Source: Gnetum montanum
Lineage: Eukaryota > Plantae > Gnetophyta
DNA length: 64,000 nt
Assembly: GCA_015680685.1 (NCBI GenBank)
Contig: MNCI01002140.1
Location: forward strand, 127,797 to 191,796
Reading direction: 5' to 3'
The position numbers were made by a program, and so were the translations under genes. The notes beneath the pieces are model-generated. The model did no database searches. It was given only the letters and a program-made list of their open reading frames with translations, and had not been told where the DNA came from. Below are positions 1 through 64,000 of the stretch, in pieces (position 1 is the stretch's first letter; every line of letters starts with the position of its first letter).

Positions 1-1786
1 AGCCATAGGTCCCAGCCAACAACAAGAAGCAGGACCCAACACAGGCCAGGATCTGCCACTGCTGCAAGACTACAGACCATCGATGAGCCATCTTAGGGCC
101 ATTGCCGAGACGATTAGTTGGGGAAGTCGTGATGATGCAAACCTCTTCCACATCATTGATGATGCTGACCAGCCTACTATTTCAGTAGATCACACACGGG
201 GTGAGTTATCAATGCAAACATGAGGAGGGGAAAGTAGATGGTCACATCAGATCTCTGGACATACAACATCTTTTCAAGTGCAGTTAGAGACTGGTGAAGG
301 GGCCACTGTGGTGGTCATGAAACACTAGGATGCCACGGGAGCTGTTGAAGTGGTCACTAACCACATCAAAGAGTCCTTTAACATGCCTGTTGTACCACCG
401 GTAGATCTTTCAGGAGCATGGGATGCTCAAACTATTGCCGAAACCTCAATGACTCCTGTAGAACATGAGGATGCATTGGACAGATTGCTTCAAATAGGAC
501 AAGTTTTGACATCTCTGTTTGACATCCCTCAGGATGTAACAACAATACAATCAGACCTCATTTCCACAAAGGGGAAGCTGGTCATATCCAAAGTAAGGGC
601 AGAGCATGCTGAAGCTGAAGTGCAGAAACTACAAGAGCAGCTCGTAGCCTTACAAGCAGCACAATGGGATCCTTTGCAAATTTTTCCCGTAGACCAATTG
701 GAAATTTTTAGAACTGAGCAATTAACAAAAATAATTGTAGAAAATAAGAAGGTGATAGAAGAAAAGGAGACGACCACTTGGGATGCCTCTGCAGCAAAGG
801 CGCAAACACATGTGCATCTTAAGGCACTCAGGGCCTTAGAAGAAGAAAATAAGCAGTTGGTTGCAGATAACCTTCAGTCAACTTCTGTGGGGAAACCAAA
901 GAATGTTCTCGATGAACACTTTCATCAGTTGCAAGAACAATTCATTCGGGTCAACCGAGATGTAAGCCGTTTAGCCAGAGAAAATAGAATCCTCTCAAGG
1001 GAGGAGGTACGTGCTATTCGACAAAAATTAGCCATCAAGATGAGCGCGTGGCAGAATGAGGCTAAACGACATGAGAAGCTGAAGGAGCATTTCCATGATC
1101 AGGTGGGGATGTACAAACAAATCCTGGAGAAGGAGATCCATATGGCCAAGGCTCAAATCAACAACATCAGTGCCTAGCACGCTGATTAGGGGGCCATATT
1201 GGACACTTATGCCTTCGCCCACCAAGCGGAAATTAAGAACCGAGACCTGCAGATCCAAGACTTGACTGAATACATGGAGTTGGCAAACCTTCGATATGCC
1301 GACCTGGCCATGTTAATAGCAGGATGCCCGAGGTCAAAGCTCGAGTAGCAGGTAGCTTCCACCCACATCAAATATGAAGCAGAATTTGCAGAACGAAAGA
1401 AGTTGGCTGAAAAACTAGATGTTGCAAATTTTGAACTTGCGATGGTGAAAGAAAGCTACCAAGGATAAAAGGATGTTGCAACTGACTTGGCTTGATGGCT
1501 AACAGAGCTTTACAAATACAAAGACAAAGCCAGAGCCTATGGAGAGGAACGATAGGTGTTCACGGCATGGTATGTTAAGGCTAATCAGATGTTTCCGCAA
1601 CTACCTTGTCCATGGGAAGTGTCGACTCCATCAAACATCGGAGCATCAGCATGGATGACACAGGACCCTCGGACTGAAGAGGAGAAGCTCCAGGCTAGGG
1701 TTCAGCATCGTCAACCTTCAAAGCTTGGAGCACGTGACAAAGGGAAAGCACCCATGGAGGAGCCACCACCACCAGGAACTACATGA
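1..1786 (+). pseudogene. Athila-like 3' accessory (env-like/ORF3) gene, C-terminal coiled-coil half, with in-frame stops
   Basis: ORF-track pieces 350-1177 and 1556-1786 share a frame; heptad-rich Q/E/K/L sequence ending DKGKAPMEEPPPPGTT*; collinear with 9070-10776 of element B. Confidence 0.75.
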
Positions 1787-1957
1787 GTTCCACATTTTTG
1801 TAGTTGTAGTATTTTTTCTCTGTGTTGTGTCTTCCCACACTGCGGCATTAGTCCATTTCTTTTTCCAGTTAATAATCCCATACCTATCCACTATGTAATC
1901 ACTGAAGCTTGTTCTCCTTGTAACTCAAGAATGAGTTTTTATTCAGTTGTGGGGGTA

Positions 1958-2957
1958 TGATGAGACATGATTCACATAGGCCGCGATATCGCGTCCACCG
2001 AGATATCGCATCCCCCCGCGATATCGCGTATGCAATATCACGTCTTCCCTATGATATTGCATACACGATATCACAGTCTACCATCATATATATAAATAAT
2101 ACGTGGCTCTCCCTTGTTCGGATCCCAGTTTAGAAGTAGCGAAGCTTTGGCAGTTTGATCCCTCCAGAGTTAGATTTTTTCACGTGTCTGCCCACAGTGT
2201 GGTGAATGTAATTGTACGGTGTCTTTATTCAAGTGTGCCATACTTGGACACACACATGACCAGCAATAAAGATCGAGATTACTTCATCATTGCAACATTC
2301 ACTTAGTTTATTTATTTTTATTTATTTAATGTTATTTATTACTTTCATAGCGCGGTGTGAGTACGACTTGACTACGAGCAACTACGGATGTGTACGGCTA
2401 GTCAAGGAATTGGTTACTCATCGTGATTAGTCTCTCACCCTTAAACTCCTAGAAGTGGAACGAGTATGACTTGGTTACGAGCATTTAAGTGTGACTACTT
2501 GGTAGCCCAGTGGCATATCCAGGATCTACGCTTGGTAACCTAGTGGCGTATTTGGGATCTGCGCTTGGTAATCCCAGTGGTGTACCTTGGAGCTATGCTT
2601 GGTAGTCCCAGTGGTAGTCATGCATGAAGTCCAAGATGTGTATGGTTGATCAAGGAATTGGTTGCTTGTCGCACTTAGGCTAGATTAGATTTCTTTACCT
2701 TTTCCTCCTAGCTTAGCTTAGTTAATATTCTTTTCCAATACCTTTAGGAGTAGCATAGATTAGGACACATCATACACCTCATCTGGACTAAACCATACGT
2801 GACATATGCAAAACTAGTCTAGGTCGGAAGATAGTGAACTGCGACCTAAGGCTAACTATCTAGGTGCCACAACTAGTCCATCTATGGAGTTCGACCGGAT
2901 CGTGCATGCGATGCTCATTTCGTATGGTTGAGTGTAGGGGTACCTCGCCACTCATCA
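1958..2957 (+). repeat. 3' LTR of element A (1000 bp)
   Basis: 7-bp terminal inverted repeat TGATGAG/CTCATCA; GCGATATCGC repeats ~1982-2075; TATA-like TATATAAATA ~2089; ~32-bp tandem CTTGGTAACCCAGTGG repeats ~2498-2615. Confidence 0.9.
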
Positions 2958-3477
2958 GTTACTATTATCATTTATTGCTCTTTATTATTCCTATCATTAA
3001 GTAGAATGAGTATGACTAATCTTGAGTGCTTAAGTGTAATTACTTGGTAACCCAGTAGTGTATTGCTTGATACACCTACTAAGGGTATGCTTGGTAAACC
3101 CAGTAGTAGTTGCATGAAGTCCAAGGTATGTATAGAATGCATGAAGTCCAAGGCATGTATGGAAGGTTAGGAATAAATAATCATCACACCTAGGCTAGTT
3201 AGACTTTACTTTCCATTGTTAATTAGATTAAATAAGTAATTTCTTTATCATCATTAGGAATAGCTTAGGGCCAAACAACATTAGTCATCATATGGTTCAC
3301 TTTGGACTAAACCATACGTGACAAAGCTACCAGTAGTCCAAGTGGGAAGACAACAAACTATAATCAAGGCATAATGATTTAGATACACAACTAGTCCCAT
3401 CCATAGAATTCAACCAGATTGTGCGTGAATGCTTGTGATTTGTATGGTTGAGCATAGGGGTACCTTGCTAATTATTA
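2958..3477 (+). repeat. 3' half of element B 5' LTR
   Basis: Collinear with 11361-11848, ending GGGGTACCTTG... Confidence 0.85.
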
Positions 3478-3493
3478 GCACCATTGCTAGGGA
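3476..3493 (+). promoter_or_regulatory. Degenerate primer-binding site of element B (Athila tRNA-Asp type)
   Basis: TAGCACCATTGCTAGGGA, explainable by G>A/C>T decay of TGGCGCCGTTGCCGGGGA, directly after the LTR. Confidence 0.65.
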
Positions 3494-3626
3494 TGGTGCT
3501 AGTTATCTAGATTAGTTATATTATCTGCAATAACTATAAATGCATTAATGATAGATCTTTCAAAACATATTAAATCACACAAATCAATTAAAAATAATGT
3601 CTCTTTCATAAGGAAGCAATAATGCA

Positions 3627-5950
3627 TTGCATGATAAGAACATTCATTGGAGAACTAAAAAGATATATATTGAAGAAAACTGGAGTGAAAAATCTCATGT
3701 AAGGGTTTCATATGTTCATGACCATCCTAAAGATACTCAAAGGCCACATTCACCTAAAGCATACAACCCTAGACGAGATAAAGTAAGTCCTAGACTAGGG
3801 GGGGGGGGGGGGGGTTCAAGGCCTAGGACCTCCTCAAAACCTAGAAAAGATAAATCAAGGGATCATGGGGAACACCATAAAAGCCATGGCAATCCTCCCA
3901 GTTCATGGTCTTCCTCCTCCTTTTCAACATTAGGTTTGATGAAGATGAACATAGGTATAGAGACAAAGCTCCACTATGATGTCAAAATAAAAATAGAAAT
4001 CAAAACCATGGAAAGAGTCAAACACATTAACATGAACATAGTCAAAATCCTCACAATTAGGAAACTAGAAATAGTAATTTTCACCATAACATGTTCAATG
4101 ATGATGAACCCTTGTTGGCCACTAAGAGCCTAATGCAGATCATAGAGGTAGTTACGATACCCCATAGTCATCATAGGGAAAGTTTCCTAAAAAGGCTTGA
4201 TATGAATAATATCCCTAAATTTTTGAAAGGCTATGATTCTAATCCATGACATCATTTACAAGCCTTCCATGATGGCTGTGTCTTAAAAAATATTAAAAGT
4301 GGGTGTAAAAAGCTTAAGCTCTTTCCTAGGATACTAATATACAAAGCCAAAGTATGGTATAGATTGTTGAAACCAAATTCAATTTGGTGGTGGTCCATAA
4401 TATTGGAACTCTTCTAGAGAAATACCAAACCTATGTAAGGATGTTCAACCTGAGGAAATAGATCCAAGGATAGAGATAAGAATAATGTGAACCCTTGGAC
4501 ATGACCCTAGATAGATATTATTTTGTATTGAATAGATGCATGGGCCATGGTTTCTTTGAGGAAGAGAAACTTTTCCAGATCATAGATGGGCTTCATAATA
4601 AAATGAGGGAGATCCTCGAAATGTATGCTCAAGGGAAATTATATGGGCTACAAACCCATCAGATCCAAAAGCTAATCAAGCATGTGGCAAAAGAAGAGGG
4701 AGAACTATGTAAATGGAAGAATGTTAAGAAATATCACCATGACCAAACTCTTCAAAAGAAGAAGATCCACATCTAGGGTAAGGAGAAAGAGGCAGCTCTT
4801 GATTTTGCAACAAACCTTGTCGGTACATAAGTTTATCGATGAACTTGAAGAAAGGTTTGATAGGATGTTGGAGTGGATAAATGAGAAATTTACAACTTTC
4901 ATAGAAATTGTAGAGAAGAAGGTAATGCAAAATAAATTAAGAGATCCCAATAAACGAAGGAAGAAGGACCAAGAAATAGTTAGGAACATTATTGGAAAAT
5001 AGGGAAAATGGCTTAAGAAAAAGAGGCTATAAATTCAACCATAGATGAAGATGACGGATGTGGCATTTGAATATATGACCACCTATAGGGATATTGTCCA
5101 ATCATGTTGCATCTACATGAGTATTGGGCTTTTGCATTAAATCCCAAGTTTGTATAGAAGCATATGCTTAGGAAATTACCTTTCCCACAAGGTAATTATA
5201 GATAGTCCTACAACGAATTATACTATCCTAGGGGGACTTCTTACTAGCCTTAAATACTATCATCAACCATAGTGGCAAAACCCACAGTTGTGGGGAAGGC
5301 CATCATCAAACTAGCCCTACCCTCACTATTAGCCAAACCCATACAGATATTATGTTCAGCAACCTATTTTCCAAACTAGTTCTACAACCTCTACCTTAAA
5401 TCGCTACTATTACTCTCCCAAGTATCATCAACCCATGAAATCTCTTGAAGGATTACCACCTCACACCTCTTCCATCCTATCCTTGATATTCTCATACTCC
5501 ACCCCATCACATGTCACAACCAATAACACAAGAAGGTTCAACACCACAACATCAACAAAAGAATGCCACTTGTGCTACAAATGTGCATAGACATGATAAT
5601 GCTAGTAGGTTCTGATCACAATCCTGAAAATTTCCTTTCTTTAGGATGTCTCCCATGTGTAGCTGCAACACTCATGGACCTACTAGATCATCCAAACTAG
5701 CACAAGCCAATCAAGTGCAAAGCCTTCCCTTTCACAACCAATGTCCTTTGATGCTACGGAAGGACCACCATCCAATGTTACTTCAACACCTAACAGAAGC
5801 AATGAATCTAGCATTGTAGAGAGAGAAATGAATCCATGCATATCTAATCATGATCAAGGGTGTAGGCATGAGCCAAACATTTGCAATGTTGACACAACTC
5901 ATTCTCTAATCCACTGTACATTTAACAACCAAGTATGTGAAAAATAACCT
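3627..5950 (+). pseudogene. Degenerate gag of element B (retrotransposon gag domain)
   Basis: ~4200-4420 reads NNIPKF..DSNP*HHLQAFHDGC..KLKLFPRIL..KAKVWY..LKPNSI..W..ILELFLEKY, the Athila gag signature; stops and frameshifts. Confidence 0.7.
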
Positions 5951-8026
5951 ATCTATGTAGCCACCACTAAACCAAGAGATACCCAGTGGCTTGAAAATGA
6001 AAGATTAACATTATTTCACAAATGCATGGAGCCTGCGTATCCACTTATTAATTCTTCTCATGATCAAATGCTTAGTCGTGGGGGAAATGCCACATCCTAA
6101 CACAGAATTAATAGGTGTTTTTTATTTTTTTGTTTTACAATTCTTTTTATCATTTTCTTATTTCTTGATATCCTTTTCAACTTTTTCCACATTTTTTTTT
6201 CATTCCCTTTATTAGTAATCTCGGTTGTGAATAAAATGATCTCATGTAGCCCATTGAGGTGAGGTTTTCTCTATGTTGTCAAGCCATGAGGAATTGATTA
6301 TTTGGATAGTGAGACCACATCATCCATCCACCCATTCCATTAATAAGAGGTTTTTGCTATGATCATAATGATATTCTTTCTTCATAAACTAGGAATAAAT
6401 TCATAATCATTTTGCCTAGATAGAAAAGTGAAGAACCAAGTAGGATTGTGAAGGATGTGACATCAAGGGAATTTTTGGATTCTCTTTGACCACTTCTGTA
6501 TATTCTATTATGTTGCCAAGGTTGTAATTATATCCTTGTAGATCTAATGAAAAATGGAAGTAAGAGTAAAATAAGTGTTGCCTTACCATGTCACTAAAAA
6601 GACATGTTATCCATGCCTGAAGGTTGGCAACTTCTAAAAATTTCATGAAAAGAAAAGAAAAAGAAAAATGAAAAAGTGCCATGAATAAACTTCTTCCTTG
6701 GACAAAATGCTAAGTGATGTTACTCCTTGCAATGGTGTTAGTGTTGTGGTTGTCAATTGAAGAGATGAAATAATGCAATGTCACTGGAGCATGGTATGGA
6801 CTTCTTTTGAACCTTGGAAAGAAGGGCTAATGATTACTTAACCATTAATAACACACGAGGATTCATTATGCCTATGGTAAGGCACCTCATGTTCAAATTT
6901 CTACAATCCTTTCTAAAATCCATCTCATTTGACTATTTGTATGATCCTAACTTATGGTTTTGTGTAACATAGAGTTATTTTCTCAAGTTTATGGTTTTAA
7001 CATGTGTGTTTTTTCCCATAAGTATGTGTTGAATTCAACCCCTTTGGTGCCTACAAACATTCTTAAGTGTGGTTATATAATAGCATTAAAGGTAGAGCCT
7101 ACTTTGGGGAGGATCCACTTGTATAACTGTTGTAACTTGTACTTGGCTAACACAACTGCATCATCTTTGACCTTCCAACTACATAAATGATAAATTCAAT
7201 ACCTTTCCTTATCATATAACTGATCCATTCTACAACATGAGTATAATACCCCTTTCCTTACACATTTTCAAGCTCTTAATGCTTGTGATTCCATATTCCA
7301 CCACTATCAGTGCCCAAATATGAGTTCTCACTTATCCCATATTTGTGGATTTTACATGAAACCTTCCAACCAATCATAGAGTTTTATTTTCCATGCTAAA
7401 TATTCTCATTAAATGCATTTCCAAGCACCTCGATATCGGCTACCTAATATCAGGTCCATAAAAAGCTATAAATAGGACCCCTATAGTATTCAAAAAATTC
7501 ATTATCATCACTTGAAGCTAGGGGAGTTTTTGAATTTTTCTCTCTCAAATTAGAGCTCTTTGTAACCAAATTTCACATGTGATATCTTGTTTCATACTAC
7601 TTTTATTTTTGTGGTTGTTGAATCGAGTTGAATCCGAAGTGTTCAATTTAGCTGGGGGAGGATGCTTGCATGGAAAGCTTACACTAATTTTTTGAAATTT
7701 GCTATCACCCAGAAGATATTATAAGGGTAAGCATGTTAAAAACCTTAAGTATTTTAATGAAAAATCAATTGTATGAATGCTAGAACCTCTAATTCCTTCA
7801 TGTAAGGGATCATAACTATCATTATAAGCCATACATAAGAGAAAAGAGGCCAATTGTGAGGGATCATAAAAGAAGTTAACACTTTTTGGGCATTTTTCTA
7901 GAAATTTCTAACTCTATAATCATATGAGCTAAAGAACTTAATAGAACTAAGTTCATGAGTAAGGTATAAATTTGTTAATGATGAATGATAACACCTTAGT
8001 AACATCAAACCCTTGATTGATTGTAG

Positions 8027-10776
8027 ATGGCCACAAAAAGAGGAGGATAAGAAGGAACTTTGCAAGGTGTAAGTAAATGCCTGAGGGGTGGTAGAGGCTA
8101 ACTAGGAAAACAAGGCCCACTAGTTGAGCATGAAGAATAGGAGGCCTAGTCGTTTATCATTCATCAAGAGGCTTATACTATAGGGTAATAAATCCAAGGG
8201 AAGGCTAAAGAACCATAGGCCATAGTGCAAGGATAATGCCTCACATTGTTCCATGAATGCCTCAAAGCCGTCTAAGAGAAATCCATGTTGACCATGGTCA
8301 TTGTGGAAATGAACTTTAGGCCATTCATGACATTTGCTCTTGAGGCAGTTAGAACTCAACTTTAGGCATCGCCTCTATGGCACATCCTCTCTAAAAGTGG
8401 GAAATGGTACCTTAGTGAGATGTACTAGTTTTGGCATAATAAGAGGGCACCACAATCAACATTGATGGATTCTCTATCTCTTTTTTAGTCAAGGCAATCA
8501 TAGAGGCTCTAAACCTATAAAATTTGGGGGTCGAAGTGATACATCTATCCACAAGGTTTAATGAAAAGACTAGGAAGTTGTGGTTGAAGAAGGTGTCTAA
8601 CAAAGACAATAAAACATATAGTGAGTTGACTCTAGAAGAGAGGACTTATTTTGATATCAGCACCTACCATCTCTTCCAAAATAAAAAGCTCAACAGAATA
8701 TCAACTTATGCGGCTAGAATAAGTACAATCTCGATGGGCAAATAGGATGCTAATATTGCCCAATTGTACTTCATGGAAATTCAAAGGAAATTTGAGGAAA
8801 GAAGGGTAAGGAAGTTGACACTTCCATTTCCTTGCCTAATTAGAAAGTTGTGCAAGTGTGTTGGAATCTTGGGTTATAGTAATGATGTTCCTAGGAGAGC
8901 TCATAATGCTTCCTTCATTGAATTGCTAAAACCCGTAGCACCAAGGAAAGACCTTGGTGAGGAACAAGAAGAAGAACCAAAGAAGGGGCTAGAATAAGAA
9001 CTTGAAAGGGAGCTCGAGCAAGAACTAGTGAAATGATGAGAGCCACAAGTTCCACTGCCATCATCACAAGGTTATAACACTATAATGAGCTATCTAAAAA
9101 GAATAGCTAAAAATATCAATTGGGGAAGTAGGGATGAATAAAACCTCTTCTAGGTCATCAATGATGTTGTGTAGTCCATAGTTTCTGCTAATCCATCAAG
9201 GAGGAAAATTTCTTTACAATTAGGAGGAGAAGCCCAATGGTCATAGTAGATCTCTAGGAATGATACATATTTTCAAGTGGTGATTGATATAGGAGAAGGT
9301 GTCATAGTCATGGTTATGCAGCACCAAGATGTGGTAGGCATAGTAGAAGTTATCATAGACCACATTAAAGAATCTTTTAATGTGCTTGTTGTGCCTTTGG
9401 TAGATTTGACTAGAACCAAAGATGCACAAATGCTAGCTAGGACTTTAATGAATCTTGTAGCTCATGACGATGTAGTTGACAGATTGTTGAAAATTGGATA
9501 AGTAATGGCAACTTTGTTTGACATCCCTAGTGATGTCACTGTAGTACAATCTAACCTCATTGCTACAAAAGGAAAATTAGTTATGGCAGACACTAGGATA
9601 GAGCATGTAATAACAGAAGTGCATAGGTTACAATAAGAGCTTGTTGTCCTAAGAGTTGAAAGGAGGGATCCTTCCCAATTCATTACACCTAACTAGTTAG
9701 AATAATTTTGAATAGAGCAGTTGGGTTGATTGCTTGAATAGGATAAAGTTGTTGAATAGGAAAAGGATAAAGTAGTCTAGAATGCCTTAACCACCGAAGC
9801 CCAAGCATATGCCCATAAGAAGGCATTGGTCACTACAAAAGAGCAGAATAAAAAACTTGCTACTGATAATGCAAGGTTCACCACTATAGAGAAATAGAAA
9901 AATATCTTGGAAGAAAGTGTTCATCAATACAGGAAATAACTAGTGAGGGTAAACCAAGACATAAGTAGATTGGCTAGAGAAAATCAAACCCTCTCAATGA
10001 AGAAGGTTCATGCAATTTTTCAAAAATATACAATTGAGATAAACACATGGAAAAATGAGGCTAAGAAACATGAAAATATGAAGGAGCACTTCTAGGACCA
10101 AATTGGCATGTACAAATAGATTAATGAAAAAGAAATCCAGATGGAAAAGGTCTTCATCAATTCCATGTCAGTGTAGAATCCTAACTGGTAGCCCATCTTG
10201 AATAACTATGCCTTGGTCCACCAAGTAGAGGTGAAGAATAAGGAATTGAAGGTTAAAGATTTGAAAGAGTACAGGGAATTAGCTAACTTTCTCTACAATA
10301 ACCTTTCCATGTTAATAGGTTAGCCTAGAACTGATTTGGAGTAAGAACTAGCACCCACTTATGCCTTATATGAAAAATAGTTTGTAGATAGGAAAAGTGC
10401 TCTTCAAAAACTCCACATAGTAAACTTGGAATTGGAAGCAATTAAGGCTCACTACCATAGGTAAAGAGATGTATCCTTCAAGCTAACTAAAAGATTAAAA
10501 GATCATCATGAACTAAAAGAAAATGCCAAAGATTTCGAGAAGGAATGATAGTAGTTCGTAGCATGGCACATGAAAGAAAACAAGATGTTTCCATAGCTAC
10601 CATGTCCATGGGATGTATCAGTTCTAGCACACATTGACTCATCAACTTGGATGGTACATGATCCAAGAACAAAGGAGGAGAAGTTGCAAGCACTCTTGAA
10701 TTGCTATAAATTCTAGAAGCCTGATGATATGGGGAAGTGACCCATGGAAGAGCCACCACCTGTGAGAACTACATGA
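8027..10776 (+). pseudogene. Accessory (env-like/ORF3) gene of element B, ~915 codons, decayed
   Basis: ATG at 8027 directly after a TTGTAG acceptor; LTLPFPCLIRKLC motif (~8815-8855) typical of Athila ORF/plant transposon protein domains; C-terminal coiled coil; ends PMEEPPPVRTT*. Confidence 0.7.
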
Positions 10777-10965
10777 GTTTCCTTAGTTTTGTTGTTTTGT
10801 TATGATGTGTCCATTTTGTGTAAAATACCACTACAACATGAAAGAGTTAAATTGCATGTCTTTTTAAGTCAGTCAATAATTCCATACCTTCCCAATATTT
10901 TTTCAAGGACTTGTTTCTCATTTTTGTTTAAATTGAGGGTGAGTTTTTATTTAGTCATGGGGGTA

Positions 10966-11848
10966 TGATGAGTCATGTTATGCAGGACTACAATATTAGG
11001 TATTGAATATCAGGGCCATCATGTCAGGTATTCGATGTCGGGGCATAACCTTCAATGTTAGGGATCTAATATCTCCCCTTTCGTGCTAGCCTATAAATAC
11101 CAAACTAGGGTGCACAATTGGGATATAGAAAAAATAGAGATAGATTCATATATTTTGATAGATTTCAAGTTTTGTTAGTTTCTAGTGCATGCCCACAGTG
11201 TGATGTTATGTGATTGTACGACATCCTTATTTGAGTCTAATGTACTTGGACACGTTACATGTTTAGCAATAAATATTGAGATTACTTCCATCATTGTAGC
11301 ATCCACTTAGCTTTATTATTGCTTTTAGTTGCTTAAATGTTTACCGATTTCCTTAGCTAATGTTATCATTTATTACTCTTTATTATTCCTATCATTAAGC
11401 AGAATGAGTATAACTAATTACGAGTGCTTAAGTGTAATTACTTAGTAACCCAGTATTGTATCATTTGATATGCCTAGTAACGGTACACTTGGTAAACCTA
11501 GTGATAGTTGCACGAAGTCTAAGGCATGTATGGAAGGTTAGGAACAGATACTCATCACACATAGGCTATTTAGACTTTATTTTCCATTGTTAATTAGATT
11601 AAATAAGTAATTTATTTATCATCATTAGGAATAGTTTAGGGCCAAAAAACATCATGCATCATATGTCTCACTTTGGACTAAGCCATACGTGATAAAGCTA
11701 CCACTAGTCCAAGTGGGAAGACAATGAACTATGATCAAGGCATAATGATTTAGATGCACAACTAGTCCCATCCATGGAATTTGACTTGATTGTGTGTGAA
11801 TGCTTGTGATTCATATAGTTGGGTGTAGGGGTACCTTGTTTCTCAACA
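10966..11848 (+). repeat. 3' LTR of element B (883 bp)
   Basis: Follows PPT TTAGTCATGGGGGTA; TGATGAG...CTCAACA; TATA CTATAAATA ~11091; related to the LTR of A. Confidence 0.9.
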
Positions 11849-11959
11849 ATTACAATGCATCCTTTTAGGTCTTAATTATAACTTATCCCTTTAGGTCTTA
11901 TTACAATAATTAGATACAAAGTGATGCCATCTTTGTTATAGAATGACACCATTTGGCAT

Positions 11960-12366
11960 GGGGACATGAAAGTAACTATTCCTAATGAAAAAGTTTACTT
12001 TATGACTTTGCATTAGAGGAAGTAGTTACATAAACAAGTTAGTGAATTGCTATCTAATGGTTTTATTAAGAAGTATATCTCTCCATGTGTCATTCTAACT
12101 ATTTTTATTCCCAAAAAGGATACCAATATAATGTAAATGTGCATTGATTCGAAGGCTATTAATAGAATTATAGTTAAGTATAGGTTTTCTATTTATAGAA
12201 TGGATAACATTCTTGATATTTTAGCCAATGCTAAAATATTTTCAAATATTGTTTTGAAAAGTAGTTAACATCAAATTAGACTTAGATTAAGAGATGAAAG
12301 GAAAATGACATTTAAAATACTCAATGATTTGTATGAATGGTTATTCATGCCTTTTGGGCTAACCAA
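11960..12366 (+). pseudogene. Chromovirus (CRM-like) Ty3/gypsy reverse transcriptase, N-terminal part
   Basis: Reads [56 protein letters not shown]; interrupted at the ACCAA TSD. Confidence 0.85.
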
Positions 12367-12840
12367 CATTGAAGATTTGATGTATTTTATCAAGCTTAAT
12401 ATGTTGACCAAGATTTATATTATATCATAGTGCATGTCTATAGTCCACCATCATAGTGTACAACACCATGGTGTTGGTGCTAGTTAGCTAAATTTTTTTA
12501 TAAGTAATTTAATTATTACATTCTTTCATTAGTATTAACTACTCATTATGTCTATTTGTGCTATTGAAATGACCATTTTTATTAACCTATATAATTGTTA
12601 ATTTTGGTTCTTTCAAATTTAGAATTTATGGAATGTAATAATAGAGATACATTATTTACTATTACATTTTTTTATTTATCATTGCTTACGATTAAGATGT
12701 ATTTATTATGAGTAACACCATAAACATTATAATATTCATAGTATGTTTTAACCTTTATGTTCTTTAATTTATGTTGTAATAGTCATCAATGTATTTCTAC
12801 TTTCCTAGACCTTGTGATCTAAGTATCATAAAACTTAACA
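12367..12840 (+). repeat. 5' LTR of element C
   Basis: (CA)TTGAAGATTTGATG...AAACTTAACA, collinear with 20328-20804. Confidence 0.9.
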
Positions 12841-15800
12841 TGGTATTGGAGGTTACTTTTGAAAGTTCCCAATTCTCAAGTTATTGTTTGTGTAAATTTA
12901 AGCTTTATGTTGGAAATTTGTTCCTAGATGATAGAACCATTACATAGTGACATGAGTTTATAGCCCATGTAGTTTTTTGTTATATAAAACTTAATTTTAA
13001 AAAATGCTAATTTTTTATAGGTTGTAGGCTAAATATTTTTTTGAAATGATTGGTGGTAAAAGAGGACAATAAAATACAAGGGGGTCTTTAAAAAGGAAGT
13101 GTAATGAATATATTCTATCACCAACTCCCTTAGAATACACAAAGAGGGAAACACTATCACCATCATCACCTTCAGTATCATAACCAAGGAGTAATCATGG
13201 GAATCCTCATGGTGAAGCCTCTAGATCAACATCAAAGACTAGAACTAAGAAGTTAAAGTTACATTCTATAATGATCATGCATTATGAAGCTATGGAAAAT
13301 ATAATAAGAGACTTCAATCTATTGTTTTCTAATGATGGATATGTTAGATACCTAGATCCTACAATCAATGTTCAATATCACTTATATGATTTGACATTGG
13401 ACATAGAATTGGTAAAGTTGGATCATGGTGCTAAGTTGAAGAGGTCATATCTAATTTTTGGCGATCATTTGGGACCACCAACGTTGGGGGCCTCCTAGTC
13501 TCATGACCTTGGGGATTACAAGATCAAAGGTGTTCTTCAAATAGTTTTTAAGTGCTTGCTGGTCTCTAGAAATACCAAGGCCCAGATACCTTCAAATAGA
13601 CTCAATAGTTATAAAACAAACTAATTATGAGTATGTGTTTGTTGTTGCAAATGTTGAAATGGTTGGATTATGTACAAAATTGTAATTAGCTATCATAAAA
13701 TATATTCAGCTAACTTTGTCAAATATTTTGAATTGTTGAAGATTCCTATTTTGTTCAATTACTTAGTCTATATTTTCCCTATAGTACGTTACTTGTAACA
13801 AATAAAATTTTCTAAAAACATTTAAGCAAAAGTTTGTCAGTTTACTCCTAATTTCCCTTATAGAGAAAGTTGCATTAAAACTAGAAATAGAGTGAGATTC
13901 AATGGACTTAGAGAGGGAAAGAAAAGAAAGTAGATTTTTGTGAAATATCAAATATTTAAGCAAGATATATTGACATGAAAAAACACTTTGCAATAAAGCT
14001 ATTCCAATTCAATCTAACTATGAATAGTTCAAACCCTCTAAGCTCAAGAAAAAACTTTGTAATGATAATCTTATTATACTACCAAAAATGCTACATAAGA
14101 AAAAAGTATGAGTCTCTATTTTGGCTAGTTAATAGTTGTCAAAGATTTCATTCAATAGAGCTTTAAAAAATTTGACAATTGTAGGATTGAAATACCAAGG
14201 TAATACACTTAAAAATGATGAAGCTATTTCAGTTGTCTTAGAATACCAAAGATTTTCTTAGATTCTCTCTATTATCAAAATAGGCAATTTTGTTAAGACA
14301 CTATTATTAAATTTCTCTTGAGGCTTTTCAACAACATAAGCTCTTCTATGGAAAATCTTAATAGAAGTCTAATATTGCATAAAAATAGAGCTATAAAAGA
14401 AACCTAGGAAAAAATCCCAAAATTAAATTCCAAGCATGATATTATCTAGACCATTACCTAAGCAACTAAAACAAAAATGGGAAAGAATGAACTCACAGGA
14501 TTAAAACATAGTAGCCAAATTGATGTATTTATCAAGCCATCTTATAAGTAATCTTCAACTATCTTTCTCCAAAATCTCCCTCCCCCTTGCCCCCCACAAC
14601 CTTTTAGCTTCCTCCTTGAAGGCCCTTTTATAATAACCTTGGGGAAGTTACAATAATCATGAAAAGTTAGAGGTATTACAAATATCTAGGAATATTAATT
14701 TATAACTACCCTAGAAGTTATACCTTCCATAGGAAGTTATTAGAAATTTAAGCTATGGTTTCCAAGTGTTTCCTTGGTAGCAAATATCATGGAGATCACC
14801 ATTGGAAGTTACAAGAATTAGAGAAATATATGCCAAAGTTGGCAAGTGTCTCAAAAGAGACTACAAATATTAAGGAGAATTAATCATAATTTCTTATGGA
14901 ATTTAGAAAAATAAAGTTAGATTTACCATACGTTCATAAATCTTTATTTCCTAATCCATAAGCCCTATGCAACTTTAAAGTACTGCAATATATATAATTT
15001 TTTTAAAAAATATTATTAAGGCCTTGTAGCCTTATTGTTACACTCATCAAAAAATTTATACAAAATGTGTAAACATTATAATGTATGTTTATCTCTTGTG
15101 GGCTCAATACCACACATTGTATTTTCCTCTTCCCGTAGTCTAAGGAAAACCTACCATTTTTTGCACCTTATTTCAACCGTGATGTCATTTTCTCCGAGAA
15201 AAAATAGATGTTGCCCAACCCTTTATCGATGGAGTCTTGTAGCTACATCGTCGTTGCCTTCATTGCCATGTTGTTGCTATAACTACTATTGGTAATGGCT
15301 TTGCCTAAACTATAGGCACCATTTTTGGGTTCTAGCCTGATCCAATCAAGAGAGGATGCATGTTTCTTCATTGTTGTAGTCTAGATTGACAAATTTTTCA
15401 ACTCCATGTTTATTGTAGGGTTTTGATGTTGTCTTTGCTAATCCTAATGCTATTTTGAACCTTGGAAAAAATATCATCTAGGTGTTGTGGCTTGTTCATG
15501 AATTCATAGTGCCCTGCACCTAAGTTTGGGCATTTAATTTTTGATTCATGTTTAAATTTTTACCATTTATTTCTTCTACTTTTGATGGATGTTGCTGATT
15601 TTGCTTTTTCTCTAGGATGCAATTTTTGTTTGTAATAGTCTAGGTTTTTTTGTTTGTTTTGAAAATCTTAGATGATTCTCTCATGATTTTTCATAAATAT
15701 TTTTGAATTTGAAAAGGCTTTTGTTAAGCTCTTCATTTCCTTGTCATTAAATTTCCAAAGCTTATGTAGTGGACAATGTATAATTAAAACTCTTGTTTAG

Positions 15801-15969
15801 ATAATGGCAATTTGGAAAATTCAGTAGCATTCCATGTTTTGTAACTCTATAAAATTTTTCTTATTGCTCATATTACTCATTCCCTACAACTGGTAGGTTC
15901 CAAAGTATCTTGTAAATTCTCCATATTTCAAATTTTAGAAGGTATATTCATCTTTCAAAACTTCAAACA

Positions 15970-18560
15970 AATGTGAATGATTATGGGTACCTCTGTTGTC
16001 TACCACTTAGCCATTTCACTTGAATAAGTAGCTATAATATTACTATTCTTCTCCTTTCAAAAACTTTAACTCACAATAATGAGAAATCAAACTTAGAACC
16101 AAGCTCCACCATTGTGAAAGTAAACACCTTGCTTGTTCATTAACATGTGAATATACCTTCATTTTATAGAGAAGGCAACTAAACTCCAATGGACTTTTAC
16201 CTTTTTCTACTTGTATGCTATCTTTCATTCACAAATAACATTTGAATTTTAATAAACCCAAACATTAATTTATAAATTCTGCTCAAGAAGATGGTTGAAA
16301 TGTGTCAACCCAAACATCATTCATGGAGTTTGCAGTATCAAAGGATATTAGGATGATCATGTAAATACCTACAATAATCGTTGGTTCATCTATCAAGCTA
16401 GAAAGGCCTAGAGATTTTTCAAGATTTATAAGAGATTTATATAGTTCTATTTGGATTGTAAAAGTAAATTTTAAGTTAAAAGAGGTGATGTTTCTCAAAC
16501 ATCAGTTGCTATAATATTTTGTGAATGAAGATGAATGGGAAAAAACATGCATTGCTACCAGCATGAGAGTCTTGATTTCATAGCCCATGATACCATATGC
16601 TAGCTTGGTTAACATCATTATTTGTTGGGTAGCTATGAAGGACAATAAGAACATAATCACTTAGCCTCTATTATGTCTTCTATATGTCATAATGAAGAAG
16701 GAAAGCCATGTGGATTGGTCTTTTATTCTTAAGATGAAAATAAAGGAACAGTATTGTCTTATTATACTACATCTTCTACTTATTTTTTCTATGAATACCT
16801 CTTACTAAGATTTTTGAAAATATGCAATAATGCCAAAATTTAGATGTCACCATGATGGTGAAAAGTAAAAATAAAGAAATTTTTTCATGGTTATTTCTTA
16901 AAGCCTTTTCAAACCTAAAGGAGATTGCCATGAAGCTTCTAGAAATAAAACAACCTAGTGATATCTTGTCTGAGAGGTGGAGCAAAATTGAGTGTAACTA
17001 TTTAACTTAAACCATGGTATGTATGGGGCTGCAACACCATAGTTTTCAAAATAAAGTTGTATATTAAAAATCCACAATTAATTTCTTCAAGGAATCAGTG
17101 AAGATGATCCCAATGGAGGAAACCCTTTATAATAAACCTAAATGGAAGGATTTTGAGAATTTGAATATAAATGACTTTCCATCAATAATCAAAGACATGG
17201 TTAGTAAAGATGTCATGTCCCCATTCCCAAATGATGTTGTTGCATAATGAAGATGGTGTCTCTTCATAACAAGTGTTATGATTATTGTAACAAGACCCAA
17301 AAAGTGAAGTTGTAATTGAGACTTGAAGGGGTGACCTTTGGAGGTTTGACCTAAGGCATTTATACTTGGGCTTAGAGGTTGTGCCAAGCATGGAGTGGTG
17401 GAGTTATTATAGGCAAGTTACAGGAGCCCAGTGAAGTAGGATAGGAAGTGGACTGGCCATTCCTTTTGGTCAAGTTATATGCCTAACCATGGTGGTAGTG
17501 TTGGATTTCCTCTAAGGGGATAGATGCTAAATGAAGAAAACCCCAAGGAACACTCTTAGAGCATGATCTAGATACTCTATTTTAAATTAATAAAGCATCC
17601 TTGTCTTTCTCTTTCTACACTTTCTCTATTATTTCATTTATGCATAATGTCAAATTTTACATATATTTGACATTTGGTATATTGTCTTCTTATGCATAAT
17701 GTCTAATATAATGTATATTTGACGTTTTCCATGACATCCAAGAATGAGATGTCACAAGAGACATCAATAAACTCTCTAAGATTAAATTTCTCATAGTGAG
17801 TAATGATTTATTGTATGACTTAATTTTTATTAATTACATCACGTTGAAATATTATTTTAGAGTAGAAGCTTATGATAAAATGTTAAGGAATAATAAAATA
17901 TTTTTTGATATTGCTTTAGCATAAAATGAGGCATTGAATAAGGATTTAACAATCAAATATCAAGAAAAGGAGAAATATATTGAATATTTTGAAAAATTTA
18001 AAGGATAAGTTGAAGGTGCGCAAAATTTTGCAAAGAAGAAATCATAAGATGGATACTAAAACAAGTAAGAAAAATTGTGAATTCAAGTACAAAGATGGAT
18101 CTTGTAAGTAGAGTAGAGGAACTGATGGTGAAAACTATGGTGTTAAAGGATGACAAACTTACAATACAAAACAAGATCTATGAACTTCAAGAAGAAATTG
18201 ATTCCCTATAGAATTGTGTAAAAAATATCATTAAATAGAAGAATAAGCTTTTAGAAAATTTGATGTAGAATGAAAGAAACTAGATGCCTTGGTGAGAGAT
18301 CTATAAGATCATGTTGTAAATGAAAATTTTATAGCTCACTACAAGGAATTGTTAAAATTTATCTTAGGCTAGGGCTATGAGCTTTAACCTATTATCACTA
18401 TGATGTCATGGTTACTTATGACAACTTATAATAAAGTTTAAGTTGAGATTCATAAAATTTATTTTGGTCAAGAGGCAAAGGAATTAGTTGAAGATGTTCC
18501 ATCAGTTTTTTGAAACTCTTGTAGCACCTTAAGAGTCCATGGTGAAGGACTCTATTTCAG
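15970..18560 (+). pseudogene. Very degenerate 3' extra ORF of element C (possible env-like, coiled-coil C-terminus)
   Basis: Purine-rich codon-like sequence with an E/K/L-rich segment at ~17850-18380 and an IPYASLVNII motif near 16590; many stops. Boundaries approximate. Confidence 0.35.
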
Positions 18561-18674
18561 AGTTATTTGATGAAAGTGAATACAAATTCATTTTTTAATT
18601 GATGATTCATGTTATTAACTTTTCTTATTTATATTTGCTTATAACTTCTTGATGTTAGATAGTGAAGTTATTTA

Positions 18675-19848
18675 TGTGAATCAAGAACTTAGAAAGGGGT
18701 TGAATAAGTTCCCTAATAAAGATTTTTATAGCCACAAAAATCAAACACAATTTCTTATGTGGTTCCCCAACTTGGATATGTCCACGTTTAGAGGGTAGAA
18801 TCCATGCAAACCTTCAAACTTTGTTGCTTCAAAATGTGGTTTGAAGGGCACCAAAACCTTTATAAGATTTGAGCTCCACTCTAGAGTGTTTCATTGTCGC
18901 AAAATCACTCAACCCTGCAAGGTTACAACAAGCTCAAAATGTGATTTAAAGGATCCACAACCTTTACAAATGTGAGTTGTACATTGGAGTATTTTGTCAC
19001 TGCAAAACCTCTCAACCCCTCAAGGTCCCAACAAGCTAAATGAAAATGCCTTTCCACAAGAAGCACATCAACCTTGTAGGGCTCCCAAGAAATAAGAAAA
19101 GAATCAAGGAGAGAGTGTAACTAAAATTATGAATTCCTTGCAGTAGGGCTCTTAGTACATACAACACATTACAAATGATGAGAAAATGAAGAATAAAGAA
19201 AATTCACTTTTGGAGTAGCCAAGGATAGATATTCAATAAATGATTCCACTCGTTTTTCATGAATTCCACTTTGTTTTATACTCTTCAAGCTTCTAAAAGA
19301 TCCTTGAAATTCATCCAATAGGTAGATAACAACCATTTGAGATGTCTAATTTGAAGTGAAGACATCTTTTTGTCAACACTGTCAATTCTGAAAAGACATC
19401 TACCTAGATATGTAGACATCTACACCTAGATGTCTTTTCCAAGAGTTAGATGTTTGTTGGCAATTTGAGATGTCTACACTGTAAGCACATTCAAATTTAA
19501 ATCATTGCTATGACATTTTTGCATCTTAGCAATCCCTGGAACATATTCATTTGGCTTGTAGGCTCTTCTTGTATCTTAGCTCTTATCTTTTCATCCCAAC
19601 ATAGCTCTCATTCTAGTGTAGCTCTTATTTTGAAGTCTTGGATCCTCTTGTCATCTCAATGTAGCTCTAGTTCTGACTCAGGATTTGCTCTTTATCTCAA
19701 TCTAATGTCTTGATTGATTAAAGATTTTGATTGTGTTATTGTCTTGATCTCATCATGCTCTTGGTCTACCCTTAGACCTACAAGGAAATACAAATATATT
19801 TTCCACATTTTACATTTTCTAAGTTTTTGAAAAACCAAAAGGTTAGCA
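18675..19848 (-). mobile_element. Solo LTR of a SIRE-like copia element
   Basis: TG...CA ends with perfect TSD ATTTA (18670-18674, 19849-19853); the minus strand ends in CTTATTCAACCCCTTTCTAAG, like the SIRE U5 TATTCACCCCCCCTCTAG motif. Confidence 0.8.
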
Positions 19849-20327
19849 ATTTAAATTTAAATTTTCCATGATAAGCATATATTGCTTTTTTATGGTTTGA
19901 TATTTAATTATGTTATAATATATTTTGAAGGAGATAATTACCCTTGATATTTCTAGTTATTTTCTTTGTATTTTAGGAATTGTCTAAAAATGATCAAAAT
20001 CATTTATAACATTAGTTAAGAAAAGAAAAAATTACTCATCGTCATCTTATATTTATAATAAAACTAACTTTACTAGTTAAACTTATAACTAGTTATTTTC
20101 TTGGGGATATAGTGCTCATTATAAAATGCATTTTCTTAAAATGAATTTTTCTTTAGAGCACTACTCCATAGTCATTGACTGTCCTTATAAATCTCTAATT
20201 TATGTAGGATTGTGGGAACTATTAATAAAGTAAAATTTTTACTTATCATTCATTTTATAAATTTCATGGATTTAATTTTGGATAGTAAAGCAATATTATT
20301 ATTTTCCATGTTAGGCTTGAGGGGTGG

Positions 20328-20804
20328 TGTTGAAGATTTGATGTATTTATCGAGCTCAATATGTTGAACAAGTTTTATATTATAACATCATGTATGTTTG
20401 TAGTACATCATGACTATGTCCAATACCATCACAGTGTTGGAGATTGTTAGTTAAAGCTTGTTATACGCAATTGAATTGTTTACATTCTTTCATTTGCATT
20501 AACTATTCGTTTTGTTTATTTGTTCTATTAACATGATTATTTTCCTTAATCTATATAAGTGTTGATTTTGGTTCTTTCTAGTGTAGAATATCTAGAAAAT
20601 AATAAGAGGGATATACTTTTTTATATTAACTTTCTCTATTTATCATTCCTTTTGATTAAGATGTATTTATTATGAGTAACATCATGAACACTATAATATT
20701 CACAATGTTTTTTAACCTTTATGTTATTTAATTTATGTTGTCGTATTCATCAATTTATTTCTAGTTTCCTAGACCTTGCAATCTAAGTATTATAAAAATT
20801 AATA
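20328..20804 (+). repeat. 3' LTR of element C
   Basis: TGTTGAAGATTTGATG... after the PPT; followed by TSD ACCAA. Confidence 0.9.
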
Positions 20805-21480
20805 ACCAAAGCTCTACCCACATTCATGAGGGTTATACATAATAGTTTGAGAGATCTTATCGGAAACTTTTACATTATTTTCTTTGATGATATTTTTTTC
20901 TATAGTTCTAATGAAGATGAGCATGCATAACACTTGGTATTTGTATTGTTAAACTTTCATGAAGCTTAATTAGTCATCAATCATAAAAATTATTATTTTA
21001 TGAATAGAGAAATTGTGTATCTAGGTCATATTATCTCTAAGAGTCAAGTCAAGATGGAGTTAAGAAAGATCAAGGTAATCAAGAAGTAGCCTTTACCTAA
21101 AGATGAGGAAAAGGTGAGATCTTTTTTGGTTTGATTAGTTTCTATATGATATTCATTAGAAATTTTGGTTCTATTTCATGACCTATGTTGTCTTGTTTGA
21201 AGATGAATTCAACTTTTGTATGGGATGATGCAAAAGGGAAGTATTTTTAAGCTTTAAAGGAGAAGATTTTTAGTGTTCAAATTTTGGAAATTCTAAATTT
21301 CTCCAAATCTTTTGAAGTGAAAGTGGATGTATGTGTTCTTGCAATTGAGGTTCACTTTCTCAAGAAGGAAGCGCATTGCATTCTTTTTTGAAAAATCAAA
21401 TAAATCTCAAAAAAGTTATAGTGTACATGAGAAAGAACTATATGCTATACTTCAAGAAATCAAGCATTGAAAAAATTTGT
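20805..21480 (+). pseudogene. Chromovirus (CRM-like) RT C-terminus and RNase H, truncated
   Basis: PTFMRV..FFDDIF..YLGHIIS..KVRSF..FEVKVD..YSVHEKELYAILQEIKH; continues the 11960-12366 frame; stops abruptly ~21480. Confidence 0.85.
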
Positions 21481-24400
21481 TTCAAGTCCAATCAGAGTGA
21501 TTCCACCTCCATTCGAAAGATGAAGCCAAGAAATACTCGACCATAGCAAGAAAATAGAAAAACCTTTTACCATTTCCTTAAAAAAGATTCACAAGTTTAC
21601 ATGAAATTACAAAAATGGCATGAGAAACCTAATTGCATGATGTTAGGAAAATAGCCATAACTTCATCATTTCAAGGCCAAATTAAATGAGACAATAGCCA
21701 TCAAAAAGATTAAACAAAGGGATATGAACCCATGGCATCAGATTTTGAAAATATGTAACCATTTTCTCTGGAAAAAATACACAATATTATTTTCTTTTCC
21801 ATGCCTAAAACTTAAAAGATCTTCAAAACCTAGATTTTACATAGCTATGGAAACACAGTCAAAAGAGCTGAAATGATTGAAACCCATTAAAATTCACACC
21901 AAAATAATGGGGCAGGATTTTGTTAAAATTTAGTTTTAACAAATCCTAAGGCCCAGATCTAAAAAAATGGCCCTATCCCAAAATTTTGGTAAAAAAGCAT
22001 GAAATAGCAAGCCTTATTTTCAAATTCAAATCTACAAAAGCTAAAACAATGAAATGACTATAGATTTGCATGGAAGTAGCCAAAATAGAAAGTGGGATTT
22101 CATTAGAATTCCATTTTAAACCATCCACCTAAGTAGATCCAAAAAAATGGCTTCAATACATGGGAAACAAAACTAGAAGAACCATAGAAAATAAAGGCAA
22201 AAATGGGTAGAACTGCCTACCTTGGAGTGGTGATAGATGAGGCCTGGATGGAGATAGGCCTGGGAACCTCTAACAACTCTTTGGAATGCTCATCCATCTT
22301 CTGGATCATAGCGTTTTTTCTCTTCCCCCCTCATTCCTTAGGTGCCATGGCAGGCTCAACATTGGGGATGATGAGAAATTAAAGAGAAAATAGGAGTTCT
22401 ACGTTGGTTGCATGGGAGATGGGAGGCTTCCATGTTGAATATTAGTGTTCTCTAAAACAAAAATATCTATTGGAGCTCTTCTCCAATGTTCTGATGATGT
22501 AGAACAATAGTCATGATCAAAACTTATGAAATTTCACATATAAACCTCATCTAAAACCTAAACACACACATTAAAATTCTAGTTGCTAATTCAGTGCACC
22601 ATAACTCCAAGTGCACTAAAGTGTGATGTGGGGGTGGGGTGGGGGTCCGGGGGAGTTTCTTCAAAGTTGAGTTTGGATGGGAAACAACTTCACTTTTCAA
22701 AATTCTAAATTCTTGGATTGTGAACCCCACCCTGTGTCTCCTCTCTTAACAAAAATTACATCAATGCTAAGCTTTTTTCTAATTTTGACAAATAAAACCA
22801 TATTTAAACCTTAACTCCCATGCATACATGTTGGGTATGCCATGCCTAGTGTGGATACATGCATCCCATTTTAAAAAATAATTAAAATACAATTATTTTA
22901 CCATTTTTAATAACCAAAACCAACCTTTTTCAGCTCTAAGTGCTCGAAAGTAGGTGAGACATGAACGAAGCTAGACACCATGAGTTTTCACACTGGGGCA
23001 ATAGTGCCCAACATGGAAGAAGAGGGATAACACCTATCCCTACCCCCCACTACCCATCTAGCCCAAGTTTGATCCTAAGATGGGCCCACATGACCTAGAA
23101 CCCATCCAAGCATCTTTGGAAGCCTATGAACTGTACCAAACTAAGTTGAAACTAGTTGAAACTTTAAGATTTGGTGTTTCCATGTTGGGGAAGGTTTCAT
23201 CCACATTGAGCCTCTCACCCTTAATGTGGATGGATGGGGGAAATCCAAAAATAACCTAAATTAACTTCCTTATGTCCATTTCTCAAAGCTTGGTGACCCC
23301 TAGACCCTACAAGAACTCTTTGGAGCTTTTGGATGCCCTAAAAGTAGTCAAATATGGCACAAAATTATCATTCCCTTTCATCTATGCTAGGGCCATCATG
23401 CTCAACATGGAAGAAATGGGGGCGGGGGGTGGGGGGGCGGTGAGGGGTGGTTGCATGAGGCCTGTAAAAGCCTCCAAATTGATGATCTTAGTACCAAACA
23501 TTGATTGTTAACTTCAAAACCTTGGAGGCTGACATACATGATCGATTGGCTATCAATTTAATGTAGATCAAACTTTCCTGGTTATGGGAGACCTCTTCCA
23601 TGTTGAGCATCCTAGTCCTAGTATGGATGGAAAGGGGAAATCCTAAAAACCATTTCAAAGCCTTCAAAATGACCAAATTTTGACCTTAGATACTGATGGC
23701 CAATACTAGCAACCTTGTGGACACTCATGCATAGCTTGATTTGATCATAAAAGCTAAAAATTCATTTTCCCATATTTTTCACACTAAGAATGGAAGCCCT
23801 AATGTGGAAAAAGAGGGGGAAGACCAAAAATTTCTTAATAACCCTTTAAAAAATTAAATTTTAACATTAGGTGTTAGTAGTCAATGCCAACAACATTAAA
23901 ATCTTGCATGCATAGCTAGAAATGATAGAAAATCAAAAAAATCAAGGTTCTATAGTCCTTATACACTAAGAGCCATCTCCTCCACATTTCCTAGCATGGA
24001 AGAAAGTAGGGAAGGTTTGGGAGACTCCAAAATAACCTCTGGAGGCCTCAATAAAACATTGGAAAGCCTTGTGTGTCGAAGAACTTCATTTGCACATCCT
24101 CAAACCTTCAAGACTGTCAAAATTTATCATAAGTAACCAGAAAGCCTTTCCCCCCAATCTCCCACACTAAGCATGGAAATCCCAATGTGAAAAAAGTGTG
24201 GAATGTAAAAATCCACTCAAAAATTCTTGAAACAATCAAATTGTGACACCAGACATTAGTATTTGATGCTAGCAACCTTAGAGACTTACATGCATGACCA
24301 GAAATGATACAAAAAATAAAAAAGTTGCTTCCCCCTAGTATTCCATGCTAAGCATACTATCCTCAACATGGAAAATAGGGGAAGGCTAAAAAACATCTAA

Positions 24401-26082
24401 TAAACCTCCAAATTGCCAAAATTTGACCTTAAACCCTAGTCCTCAGCCCTGGTAATCCTAGATGGACGCATGCATGATTGATTGAGGCTAAAACTAGCCT
24501 AGATCTAGGATTTATAGTTCTTACACAATTGGGATCCCTTTTTCCATGCTAAGAATAGTATCCCCAACTTGGTAACTTAAGGGGGAACTTGTTTGGAGCT
24601 CCTAACCACCTCATAATAACATCAAACAACCTTACACTCACTCTAGAACCCTATGGGTAGTTATTGGAGCCTTCAAACTTCAAGAAATTGATCCTAGATG
24701 GCCAAAAAATGGTTCCCCTAGCCTTCCATGCTGATCTTCCTAGCCCCAATGTGGTATATATTGGGGAAGCTAGAAAACCACTTGTGAACACTCAAAACTA
24801 CAAAATTTTAACATGAAACCCTAGCCCTTAGCCCTAGCAACTTCGAAAGCTAACATACATAGTTGATTGTGATCTAAATTAACCTAGATATAGGATTCCT
24901 TCTTTATCCACATTAGGGCAGAGCCCTTCCACATTGGGAAGTATGAAAACAAGAGGGAAAAGCTACTTTTCCACTTTTAGTTGTAAGAAGATACTCTTGG
25001 AAGCTAAAGATCCATGTTGGAGAAGCCTAGGACCTCACAGGCTCAAGATTTTTCTTGTTTGAGTTTATTTTAACCTCCGAAATCCATTCCCCCCATTATT
25101 CCATGTTGTAGTAACTTCCTTAGCATGGAAAAAAGGGGAAAGACCTTTAGATTCCCTAAAATAACCTCCAAAATTGCTGAAAATCAGCTAGAAACTTGTA
25201 AAATCAAAGTATAGAGCCCTAGGGGCCTAGAAACCTAGTAAAAGTGCTCCTAAGCCACTCTAAAGTTATAAAACAAGTGTCCCTTCATTCTTCCATGCTG
25301 AGGATACTATTCTTATCATGGAAAATGGTTTGAAGCCATTTTGACATGTTTTGACACTCAAAATCAACTCAAACTACCTCGAAAAAATGCTAGAGGATGC
25401 ATAGCCTCTTCATTTAGGTCTCATCTACTTGTTTAACCTCATTTGACCTATTTTGGCTAAGATTATTTTTCCATGCTAAGCCCCCTTTTCTTCCATGTTG
25501 GCTAGCATGAAAACAGGGGGAAGGCTCTAAAACCTGCTTTTTGGCGTTTACAGATCTTTGGAATGTGCAATTTTGATGGATTTGGCCCTACACTAACTTG
25601 GGAAGGTCCTAAAACCTCAATTATAAACCTATGAGAATCCTAAAACCTATTTTCCTTGGTTTCCACATATAGGATCACTATTTCTATGTTGAGCCCAATA
25701 TGGAAGCCTCAAAACACTTGATTTTTGGGCCCAAATAGCCCAAAAACAACCCTGATTGATGCCTGAACTCACCTAATAGCCTTGTAGCCTCACAACATGG
25801 CATGCTAAGCCTAAAACTAGCTAAATTCATCATTGTTTAACCTATATTAGCCAAATTTTATCATATATGGCCTGTTTTACTTGTTCATTGTTAAACTACA
25901 TAGTATTTTGGCTTATTTTTGGACTTGTATTGCATTGTTCATCTTGTTGACCTTATATGACCTTTATACAACCTTATGTGTTCTTTATTTATCTTATTAC
26001 AGCTTTATTTACATTTTTTGGCCTTTGAATGGTATCAAATAGTGGGGTTTGACCTTCTCTAACATGACACCATGTGAAGATG

Positions 26083-26217
26083 GTCCATTAAGGCCTTAAA
26101 CTAACATCATAGTCCACCAAGACTCTAAACTAGCATCATGGCCCACTAAGGCCTTAAACTAACATCATAGTCCACCAAGACTCTAAATTAGCATCATGGC
26201 CCACTAAGGCCTAAAAT
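26083..26217 (+). repeat. Motif array, 5 x 29 bp (GYC-N6-GRC-N3-AAACT)
   Basis: Units at 26083, 26112, 26141, 26170, 26199; alternating ..GGC and GTC..GAC types (58-bp dimer). Confidence 0.9.
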
Positions 26218-26485
26218 TTTCAAAATTGTGGCCTTTTTTGATCATTTGTAGCCTTATTTATTATACTTCCCCTTGCTTGACCTCTTCTTAACCTTTTTCT
26301 AGCCTTTATTATACTTGTTAAATTTTTCCTATCTCACAAATGACCTTGGATGGAATTAATTGCATTAGATTTGCATGTGTTTGCATAATTTTATAGCATT
26401 TTAGCATTATTTATTTACTTTTACCTAGCTGCCATTGAATATACTTTTGGTTGACATGCAGGATCAAAGTATGAGTATTTAGAAG

Positions 26486-27228
26486 TGATGAGTGGCGAGG
26501 TACCCCTACACTCAACCATATGAANGAGTGATGAGTGGCGAGGTACCCCTACACTCAACCATATGAAACGAGCGTAGCATGCACGATCCAGTCGAACTCC
26601 GTAGACTAAATGCCTAAACGCCCCATGGAACACTTGGGGTTAATCGTTTGTTGTCTTCCCAGACTTACTTGTTGTTGTCACGGTGTATGGTTAAGTAAGT
26701 CCGAGGTATATGATTTTTTTGGTATTTTCTGATTTATCTCCTATGCTAAATAGTGAAGGGTTGAGAAACTAAAACTAACTCTAACTACAACACTAAATCC
26801 TAGCGTCAGCATCCATTCCCACTTGTCGTACACACCCTGAACTATGCAACTGTGGCTACCAAACGCTAATCATTAGTAGGATTACCACACGTAACGCATG
26901 TGCTCGAAGCGGTCGTACTGAGGCACCTAACTAGCCTAAGTGTGACAAGCAGCCAATTNNNNNNNNNNNNNNNNNNNNNNNNNNNNNNNNNNNNNNNNNN
27001 NNNNNNNNNNNNNNNNNNNNNNNNNNNNNNNNNNNNNNNNNNNNNNNNNNNNNNNNNNNNNNNNCTACTTTACACCTAGGATGTGAAATGAAGGGAGTTC
27101 CACCTCTTATTTATAGATATGGCAGTGGACCACGATATCGCATACGCGATATCGCAGGGGATGCGATATCGCAACGGACGTAATATCACGTATGTGATAT
27201 CACAGCTTGTGCAATTTGCGTCTCATTA
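26486..27228 (-). mobile_element. Athila-like (family A) LTR, probably solo, spanning an assembly gap
   Basis: Reverse complement of both ends of the A LTR; flanks AGAAG/ANGAG and AGGAG are TSD-like; 106-N gap at 26959-27064 hides the true size. Confidence 0.8.
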
Positions 27229-27233
27229 AGGAG

Positions 27234-27966
27234 TAAATCTACTTGCCTTTGTATCTGCATGGACCTCACAAAGATGTTGAATGATGTGTCAACCCTGATT
27301 GGCTAGATCTTGAGCCTAAGAATTTGGTAGACCACATAGACTTAATAAAGAAACCTCTAGAATGGCCTGAAAACCTTATCAAAACCCTTGACTTAGTAGT
27401 GGATGACATAACTAAAGACTCTCTAGTTGAGGTTCCTATCACAACACATAGTGGTAAGGAGAAAACCCTTAAACTAAGTTCCTCACTAGAATCTCAATAT
27501 GCTCAAGACATGACTAAGGTCTTACAAAGCAATGTTAAGGCCTTTGCCTAGTCATCTAAAGATATGCTAGGCCTAGACCCACATTTTTTCTAGCACAACA
27601 TCATACTAGACCCTAGCATTAGACCAATTAAGCAAAAAGTGTGCAAGATTAGACTTGATTTTACCTTAGCAATTCATGATAAAATCTCAAAGCTCTATCA
27701 AGTTGGTTTCATTAAGGTTTTTTATTATGCAGAATGGGTGTCCAACATAGTGGCAATTCCTAAGAAAAATGTAGATATCCACATTTGAATTGATTTTTGA
27801 GACCTAAATAAAGCGACTATCAAAGATGACTTTGCTTTTCCGAGTATTGATCAACTTATCGATACTACGATCAGACATGCCTTATTGTCCTTTATGGATG
27901 GATTCTTAGGATATAGCCAAATCAGGATTAATCTAGAGCACTAACTTAGCATGACCTTCTTGATCC
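27234..27966 (+). pseudogene. Tat-clade RT N-terminus (D1), cut by insertion of D2
   Basis: KAFA*SSKDMLGLDP..EWVSNIVAIPKK..IDF*DLNKATIKDDF..LLSFMDGFLGYSQI. Confidence 0.85.
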
Positions 27967-29657
27967 CAAAACACCACCAAATTTGGGCCATTGCTTCTTG
28001 ACTACAAATTTTTCCAAGTGTCAACACAAGGAAAATTTCTTCTAAGTATTGAGACTATGCTCTCCATTGCTAAGATTATGCTCCAGAGCATAGTCAACGT
28101 AGTTGACATAAGTAATTCAATATTGCAAGATTTTTCTAAGTGTCAACAGTAGCTGCAAATTTCTCTAAGTGTCCAACTATGATCTCACTATTGGGAAAAC
28201 ACTCTAGAGCATAGTCAACATAGTCAGCACACCAATAGCCAGTTTTACAAATTTACCCAAGTGTCAAGGCAAGAGCTATCGAGCTTACTTGGCATGGAAA
28301 AAGTAGTTTGGAAAAATTTCTACCAAAAGCTATCAAGCATGCTTGGCATGGAAGAAACAATTTGGCAAAATTTCTAACTGCTAGATTACACTTCCTACTA
28401 TGCTCTAGAGCGTAGTCTACACAAAGACACTAGTTTTTGTAGGATTTTTTCTAAGTGCCAGACTATGCTCTCACTACCAAGACTATGCTCTAGAGTATAG
28501 TTAGCACTGAACCTCATTTTTTGCAAAATTTATCTAATTTTTGGGACTACGCTCTAGAGCATAGTCAATTTAGTCATGCATAATTACCTCCAGAAGCCTC
28601 TAGAACTCAACATTGGCCCTCATCTCAACTTCAATGCACCTCTGGCAAGCAAGATCAATAATTTGCACTTCTTTTGCATCTCTCCTTTTGCCCCCAAATT
28701 GTACCTATACTCAATACCACTTGAGAGAGTGGACAACATAGTCCCAGAGCATAGTCTCCAAAATTGCACTTTTTTGCATTGTTTTCAGGTATATCATTTT
28801 CTATTTGGCACTTGTAGTCATAGTTTGGTAGTCTCACAGGGTCCACTAGAGCACACTAGTAGAACACCATTTTCTTTAGTGGGACCGTAGTTGGATGCAA
28901 TGTAGTCCCAACTATCAATTTTACATGTGGCACTCAATCCAAAATTCATGGAAATCCTAACCTATAAATACCCCAACATTTTATGTTTTAGGGGTTGGCA
29001 TTTAAAGCATTTAGTTGGAAAATTTGAACATTGGCATTCCTAGCAATCTAGGCATTCGAGTGCACTTGGAATTTTGGCATACTCTGGACTAGGACTTGGC
29101 ACCATTGCACACCATCTAGGGCACTATAAACCATTGCAACCCATGGGACACTACGGTAGGTAACCTTGTAGGCACAAACTTCATGATGGATGCTAGTCTT
29201 TATAGCCCAGACACCCTGAGACTGTGACTATATTGCCTACTATGCTTATTTGTACACCACATACCTCCTCACCTTTCTTGCAATTAACTACACTCCCCTA
29301 TTTAGGGTGGTGCTACTTTCTCTTACTTATTTTCCATGCATTTTTATAATTTTATCTTGCATCTTAGAATTTACTTGCATTTTTTTTATGCACATACTTG
29401 CACGTTGCACTATTGTTTTGCACTAAAACCCTCAATTATGCTCAGCCTAGTTGACATCGTGGATGTTGCAAACACTGTGCAAACCCTTAGCATTCATTTT
29501 GGTGTAACACCCCATAAGTCCTAGTTCGATTGACAAGACTATTCTGGGCACCCCATTTCTGTTTCCAGTAGGCCCTCAAGCAAACTTGGGGTCAAAGCTA
29601 TGCACCTGTGAACCTCTCAGTGTACCATTCCAGCCTTTGACATTTTCAATCACTACA
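27967..29657 (+). repeat. 5' LTR of D2 (~1.7 kb)
   Basis: Starts (CA)AAACACCACC like the F LTR TGAAACACCAC; ends CACTACA before PBS TGGGGCTAAAAGGAGGG; TATA CTATAAATA ~28962; repeated palindrome GACTATGCTCTAGAGCATAGTC. Confidence 0.75.
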
Positions 29658-30279
29658 GTTTTTGGGGCTAAAAGGAGGGCCAATGCCATTTCCTTCTATA
29701 GTATCCCTTGGTTGTTGCCTCACATGCTTTCTCCACCACCATTGCTAGCTCCAAGCTAGTGTAGACCTCACACCCCTATGGACCTACCATGGTAGTAGCT
29801 AAATATCAAGCCAACATAGGAGTTGTTTACAAATTGTTGGTGTAGATTGGATCCTATTGTCAGTTCCCCTAGAAGCCTGCTTGACAACACTAGAGTATGT
29901 ACCTTACGCTTAGCTAAATTTTGGGCACTCAAGAGAGCATAGTTGGCTCTTATTATAGACAACATAGTTGACTCTAGCATAGTGAGTGTGGTCCTAGAGT
30001 TAGCCATTTTTTAAGCAGTTTACACTTAGTCATTTTTTTTTTTACATTTTTTATACTTAGCCATTTTTTCAGTAGTTTTATACTCAACCATTTTTTCTAC
30101 ATTTTCACACTTAGTTGTTTTAGTAGAGTTAGTCTTTTTTCTACCTTTTGCAAATAGCAACTTTTGAGTTTTCCCTTTTAGCATTATGAACACTAAGTAG
30201 CCTTCGACCTTTTCTTCAAGCATAGTTGTTGTCCAACCTATTTAGTAAGAAACCTAGATTGACCATCCTATCAGTCCTA

Positions 30280-33200
30280 TCATGGTAGAATAGAGGTAAT
30301 CCTTTAGGTTGCACAACCTACATCCCAAGTACATGGTGCTCAATGACAAGTAATATAACTTCATTTACATGAAGCTTTAGGTAGGTCTCTCCATAGATCA
30401 CCAAGAAATGAAAGCTAAATGAAGTTTTAAGCTCATAAATTGAAAGGGGAAGGAATACTTCCCCTCCATTGTGGACTTCATTCCACTCATGGAGTCCTAC
30501 GAATGGATGCTTGATAACCTCATTCAAAACATTAGGCATGAGGTAGGGACAAACTATGAGGAGCCCCTGCAAGAGGAGCAAGATGAGTTTGAAGCTCGAT
30601 CTGAGCATGACAACTCTTTCCACACCTCGTTCTAGTAGACAACCTCCACTTTCATTTCTTTGTAGTCTTGCACATATATCTTCTTAGAGATAGTGATATC
30701 CCCAATGTCACCTCCCAAGTCCATGCCAGTGATGGTGACTCACCAAACATAGCACACACACTAGGATGTGTCCCATCCTTTTAGCCTATCCTTTGTCATA
30801 CAACTGCAACAAATTCTATCTTCTATGCCAACAACCATTATGACTATGAAACCTTGTGTTCATACTGTGCACATTCCTTCACCACATATGAATTAGACAT
30901 CATACATCCCACTTGTCGTGTTAGCATCCTTCACAATGGTCCAACCCACAAATACATGGTGGGGCCTAGCCACTATGCCCATGGCACAACCCATACAACA
31001 AGCATTGCACATGGTTGCACAACCTATATCTAGGTTTTTGACCATCCAAATATCATAGCAAGCAACATAACCCACATAGCCTGCTGCAACCTCCCTGAAT
31101 CTAGATCAAGCATTCTATCTTATTTAGACTCTAAATGAAGAAGTCAAGTGGCTCAAGGCCACCTCCTCTAAAATGATTGATGTGATGGACTTCTATCAAG
31201 ATGATCTAATCAGTCTTGTGGTTCCATCACTGACATTGCCTACCAGGGTCCCACTACCCCAATTCACCAAATACAATAGTGAAGAGGACCCAAATGCCCA
31301 TCTTGTGGCCTTACAGTCTGAATGCCTCTTACTACACGCATGACCACATGTTATTATCTATGTGTTTGCCATGTCCCTGATTGGCAGGGTGCTGGATTGG
31401 TACCATGTGCTCCCTAGGACCTCCATTTCTTCTTTGGAGGAATTTCTCAGCTAATTCTTCACATGCTTCAAGTATAACTTGAAGCCTAAGGCAACTCTAG
31501 ATCAGTTGATGCAAATTAAGTAGGGCCACTTAGAGCCCATGCAAAAATGCATTCAACATTGGAGCGCATCACTCAACAAGATCCATAAGCCTATCGTGGA
31601 AACACACTTTTAAAGGTATAGTAAATGACTTCATTACGTCAAAGCTATATTATCTTGCCCCACAATCCTTAAGCCAAACATTTGCTCAAACCAAGAGAAT
31701 TTAGGATGTGATGGAGGCCAGCAAGGACCTAGCCTACATGGCCTATAAAAACTTGCATGCAAAGAAAGACAAGGACAAGGTCAAATATACAACCACAAGT
31801 ATAGTAATGATGGCCAATGAGGCTAAGCCAACCAATGCCAAACCAACAACCAAGCCACCCAAGGCCTTGACCAACAACAATAAGGCTTTTGGCTTTCACA
31901 CTACAACAAGCACCCAACTTGCATCATCAGCAGTCATAGCACTAGCTACCCCAAGGCCAAACTTTGAGTGCAAGGATTGCTCAAAGTATACACCATTTCC
32001 ACTTAAGCTATTAAAGCTTTTGGATTAACTACTTCATGCTAAACACATCTAGTATAAGTAGATGTCTAAGGATGCTTGCAAGTGGCACGATTGATATTGT
32101 GAGCTCCTCAAGAATCCCTCAGCCACACTACTAAATGAGCCTCTAGCCCCTAATAATTTTAGGCTAAACTAATTTTTCCATTATCACCAATTTCCTAGTC
32201 ACAATATAGAATTTTTCATGGCCTTACAGGATGACATACAATGCATGATTGACAAGGGTGAGTTGGTTCTTGATGCAACCAACCTAGTTTGCCCACAAAA
32301 CCAATTAATGAGGGTCTATAAGGATCTTCTCAATGCAAGTGGTGTAGGGTACACCATCAACGCTATTAGTGTTGATGAAAACTCAAAGCTATCATAGGAT
32401 CCATTCATGGTTTGTATGCCTTCTAGTGATGCTAGGGCCCCCTCATCCTCAATCAATTCATGAAATCCTTTTGTTTTCAGAGCATTACCTCAGGCACCCT
32501 TAACATCCTTTGTGATCAAGGTCCTGTAGCATGTTGCAGCAGTAATATCCCAATCACCCTTTGTTATAAGGGTGTTGCAACGTGCAGACTCCCCACCTAC
32601 CAGGAGTTTGGTGGTGGGAAATGCATCAATCCTTACTCACTTGATGCCCCATCCTATAAGAAACATCAATAGGCAATTGAGGTGGCAACTCGGGAGGCCT
32701 AATGAGTGCCTCATTGATAAAATGATTAGGCAACAACTAGAGCAAAGGGTACTAGGCCCACCAAAGCCTTTCTCCTTGTCCTCTATCCCCATGGCCAAAT
32801 CAATCAAGAAGGCCACCATAAGAAACCAACAATAGAGCACTAAGGCTTCAAAACAAGCAAGCCAAGCAAAGCCTAAATCTTCTCCATGAGATATTTTTCT
32901 CTTAGGCTGCATGGAGGAGATGAAGGCCAACAACAAGGTAGTAGATAATGGCAAGGACTTTCTTGACTCATTGGCCTAGGTCAAGAAAGATTTAAAATAA
33001 AAGAACACAACACTAAGCCTATATGACTTGATCATGACCTCCTTCGCTCATTGTGAAGCATTGGTTCACATGTTGACCTCCATTCTTGTTATGGAGGACA
33101 TCCCATTGGATGAACAATCCATCCACACTGTGATGTTACCTCCTAAACCATAGAAACCAAGCTCAATGCCCCTGGCATTATACAATGAGGTGATCAAGGT

Positions 33201-33890
33201 TGACCCTAAGAAAGGTTAGGTCATTACCATGCCAATGTTTATCACGATTTGTGTAAGATAGTGTAGAATCCACAGGGTGCATGTTGATGATGGGGCAACA
33301 ACTAATGTCATCCCATATACCATCATTGACAAACTAGGTCTTGCCAACCAAATTAAACCCACAAATATAATGTGCCTAAATTCCTTCAATGGGTCATGCA
33401 TTATTATAAGGGGAATTGTTACGATAGCCTTTGAAGTAGGAGAACAATTTCCCACCACTATAAAATTCATCATGAATCGAGGAGATGCCTGAATTCAACT
33501 TGATCTTGGGTAGGCCTTGGCTGGCCCAGCTATGGACCATCTCCTCTCCAATCCATCAAGAAATCCACATTCTATATGAAGGTGGTGAGGTTATCATCTA
33601 TGGTGATAATGCAGCCCCTTTGACCATTAGCAACATTGATACAAAACAAGGGTCAGAGGTGGAGTTCCATGATGACATGCCTCCTATGAAGGATGAGGGT
33701 GAAACGTGTGAGGCAAACCAACCTAAGAAATAAAAGGGAGCCACTAACCTCCCAGAGGATGCTTTGTGGATAGAATTTCCTTTTGACATAGCTGATGAAG
33801 GTCAAGGCAAGTACCACATAGTATTGTCTAGGCTCTACGTGCCCCCTAACCCACATGAGGTTAGGAAGCAACTCCATGACTAAGGCATCC
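30280..33890 (+). pseudogene. gag-protease of D2, decayed
   Basis: DFYQDD..FTKYNSEEDPNAHL..LDWY; protease VHVDDGATTNV and FNLILGRPWL. Confidence 0.85.
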
Positions 33891-33927
33891 ACTTAGTCCA
33901 ACATGCACTAGGTACCTACCTACCCCT

Positions 33928-34753
33928 TGAAACAACCCAAAATTCAAAGACATTCTTGCTTCACCAGTCCTTCACAATTCGAACAGCATTATGGTAGTTC
34001 TTTGGGAGATGGATGCTCTAATTTTTAGACTGTCCACTTCAGCAAGTTTTCTAAGTCAAGGAGCCTTGCTATGCTACACTATTCCATGTAGTGTAGAAAA
34101 CTTTAGAAGACATTTGCAAAAGCACAATGCTATGCTATGTGATGCAATGTAGCATAGCATAGCAAAAGCTGGACGACCAGTCCCCTCTCCTAACTTCAAG
34201 TCCTTTGGTATTGTCTCCTTCCATCAGAAAGCAGCGAACTTGGTCGACATCAGGTCATGTTTGATGCTACGCTTAGCTACATGGTGCAGCAAGGTGTACC
34301 AATTCTACAGAAGTTGACAGGAGGCAACTCAAAGGGCGAAATCAGCAAGTTTGCAAGTTCTGTAGTGCAAAAAGGAAAAGTTTACAAATTGGTGATGTTT
34401 TTACGACTAAGGCTAGTCGCTATGCTATGCTATGCTACGTAGCGTAGCATAGCATAGCACACATGCAATGAACAGCCTGCACGTTTCAAAGGCTTTCTAC
34501 ACATGTAGCAAGATGCGTAACAAGATGCTACACTATGCCAACATGCTATGCTACAAAGCATAGCAAAGTGGCAAGCGGTTATGTGACATTAATGCACCTC
34601 ACCTAATTGCACTATTGCTATGACAGCGTAATTACGGTGCGACAGCCCCGTAATCACGGCATGGCAGGCTCGTCCAATGGTCATATAGGCATGTGTAGCA
34701 TAGACAGGTTAGCATAGGCCCAAGGCATGTGGTGTTCAAACCAAATCTTCCAT
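33928..34753 (+). repeat. 5' LTR of E, U3 only
   Basis: Collinear with 43393-~44213, then diverges just before the TATA box; R, U5 and PBS are missing. Confidence 0.85.
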
Positions 34754-34773
34754 ACTATGCTCAACGGCCGATA

Positions 34774-35115
34774 TGACGTAAAGCCTCCGATTGGTGGTTA
34801 ACTTGCCTCCTTCTCACGGTAGCCCTGTAAGCCTTCTGCACCTTGATACACATTAGCATAAAACTGACACCCTTTTGTGGTTGTTTACATGTCGTGTGTT
34901 GTAGATCGGTCTCCTCAACGGTTCCCCGAGAACCCTACAGGATGTAAAGCCTCTGGTTGCTAGTTGACTTGCCTATCTTATGATATTCTTGCATGTGCCC
35001 TGTACCCTATCATGCATTAGCATAAACATGACACCTTTCACAGTTGTTTACGCATCATGTGGTACAAGTTGGTCACCTTGACGGTTCCTCGAGAGCCCAG
35101 CAAGACATAAAGCCT
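34774..35115 (+). repeat. ~165-bp tandem duplication in the E leader (2 copies plus a start)
   Basis: GAYGTAAAGCCT...GGTTCCYCGAGA.CCC repeated from ~34774, ~34941 and ~35104. Confidence 0.75.
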
Positions 35116-35221
35116 TCTTTTTATTGCTAGCCAACTTATTTGCCCTTCTCAGTTGGCAAAATTTCTTAGCTTTCTAATTTTCATGCTTTTCATATTTGCA
35201 AAACTATCCAACTTGATAGCA

Positions 35222-37660
35222 ATGACTTCTACAACTACCGCTATTAACACCTTCAATGTGGAGGTCCCCATCACAGTTCAAGGCACCACTGGTGGCGAAC
35301 AACTGCTGAACCCAACACTGGAAACATGTTGATCCCTCAAGATCCAAAACTGGGGACCTAAGGGCTTGGCCTAGCAACATGAGCGTTACAACTTCCTCTG
35401 TGCGAAGGTATAGGAAAACCTACCTTTGGATGTACACGAACTCGAACATAAACATAGCTTCGAGTTCGCTTACTGCGATGGGAAGGAATTTGTTCCCACT
35501 CCCGGCATCTCCATACCTTTGGCATAGGCAAACCAAAGGCTTTTAGACCAACTAATCTAGTTGGCTAGGCTTAGGGAGCAACAAGACATAGCGTCCAACC
35601 AAGACAATGTCTTTCAGGATGGACAGGAGGAACTCGATTTCCAATCTGACAAGGGAGGTCCAACCAACCCTGTTCTTGTCCCTCCTATCCAATCCTTTTG
35701 GGCCAACCCGTTGTCTGTCACTACTCCCTTTTTCATCATGTCTACACTCCTATAGCCTGCAACTACAACCTCAATGGGTAGCCATGTCACATTCCCAGTG
35801 TATCAATGCCCTTATTCTCCTATTTCATTTGCAGCAACCATGCATCTGCAAACTATTCAAAAATCCATTCTTGTAGCGCATCGCACACCAATCAAGGCTA
35901 CTCTACCACATGTTCATGCTATGCCTTCTTTGCAATCTTACACAACTTCCATTTCGATTCCTACATTCACATCTGTTCCACCCACTATGGTGGGCCTAGG
36001 TCTATCCATGTGGTGGACTCCATTCACTTCTGCGCCTATTCCACAATCATCGTAGATGTCTCACTATGTCTGCCCTCAGAACTACCAAACCTCGCAAATG
36101 GTACAACCTAACATGGGGTTATGGTTTGTTCCGTCGATGACACAAGCAATCCATCTGGCAGCTCAAACCATAGTTGCTACTCCAACAGCACCACCTGTCG
36201 GGTGGTGGATAATGCAAGAAACACCTCTCATGGGGGCTACCCCAATGGTACCGCCGATGGATCACACCACCACCCTCGCCATTCCATAGGTGGGAGCTAC
36301 CTCGGTAGTTCCCCAACTACCTACAACGTCGTAGGGTCTGGACCAAGCGTTCCAGCTCATCCAGACCCTCACTAAGGAAATAAAATACCTTAAGGCTATC
36401 GAGTCCGACACAGTACAAGTCATGGAATTTTACCAGGATGACCCTATTAGCCCTGCAATCCCTACTTTGACATTACCTCCAGGGATGCCTCTCCCACACT
36501 TCATGAAGTATGATGGGGAGGGGGATCCCAACGCACACCTAGTTACCTTTAGGTATGAGTCTCTTTTGTTGCAACAATGGCTGCATATGATCATTCGTGT
36601 CTTTGCCATGTCCCTAGCCGGGAGAGCCTTAGACTGGTATCGCGCGTTGCCATGCTCATCCATTACAATGTTAGAAGAGCTTCTAACCCAGTTCGTGACG
36701 TGCTTCAAGTATAACTTGAAGCCAGAAATCATGCTGGATCAGCTAATGAGTGTGAAGTAGGAACCTCTAGAGTCGGTCTAGAAGTTCATCCAGCGATGGA
36801 GTGTGACCCTTAATGAAATCCGCGAGCCCATCACGGAAGCCCACTTGTTGGCCATCTTTAAAGGTGCAATGAATGACTTTATCAAGTCTAAACTATACTA
36901 CCTTGCCCCTCGCACTATTAGTCAAGTCTTTGCTCAAATTAAGAGCATACAGGTGCGACTGAGACAAGCAAAGACCCAGCCTACATTGCTTACAAAAGCA
37001 ACTTCACAAAGAAGGATAAGGGTAAAGCCCCAACAACCATAGTCGCCACTGTGGCGACTAAGGCCAAGCCATGACCCAGTAACAATGGTAACAAGAGCAA
37101 CAAGAAACCAGTCATACCCATAGCTAACCCCATGCCCAAGCAGGGCAACATGTCGCAACCTCCGATTTCCACACTTGAGACATCTGCACAACCCAAGCCA
37201 AACTTTGAGCGCAAAGATCGCTCAACGTACACCCCGTTGCCTCTCAAGCCTTTAGAACTTTTGAAGCAGGTATTGGTAGTAGGGCACATGCAATACAAGA
37301 AAATGTTGCAAGAAGCCATCAACAGACATCAATGCTGATTATGTCATCAACGCCATCGGAATTGACAATGATCCTAGGCCACCCCAGTGACCATTCATGA
37401 TCCGTGTGCCTCAGCATAGTGCTTCAACACCACGAGCGGCTTACCAAAGCCCACCATGACCGTTTGTTCTAAAATTTCCTCCACAAGCATCCATCTCTGC
37501 CGCACCTGTTGAAACAAGACAAAAATTTGGGCCTAACACTTTTGGACAAGAATCGAGCTAAGTCATGCTGGTTCCTAGCATGAACAAAACCCGTGAGCTT
37601 CACAAGCAGCACCAAACAGAGTCGAATCAAGCAAGTAAAAGTTCCTCGAGATCCATTGGA
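35222..37660 (+). pseudogene. gag of E, decayed and truncated
   Basis: MEFYQDDP..KYDGEGDPNAHL..RALDWY..KYNLKP (36422-36760). Confidence 0.85.
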
Positions 37661-37671
37661 GACTACATCAA

Positions 37672-39149
37672 CATCTAGCATAAATAACTGCAAGTTTCAA
37701 ACTCAAAACACTTAGTTTTGACTAAGTATACTTCTTGCACATAGGCCTGCACACCCAGCGTGCAGCCCAGAGTGTAGCTTAGTGTGCAGCCCAGCATGCA
37801 GCTCAACATGCAGCAACTTTTAGGCCCCAAAAATGAGCCAAAGCATGCTAGAATTGAGTGTTTGGACCCCCCAAGACCTTCACCAGGGTTCCCAGTAGCT
37901 CTCAGGCACCTGAAAATCAAATTTTGGGCTTCAAATGATGGGTTTTCATTCATACATGTCTAGCGTGTACACCCAGTGTGCACCATCAAGGATCCCTCAG
38001 AACAGGCACCCCAGAACAAGATCTCCACCTACAATTGACTCTCAGAGGCAATAAAATTATCAGGCATCATCCCAGGCTCCCAAAAATGGAGATTCAACCT
38101 CAAAATGATGCACTTCCATGACCTATATGATGAGCATACATAGTCTGCACGCCCAGTGTGCACGCTCAGCGTGCATAACCAAAAGCGAGGTCAATTGGGT
38201 GATTCAGCCAACCTGCACGCTGACCTGCATGCCCAGCATGTACGCCTAGTGTGCAACACAGCTTACACTAGTTGAAGCCTTCCAAAAACATGTCAGATCA
38301 AGTCCAAATGAGCTAAAAATCCATAGGCAGCATTCTCATGACATTAGAGCCCAAATCCAAGGGCCAAGTTCAAGATTTTCTATTGTAACAGTAGTGTTCA
38401 TTTATAAAGTTTAATTCTTTTGTGTTGGTCAAATCTATAAGCTGGGTTCACACGCCCAGCGTGTACACGTTGGCATACAACACGCTGTACAGTTGTAACA
38501 TTCTTTGCACTCGGGAAACACAGCCACATGTCATCTGACTCGAAATTTTCTCACCCATGGCCATTCATACCCTTCCAAATCTGAATCTAATGCCCAAGAT
38601 CTCATAAAAACCCCAATTTTTCACTAGATCAGGGGTTGCAATTTTTGACAAAACAGAGACAAAAAAAGGGGAACCGGGGACACTGGGCAAATATCTGTGC
38701 GCTGACCATATAGCCTTCACACTGTGCCTGCAGTCCAAACAAGCATACCATCATCCCTCCGCATCCACCGAGGCTCTTCATCCACCTTGTGTCAGATCCA
38801 CAATTGCGTTTAGACCGGTGCACTATAATCTCCATTTTACAATAAAGTTGCTTCATTTTTTGTCAAGATTTTTTACAGTGTTCATTCATTCTTGTTTACC
38901 TTTTGCTTATATTTCTACACATTTATGCTCTAGTTTATGTTTATTGCACTATTTACAAATAACCCAGCTTATTGCATATTCATACGTTTGGGGAAATCCT
39001 TGTCTGATCCACATGTGGACCACCCAAGGTACTCTACCTTCATCAGTTCCAGGTCAACCTCAAGCGATGGTAGGGTCTTCTGTGCCTATCTGTAGATCTC
39101 TCGGTGTCCGTTCCATTCCAGCCTCGCACTGATGATCTCAGACAGTACA
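37672..39149 (+). repeat. 5'-truncated LTR of an F-related element (G) inside E
   Basis: Collinear with the F LTR from ~45690; ends GACAGTACA, followed by PBS TGGCGCTAGAAGGAGGG at 39155-39171. Confidence 0.8.
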
Positions 39150-39440
39150 GAAAATGGCGCTAGAAGGAGGGCCTCTCATTGCTTAAATATACTCTAATCC
39201 ACCATAGATCTCTTCAAATCCGCTAGTCCATCTCATAGATCTGCTCCTTGTGATCCTAGATCTACAATCGATTTTCTCAAATTTAGACACTGTCAGCATA
39301 GATCTGATTTTGAACCTTTTAGATCTGCGCCCTGTTCAGCCAGATATGCTGTAATCTTAGCGTGTATATGCTTCCTAGCCTATCTGCACATTGTCCAATC
39401 TGCATGCTATCCACTCAGTCTGCACGCTGCCAGACTTAGG

Positions 39441-39652
39441 TGTACGCTGTGTAGACAAGCCTACACATTGAGGGTGTATGCTGTGTAGACAAGCCTGCAC
39501 GTTGAGGGTGTACGCCGATTAGAAAAGCCTGCACGTTGAAGGTGTACGCTGTGTAGACAAGCCTGCACGTTGAAGGTGTACGCTATGTAGACAAGCCTGC
39601 ACGCTGAGGGTGTACGCTGTGTAGACAAGCCTGCACACTAAGGGTGTATGCT
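39441..39652 (+). repeat. 34-bp tandem repeat, ~6 copies, in the leader of G
   Basis: Unit TGTACGCTGTGTAGACAAGCCTGCACGTTGAGGG. Confidence 0.9.
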
Positions 39653-39746
39653 AACAAGTATACCCATTTTGTACTTGGCCAAATTTTCACCTGTACACGC
39701 TGACACTGTCTTCCATATACCTTGTTATACTTAGGACCTTTTCATC

Positions 39747-41680
39747 ATGAATACTGCCAATACCAATGTTTCAAGAAAGCCCACTTCAGATATCCTTAGC
39801 CCCACAGCAATGCTAATACCCATCATACAACCCATAGGGGCCCATGGTGAGGTCAACCCTTGGGGGGAACCTCACCGATCTCTTAGATTGCAAGGGAAGA
39901 ATCCATCATTTAATGTCATAACATAAGAACAGTATAATTTTATATGTGTAAAGATCCAAGCTGGTTTGGTAGTAGATCAAACTGAACAGGAGGCTAAGAA
40001 ATAGTATGAACTGATTCATAAGGGAGAACATGAGTTCATCCCCTCCCCATATGACATCATCCCTTTTCCAGAGCACTACTCTGAGCTCATCTCACAGTTC
40101 CTAGTAAGGAGTCAGTCTCTGGACCAGTCCATAGTAAATCCTCAATTAGAAGAGGAGGATGACTTTGCGGCTTAGTCCGAACACGAGGATTCGTACCATA
40201 CTCTCAGTCCGCATACTTACGTGAACCCATTATTTCACCCTTTCACAAGGGAGACTATGTTCCTCCATTCATTTAAAATCACGCAAGCACATGTACCTCA
40301 ACAGGAAGCATCCACTCTTATTCCCACTCTCCCTGTGACCGATACTCAATTCAATATACCCATCCCCACTATTCCTCCCATCACCATGTTACCCCCTCTC
40401 TTACAAGCACAACCCCAACAACACCCCCCCTCAAGCTAATGTAGGAATGACCTTCCCACCCCAAGTGATTGGGATGTCGTCTGTGATACCTGCTTCTACA
40501 TCTGCTCACTATATACCACGAATTCAAACCCAAGGGACATCCTTCACCACTTCAACTCAATAAGTTCAGGGTGTTCCCTCACAAATCATGACTGGACAGT
40601 GGGCTATGACTGGCATGCAACCACATCAACCCCCTCATTACAACATACCACCTCCTACAATTCCACCCATGAACATCCCTCAAGTACAACAGCAACAATA
40701 ACAACAACCCTTTCCTTACAGTATGCCACCCTTAGTAGCACCTACCATGAATATTCCACAAGCGCAACCTCCAACCACTCAACTTTCTTCTTTCCCGCCC
40801 ATCGCACAACAATCTAACTTCCATACTACACAACATAACCAACCTGCCATTTCACCTGGCGCCCAAGACTGGGACAAAGCTAAAAGGATAATGCAAGAAC
40901 TCACTGATGAGGTAAGATACCTTAAAATGGCCAACAATGAAGAACTTAAAGTATTAGACTTTTACCAAGATGATCCTATTAGCTCTTCAGTGCCACCATT
41001 AACCCTGCCCAAAGGAGTTTCTTTGCCTCAACTAACCAAATACAACGGGGAAGGAGATCCCAATGCCCATTTGGTCACATTTAGACTAGAATGTTTATTG
41101 CTTCAGGCATGGCCCCATGCAATCTTACGTGTTTTCGCCATGTCCCTCACTGGCAGAGCATTAGATTGGTACCGAGCCTTGCCTCATAACTCCGTATCCT
41201 CTTTGGAGGATCTCTTACATTAGTTCGTTACCAGGTTTAAATACAACCTGAAACCTGAAGCAACCTTGGATAGTCTAATACAGGTTAAACAAGCACTGCT
41301 TAAACCAATACAGAAATTTATTCAGAGATGGAGTGCTGCGCTAAACAAACTTCATGAACCAATCCCCAAAACATACTTACTCACCATCCTAAAGGGAGCT
41401 GTAAATGATTTCATGAAATCTAAACTATACTATTTAAATGTGCACACTCTAAGCCAATCTTTCGTGCAAATAAAGAACATAGAAGAGGCGGCCCAAAATA
41501 GCCATGATCCTACTTACTTAGTCTTTAAAAATCAACATACTAAAAAAGACAAAGAAAAGGCTAAGGAAATAGTAGTAGCAGTAGTAGAAACTCAACAAAC
41601 AAGTACGAGGCAACAAGGTAAACCACCTACTGCCCCTACTAGCTATACTAGACCTGGCCCCAATACTACACCTAGACTGT
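39747..41680 (+). pseudogene. gag of G (F-like), truncated
   Basis: Highly similar to 47600-49380 (LKVLDFYQDDP..KYNGEGDPNAHL..). Confidence 0.85.
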
Positions 41681-41689
41681 CCACATCAC

Positions 41690-42007
41690 AAAATGAACAA
41701 TGAGTCGTGGACCATCGACCTCGACTCAATAGAGGAAGAGCGTGCACAGACACTGAGACACATAGAGCACTACCAGAGCAAGCAACAGCAAAAGCACCAT
41801 GCAGACCTGCATCGACAGCCAGTACAGAAAGGAGACCTCATCCTCAAGGCTGTCCACGAGCATGTGAGAAAATTCTTAGCCAACTAGGAAGGCCCTTACA
41901 TGGTCACCAAAGCCTTTGGAAATGGAGCCTTCAAGCTGGTGGATATGGATGACAATGAGTTTGCCAACCTGGTGAATCACTCGTACCTCAAGCTGTACTA
42001 GATCTGA
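41690..42007 (+). pseudogene. Integrase C-terminal remnant (GPY/F region)
   Basis: DLDSIEEER..KGDLILK..N*EGPYMV..GNGAFKL..NHSYLKLY, collinear with 57650-57960. Confidence 0.85.
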
Positions 42008-42028
42008 AGCATGGCAGCACCCACCAAT

Positions 42029-42341
42029 GTCCACTACGATGTTAAACTGGCAACAACACCTAGCACCATCCGCTATGATGTTAAACTAGCAACAACCTCG
42101 AGCAGCGTCCACAACGACGTTAAACTAACAACAACAAGCAACATCTGCTATGACGTTAAACTGGCAACAACCGTTTGCTATGACATAAAACTAGCACAGC
42201 TAGTCTGCTATGACTATAAATTGGCACGACACATCCGCTATGATGTTAAACTAGAATGTACGGTCCACTGGGACCTTAAACCATCATGGTAGTCTGTTGG
42301 GACTCTAAACCAGCACATGGTCTACCAAGACCTTAAACTGG
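42029..42341 (+). repeat. Motif array, 10 copies of a ~24-bp motif with 4-15 nt variable spacers
   Basis: Consensus GTCCGCTATGACGTTAAACTRGCA, starting 21 nt after the integrase stop. Confidence 0.9.
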
Positions 42342-43392
42342 GTTCTCTTTACATCCCTAGCATGCATCTACGCCAAGTACGCATCGAATGAGCATGTACG
42401 GTGCTGATGTGTGGGTGGGACATTGCAACTCTAGGATACAGTTCATGATGCAATGGGAACATAATCTAGAACACACATGATGCCACCACCCTTGGCATCA
42501 TCCTGACCCTCTAGAGATGTCGTATGGCATCACACTAGCCCTCTAGACCTACCGTTGTCATGACCCACTGCCCTAATGGTAGTTCCTTGGCTAGTTCCTG
42601 CAGTTGGTGTTCCAGCAGTATTGTGACCTAGCCACAATATTGTTATCCTCCAACTCCATGCCAACACCTTGGCTCGCTCGATGTTTAGCTATGTGGTGGC
42701 CGATCCCATAGCTGAACTGTGAATGCATGCTGTTGGCAGGGATTCTAGAGCATCTGCACTTATAACAACTCTCGACGCCTTCGAGGCCAGCTCCTCCACG
42801 CCGATACTACCAAGGCCACTACTAGCCTTCTTGCTTTGGACACCTTGTGCCAACGTGGATGTCCAAGAGCTTCAACAACGTCTGCAGCAAGTAAGACTCC
42901 TACCCTCACTTCGCATCTCACTCTCTGTTGTGCTTATAGGGTGCGATCGAGAGTACAACTCGCTATAGTAGCAAACGAAAGTGAGTGCCTCGACTAGCCT
43001 GGCTACTTCAGGGTGCAAGTTCCATGACATGCATAATGTAGCTCGTCACATGAGAAGCATCTACAAGCAGGTTAAAATCCCTCGGATGTAACGCAGCTCA
43101 TCCTGGGAAAGGAACACCTGTCCTACAAAGGGTCGAAGGTCAGTGAAGGTAAAGATGGAAACGCAAATAAGTCCCTCATGAGCACTCTGATGAGGGACTT
43201 TGCTAAAAACCATCTTTACCCTTCTCCTAAACCTCATTCCTCCCTACTTCATCCTTTCACTTTTAAGCACAGCCAAGCGACATCCCAGCAGTCACCAAGC
43301 GACAACATCGGCATCATGTCTTTGGTGGTGTTTCGCTTTCTTTGTCAATTTCTCTCAAGCCCATCCTCCAGAAATCGACAAAGAGGGGCCAA

Positions 43393-44872
43393 TGAAACAA
43401 CCCAAAATTTGAAGACATTCTTGCTTCACCAGGCCTTCGTAATTCGTGCAACATTACGACAGTTCTTCAGAAGATGGATGCTCTAATTTTCAAACTATCC
43501 ACTTCAACAAGTTTTCTAAGTTAAGGAGCCTTTCTACGCTACGCTACACCATGTAGCATAGAAAAATTCAGAAGACATTTGCAGAAGCGCAATGCTACAC
43601 TATGCTATGCAATGTAGCATAGCATAGCAAAAGCTGGATGACCAGTCCCCTCGCTTGACTTCAAGTCCTTCAGCAATGTCTCCTTTTGTCAGAAAGCGAC
43701 GAACTTGGCCGACATTAGGTCATGTTTGCTACTACGCTATGCTTAGCTACATGGCACAACGAAGCGTAGAAATTCTGTGAAAGTTGATAGGAGGCAACTC
43801 AAAGGGTGAAATCAGCAAGTTCGCAAGTTCCATAGTGCAAAAATGCAAATTTTACAGATTGGTGACATTTTTGCAACTAAGGCCAGTCGCTATGCTACGT
43901 AGCGTACCGTAGCATAGCACACATGCTATGAACAGCCTACACATTTCAAAGGCTTTCTACACATGCAACAAGACACGTAACAAGATGCTATACTACGCCA
44001 ACATGCTATGCTACAAAGCATAGTAAAGTGGCAAGTGGTTACGTGACATTAATGCACCTCACCTAATTGCACCGTTGCTCTGACAATGTAATTACGATGC
44101 GGCAGGCCCGTAATTATAGCGTGGTAGGCTCGCCCGATGGTCATACAGGCACGTGTAGCATAGACAGGTCAGCATAGGCCCAAGGCACGTGGCGTTCAAA
44201 CCACATCTTCCATGCGTCCTTGGTCCTATAAATACTCCAATGAGTGACACTTAAACTCTCCCTAGCTCTCTCTCTCCGATCCTTTTTCGCATGATCCTCT
44301 GGTTCGCCCTCTGAAAAATTTTGGCTCTCTAGCATTCTCTGGCATTGTAAGCTTTCTGTTTAGACATTGTAAACAGTTAGCATTCTCAGTTGGCATTTAA
44401 TTCTGTTCTTTTCTACCACCTTGGTAGAACTTCGCATTGTTAACACCGAAGTCCACGTTCGAGCACACAACCCTCTTGCTCTACACGTCTTGGTTACTCT
44501 CGAGATCTCTACACTTCCCAACGTTGTGCAACCGATTGTATCCATCCTGACAGAGCGAGGTCATAGCTTCGAAGTGGTGCACTTTTCTAATTGCATTTCT
44601 ACATTATCTCTTGTTTACTATTGCATTTTAACTTGTTTCCTATTTCTTTTGCATTTAAACATTACTTCGAGCTACCAATCTCACTTTCAAATCACACGTT
44701 GCAAAAGGTTATATAGACATTGACTAAGTCCCTGTCTGATCGTCTAGACCATTCAGGGTGCCCCGTTTTCATTCCATCCATCACGGCCCTCCCATGGAGA
44801 TAGGGTCAAGACTACCTAGCGGCCTACAGTCCCTCGGCGTTTTTCCAGCCGCTGATGTTTTTGGTCGCTACA
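43393..44872 (+). repeat. 3' LTR of E (1480 bp)
   Basis: TGAAAC...GCTACA; PPT 43380-43392; TATA CTATAAATA ~44226; TSD follows. Confidence 0.9.
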
Positions 44873-45096
44873 CCCCTCACTTCTACATATCCTACCTACT
44901 TGCACTTTCTTTGTGCATTTACATTTTCCTTGGTTGTTTTCATTTTGCATTATTTACTTTATTGCGCATTTGTTTCTTTTGTTGGTGCATTTTTCTTAGT
45001 TTACGTCTTATTTATTTTAGTAGTTATTAGCTTCCTTATGAAAAAAATTAAAATACATAGAAATCATAAAATTTGAAAATTCCAAAAAAATACATG

Positions 45097-45300
45097 GCCC
45101 ACCATGGCCTAAAACTAGCAATCTCCCTTGCATCACATCACCCAAAATGGTCCTAAATTAGCACATGATCCACCATGGCTCTAAACTGGCATCGCACATC
45201 CTGCCATGACCTAAAACTAGAGATACTTCTCCTTTCAATGCATGGTCCAAAATGAACTAAAACTAGTAATCACGTGACCCGAAATGTCCTTAAACTAGCA
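45097..45300 (+). repeat. Motif array, 6 copies, in the D2 spacer downstream of gag-PR
   Basis: e.g. GCCCACCATGGCCTAAAACTAGCA and ACCCAAAATGGTCCTAAATTAGCA. Confidence 0.8.
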
Positions 45301-45512
45301 TCAACTCATAGTGGCCTAGTCGCATCAAATTCATTGCATTATTAGCAATGAAACACATAATAAATAAACACAAAATTCTACACATCATACAATCCATATA
45401 GCAAAATGTCCATTTCATCTCATAGAAGTAACAATACATAGCATGATCATCTGTACCATATAGCAAAAAATACACAAGAATGCAAAAATGTCCAATAGTA
45501 GGGCTACATCAG

Positions 45513-46833
45513 TGAAACACCACAAAATTTTGGCCTAACACTTTCAAACAAAATTCAAGCTAAGCCATGTTGTTGCCCAACATAAGTACAACATGACCAA
45601 ATTTGAGAGTCTCCAAAACGGCATGGAATGACATTCAATGGAGCAAGCAAGGTCCCCCTGGGACCCATAGGCAACTACACCAGTTTTTGGCATCTAGAAT
45701 CAAAGGTTTCGAGCTCAAAATACTTTGTCTTCACTGGGCACACTTTGGTTACATTTTCTTACGCTGCACAGCGTAAGGCTTAGCGTCACCAACTTTGGAG
45801 CCCCGAAACTGAGCCAAAACAAGCCAAAATTGAGCACAAGGTCCCCAGCCCTCAGAATCCTGATTTCGGGCTCAAAAATACACTATTTTCACTACTCATG
45901 CCCAACTCATGCTCACACCCAGGTCACATCCAACTCACGCCCAGCTCATGCTGACAGCGTGAGCTACCAAAAATGGCCTAGAACATATCAGATGCATGTT
46001 GAAAACACACCAAGGCAAGATCTAGCAGCTGATCCAAGCGAGCTGGAATCAAATTTTGAATTCATTTTTAATGTTCATTGTAAGATTCGCAATTTGTAAA
46101 TTTTCCAAGCTCTTATGCTGCTTCCATGGGCGTAAGATAGCTTGCGTTGTAAGATACAGTGCACCCGGTCTAGAACGTAGTTTGCCCATGTACACCTGTC
46201 ATGCGATCCATTTTTCTTTCATCTCATAGCTGTTGATCTAATTCATTCCTATGCCCAAGAGAAGTAGATAAATACCCTATTCAAACACATAAAAGGGGTT
46301 GGCAAATGTTGGCAGAAATTTAGCAAGAAACCAACAATCCTGAGCCCGGACACACATGATTCCCAGCGCCTGCAAACACCACGCATCAGGGCTTGACTTC
46401 TGACTTGCAACGCAACTACATTTTGACCAGTGCACATTTTTGTCAATTAATAAAATACAGTTTCATTTTTGCCATTCGTTGCCTTGTTTTGATTTATTTT
46501 CTGCATTTTCCATTCCATTGCATCTTCCTGCGTACATTTTGTTTACGTTTACATCCTGTTACGTTCATTATGCTCAGTTACATTCATTACGCTCTATTAT
46601 TTTTGTTACGCTATGTTAGTTTCTCTATTTTATGCTTGTGACGATAACCCTAGCACAGGCAATAACGTACGCTTGGGGAAGTCCTTGGTTGATCTGCGTG
46701 CAGACCATCCAAGGCACTCTGCCTTCATTTTTCCAGCGTGCCCTCACGTGAAGGCAGGGTCGTCTATATCTCTCCGGAGATCTTTCGACGTTTTTTTCCT
46801 TCCAGCCTTATGCCGATGATTTCGGACAGTACA
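45513..46833 (+). repeat. 5' LTR of F
   Basis: TGAAACAC...CAGTACA; collinear with 59368-60728. Confidence 0.95.
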
Positions 46834-46838
46834 GAAAT

Positions 46839-46854
46839 TGGCACTAGAAGGAGG
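46839..46854 (+). promoter_or_regulatory. Primer-binding site of F
   Basis: TGGCACTAGAAGGAGG, 5 nt after the LTR; same motif at 39155 and 29663. Confidence 0.8.
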
Positions 46855-46982
46855 ACTTCTTCTTTCCATTTGAAAAACCCTTAGTCACCCCGCGCTTCGA
46901 AACGTTGCACAGATCAAGCGCTAAAATCAAAAACCTTATTCACGCTGAACCTGTTCTTGCTAAACTTTCTCATGTTGTAGAT

Positions 46983-47520
46983 TTTTACTCACGCTGAGCT
47001 TGGTTACGCTCAGACCAATTTTACTCACGCTGAGCCTGGTTACACTCAGGCCAGTTTTATTCATGCTGAGCTTGGTTACGCTCAGGCTAGTTTTACTCAC
47101 ACTGAGCTTGGTTACGCTCAAGCCATTTTTACTCATGCTGAGCTTGGTTACACGTAGACTAGTTTCACTCACACTGAGCCTGGTTACGCTCAGACCAATT
47201 TTACTCACGCTGAGCCTGGTTACACTCAGGCCCGTTTTATTCACGCTGAGCTTGGTTACGCTCAGGCTAGTTTTACTCATGCTAAGCTTGGTTACACTCA
47301 GACCAGTTTTACTCATGCTAAGCCTAGTTACGCTTAGACCAGTTTACTCACACTGAGCCTGGTTACGCTCAGACCAATTTTACTCACGCTGGGCCTGGTT
47401 ACGCTCAGACCAATTTTACTCACGCTGAGCTTGGTTACGCTCAGGCTAGTTTTACTCATGCTAAGCTTGGTTACACTCAGACCAGTTTTACTTACACTGA
47501 GCCTGGTTATCCTTAGCCCA
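46983..47520 (+). repeat. 36-bp tandem repeat, ~15 copies, in the F leader
   Basis: Unit TTTTACTCACGCTGAGCTTGGTTACGCTCAGACCAA with internal inverted repeat CTGAGC-N8-GCTCAG. Confidence 0.95.
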
Positions 47521-47586
47521 ATCTGCTCAAGTTAGCCTTACATATGCTCCTTACATAAATTTAGCTAGTCAAACCAGTTATACACA

Positions 47587-50500
47587 TGGAAGCTTCCTAG
47601 ATCAAAGCAACATTGCCCATCTCTAACCTTAATGCTGAAATCCCAAATCCTGTGAGCACAACCGAATCCATAGTCGCCGTTGGAGAGATGAACCTTCAAG
47701 GACCAACTCGTCGGTCACTTAGGTTATAAGGCAAAGACCCCTCCTATATAGTTCTCACCTCAGAACAATACAATTTCATCTGTGTAAAGATCCAAGCCAA
47801 TTTACCCACTGATCGTGTAGAAATAGAAGCAAAAAGACATTTTGAGCTCATTTATAAGAGGGGCCACAAATTTATCCGTTATACCATACTCTCATGGGGA
47901 TTCATATCATACTCTCAGTCCACATACTTATGCGAATCCATTATTCTACCCTTTCATTGGGGAGACCATGTCTCTCCATTCATTTAAGACCACTCAAACA
48001 CACGTGCCCCAACAAGAAGTGTCTAGTCTTATTCCCACTCTTCCTATGATCAACTCCCAATTCACTATGCCCATCCCCACTATCCCTCCAATTACTACCT
48101 TACCCTCCCTCTTGCAAGTACAACCCCAACAAGCCCCCTCTCAAATTAATATGAGAGCAACTTTCCCATCCCAAATAATTGGGATGCCATCTGTCATACC
48201 TGCTACCACATCTACACACTTCATCCCACGAGTACAGGTTCATACCACACCCTTGGCTCCTCCAGTACAACACCAGGTACAAAGTCTCCATGCACAATCC
48301 ACAGTTGGGAAATGGCTTGCCCTTGTTGCTCAACAACAACAACAACCCACACCTTACGGTATGCCACCCTTAGTAGCATCCACTATAAATATGCCACAAG
48401 TGCAACCTCCGATCACTCAACAATCATCATTCCGACCAATTGTACAACAGTCTAATTTGTATGGCACTCAAACTAACCAACCTCCCCCTTTACCTAGTGC
48501 CCAAGACTGGGCTGAAGCTAAAAAAATGATGCAAGAGCTAGCCGACGAGGTAAAACGCCTCAAAACCACTAAGAATGAAGAGCTTAAAGTATTAGACTTT
48601 TACCAAGATGATCCTATTAGCTCTTTGGTATCACAGTTAACCTTACCCAAAGGAGTTTCNATACCAAAGAGCTAATAGGATCATCTTGGTAAAAGTCTAA
48701 TNCTTTGGTATCACAGTTAACCTTACCCAAAGGAGTTTCTTTGCCTCAATTAACCAAATACAATGGGGAAGGAGACCCTAATGCTCATCTAGTCACATTT
48801 AGACTAGAATGCTTGTTGCTTCAAGCTTGGCCCCATGCAATCTTGCATGTGTTTGCCATGTCCCTCACTAGTAGAGCATTAGACTGGTACTGAGCCTTGC
48901 CTCATAACTCCATATCCTCCTTGGAGGACCTCTTACACTAGTTCATTACTAGGTTTAAATACAACCTAAAACCTGAAGCAACCTTGGACAGTTTAATATA
49001 GGTGAAACAAGTGCCCCTTGAACTTGTACAAAAATTCATCCAAAGATGGAGTGCCGCACTCAATGAACTTCATGAGCCAATCCTAGAAACATACCTTCTT
49101 ACGATTCTTAAGGGAGCCATGAATGATTTCATCAAATCAAAACTATACTACCTAAATGCGTGCACTCTAAGCCAAGCTTTTGTATAGATTAAAAACATAG
49201 AAGAGGCAGCTCAAAATAGCCATGTCCCTGCCTACTTAGCCTTTAGAAATCAACACACTAAAAAGGATAAAGAAAAGGCTAAAGCAACAGTAGCAGTAGT
49301 AGCAGAGACTCAACCTCCCAACATGAAAGAGCAAGGCAGATCACCTACTGCTCCTGTTAACTACGAGAGAACTGCTCCTGCACATACAACTGAATCATCT
49401 TCCATGCAAGCTAATAACATAGGTCATACATGTACGTTCGAGAGGAAGGACCCCGCTCACTACACACCGCTCCCCATGAAGCCTTCTCAATTGTTAGATC
49501 AACTTTTGAAGGCTAGGGCCATTAAACATAAGCAGTTGTCCCTAGCGGCAGACCAGAGAAATGATCGATTCTGTCAATTGGCCCAAAACCCAAGCTTGGC
49601 AACTCCAAATGAGCCTCCTATTCCAAGAGGCTTTAGATTCGACGGAATGGGCATGGTACTGATTATTGTTTCACTCTCAAACAAGACATACAACGTATGA
49701 TTGATAGGGGTGAAGTAACATTTGATGATGCCAACCCAGTTAAACCGCAGAATCAATCTATGGATGTGTACATAGATCCCCTTAATACTAAGGAAGCTCC
49801 TTACATCATTAACACGATCAATATTGGAAATGAGCAAGGAATGCCCAGAAAACCGTTCGTGATTCATGTTCCTCCTACAGCATCAACATCATCCCCACAA
49901 TCTTCGTATCCCACATACAATCCGCCTACACCTACAAAACCATTCTTCGTTCGTGTACCCCCTGTCAATGCAACTGTAAATGTGCAACCGCCTACTCGGC
50001 CCACTCCCTTTGTGGTCCTGGTACCACCCACGGTCGCAACTACAGAGGTACAATTACAAAACCGACCAACTCCCTTCATGATTAGGGTACCCAAACACCC
50101 TGGTCTTCAAAATCCACCTCCTCAACCGCAAACCAAATCAACCCCATTTGTCATTAGGGTGCCTCAATGCCTTGACACATAATCATCTCCAACTGTTCAA
50201 CTGCAACCTTGACCTGCTCTATTCATCATTTGAGTCCCAAAACAACATGATGTTCAAGCTCCAACGGCTCCCCCACGACCTTCACGAGAACGTCTTGCTG
50301 ATAGACTCACTAGGGAACGGTTGGAAAAGGAACGTCGAAGTCTTGAATTGGGGCCACCAAAACCCACTCCCTTAAACGTTGTACCTATGGTTCCGACAAC
50401 TGATGAGTCGAGCATAAATCACAAAAGTAAAACATCAGGAATGCCAGATACGAAAAACCCAACTGTCACGTTAAACCACGTGAAAACCACTCCACAAGAG

Positions 50501-51549
50501 ATACAGCTATTGGGTCCAATGGACCAAGTCTCAATGAACATACCAAACAGTAAAGACTTAGCCAGTGCCCTAACTCAGGTCACACAGGCACTAAAACAAA
50601 AAAATACATCCTTAAGTCTGTATGATCTAGTGATGACTTCTCAGGTGCACCGTGAAGCCTTGGTATGAATGCTCACTTCGATCCAGGTTAGTGAGGACCT
50701 ACCTACCACTAAATCATCAATTCATGCAGTGATGTCTCCACAACAAAGATCAGGTTCCGCATCACTAGGCTTTCATCCCGAAAACATTAAAATAGATGAA
50801 AACATGGAAGAAATTACCACTGCCCCTATGTTCATAACCATTCAAGTAAACTAGTTTAAAATACATAGGGTGCATGTTGACGATGGGCAGCCACTAATGT
50901 AATACCTTTTCCCATCATCGAAAAATTAGGCCTCATGGAGCAGATTCACCCAACGGCAACAACGTTCCTAAAATCTCTTAGTGGGTCACGTGTCGTGGTT
51001 AAAGGCACAATCACTTTGGATTTCATAGCAGGGGACCGGTTCCCCACATCAGTTGAATTTGTAGTCGTAGACGAGATGCCTAGATTTAACTTGATATTGG
51101 GGCGACCATGGTTAGCCCAATTAAAAGAAGTTTCCTCACCCATCCACCAAGAGATTCACTTACCCTATGAAGGTGGTGAAATCATCATACATGGTGATAT
51201 GGCTACACTCAACACCTTAGCACACGTAGGCACAAACCAATGCTTAGAGGTTGAAATCGATGAGACTAAACAAGATGACATTACCCTCAAGCTTAAATAA
51301 GACGCCACGCCCATGGGAAACCAAGGTGATAACCAATCCCCAAACCGTGATCCCTTGGAAGATATAGAAACATCACAAAACATGGAAACATCAGGACACA
51401 CTAACATAGGGGTCATTCCCCCAAATGTCTCATGGTCAGAATTACCATTTAACATAATTAGCGAAGGAGATGTCGAATATACAATTACACCGACATGCCC
51501 AACACGTCATGTCAATCTGCGAAAATTAAAGAAGTTACTCAACCATTAA
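47587..51549 (+). pseudogene. gag-protease of F
   Basis: P/Q-rich N-terminus, gag core KYNGEGDPNAHL..RALDWY, protease VHVDDG..TNVI and FNLILGRPWL; stops and frameshifts; ends TAA 51547-51549. Start approximate. Confidence 0.9.
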
Positions 51550-51559
51550 ACAACTACTC

Positions 51560-51745
51560 GTCCGAAATGACGTTAAACTACTACTTGTCCGAAATGACGC
51601 TAAACTACTATCTTCCGAAATGACGTTAAACTAATACTCGTCCGAAATTATGCTAAACTATTATCGTTCGAAATGACACTAAACTACTATTGTCCGAAAT
51701 GACATTAAACTACTACCATGTCCACAATGACATAAAACTAGCCAC
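51560..51745 (+). repeat. Motif array, 7 x ~26 bp, directly after the gag-PR stop
   Basis: GTCCGAAATGACGTTAAACTACTA units; three more dispersed copies at 51829, 52108 and 52138. Confidence 0.9.
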
Positions 51746-54519
51746 AGTCATAAAACTAGCCACGGTCAAAAATGGCAGGTTCATTTTAAAACCCACCAAA
51801 ATAGTTTATATCTCTCTTGTTTCTTGTGGCCCAAAATGGCCTTAAACTAGAATAAGTTACGCTTCTTCTTAATTAAAATTATATTCTAGTTTGCATGCAT
51901 AGTTGCATCCCTGCTTTACAAATTACCGTGTCCCTCACATTTCTTCTACACTATTATCACTTTAGTTGCATCCACGCTTATATTTACAAATAGTTAAGAC
52001 AACAAAACAACAAAAAATTATATAATAATAATAATAATAAGGAAAATAATAATAAACTTTTGCCAAAAACAACTACAGTCTCTTCTTCCTTTGACAAAGA
52101 TACGATAGTTCATCATGACTTTAAACTGACGTGTCTAGCCTGAAATGGCTTTAAACTAGAACACAGCATACCACCAATTTACCGAAATTGTGCTACATTA
52201 TTATCATTTACGTTTTGCTCGACATAGTTACAGTTTACATTTACGTTCACAAGGAAGCTTGAAAAGTAAAACATGAATATACAAATACATGTAATACGGA
52301 GTGTTAGCACAAAAAAAAAAGAGTAACTTCATATTATACCATGATCATGTTACATTTGTTTTCACATATTCCAAAATCAACAAAAAAGGGGTACATGATA
52401 ACAAACTAGACAAGAAATGACAAGGTTGACAAGAACACCAAGCTAAATCGTGCACTAGTGTTAGGAGGGGGCTAGTCCCCAAATTCATCCACATCATCGA
52501 GTCCCACTCCACTGGGGCCAGCCTCATCATCAACACGTCCCTGCACCAAAACAAAATCCTAGGTAAGTAAGTTAAAATTTGTGAAACAAACAAATGAAAA
52601 TAACCATCAACAAAACATAAATATACAAGAGAGAATTAGCAAGAGAAATAATAATAAGATGAATAACTACAAAAGTTGTATGTCCCATGGGACAATAACT
52701 CTAGCATTTGTTCGGTACGTTTAATCCTGAATGGGGAACATGGAATCTATTAGGTAACACCAACATCAAAAGGATAACGTTTGCAAATATTATTAGTTTA
52801 TGTTACAATAGGCATCATGACCTCACGCTGATTACTTGCTTGGACCAAAATGGGTTGCCATTGCCTAGCATGATAATTCAATTAATCATGGATAGTACAA
52901 TAGTCATTAGTAACAAAAACACTAAAAAATAAAAAATAAAAAAAATAAAAACAAAAAAACGATTAAGTTAATAAACACAAATCAAACAACTTAAAACAAC
53001 AAAAGAACTAATAATAATAATAATAATAATAAATCAACACTAGTCATGATGAGGGGGGAAGTAAAAACAAAGCACCGTGAACTTGCATATGGCCACTGGC
53101 CATGTGCTGGTGGGATTCGTTGCTTTTTTAAGCAAACAGATTTTAAAATAGTAAACAAGCATCCATTCATCATCATGTTCATGACTCATGAACCATGACA
53201 ATGAGCCTGTTTTGTCTTTTTCTTTTTTCAGCGGAAATAAATAAATAAATAAATAAAAAGGGGGGAGTTACATATAATAAATACTTCATATACCCTCCTA
53301 TTGGTTTTGTACTATATTACTTGCCGGTTTTGAGCGCAGATAATACGTGGTTTTAATGCTTTCTTTTTTTTTTCAAGCATATTGATACATGTCAAACGCA
53401 GGGGCATTAAACACAAAAGGATTCAAGCTTAGTGATTGACACAGGTACTGTTGACGAATGGCGGCGTTGTCGATTAACGCGTGACAATCAATCTCAAACG
53501 CCGTTTGTACTTTTGTTTTGAGTCTGCAGCAGAAATATAAAACAAAAGCAGCAGAAATATAAAACAAAAATAGCAAAAAACCAGCAATTAAAAATATATA
53601 TATATATATATATAATAATGCGTGAATGTGTGAGTTATGAAACCTTTGGTGCTCCCAAAGGCAGGCCGATCCACGCAAATGCAACGTTTTCTTCGCACGC
53701 CTCGCCCAAAGACTCACGCTGAAGACGGCAGGTAGCTCACGCTCCAAAACGGCGGCTAACTCACGCTGCAGACGGTGGCTGACTCACGCTGTGAAATGGC
53801 AGCTGACTCACACTGCAATACCTTGAATACTGTTATAGCAGCGATTTGGTGTCTGAATACATTTCAATTCATAGAATAACCCATAAACACTATAAAATTT
53901 TAGCACTAGTGTCGGTTATTGGTAGCGATCAACAAAGCCGATGTTGGCTAAAAGAATTATTCATGTTGCTCACGCTGCCCAGGGCCAGTTATTCACGCTG
54001 TCTAAGGCAATTCACGCTGCCAAGCAAAAGTTTGCAAAAATGCACGAAAAAAAAATACAGTTCCGACAACATATGCTTACGCTCGGGCAAAAATATAGGA
54101 AAATCGCAGTAAAAAATGCACAAAAAAAATTGCAGTTCGCGCAAGTCACATATGAAATGCAGTGAAATACCCTGCAACTAATGTTGGTCCTCCCAACCCA
54201 AAACGCAGCCAACAATGCTCGAAACATGGCAGTCCTGCTACCCACGCTATGTCCCTGCTACCCATGCCACGTTACCTGCCTTGTTGCTCACGCTACCACG
54301 TTATGTCCCTGTAACTCACGCTACCCTATGTAACTCACGTTGCACTCAGTTAGTCACGCTATTTTTTTTTTTTTAATTCCTTTAGCATGTTAGTTCATCT
54401 TATTTCTCTTCTCTTCTATTTTTTTTTTTTTTTGAGAGAATGTTCGGGTTTGTATTGCTGAAAGTTATGGTACACGAGTATACAATTACAAAGGGGGACA
54501 ATTACACGAGTATATCAAT

Positions 54520-57500
54520 GGATCACATGGGGCCATTCAACAAGAAGTCAATCTAGAATCCATTGATCTAGATTCATCATCAATTTCTGACAATTTTGTG
54601 GCATCCACTCAAGGAACACCAGACTACCTAAGAGATATGACTAAAACTTTGGACTTAGAAACAGACACCATCATTGAGGACCCCATCGTCGAAGTCCCCA
54701 TCACCATGTCTAGTGGTGAGGTTAAAACATTAAAACTAAGTACTCTACTAGATCCGCAAATTGCCAATGACATTACACAAGTGCTAAAGAATAATATCAA
54801 AACATTTGCTTAGTCATATACCGATATGCCAGGGTTGGACCCTCGCATCAACCAGCATAACATCATCCTCGATGAAAAACTTAGACCAGTAAAGCAAAAT
54901 GCACAAAAAGTTAGGCTTGAGGTAGCGTTGGCAGTTCGTAATGAAATCACGAAGCTCTATCAAGCCGGTTTCATCCGAGCTGTTGACTATGCCGATTGGG
55001 TATCCAACATTCTTGTAGTCCCTAAGAAGAACAGCAGCATTCGCATATGTATTGACTTCCGTGACCTCAACGTAGCCACTATAAAGGATGACTTCTCGCT
55101 ACCCAGTATCGACCAACTCGTTGACTCAACCACTGGGCATGCATTATTATCCTTTATGGATGGATTCTCGGGATACAACCAAATCAGGATCAACCCAGAA
55201 CACCAACTCAGGATGACCTTCATGACACCTTGGGGCACGTTCTGTTATACAATGATGTCATTCGATCTCAAAAACGCGGGTGCCACATATCAACGGGCAA
55301 TGACATATATATTTAGCTATTACATGCTTGATTTGCTCAATGATTATGTAGAAGACATCACAGTCAAGTCCAAAACAACCGAAGAACATGCAAAGCATTT
55401 AGACTTGGTACTCAAACATTGTCTCAAATACGACCTTAGGCTTAACCCAAAGAAATGCGTCTTTGGAGTTAAGACAGGAAAAATGCTTGGCTTCATAGTC
55501 TCTGAGATAGGAATACGAGTAGACCCCGATAAGGTTAAAGCAATAACTAGCATGCAACCACCTAGGAACCTTACCGAATTACGTGGTCTGGAAGGTAGAC
55601 TGCAATTCATCAGACGCTTGATCACAAAACTAACAGATAAGCTGAAACCCATGTAGCACGTGCTACGAAAGAACGTCCATTTTCAGTGGACTCAATAGTG
55701 CCAAGAAGCCTTTGAAAGCATAAAGATGGAATTGGCTCAATTGCCAATGGTTCATCCCCCACAAAGCAACAAACCTTTTTACATCTACCTCGTGACATCC
55801 GATACATCTATTGCATTCATGCTTTGCCAAAAATGAGAAGATGGAGCCGAGATCCCCGTTTACTATTTAAGTCACGCCTTGGTTGCCCACAAACAATGAT
55901 ACAACGACGTGGAGAGATCATGCTTCACCCTTGTCTTTTCCTTGAAAAATTGGCGGCATTACCTCTTCTGCAACCAAGTTAATATCATTTGCAAAGATAG
56001 CGTGCTTCGAGCTATCACCAACAACATCTATGAATCAAGTAGGTTAGCTAGATGGAAGGCGATGATTGCAGAGTTTGTCCTGCATTATGTTGCCCAATCC
56101 TCTACTAAGGGTCAAGCAATAGCCAATCAGTTGACCGCATCATCAACACGAGGTCAAACAACGATCAACCTTGAATTCCCCGACGAAGACATTAACAACA
56201 TAGACGTAGTGCCCGATAACTATGATGCCATCCTGTACTTTGACGAAGCATTCACCTCCCGAGGTGGAAGTGCTGCAACCATCATAACGTATCCCTCGAA
56301 AGAAATTCGCCCCTTTGCCTATCGACTAAACTTCCCTTCCACCAAAAATGTGGCAAAGTATGAAGGTCTTCTTAGAGGTCTTATAGCGGCACTAACTTTG
56401 GGAATCACACGTCTTGTAGTTCAAGGTGACTCACATTTCGTAGTTAATCAAGTCACAAAGATCTACGCATGTAAAGCCCTGCATCTGCAACCATACTGTG
56501 ACATGACTTAACACTTGTTAAAACGATTGATCAACGTAGACGTGCAACATATTCCTAGGAATGAAAATACCATTGCAGATGCACTTGCCATAATAGCCCT
56601 GAACATGACACCTGAGATGCTCCATGTGTTGCCTAGTTCTATAACAAATTGTGCCAAACTTGTGACCAACGCCCTTGATGAAATACCCATAGCGTCCGTC
56701 AGCACTACATAAGCAATAGAGTGGTACGACAGCATAAAAGAGTATCTTCTACGAGGCGAACCGCCACAACATCTGACGAGTGCTCAAAAGGATGCGATGC
56801 GAAAATGCTCTAGGCAATATGCATTAATAGGAGACACCTTGTGTCGCAAGTCCTATGAAGGCATCCTGTTGACATGCGTCAGTAGCATTGATGGCCAAAT
56901 GATCATAGAACAGGTTCACGAAGGACTATGCGGAGGGCATATAGCACCCAAAGCAATGGCAATGAAAATTAGACATTTAGGCTATTACTGGCCACACATG
57001 GAGTACGAATGCTTCTCCAGGGTCAGGAAATGCAACATTTGCCAAAGACACGGTAACCTAATACACGTACCACCTAATGAGTTGCATACTGCGCAAATCA
57101 CATGGTCATTCCAAAAATGGGGATTAGACATCATTGGCCCTATAACACCACCATCCTTAGCAGGACATAGCTTCATCATCATTGCGACCGAATACTTCAC
57201 AAAATGGGTAGAAGCTATTCCTCTTAGGAAAACCATGTCTAAATATGTCTGCAACTTCATATTGGAAAACATCGTGACATGCTTTGGTATCCCAATGACT
57301 ATAGTCACCAATAATGGGCCACAGTTTAGTAGTACGGATACTAAAAACTTCTGCGAAAGCCTAGGTATTAAATACTCGTTTTCATCACCTTATTACCCAC
57401 AGAGCAATGGCCAAGCGGAATCTACGAATAAAACGATCATCATGGTGCTCAAGAAAATGCTAAATCAGAGCAAAATAGGATGGCACGAGTAGTTAATCTA

Positions 57501-57960
57501 TGCACTATGGGCATACCGAACAACACACCAAACGTCCACAGGTAAAACACCATATAGCCTAGTATACGGATCTGAAGCTGTCTTACCTTTAGAGTTACAG
57601 GTTCCCTCGTTGCGAATGATGCTCTCTAGTCTTCTCGATGAAAGCCAGAACAATGAACTGCGCATCGCTGATCTTGACTCGGTGGAGGAAGAAAGGGTAC
57701 ACGCACTTGATCAAATCGAATGGTACCAGAGACAACAACGACAATGTCATCAACATGATCCACATAAGCAGCCGATCAAGGAAGGTGACCTAGTTCTCAA
57801 GGCGGTCCGCGAACACTCAGATAAATTCTCAGCCAACTAGGAAGGACCTTAATTAGTCACTAAAGCCTATGACAATGGGGCATTCAAGCTCGCCAACTTG
57901 GACAGAAACGAATTGGCCAATCCTACGAATCACATGTACTTGAAACCATTCTACGTCTAA
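54520..57960 (+). pseudogene. pol of F: RT, RNase H, archaeal-type RNase H, integrase
   Basis: RT 54826-55656 (CIDFRDLN, FMDGFSGYNQI, YVED); RH ~55770-56150; aRH LYFDE..KYEGL..GDSHFVVNQV ~56230-56600; INT HHCC (HEGLCGGH..CNIC), WGLDII, PQSNGQAE; several stops and frameshifts. Confidence 0.95.
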
Positions 57961-57980
57961 TGATCCCAAGGTACATAACG

Positions 57981-58286
57981 GTCCTGGCATGACGACCTAA
58001 AACTAAAACCACAGAACAATCCCAGAGCTATGACTTAAAACTAGCACCACAGAATGTCCTGGCATCATGACAATAAACTGACATCACAGAGCTCTGTCCA
58101 ACATGACACTAAACTGTCACATTCATTCACCAAAGTCCACTAAGACTATAAATTGGCTAGCCTCTTCATAGTCCGCCACGACTATAAACTAGTATGGCAC
58201 TGTCTGCTACGACGCTAAACTAGCAACGTCCAACGGGTTATGACATAAAAGTAATCCACAAAAGTCCGCCAAGACTATAAACTGGA
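57981..58286 (+). repeat. Motif array, 9 copies with variable spacers, directly after the integrase stop
   Basis: e.g. GTCCGCCACGACTATAAACTAG and GTCTGCTACGACGCTAAACTAGCA; starts 20 nt after the TAA ending at 57960. Confidence 0.9.
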
Positions 58287-59367
58287 AACTTCTTCACTGG
58301 CCTACCAATCTGTGGCTGAAATCAAAAGGCATGTCATCATCAACCTGCTCAATGAATTCATCACATGGACTCCAAAAATATTGCTACTGCTCAATCTTGT
58401 TTGCCTATGGTTGCACGTGGTATTCCATCCCATCAGTTGCATCCATGTTAAAGTGTTAAGCTAACTCATTCGCTTGTGTTTTTTCTTGTCTTCTTGGAGT
58501 TGTGTTTACAGGACGATACCTAGAGGTGTTCATACACAGATACACTTCATCAAGGCAATGAGGTACCACATTGTTCCTAATGCATGTAACCAGGTTAATC
58601 AAACTATTGACAAGTACATTCCCAGTTCCCCGAATGTCCCTCATTCCCTAGCATGTTCTCTCTACTATGTTCAATTACACCCCCTTTGATACATCCCATT
58701 CATCCCCAAAATTCTGCACGCGTTGTTGCTCACTGTAACTCTACAACCAATGGCAACACAAAACGATGCATAGCACATGACAAAAACATGAGTACAAAAC
58801 TAACAGCAAGCTCTTTCCAAAAACAAAAAACAAAAAGCAAAAAAAAAAATAAAGAAAGACTCAAAGAACAAAATCCATCACAAGACCCATTGACACTTCC
58901 CATATAAGCCCCAGGAGAGAAGGTAAATGTCTTGGAAGAAAACATTCATGTCTCAAACAATCATGTTGCATCCCACCATGTGGCTTTGGTTGTGACAACG
59001 AGTTCTCTTAAATAGGATACAAGAGTCTCGTTTCTCCAAAGGACACATATCCCATGCCTTGGTTCCAAGTCCGCTAGATATTGGCTATTGACAAGGACCA
59101 ACATGAAGTGTCCACACAAAAGCATTCCTCTTCCCATAGTTAAACAAAATCATCCCTTCATCAATCCCTGATCTCATAGTAACACACCTTCTCCCTATGC
59201 ATCTCAAAACCTCATTTCCCAATCCCATGTACTTCTGAGCACAGTGCGATGACATTTGGCCAAGTACCGACAGACAATGCTTGGTACTTGATCATTCATG
59301 GTGTTTTGTACTTCTTTGTCGACGCTTCTCAGGTAGATTCCTCTACATGTCAACAAAGAGGGGCCAA

Positions 59368-60728
59368 TGAAACACTGCAAAATTTTGGCCTAACACTTTC
59401 AAAAAAAATTCAAGCTAAGCCATGCTGTTGCCCAACATAAGTACAACATGACCAAATTTGAGAGTCTCCAAAATGGCATGGAATGACATTCAATGGAGCA
59501 AGCAAGGTCCCCTTGGGACCCACAGGAAACTACACCAGTTTTTGGCATCTAGAATCAAATGTTTCGAGCTCAAAATATTTTGTCTTCGCTGGGTACACTT
59601 TGGTTACATTTTCATATGCTGCACAGCGTAAGGCTTAGCGTCACCAACTTTTGGAGCCCCAAAATTGAGCCAAAATAGGCCAAAATTGAGCACAAGAACC
59701 CCCCATGACCTCCACTAATGGTTGCCCAAGGTCCCCAGCCTTCAGAATCCTAATTTCGGGCTAAAAAATATACTTTTTTCACTGCTCACGCCCAAGTCAC
59801 GGCCAACTCATGCCCAGGTCACACCCAACTCATGCTGACAGCGTGAGCCCAGTGTCAGCTACCAAAAATGGCCCAGAACATATCAGACGCATGTCAAAAA
59901 CACATCAAGGCAAGATCTAGTAGCTGATCCAAGCGAGCCGGAATCAAATTTTGAATTCATTGTTAATGTTCATTGTAATATTCGCAATTTGTGAATTTCC
60001 CAAGCTCTTACGTTGCTTCCATGGGCATAAGATAGCTTGCATTGTAAGATACAGTGCACCCGTTCTAGAACGTAGTTTGCCCATGTACACCTATCATGTG
60101 ATCCTTTTTTCTTGCATCTTGCAGCCGCTAAACTGATTCATTCCTACATCCAAGACAAGTAGATAAATACCCTGTTCAAACACATAAACGGGGTTAGCAA
60201 ATGTTGGCAGAAATTTAGCAAGAAACCAGCAATCTTGAGCCTGGATGCATGTGATTCCCAACGCCTGCAAACACCACGCATCAGGGCTTGACTTCTGACC
60301 TACAACGCAACTACATTTTGACTGGTGCACGTTTTTGTCAATTAATACAATACAGTTTCATTTTTTCCATTCGTTGCCTTGTTCTGATTTATTTTCTGCA
60401 TTTTCCATTCCATTGCATCTTGCTGCGTACATTCTGCTTATGTTTACATCCTGTTACGTTCATTACGCTCAATTACATTCATTACGCTCTGTTATTTTTG
60501 TTACGCTCTGTTATTTTCTCTGTTTTACGCTTATGACTATAACCCCAGCGCAGGCAATAGTGTATACTTGGGGAAGTCCTTGGTTGATCTGCGTGTGGAC
60601 CATCCAAGGCACTCTACCTTCATTTTTCTAGCATGCCCTCACATGAAGGTAGGGTCGTCTGTATCTCTCCGGAGATCTTTCGGTGTTCATTTCCTTCCAG
60701 CCTTACGTTGACGATTTTGGATAGTACA
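59368..60728 (+). repeat. 3' LTR of F
   Basis: Follows PPT AAAGAGGGGCCAA; has a ~30-bp segment (~59697-59728) absent from the 5' LTR. Confidence 0.95.
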
Positions 60729-60740
60729 ATTAGGATATGC

Positions 60741-63700
60741 TTAACCAATAGTACTAGGAGGGGGTGGTGGTCCTCCTTCCTCTACTACACCGCTAAGGCC
60801 TATAGCATCACCTAGTGCCTATTAACAACAATAAAAAACTTACAAGAAAATGTACAATATACAAACTAACATCAAAAGCATAAAAGAAATACAAAAAACT
60901 AACCTGAGAGGGTCCTGCATTGATCATGTCTAGAGATAAGCTATCAAGGCCCTCCTCTAAGCATTGGAGGATCTTGGCCTTAGATAGCTGCATCTAGTCC
61001 TCCTAGCCAAAGTCAACTCCTACAAGGGTCTTGCCTTTGTCCATTGTGGTCCATACAGGTGGCTTCATGGAAATTGTAGCAAATGAAGCCTCTCTTAAGG
61101 GCATGAAAATCTACCTCTCCAGAGAACCACTAACCACTATATGAAAAGAAAATATCTCAAAGGTCCATCTCCTACCAGTCACCTCAAGAAAAATCTCATG
61201 GCAATGACATTTGATAGACTCTTCCTTGAGTTGCTAAAGATATGCATCTCACTTGTGCTTATAGTGGTGTTTGTGGTTCTTTTGTGTCTACCCCCACTTG
61301 CATACCTTGGCACTAAGATTCTTCCAATTCTAATTTTTTTCCGTAAGCAGATGCATCTATAACCATTGCACATTGATCTCTTAGGTGGCCTCATTCTTGC
61401 CCTAGATGGTCAACCAGTACCTAGCATAATCAATCTTTGTGGTCTTCCAGGTACTATCTCCCTATGACCAAGCTGCTAAGAAGTCATATTAGGACTGTAG
61501 GTCCTCAATCTTTGTGTCTTGACTCATCACCTGAAGTTCATGAACATGTTTCCACAAGTGCTTGTTCAAGCACCTGCAAACCCATAATGCTTTTGCACAA
61601 GAAAGAATGCATTTACTAACTACCTTGTATATAAGACAAGGTACTTGCTCCACTTTAGGAGGGAACTCCGGTATGGCATCTACTTTAACCACCCTACTTA
61701 GATCTTAGTGAAGCTTAGAACCTGTTGGCATATAACAAGTAGATCAACCTTAGCCATAGACTAAGCATTAAATGGGTAAAGCAACATCATATGCATTCCA
61801 AGCTCAAGATCCACCTGCTGGAGGTAGTTTACTATGTCCTTAGCAATGCCTTTAATGAAGGAAAACTTGTTTGGTGTTTCTACCCATGGATTCATGTGGT
61901 AGGTAGACGTGGATGGTGAACTGTTAGCAGGCTCATCTTAGGCTGCAACACAACAATGTAATAAGTAAAAACTAAACAATCAAAGATGTTAGAGCAAAAG
62001 AGCAATGACGGATAGTAATCTAAGGCAATTACCTAGTAAGCCCTCAGGTGTGAGAGTAGGGGGTCCCCCAGCTACACACCATCAAAGAGGCTAGTAATTG
62101 GGGGTGAAATAGCCCCTCCACCTTCAACTACTAGAGGGTCTCTATGGCCTCATTCAACTCCTCCTTATGTGCTTCCCTCCTCAATTCAAGGAGGGGCCAC
62201 CTATACTACTATTGTTACTGCTACTTCAGTAGCCCTCTCTCCTAATTTACAAAATAGCATGTTAGCATTAGTATAACATAGCAAAAATCATAAAGAATAT
62301 AAACATAAAAAATACAAAATAAATGCATCTAGCAATATACAAATACTAACATGCAACCTCTGTGCATCAGTTGGGGATCTTAAGATGAATCTTCTTGGTG
62401 CCTACCCATCCAACCTTAGGAGCGGCCTCCTCTATTGGGCATGGCCTTTTAATCTTTTCCTTGGATGGTCCCACCATTTCTACAATATATCAGTTAGCCT
62501 TGTTTACATCCCCAATAACAACTAGGGGACACTCACCTATGTTGTCACGTGAATAATGTGATCACCCCAAGAGACCTTTGGTTGTCACTGAGTATGACTC
62601 ATTGATCCACTCTGGGGGGTCTTGCATGTGAGTGGTTTTAAACATGTGCTTAATCCAAGGCTTAGACAGCTACTCATAGTCCTACACAATCCATTGCCCA
62701 CTATCTTGAACCACCAAGAGATCTACGAACCTTCACAAATACCCTATGAAGAATGTGAAGTGTACATGGAACTTCCCTTAGAGGTTGAAGTATAGCTTGG
62801 TGTCTCTTCATGTAGGCTAGTGGTGATGTAAGAGTCCTAGTTGAACCTCATGCCCTTCTACAAAACCTCCTTCATCATCCATGACTACTCAACTTCAAGG
62901 ATTTTTCCTTGGGAGAGCAACTTTAGGAAGGAACGGGCACGAAAGAGAGGGTAGAGCTCCTAGACCTCAAGCATATGCACATTTTTAATTAGGATTCCCT
63001 TGTGAGATCAAGTGTTTTCCAACTAGCCCTCGATCTCTCCTTTGTGGTCCACCATCCTATTGGCCTTGTCAATTACCAATAAGCCTTCAGTGGAAAGGCC
63101 AAAAAGGTCAATGAAGAAGGCCTCGTTGAGGTCCAAAACTACCCTAACACCGTGCACATGGATGATAAAGTGGCAGATATTACTGCTAAATGAGTCTATG
63201 ATGGTGACCGTTTTGGCCACCAGAATGCTTTAGCTAAGGGCCAAAAAAAGGTTCATCAACCCAACACATGTGAGCCAACTGGTCAATGCCTTTGAGGCCT
63301 AGTGGCATAACCAATGTTATACCCCCTCTACATCACCATATTTCATGATAAGGATGGCCTCAGTGGAGCCTGTGGCGACCACCATCACCTCTCGTGAAGC
63401 AACTATAGTTAAAAAAAAGGTAAAAAAATGTTAACATCATGAAAAGGCAAAAGGAAAATCAAAAAGCATATATGTGAGAAATCATAAGAGCCAAAATAGT
63501 AAACACTTACGTGGAACAAATGGTGTGCGAGATGGAGGTGGTGGTGCAATAACCTCTTCAAGGTTGAGCTCACCACTAGCCCACTACTCATCAAGCCAAT
63601 CATGGAACTTGCATTACTTGAACACTCTTAGATACTAGGTAGGGTAATCCATTAGATTAGTTCCCAACTACTTAAGAACAACCTCCCAAAGATTCAAACT

Positions 63701-63790
63701 AGGGGAGAACACTTTTAGGGTAGTACGAATCAAGGCAAGAGCCTCTACCTCTTCATGGAGACCCTACTTGTCAACTTTGAATCTATCATT
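60741..63790 (-). pseudogene. Spliced antisense accessory gene in the D2 PR-RT spacer (plant mobile/transposon-protein-like N-terminal domain, DKGK and poly-P tail)
   Basis: Four minus-strand GT-AG U-rich introns (63403-63510, 62242-62350, 61943-62032, 60819-60903); HFII..LDLNEAFFIDLFGLSTEG motif; last junction reads AGPSQ|ALGDAIGLSGVVEEGGPPPPPSTIG*; many stops. The 5' end is uncertain. Confidence 0.65.
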
Positions 63791-64000
63791 AGGCATGAGC
63801 AATTAACAAACTTAGCATGAGCTAGTAGCAAAGGAATACAACACAAAAAACCATAAGAGCACTTAACCCTCCGGTGTAGTATACTGTTCTAGGTGGATTT
63901 TGGAATAAATTATGCATGCGTAGAGAAACAAAGAGGGTGTTGCTCTTTTTGTAGCAAGAGAACTCTAGAATTTTCAAAATCCTAGATAAGGGTCAAGCAC

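Follow-up and report, generated by a model that had tools for sequence, protein, structure and literature searches.

The analysed DNA comprises 64,000 nt of Gnetum montanum (assembly GCA_015680685.1, contig MNCI01002140.1, positions 127,797-191,796, forward strand), and this whole stretch is called the window here, with positions counted from its first letter. It is occupied by nested, dead Ty3/gypsy elements of the Tat/Ogre type, which fall into five decayed, related families (D1, D2, E, F and G). The features used in this study are as follows.

22400..25900, no strand given: degenerate array of D1 with TTCCA-NN-YT inverted pairs
27966..29660, plus: D2 5' LTR
29900..30110, plus: D2 leader
33929..34753, plus: truncated E 5' LTR, target-site duplication CCCCT with the E 3' LTR
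37510..39152, plus: G 5' LTR, homologous to the F LTR
39439..39652, plus: G leader array, 34-bp unit
43394..44872, plus: E 3' LTR, same word as the E 5' LTR
45514..46833, plus: F 5' LTR, target-site duplication ATCAG/ATTAG
46983..47509, plus: F leader array with 14.7 copies of a 36-bp unit
47580..51300, plus: F gag-protease, broken
52470..52545, minus: likely final exon of the antisense gene in the F spacer, weakly similar to the D2 last exon
53641..53710, minus: block next to the F cluster, presumably the 5' UTR of the antisense gene
53710..54360, plus: F spacer cluster of CTCACGCT boxes (12 on plus, 0 on minus), upstream of the likely antisense gene
54431..57960, plus: F pol, broken, with RT, RH, archaeal-type RH and integrase by Pfam (Ogre/Retand order)
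58270..59345, minus: second possible antisense ORF, F 3' region, broken
59369..60728, plus: F 3' LTR, 87% identity (blastn), 90% on aligned columns
60745..63500, minus: spliced antisense gene, broken, in the D2 protease-RT spacer, with four exons and a Cys/His-rich stretch; candidate trans factor

In element F, the Pfam domains follow the order RT_RNaseH, RVT_3 and rve, that is, an archaeal-type RNase H lies between RH and integrase, and such a second RNase H is the defining mark of the Tat Ogre/Retand type (PMC6317226; this and the other sources are cited from excerpts). The protease-like region ends at about 51300 and RT begins at about 54700, which means that the protease is fused to gag and stands apart from pol. 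With both domain features present, F fits the Ogre/Retand type of the Tat clade. The best relatives found were 45-56% identical. The gag regions of F and G are 85% identical. By gag distance, F and G group together, and their words are similar as well, although a comparison of four taxa carries little weight.

Enrichment of family-specific words

Words were counted on both strands, with CG, TG or CA allowed at the core, and compared with the mean of 500 dinucleotide shuffles (p floor 0.002). Because the word patterns were picked after inspection of the data, agreement between regions is the real test. As a previous sequence-only reading had claimed, each subfamily repeats its own short CpG motif around an ACGC(T) core: the flank on the YACGC(T) core was specific to each family and enriched 7- to 60-fold over shuffles in non-coding DNA, and coding DNA was unenriched. 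The 36-bp F array and the 34-bp G array that it had described were both confirmed.

For example, the F word T[CT]ACGCY was found 15 times in the 5' LTR (2.2 in shuffles), 29 times in the leader (1.8) and 12 times in the spacer at 53651-54430 (1.4). The same word was unenriched in F coding DNA (8 vs 10.8), in the F 3' region (2 vs 2.3) and in the remaining spacer (5 vs 3.3). The G word TG[CT]ACGCY reached 16 sites in the LTR (0.9) and 11 in the leader (0.6). The E word GCTACGCY was found 15 and 9 times in the two LTRs (0.3 in shuffles), with no site in the sequence that follows the truncated 5' LTR and none in the 3' region. The D2 word ACTACGCY had 12 sites in the LTR (0.4), and the D2 leader was mixed, with two D2-type sites (0.1) and four F-type sites (0.8); its F-like T[CT]ACRCT units lie on the plus strand and the D2-type sites on the minus strand. 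In D1, TTCCA-NN-YT was counted 19 times against 0.3 in shuffles. An intact CG was present in none of 27 such sites (18 TG, 4 CA, 2 TA and 3 other), a spectrum that would be compatible with a decayed CG and also with a CATG word.

Once sites lying in similar surroundings had been left out, the position two before the core held T at 28 of the 33 F sites and G at 18 of the 24 G sites (Fisher p=7e-6). The longest match among the F LTR, leader and spacer was at most 13 nt, and that between the G LTR and leader at most 12 nt, yet the word remained common. Since these regions share only such short matches, the word itself has been kept, and block copying is no explanation. In the F and G LTRs, the clusters lie at matching places, and each inverted pair has a different flank on either arm in F than in G. 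A concerted flank switch throughout an element, as the sequence-only reading had claimed for every subfamily, holds for F and G only; among the other elements, the D2 leader is mixed and no intact site is left in D1.

In the F and E LTR pairs, the motif CpGs showed no sign of protection and had decayed as fast as the others. In the F pair, 3 motif CpGs were shared and 8 decayed (17 and 23 elsewhere; p=0.49), and in the E pair, 1 was shared and 6 decayed (9 and 21 elsewhere).

Arrangement of the boxes

The general layout consists of head-to-head pairs in the LTRs and one-strand arrays elsewhere, with a family-dependent spacing of the inverted pairs. In the F 5' LTR, T[CT]ACGCT boxes lie at about +247 and from +384 to +444 (head-to-head pairs) and at +601/+617, followed by a TATA-like box at +756 and one-strand copies from +1056 to +1118. 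In each of the four LTRs, the box clusters are followed by a TATA-like box. The G 5' LTR carries TG[CT]ACGC boxes as tight head-to-head pairs, the E 5' LTR carries GCTACGCT as palindromes and 5-bp tandem runs, and the D2 5' LTR carries ACTACGCT inside palindromes. Each leader unit carries two boxes, CTC-ACGCT and GTT-ACGCT in F (29 on plus, 0 on minus) and TGT-ACGCT and TGC-ACGCT in G. Homology between the F and G units had no statistical support, as 55 of 300 shuffles reached an equal score.

The F spacer and the antisense gene

The block at 53641-53710 is common to far more copies than the neighboring F cluster, with a summed contig depth of 2085-10043 in bin 53650-53679 vs 4-525 in bins 53710-54399, and polyA reads concentrate there. 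In DNA contigs from four runs with four organism labels, F-type copies kept the word with a variable number of units, and other copies with the adjacent block continued into different sequence. In the spacer promoter region, 11 of the 12 sites are intact, and the CpG observed/expected ratio is 1.06, whereas gag has 0.44 and pol 0.73. The block would form the 5' end of the antisense gene.

Most of the spacer gene has been lost from F itself. Its putative last exon is weakly similar to that of D2 (4 of 500 shuffles reached its score), and reads of related copies concentrate at this exon. The only long copy in the window is the D2 gene, with T-rich introns (21-32% GC, 49-61% T) and exons of 42-54% GC. 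The spacer gene had no Pfam match, no homologue among 624, 755 and 83 candidates in the protein database, and only chance matches to PDB sequences (best E 1.1 and 0.08). Viral contigs contained no relative. A profile of PMD/DUF7745 also gave no match, the profile being narrow (eight angiosperm Ogre ORFs) and the copies heavily decayed. A PMD resemblance of the first long exon, judged by eye, was thus confirmed neither by Pfam nor by the Ogre-ORF profile. A single-sequence structure model of the accessory protein reached a pLDDT of 35.7, too low for use. The second ORF, at 58270-59345, had no Pfam family match and no F boxes nearby.

In two stranded RNA runs, reads over 52280-53299 pointed mostly in one direction (first bin, 26 vs 1 in X11 and 16 vs 0.4 in X13), which is antisense by the usual strand convention of the tool; X11 had this strand bias over gag and pol too. 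These reads stem from other copies: of 6068 placed reads, 13 had a likeness of at least 99%. The splice joints listed for the RNA reads included no canonical one, and the RNA datasets listed included none that matched the F LTR and leader.

Discussion

In F, the best-preserved family, the same word stands at the terminal promoter, in the leader and before the likely antisense gene, and the words are therefore likely to be docking sites for a protein. We tentatively propose, at a little below even confidence, that they are binding sites of a sequence-specific protein, for which the antisense accessory protein of the element itself is the leading candidate; we infer both the binding and the encoding of this protein by the element. 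Each family repeats its own 7-9 nt variant of YACGC(T) in non-coding DNA, and in such a mechanism the accessory protein would turn on the LTR promoter as well as its own internal promoter, forming a family-specific loop. Local duplication would multiply the current word, and selection would retain the variant that is read by the protein of the family. The suggestion of the sequence-only reading that the antisense gene encodes the trans factor is strengthened by the clustering of F boxes upstream of this gene and weakened by its lack of detectable similarity to any family. A further step, in which the spacer gene would encode an anti-silencing DNA-binding protein of the VANC kind that co-evolves with the YACGCT box and activates its own promoter and the LTR, is doubtful: a word kept in unrelated contexts, family by family, fits a protein-binding site, but no similarity to VANC or PMD was detected, and the motif CpGs had decayed as fast as the others. 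If true, such a system would make each family a private regulon and would be a retrotransposon case of sequence-specific anti-silencing, of which our literature search found no published example, and by extension it would hint at a similar logic behind the Sirevirus motifs.

Host transcription factors could read the words instead, with shifts in flank and spacing recruiting paralogues and the same box serving the LTR and an internal promoter. The YACG core appears similar to the NAC-type site, box clusters stand before the TATA-like box, and no intact accessory gene is needed. Host factors are also the standard reading for the repeats of Sirevirus and other LTRs in excerpts of PMC2829016 and PMC4728375. 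However, the sister families share one host and have nevertheless changed the flank in every region and the spacing of the inverted pairs, and a fixed host factor would favor neither change, although a paralogue switch would. We regard the host-factor explanation as a real but tentative possibility and slightly favor an element-encoded accessory protein as the reader.

Explanations that require no double-strand binding site appear unlikely. Template switching and slippage during reverse transcription may seed and amplify short pieces by neutral turnover, and family-specific tandem arrays without an assigned role are common in Retand and Ogre elements (excerpts of PMC11963269). Among 14 angiosperm relatives, 11 proved to have such an array, the number of units varies among F-type copies, and the D2 leader is mixed. 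This process is nevertheless improbable for the words, as the regions share the word and not its surroundings, a hypermutable CpG core persists in five families, and neither coding DNA nor the 3' region is enriched. Slightly less probable still is a role as RNA or single-strand DNA structure, in which hairpins would serve packaging, dimerisation or the production of small RNAs. Folding superior to that of shuffles was seen for several LTR clusters and for the G leader (z -2.3 to -6.2 in 5 of the 11 tests), and Sirevirus palindromes form hairpins that are small-RNA hotspots (excerpts of PMC4728375). However, a hairpin does not need an identical primary sequence in all regions, the leader and spacer sites are one-stranded, and the F spacer cluster folded no better than shuffles (z -0.8, +1.4 and +2.1 in three tests) and therefore forms no hairpin.

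The elements of the window have several known counterparts. Excerpts of PMC6317226 and PMC11963269 assign no function to the repeat arrays and additional ORFs that Tat/Ogre/Retand elements carry. The clade offers a series of sister families that differ by one word, with a candidate gene adjoining it, and a possible encoding of sequence-specific activators by LTR retrotransposons themselves thus becomes directly testable. With Ogre and Retand, the window elements share additional ORFs, tandem arrays specific to each family, the gag-fused protease apart from pol and an archaeal-type RH placed after RH and ahead of integrase; unlike here, the excerpts describe this domain order for angiosperm elements and place the Retand antisense ORF after pol (PMC6317226, PMC4408406, PMC11963269). 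In most of the angiosperm relatives (11 of 14 examined), the top word was located in one array, most of the loci lacking whole LTRs, and ACGCT was absent from the top words of 25 long loci. A literature search of main texts, covering few subscription journals, returned nothing on the YACGC(T) word family or on a retrotransposon protein that binds its own LTR motif.

The Arabidopsis VANDAL transposons, which had been named as the precedent, encode VANC, and VANC and Spm TnpA read family-specific motifs (excerpts of PMC5735166 and bioRxiv 10.64898/2026.08.24.746577). There, as in the window, a short, tandem-duplicated, family-specific motif lies in the non-coding DNA of an element with an accessory gene. 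Multiplication of such a motif in non-coding DNA was found fully for F and G and in mixed form for D2. However, those are DNA transposons with demonstrated binding and demethylation, whereas here sequence searches found no VANC or PMD homology. A PMD extra ORF is reported in 57% of Ogre elements (excerpts of PMC6317226), and the PMD-type proteins MAIN/MAIL1 are structurally VANC-like and associated with DNA motifs (excerpts of PMC13547354 and bioRxiv 10.1101/2024.09.27.615353).

The closest precedent, in our comparison, is instead the repeated motifs of Sirevirus (SIRE, Ty1/copia), which are family-specific, palindromic CpG motifs found both within the LTR and ahead of the accessory gene (excerpts of PMC2829016 and PMC4728375). 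As in the window, these motifs are built on a shared core, cluster as palindromes ahead of the TATA box at 200-400 bp into the LTR and recur upstream of the accessory gene, with no binding factor assigned in either system. F shows this architecture, with the 5' end of its gene placed by inference. Membership in Sirevirus is ruled out by the gypsy domain order of these Ty3/gypsy Tat-type elements and by their YACGC(T) core, the Sirevirus core being CGG-CCG. Moreover, the accessory gene here is antisense, likely spliced and located between protease and RT, the leader bears the word too, and the internal copies are one-strand half-sites. The layout shared by copia and gypsy lineages points to a common design.

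Nested elements in the window

The window is plant repeat DNA holding four nested Ty3/gypsy elements of Tat/Ogre type (D2, E, F and G) and an older array (D1), arranged as follows.

22.4-25.9 kb: D1, parent element not fixed
about 27966-29660: LTR of D2; gag-protease runs to 33670, and the spacer (protease-RT gap) resumes at 60735
33929-44872: E, inserted in the D2 spacer, target-site duplication CCCCT
37510-39152: 5' LTR of G, followed by leader and gag, inserted within E
45514-60728: F, inserted in the D2 spacer, target-site duplication ATCAG/ATTAG, LTRs 87-90% identical
54431-57960: F pol (RT, RH, archaeal-type RH, integrase), 3 kb from gag-protease

A deletion at 41695-41696 has joined the G gag to the E integrase tail, and the 3' part of G and the E pol are gone. 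F and G are sister elements, with gag 85% identical compared with 61-64% for the others. The domain order of F pol is that of Ogre/Retand, and the order RH, archaeal RH, integrase is described as angiosperm-specific in the available text of the same source (PMC6317226). In F gag, a short duplication at 48661-48745 is flanked by two N positions and has the appearance of an assembly join. At 1-1790 and 8000-10780 lie two Athila-like extra ORFs, related to each other and with a long helical part; the latter matches Transposase_32 weakly (E 5.6e-6, short of the curated cut-off).

Family-specific words

The sequence-only reading had proposed that each family repeats its own short motif around an ACGC(T) core, here called the word. 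Decay-aware counts, with expectations from 500 dinucleotide shuffles, bore out a private word for each family, and this pattern is real. Since the word patterns were chosen after the data had been seen, we place the weight on agreement between regions. The F word occurred 15 times in the LTR, 29 times in the leader (the non-coding stretch after the 5' LTR) and 12 times in the spacer cluster (53710-54360), where 2.2, 1.8 and 1.4 were expected, and at 8 sites in F coding DNA against 10.8 expected. Counts were 16 and 11 for the G word in LTR and leader (expected 0.9 and 0.6), 15 and 9 for the E word in its two LTRs (0.3), 12 for the D2 word in the LTR (0.4) and 19 for the D1 word (0.3). The base at -2 was T in 28 of 33 F sites and G in 18 of 24 G sites (p=7e-6, sites with similar surroundings removed). 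CG, TG and CA forms were all present in F, G, E and D2, and no CG form was found among the D1 sites. The further claim, that flanks switch in concert throughout an element, was borne out for F and G and not for all five families, because the E leader is lost and the E 3' region has zero E-word sites, the D2 leader is mixed (2 D2-type and 4 F-type sites), and shuffle counts revealed no F-word enrichment in the F 3' region.

Nature of the words and their possible reader

What the F and G regions keep is the word itself rather than a block: by short-word blastn, no match exceeded 13 nt between F LTR, leader and spacer, or 12 nt between G LTR and leader. Over their first 500 nt the F and G LTRs can be aligned, and the clusters occupy two matching positions but carry different flanks; a shuffle test did not support homology of their leader units (scores as high in 55 of 300 shuffles). 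An origin by neutral turnover is quite improbable. A role as RNA structure is more improbable still; folding was clearly better than shuffles in 5 of 11 pieces (z -2.3 to -6.2), with no clear advantage in three F spacer-cluster pieces. LTR sites form head-to-head pairs with a family-specific gap length, mostly with a TATA-like box downstream, and leader and spacer sites are one-stranded (F leader 29 to 0, F spacer 12 to 0, G leader 11 to 0). The words are best read as family-specific putative protein-binding boxes. That an element-encoded protein reads these boxes is our tentative preference, and a host factor is an alternative of only slightly lower probability.

Lasting protection of motif CpGs left no sign in the F and E LTR pairs: the F pair had 3 shared and 8 decayed motif CpGs, and 17 shared and 23 decayed CpGs elsewhere (p=0.49), and E was similar. 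In the F spacer cluster, 11 of 12 sites are intact, and CpG observed/expected is 1.06 in that region, 0.44 in gag and 0.73 in pol, a weak hint that the cluster is a less methylated promoter.

Candidate antisense genes

The candidate reader is the minus-strand spacer gene, which in D2 is broken: four exons can be recognised (42-54% GC), the introns between them are rich in T (21-32% GC), and one stretch is rich in Cys and His. Judged by sequence, F appears to retain only the last exon, whose match to that of D2 is weak (equalled in 4 of 500 shuffles), and 5' pieces. In DNA contigs from four runs, drawn from three studies under four organism labels, depth, which is not copy number, was 2085-10043 in the central bin of block 53641-53710 compared with 4-525 over the adjoining F cluster. 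Many contig copies diverge from F at 53710 (loose ends), and F-type contigs retain the word with varying unit number. We infer that the block is a conserved 5' part of the antisense gene and the F cluster its family-specific promoter. In RNA from four runs (two studies), reads of related copies pile on the block and on 52280-53299, in one direction in both stranded runs (antisense by the tool's convention); run X11 has the same strand bias over gag and pol. Only 13 of 6068 reads were at least 99% alike, those leaving the block were mostly not F-type, and no canonical splice joints were listed. The protein, from heavily decayed copies, had no family match in Pfam, the protein database, PDB sequences or a profile of 8 angiosperm Ogre PMD/DUF7745 ORFs.

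Two further kinds of feature are listed here.

42450-43255, minus: possible antisense ORF, E 3' region, starting beside the polypurine tract
58270-59345, minus: possible antisense ORF, F 3' region, starting beside the polypurine tract
26080-26216, 42030-42350, 45090-45320, 51546-51870, 57990-58290: TAAACTR/TAAAACTR stretches, 3-9 repeats each

Elements of this kind may thus have two antisense genes; the E and F ORFs had no mutual similarity by tblastx and no Pfam match. The TAAACTR/TAAAACTR word is common to D2, E and F and to the surroundings of D1. In F its arrays come immediately after gag-protease and after pol, and RNA reads in the sense direction pile in or just past them, so the word may mark where separate transcripts have their 3' ends.

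Comparison with known systems

Among 80 angiosperm-type relatives fetched, ACGCT was a top word in 0 of 25 long loci, and the top word was confined to a single array in 11 of 14 examined for position, most of them without whole LTRs. No report of this word family was found in the literature searched. Retand elements are described as having arrays particular to each family, together with antisense ORFs whose products are predicted DNA binders (PMC11963269, PMC4408406). VANC (PMC5735166) and Spm TnpA (bioRxiv 10.64898/2026.08.24.746577) are, from the portions available, element-encoded proteins able to read such words. The VANC-like co-evolution first proposed is plausible by analogy, because PMD occurs in Ogre (57% of elements in the accessible text of PMC6317226) and, according to parts of two further sources, structurally resembles VANC (PMC13547354; bioRxiv 10.1101/2024.09.27.615353); a full VANC-like anti-silencing system would be unlikely here. 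The closest match is the repeated motifs of Sireviruses, which the available sections describe as family-specific CpG palindromes with a shared core; they lie ahead of the TATA box within the LTR and again upstream of the env-like gene, and where that gene is missing the linker lacks them too (PMC2829016, PMC4728375). The words work like this Sirevirus layout and perhaps like VANC, the likeness to VANC systems being at present one of analogy.

Follow-up and report, generated by a model that had tools for sequence, protein, structure and literature searches.

A probable six-exon antisense gene behind gag-protease in an Ogre-like Tat retrotransposon family of Gnetum montanum

A 64-kb stretch of Gnetum montanum DNA (64,000 nt; hereafter the window) probably contains, on its minus strand, a six-exon accessory gene of an Ogre-like Tat family that lies right behind gag and protease (PR), likely inside an enlarged PR-RT intron. 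The gene has five introns, and its exons total ~2700 nt, or ~900 codons (Table 1). The window is plant-type repeat DNA, strongly depleted in CpG and with a single N gap, and from 27 kb onward it is filled by a nest of related Tat elements. The relevant members are an older element (D1), the element to which we assign the gene (D2), and two inserts in D2 (E and F), of which F serves as a complete sister element.

Table 1. Positions of the antisense gene and of the Tat elements around it (window coordinates).
Feature	Position	Strand	Remarks
D1 RT fragment (older element)	27400-27966		interrupted at ~27966 by D2 5' LTR
D2 5' LTR	27967..29657	+	start approximate, resembles F LTR start; inserted in D1 RT
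D2 PBS, decayed	~29663-29678		directly after D2 5' LTR
D2 gag, protease and post-protease extension, decayed	30400..33922	+	protein-level collinearity with F gag-PR
Insert E, composite with nested element G	33928..44872	+	TSD 33923-33927 and 44873-44877
D2 spacer behind PR	44878..45507	+	630 nt, AT-rich, short tandem repeats; 3' UTR side of antisense gene
Insert F, complete Tat element	45513..60728	+	TSD 45508-45512 and 60729-60733
Remnant resembling the last exon, T-rich intron and CAG acceptor included, in F PR-RT gap	52439..52650	-	same orientation as D2 gene
Candidate sense 3' splice acceptor ahead of F pol frame	54360..54439	+	pyrimidine tract and AG
Exon 6	60741..60818	-	acidic, proline-rich; stop at 60743-60741; adjoins spacer in family contigs
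Intron 5, 85 nt	60819..60903	-	GTTAGT..TAG
Exon 5	60904..61942	-	frameshift near 61705; helical by eye
Intron 4, 90 nt	61943..62032	-	GTAATT..CAG
Exon 4	62033..62241	-	low-complexity, likely frameshifted
Intron 3, 109 nt	62242..62350	-	GTTAGT..TAG
Exon 3	62351..63402	-	stops and at least one frameshift
Intron 2, 108 nt	63403..63510	-	GTAAGT..TAG
Exon 2	63511..63782	-
Intron 1, 85 nt	63783..63867	-	GTTAAG donor, CTAAT ahead of TAG, T 0.46; additional to the four of the first-pass annotation
Exon 1 with ATG at 63917, predicted	63868..63917	-	phase 2, compatible with exon 2

The T-rich GT-AG introns of the minus strand are real and exceed chance. Introns 2-5 have a T content of 0.49-0.61 and a GC content of 0.21-0.32, against 0.23-0.31 and 0.39-0.51 in the exons. 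The first-pass annotation had described four minus-strand introns of 85-109 nt, and all four stand at their coordinates with GT donors and YAG acceptors. A strict intron scan, the rule of which was fixed after the region had been viewed, recovers three of them on the minus strand and none on the plus strand. None of 500 dinucleotide shuffles, of 36 segments from elsewhere in the window or of 414 segments taken from related loci yielded two or more introns; among 500 local 20-nt shuffles, which keep the T islands, one yielded three. The same annotation had held that the junctions at introns 2 and 5 join plausible reading frames, and this agrees with our phases, which, with frames favoured by eye, fit across four of the five junctions; at the fifth, that of intron 4, the phase fits only with a frameshift in exon 4. 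A further GT-AG stretch of 50 nt (61623-61574) was rejected as an intron: reads cover it and one frame is open across it.

The assignment of the gene to D2 follows from the layout of the nest. D2 shows a 5' LTR, the end of which aligns with the LTR ends of E and F and with the F PBS, and its gag-PR, LTR end and PBS link it to F. Gag similarity in D2 lies at 31182-31774, and the protease gives a weak Pfam match to Asp_protease_2 (E 0.24). E and F had been proposed to be removable at their target site duplications (TSDs), and the flanks bear this out: E lies between identical 5-bp copies (CCCCT/CCCCT) and F between copies that differ at one base (ATCAG/ATTAG). The right end of E, 44872, is an LTR end, and in other copies, seen in family contigs, PBS-like letters then follow. 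With both inserts removed at their TSDs, the PR extension of D2 runs into the 630-nt spacer and on into 60734-64000, so that the 3' end of the gene comes to lie ~640 nt behind the protease extension; we base the PR-to-spacer join of D2 on the E TSD and on the parallel layout of F. Only 83 nt of the window remain upstream of the ATG, and the RT side and 3' end of D2 fall beyond it. That D2 pol lies upstream of the gene start we infer indirectly, from the sister element F. An RT found past 64000 would be insufficient as proof of a D2 RT, because the remainder of the D1 RT must resume after the D2 3' LTR.

E is itself composite. Its 5' LTR (33928-34753) is without the last ~650 nt and the PBS and continues into repeats and a gag; the match between the 5' and 3' LTRs of E spans 826 nt only. 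Element G (37509-43392) has an LTR, an intact-looking PBS at ~39156 and a gag that jumps directly to the integrase end, PR, RT and RH being deleted.

The join between spacer and gene recurs in other copies. Contigs from four DNA runs (X1, X4, X6 and X7; three studies, three organism labels) were aligned to 44800-45590. Throughout its length the spacer occurs in many copies: the sites listed within 45369-45478 have 37-61 contigs in each run, apart from 45376 and 45415, which have 30-46. At 45512, 26 contigs in X1 and 27 in X6 have loose ends (two studies, of which that of X1 may be the window's own source), and in each run a count by eye gives 24 of 30 letters identical to window positions 60734-60763, around the 3' end of the last exon. 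This join was seen in two of the four runs (X1 and X6) among the 24 loose ends listed of 1368; the listed pieces of X4 and X7 likewise stop at 45496-45512. This uninterrupted passage from spacer to last exon, in 26 and 27 contigs, makes the join a feature of the family. The proposal of the first-pass annotation, a multi-exon antisense gene between protease and RT of a Tat element, is partly upheld: the gene is real, belongs to a multi-copy Tat family and lies directly behind PR.

Sister element F has the order gag-PR, a gap of ~3 kb, and RT-RH-aRH-INT (Pfam RVT_1, RT_RNaseH, RVT_3/RNase_H, rve), together with LTRs, PBS, PPT and a 5-bp TSD; its LTRs are 91% identical over 1310 columns. The second RNase H (aRH), the mark of the Tat clade, is present in F pol and lies between RH and INT, the placement that marks Ogre in PMC6317226. 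From PR motif to RT, F measures 3720 nt, whereas the median of related loci is 1175 nt (47 with the motif of 80 examined) and 44 of the 47 fall within 873-1701 nt; the gap of F is 2.5 kb longer than usual. These 80 loci, gathered by RT alignment, are distant (46-54%), and the antisense gene has no match in them (best E 0.66). Long PR-RT distances in three of the loci were read as single insertions or a wrong anchor: L028 is without a PR match, L068 has a reverse-strand fragment, and the gap of L036 is without a long ORF.

The F gap contains a minus-strand remnant that resembles the last exon of the D2 gene. Its peptide score of 45 was reached by 1 of 5000 shuffles, and it is the top non-self match in ~870 kb of six frames, with the next only 2 points lower; without the proline run it no longer ranks among the top 15, and DNA-level tests against local shuffles were not significant (101 and 207 of 300). 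The remnant, which is short and was identified post hoc, is suggestive of a gene between PR and RT. It follows repeats of the same type as those of the D2 spacer. The spacer tandem repeats match the post-integrase repeats of F (~57990-58290), those of G (~42015-42340) and the PR-RT gap of F with scores of 46, 54.5 and 52.5, respectively.

The split between gag-PR and pol in F may be of the Ogre type, with an acceptor-like tract before pol and no clear donor. This candidate acceptor tract is the most pyrimidine-rich 75 nt of the F internal region (0.83) and lies 380 nt before the RT anchor, a distance that ranges over 263-500 nt in 18 Ogre-like loci; behind PR, no convincing donor was seen on the sense strand. 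The same gap holds CpG-rich short-motif repeats (53700-54350) that resemble a 36-nt array in the F 5' UTR (46983-47538) and form a candidate promoter region, either for antisense transcription or for that of pol. A ribonucleotide-reductase match on the minus strand at 53376-53783 (136-codon frame, E 1.1e-4, below the cut-off) was set aside as AT-rich, low-complexity and probably noise. Elsewhere in F, gag carries a 46-nt inverted repeat (48586-48706; 98% complementary, 29-nt loop, one N) that is either a small inversion-duplication or an assembly error.

These features of F bear on the main rival explanation, in which D2 represents a non-autonomous family that lost pol, an RT-RH-INT deletion has brought the gene, an ordinary extra ORF of the 3' antisense kind, beside PR, and the long gap of F is of other origin or chimeric. 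We consider this account unlikely, but it is the strongest of the alternatives: no D2 RT is seen in the window, the spacer repeat type also occurs after integrase in F and G, G itself has such a deletion, and antisense ORFs lie 3' of pol in Tat lineages III and V and in Retand, as described in parts of PMC4408406 and PMC11963269. On the other hand, F is complete and moved as one unit, as its TSD and the identity of its LTRs indicate, with the last-exon-like remnant between PR and RT and an overlong gap. In the F 3' region no ORF of 100 codons was found, and no last-exon-like match ranked there.

Multi-intron genes are usual in DNA transposons. A second alternative assigns the gene to an independent element (a DNA transposon or an LTR element in reverse orientation) that inserted behind D2 PR and has its ends in 44878-45507 and beyond 64000. 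The intron number fits this alternative, as do a protein without a match in the databases searched and the absence of the PR-to-spacer join of other copies among the 24 listed of 1368 loose ends. A separate insertion was also what the first-pass annotation had named as speaking against its own reading, and the signs of one were sought. No LTR, PPT, TIR or long inverted repeat was found in spacer 44878-45507, the family contigs keep the spacer-to-last-exon join, and the spacer has the family's repeat type and many contigs along its length. In addition, methylation decay of the gene equals that of D2, with CpG/CHG depletion of 0.15/0.39 in the gene and 0.12/0.32 in D2 gag-PR, unlike F (0.43-0.92), which is younger than both; no transposase match was obtained. 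A separate element is therefore improbable, and we retain an antisense gene that belongs to D2.

This copy of the gene is dead. In the favoured frames, whose choice by eye is a bias, stops occur at 2.6-5.4 per 100 codons, comparable to D2's own gag (3.8) and PR (2.6), whereas the alternative frames have 6.0-14.1; in four of five segments the stops of the favoured frames are mostly TAG and TAA. Of 40 listed read differences, with 110 more beyond these, 24 were classified, and in the favoured frame they comprise 10 synonymous, 12 non-synonymous and 2 to stop, compared with 8/15 and 8/13 synonymous/non-synonymous in the two other frames, so that the favoured frame has no clear synonymous excess.

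The predicted product of ~900 residues has, by eye, an N-terminal globular part, a low-complexity middle and a helical C-terminal part. Exon 3 may bear a motif likeness to the plant mobile domain (PMD). The identity suggested by the first-pass annotation, PMD or plant transposon protein, did not emerge from the searches. Thirteen readings of four exons of this decayed copy, a query of low sensitivity, gave no Pfam match at E 1, be it to TRP28 (PF04195), PMD or transposase. A profile of 16 Ogre ORF1 (PMD/DUF7745) sequences, run on the window cut into 1278 six-frame pieces, had no match (best E ~1), and hhalign against PMD/DUF7745 returned a probability of 0.17, inside the range of 10 shuffles. 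Likewise, phmmer with 63790-62855 found no match among 1.84 billion representative proteins, a word search with exon 5, restricted to lengths of 146-468, left none of its 56 candidates at E 10, the PDB yielded no match (best E 0.95 and 0.08), and exon 3 had no relatives in metagenome contigs. Structure prediction, which had been proposed as a check, was of no help: the single-sequence fold is not confident (pLDDT 35). These blank protein searches weigh little, because the copy is decayed and even the RT of F has no relative above 58%.

A long helical ORF is present elsewhere in the window in two decayed plus-strand copies, 2-1768 and 9001-10770, that are 48% identical, each adjoining a related LTR of opposite orientation; the first copy is without a Pfam match. 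As a relative of exon 5, ORF 2-1768 was rejected (best E 5), and the pair is likely another accessory gene, unrelated to the antisense gene.

Transcription was assessed with four RNA runs of one species label, read to fractions of 2% (X10, X11) and 26% (X13, X14), in which 26, 14, 187 and 31 reads, respectively, fall on the gene. As 257 of these 258 reads are less than 95% alike, the RNA comes from other copies. The first mate lies on the plus strand for 95% of depth in X10 and 86% in X11, and in 22 of 25 and 14 of 17 covered bins; X13 and X14 show no one-way strand bias. Assuming the usual stranded protocols, related copies are probably transcribed at a low level from the strand of the gene. 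The reads of the highest RNA peak begin at two positions. In X10, three of the listed sites fall in intron 3 and have 1, 1 and 0 reads in the dominant direction, versus 6 each at three nearby exon sites; in the opposite direction the same three intron sites have 7, 8 and 7 reads. Junction reads, by which the first-pass annotation had proposed to confirm splicing, did not supply that confirmation: no splice joint is listed among the 258 reads, all from partly read runs and nearly all from related copies.

That the unit acts mainly as a spliced antisense regulatory RNA, its protein incidental or long lost, we find very improbable: it would suit the missing homologue and fold, the synonymous counts and the antisense RNA roles discussed in PMC7264820, but the phase-compatible junctions, the ATG, the terminal stop and frames as stop-poor as those of D2 gag and PR argue for a protein.

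By its RT, element F stands apart. The best database matches of the F RT (54814-55653) are 55-58% identical, the nearest named ones being from Ginkgo and Victoria, and no relatives were found in viral contigs. In an unrooted tree of 52 rows, which uses 51 of 120 matches and has neither reference elements nor an outgroup, the RTs of F and D1 form their own long branch (length 0.74).

Three known kinds of Tat element come nearest to this layout, each with differences. In Ogre (Tat lineage IV; pea and Medicago), Gag-PR is split from RT-RH-aRH-INT by a partly spliced non-coding gap, according to passages of PMC6317226 and PMC4408406, and F shares this domain order as well as the pyrimidine tract and AG at a matching distance before RT. 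However, the Ogre gap is without a gene and averages 274 bp (same partial source, PMC6317226), whereas that of F is ~3 kb; Ogre has its extra ORF 5' of gag, in sense and of the PMD/DUF7745 type, and none such was found in the window; and the F RT is as distant from its best matches as stated above. The Retand group (Grande, RIRE2, Retand) resembles D2 in having an antisense accessory gene beside tandem repeats. The Retand ORFs, however, lie between pol and the 3' LTR (PMC7264820 and PMC11963269, in the parts seen), are mostly TRP28 (PF04195) and are described as plain ORFs, whereas the D2 gene follows PR, has five introns and gives no TRP28 match. Tat lineages III and V carry an antisense PMD or PMD-coiled-coil ORF with an N-terminal domain and a helical C-terminal part (PMC4408406, in part), a composition like that predicted here, but their ORFs are at the 3' end and PMD was not detected in the D2 gene; in lineage III, moreover, the same excerpts place aRH after integrase, whereas in F it comes before.

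The first-pass annotation had not recognised the layout as described, and the literature searched gave no description of it either. An extra antisense gene in the PR-RT gap was absent from that literature, outside which lie Steinbauerova 2008/2011 and the supplements that could list such elements; the available parts of PMC9289625 and PMC6431247 contain no such layout. The extra ORFs of Tat elements are placed 3' antisense or 5' sense in PMC4408406, and a survey sorts extra ORFs into four classes by side (5' or 3') and orientation (forward or reverse) (PMC6317226). That survey restricted its search to uninterrupted ORFs of 250 codons on either side of the polyprotein, and because of this an intron-split gene in the PR-RT gap would have been missed. 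Plant LTR elements are generally intron-less, with Ogre and EVADE named as exceptions in the accessible part of PMC12786077, and a review calls for a search for antisense spliced transcripts (PMC7264820, likewise in part).

An enlarged Ogre-type intron would accommodate these features as follows. Unspliced genomic RNA would carry the gene backwards, and for this reason the gene's introns would be invisible to the spliceosome and would survive reverse transcription. Spliced sense RNA would skip the whole gap and join gag-PR to pol, as in legume Ogre. Transcription of the gene would start from a separate promoter, in the part of the gap nearest RT. For the product, our guess by analogy with Grande gene23, which has its own promoter and a nuclear product (excerpts of PMC7264820 and PMC11963269), is that it most likely regulates the element from within the nucleus. 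Going further, and here with doubt slightly outweighing confidence, we suggest an undescribed Tat lineage in which the Ogre PR-RT intron has grown into a cassette of several kb with a five-intron antisense gene encoding a new protein family. Such a cassette would form a nested two-way transcription unit, with sense splicing leading to pol and the opposite strand to a regulator.

The unusual feature here is the position of the gene. Should this layout be borne out, accessory genes have a third position besides those 5' and 3' of gag-pol; the layout would also show how a retroelement can retain introns through reverse transcription, and would link expression of an accessory gene to the splicing by which the Gag:Pol ratio is set.
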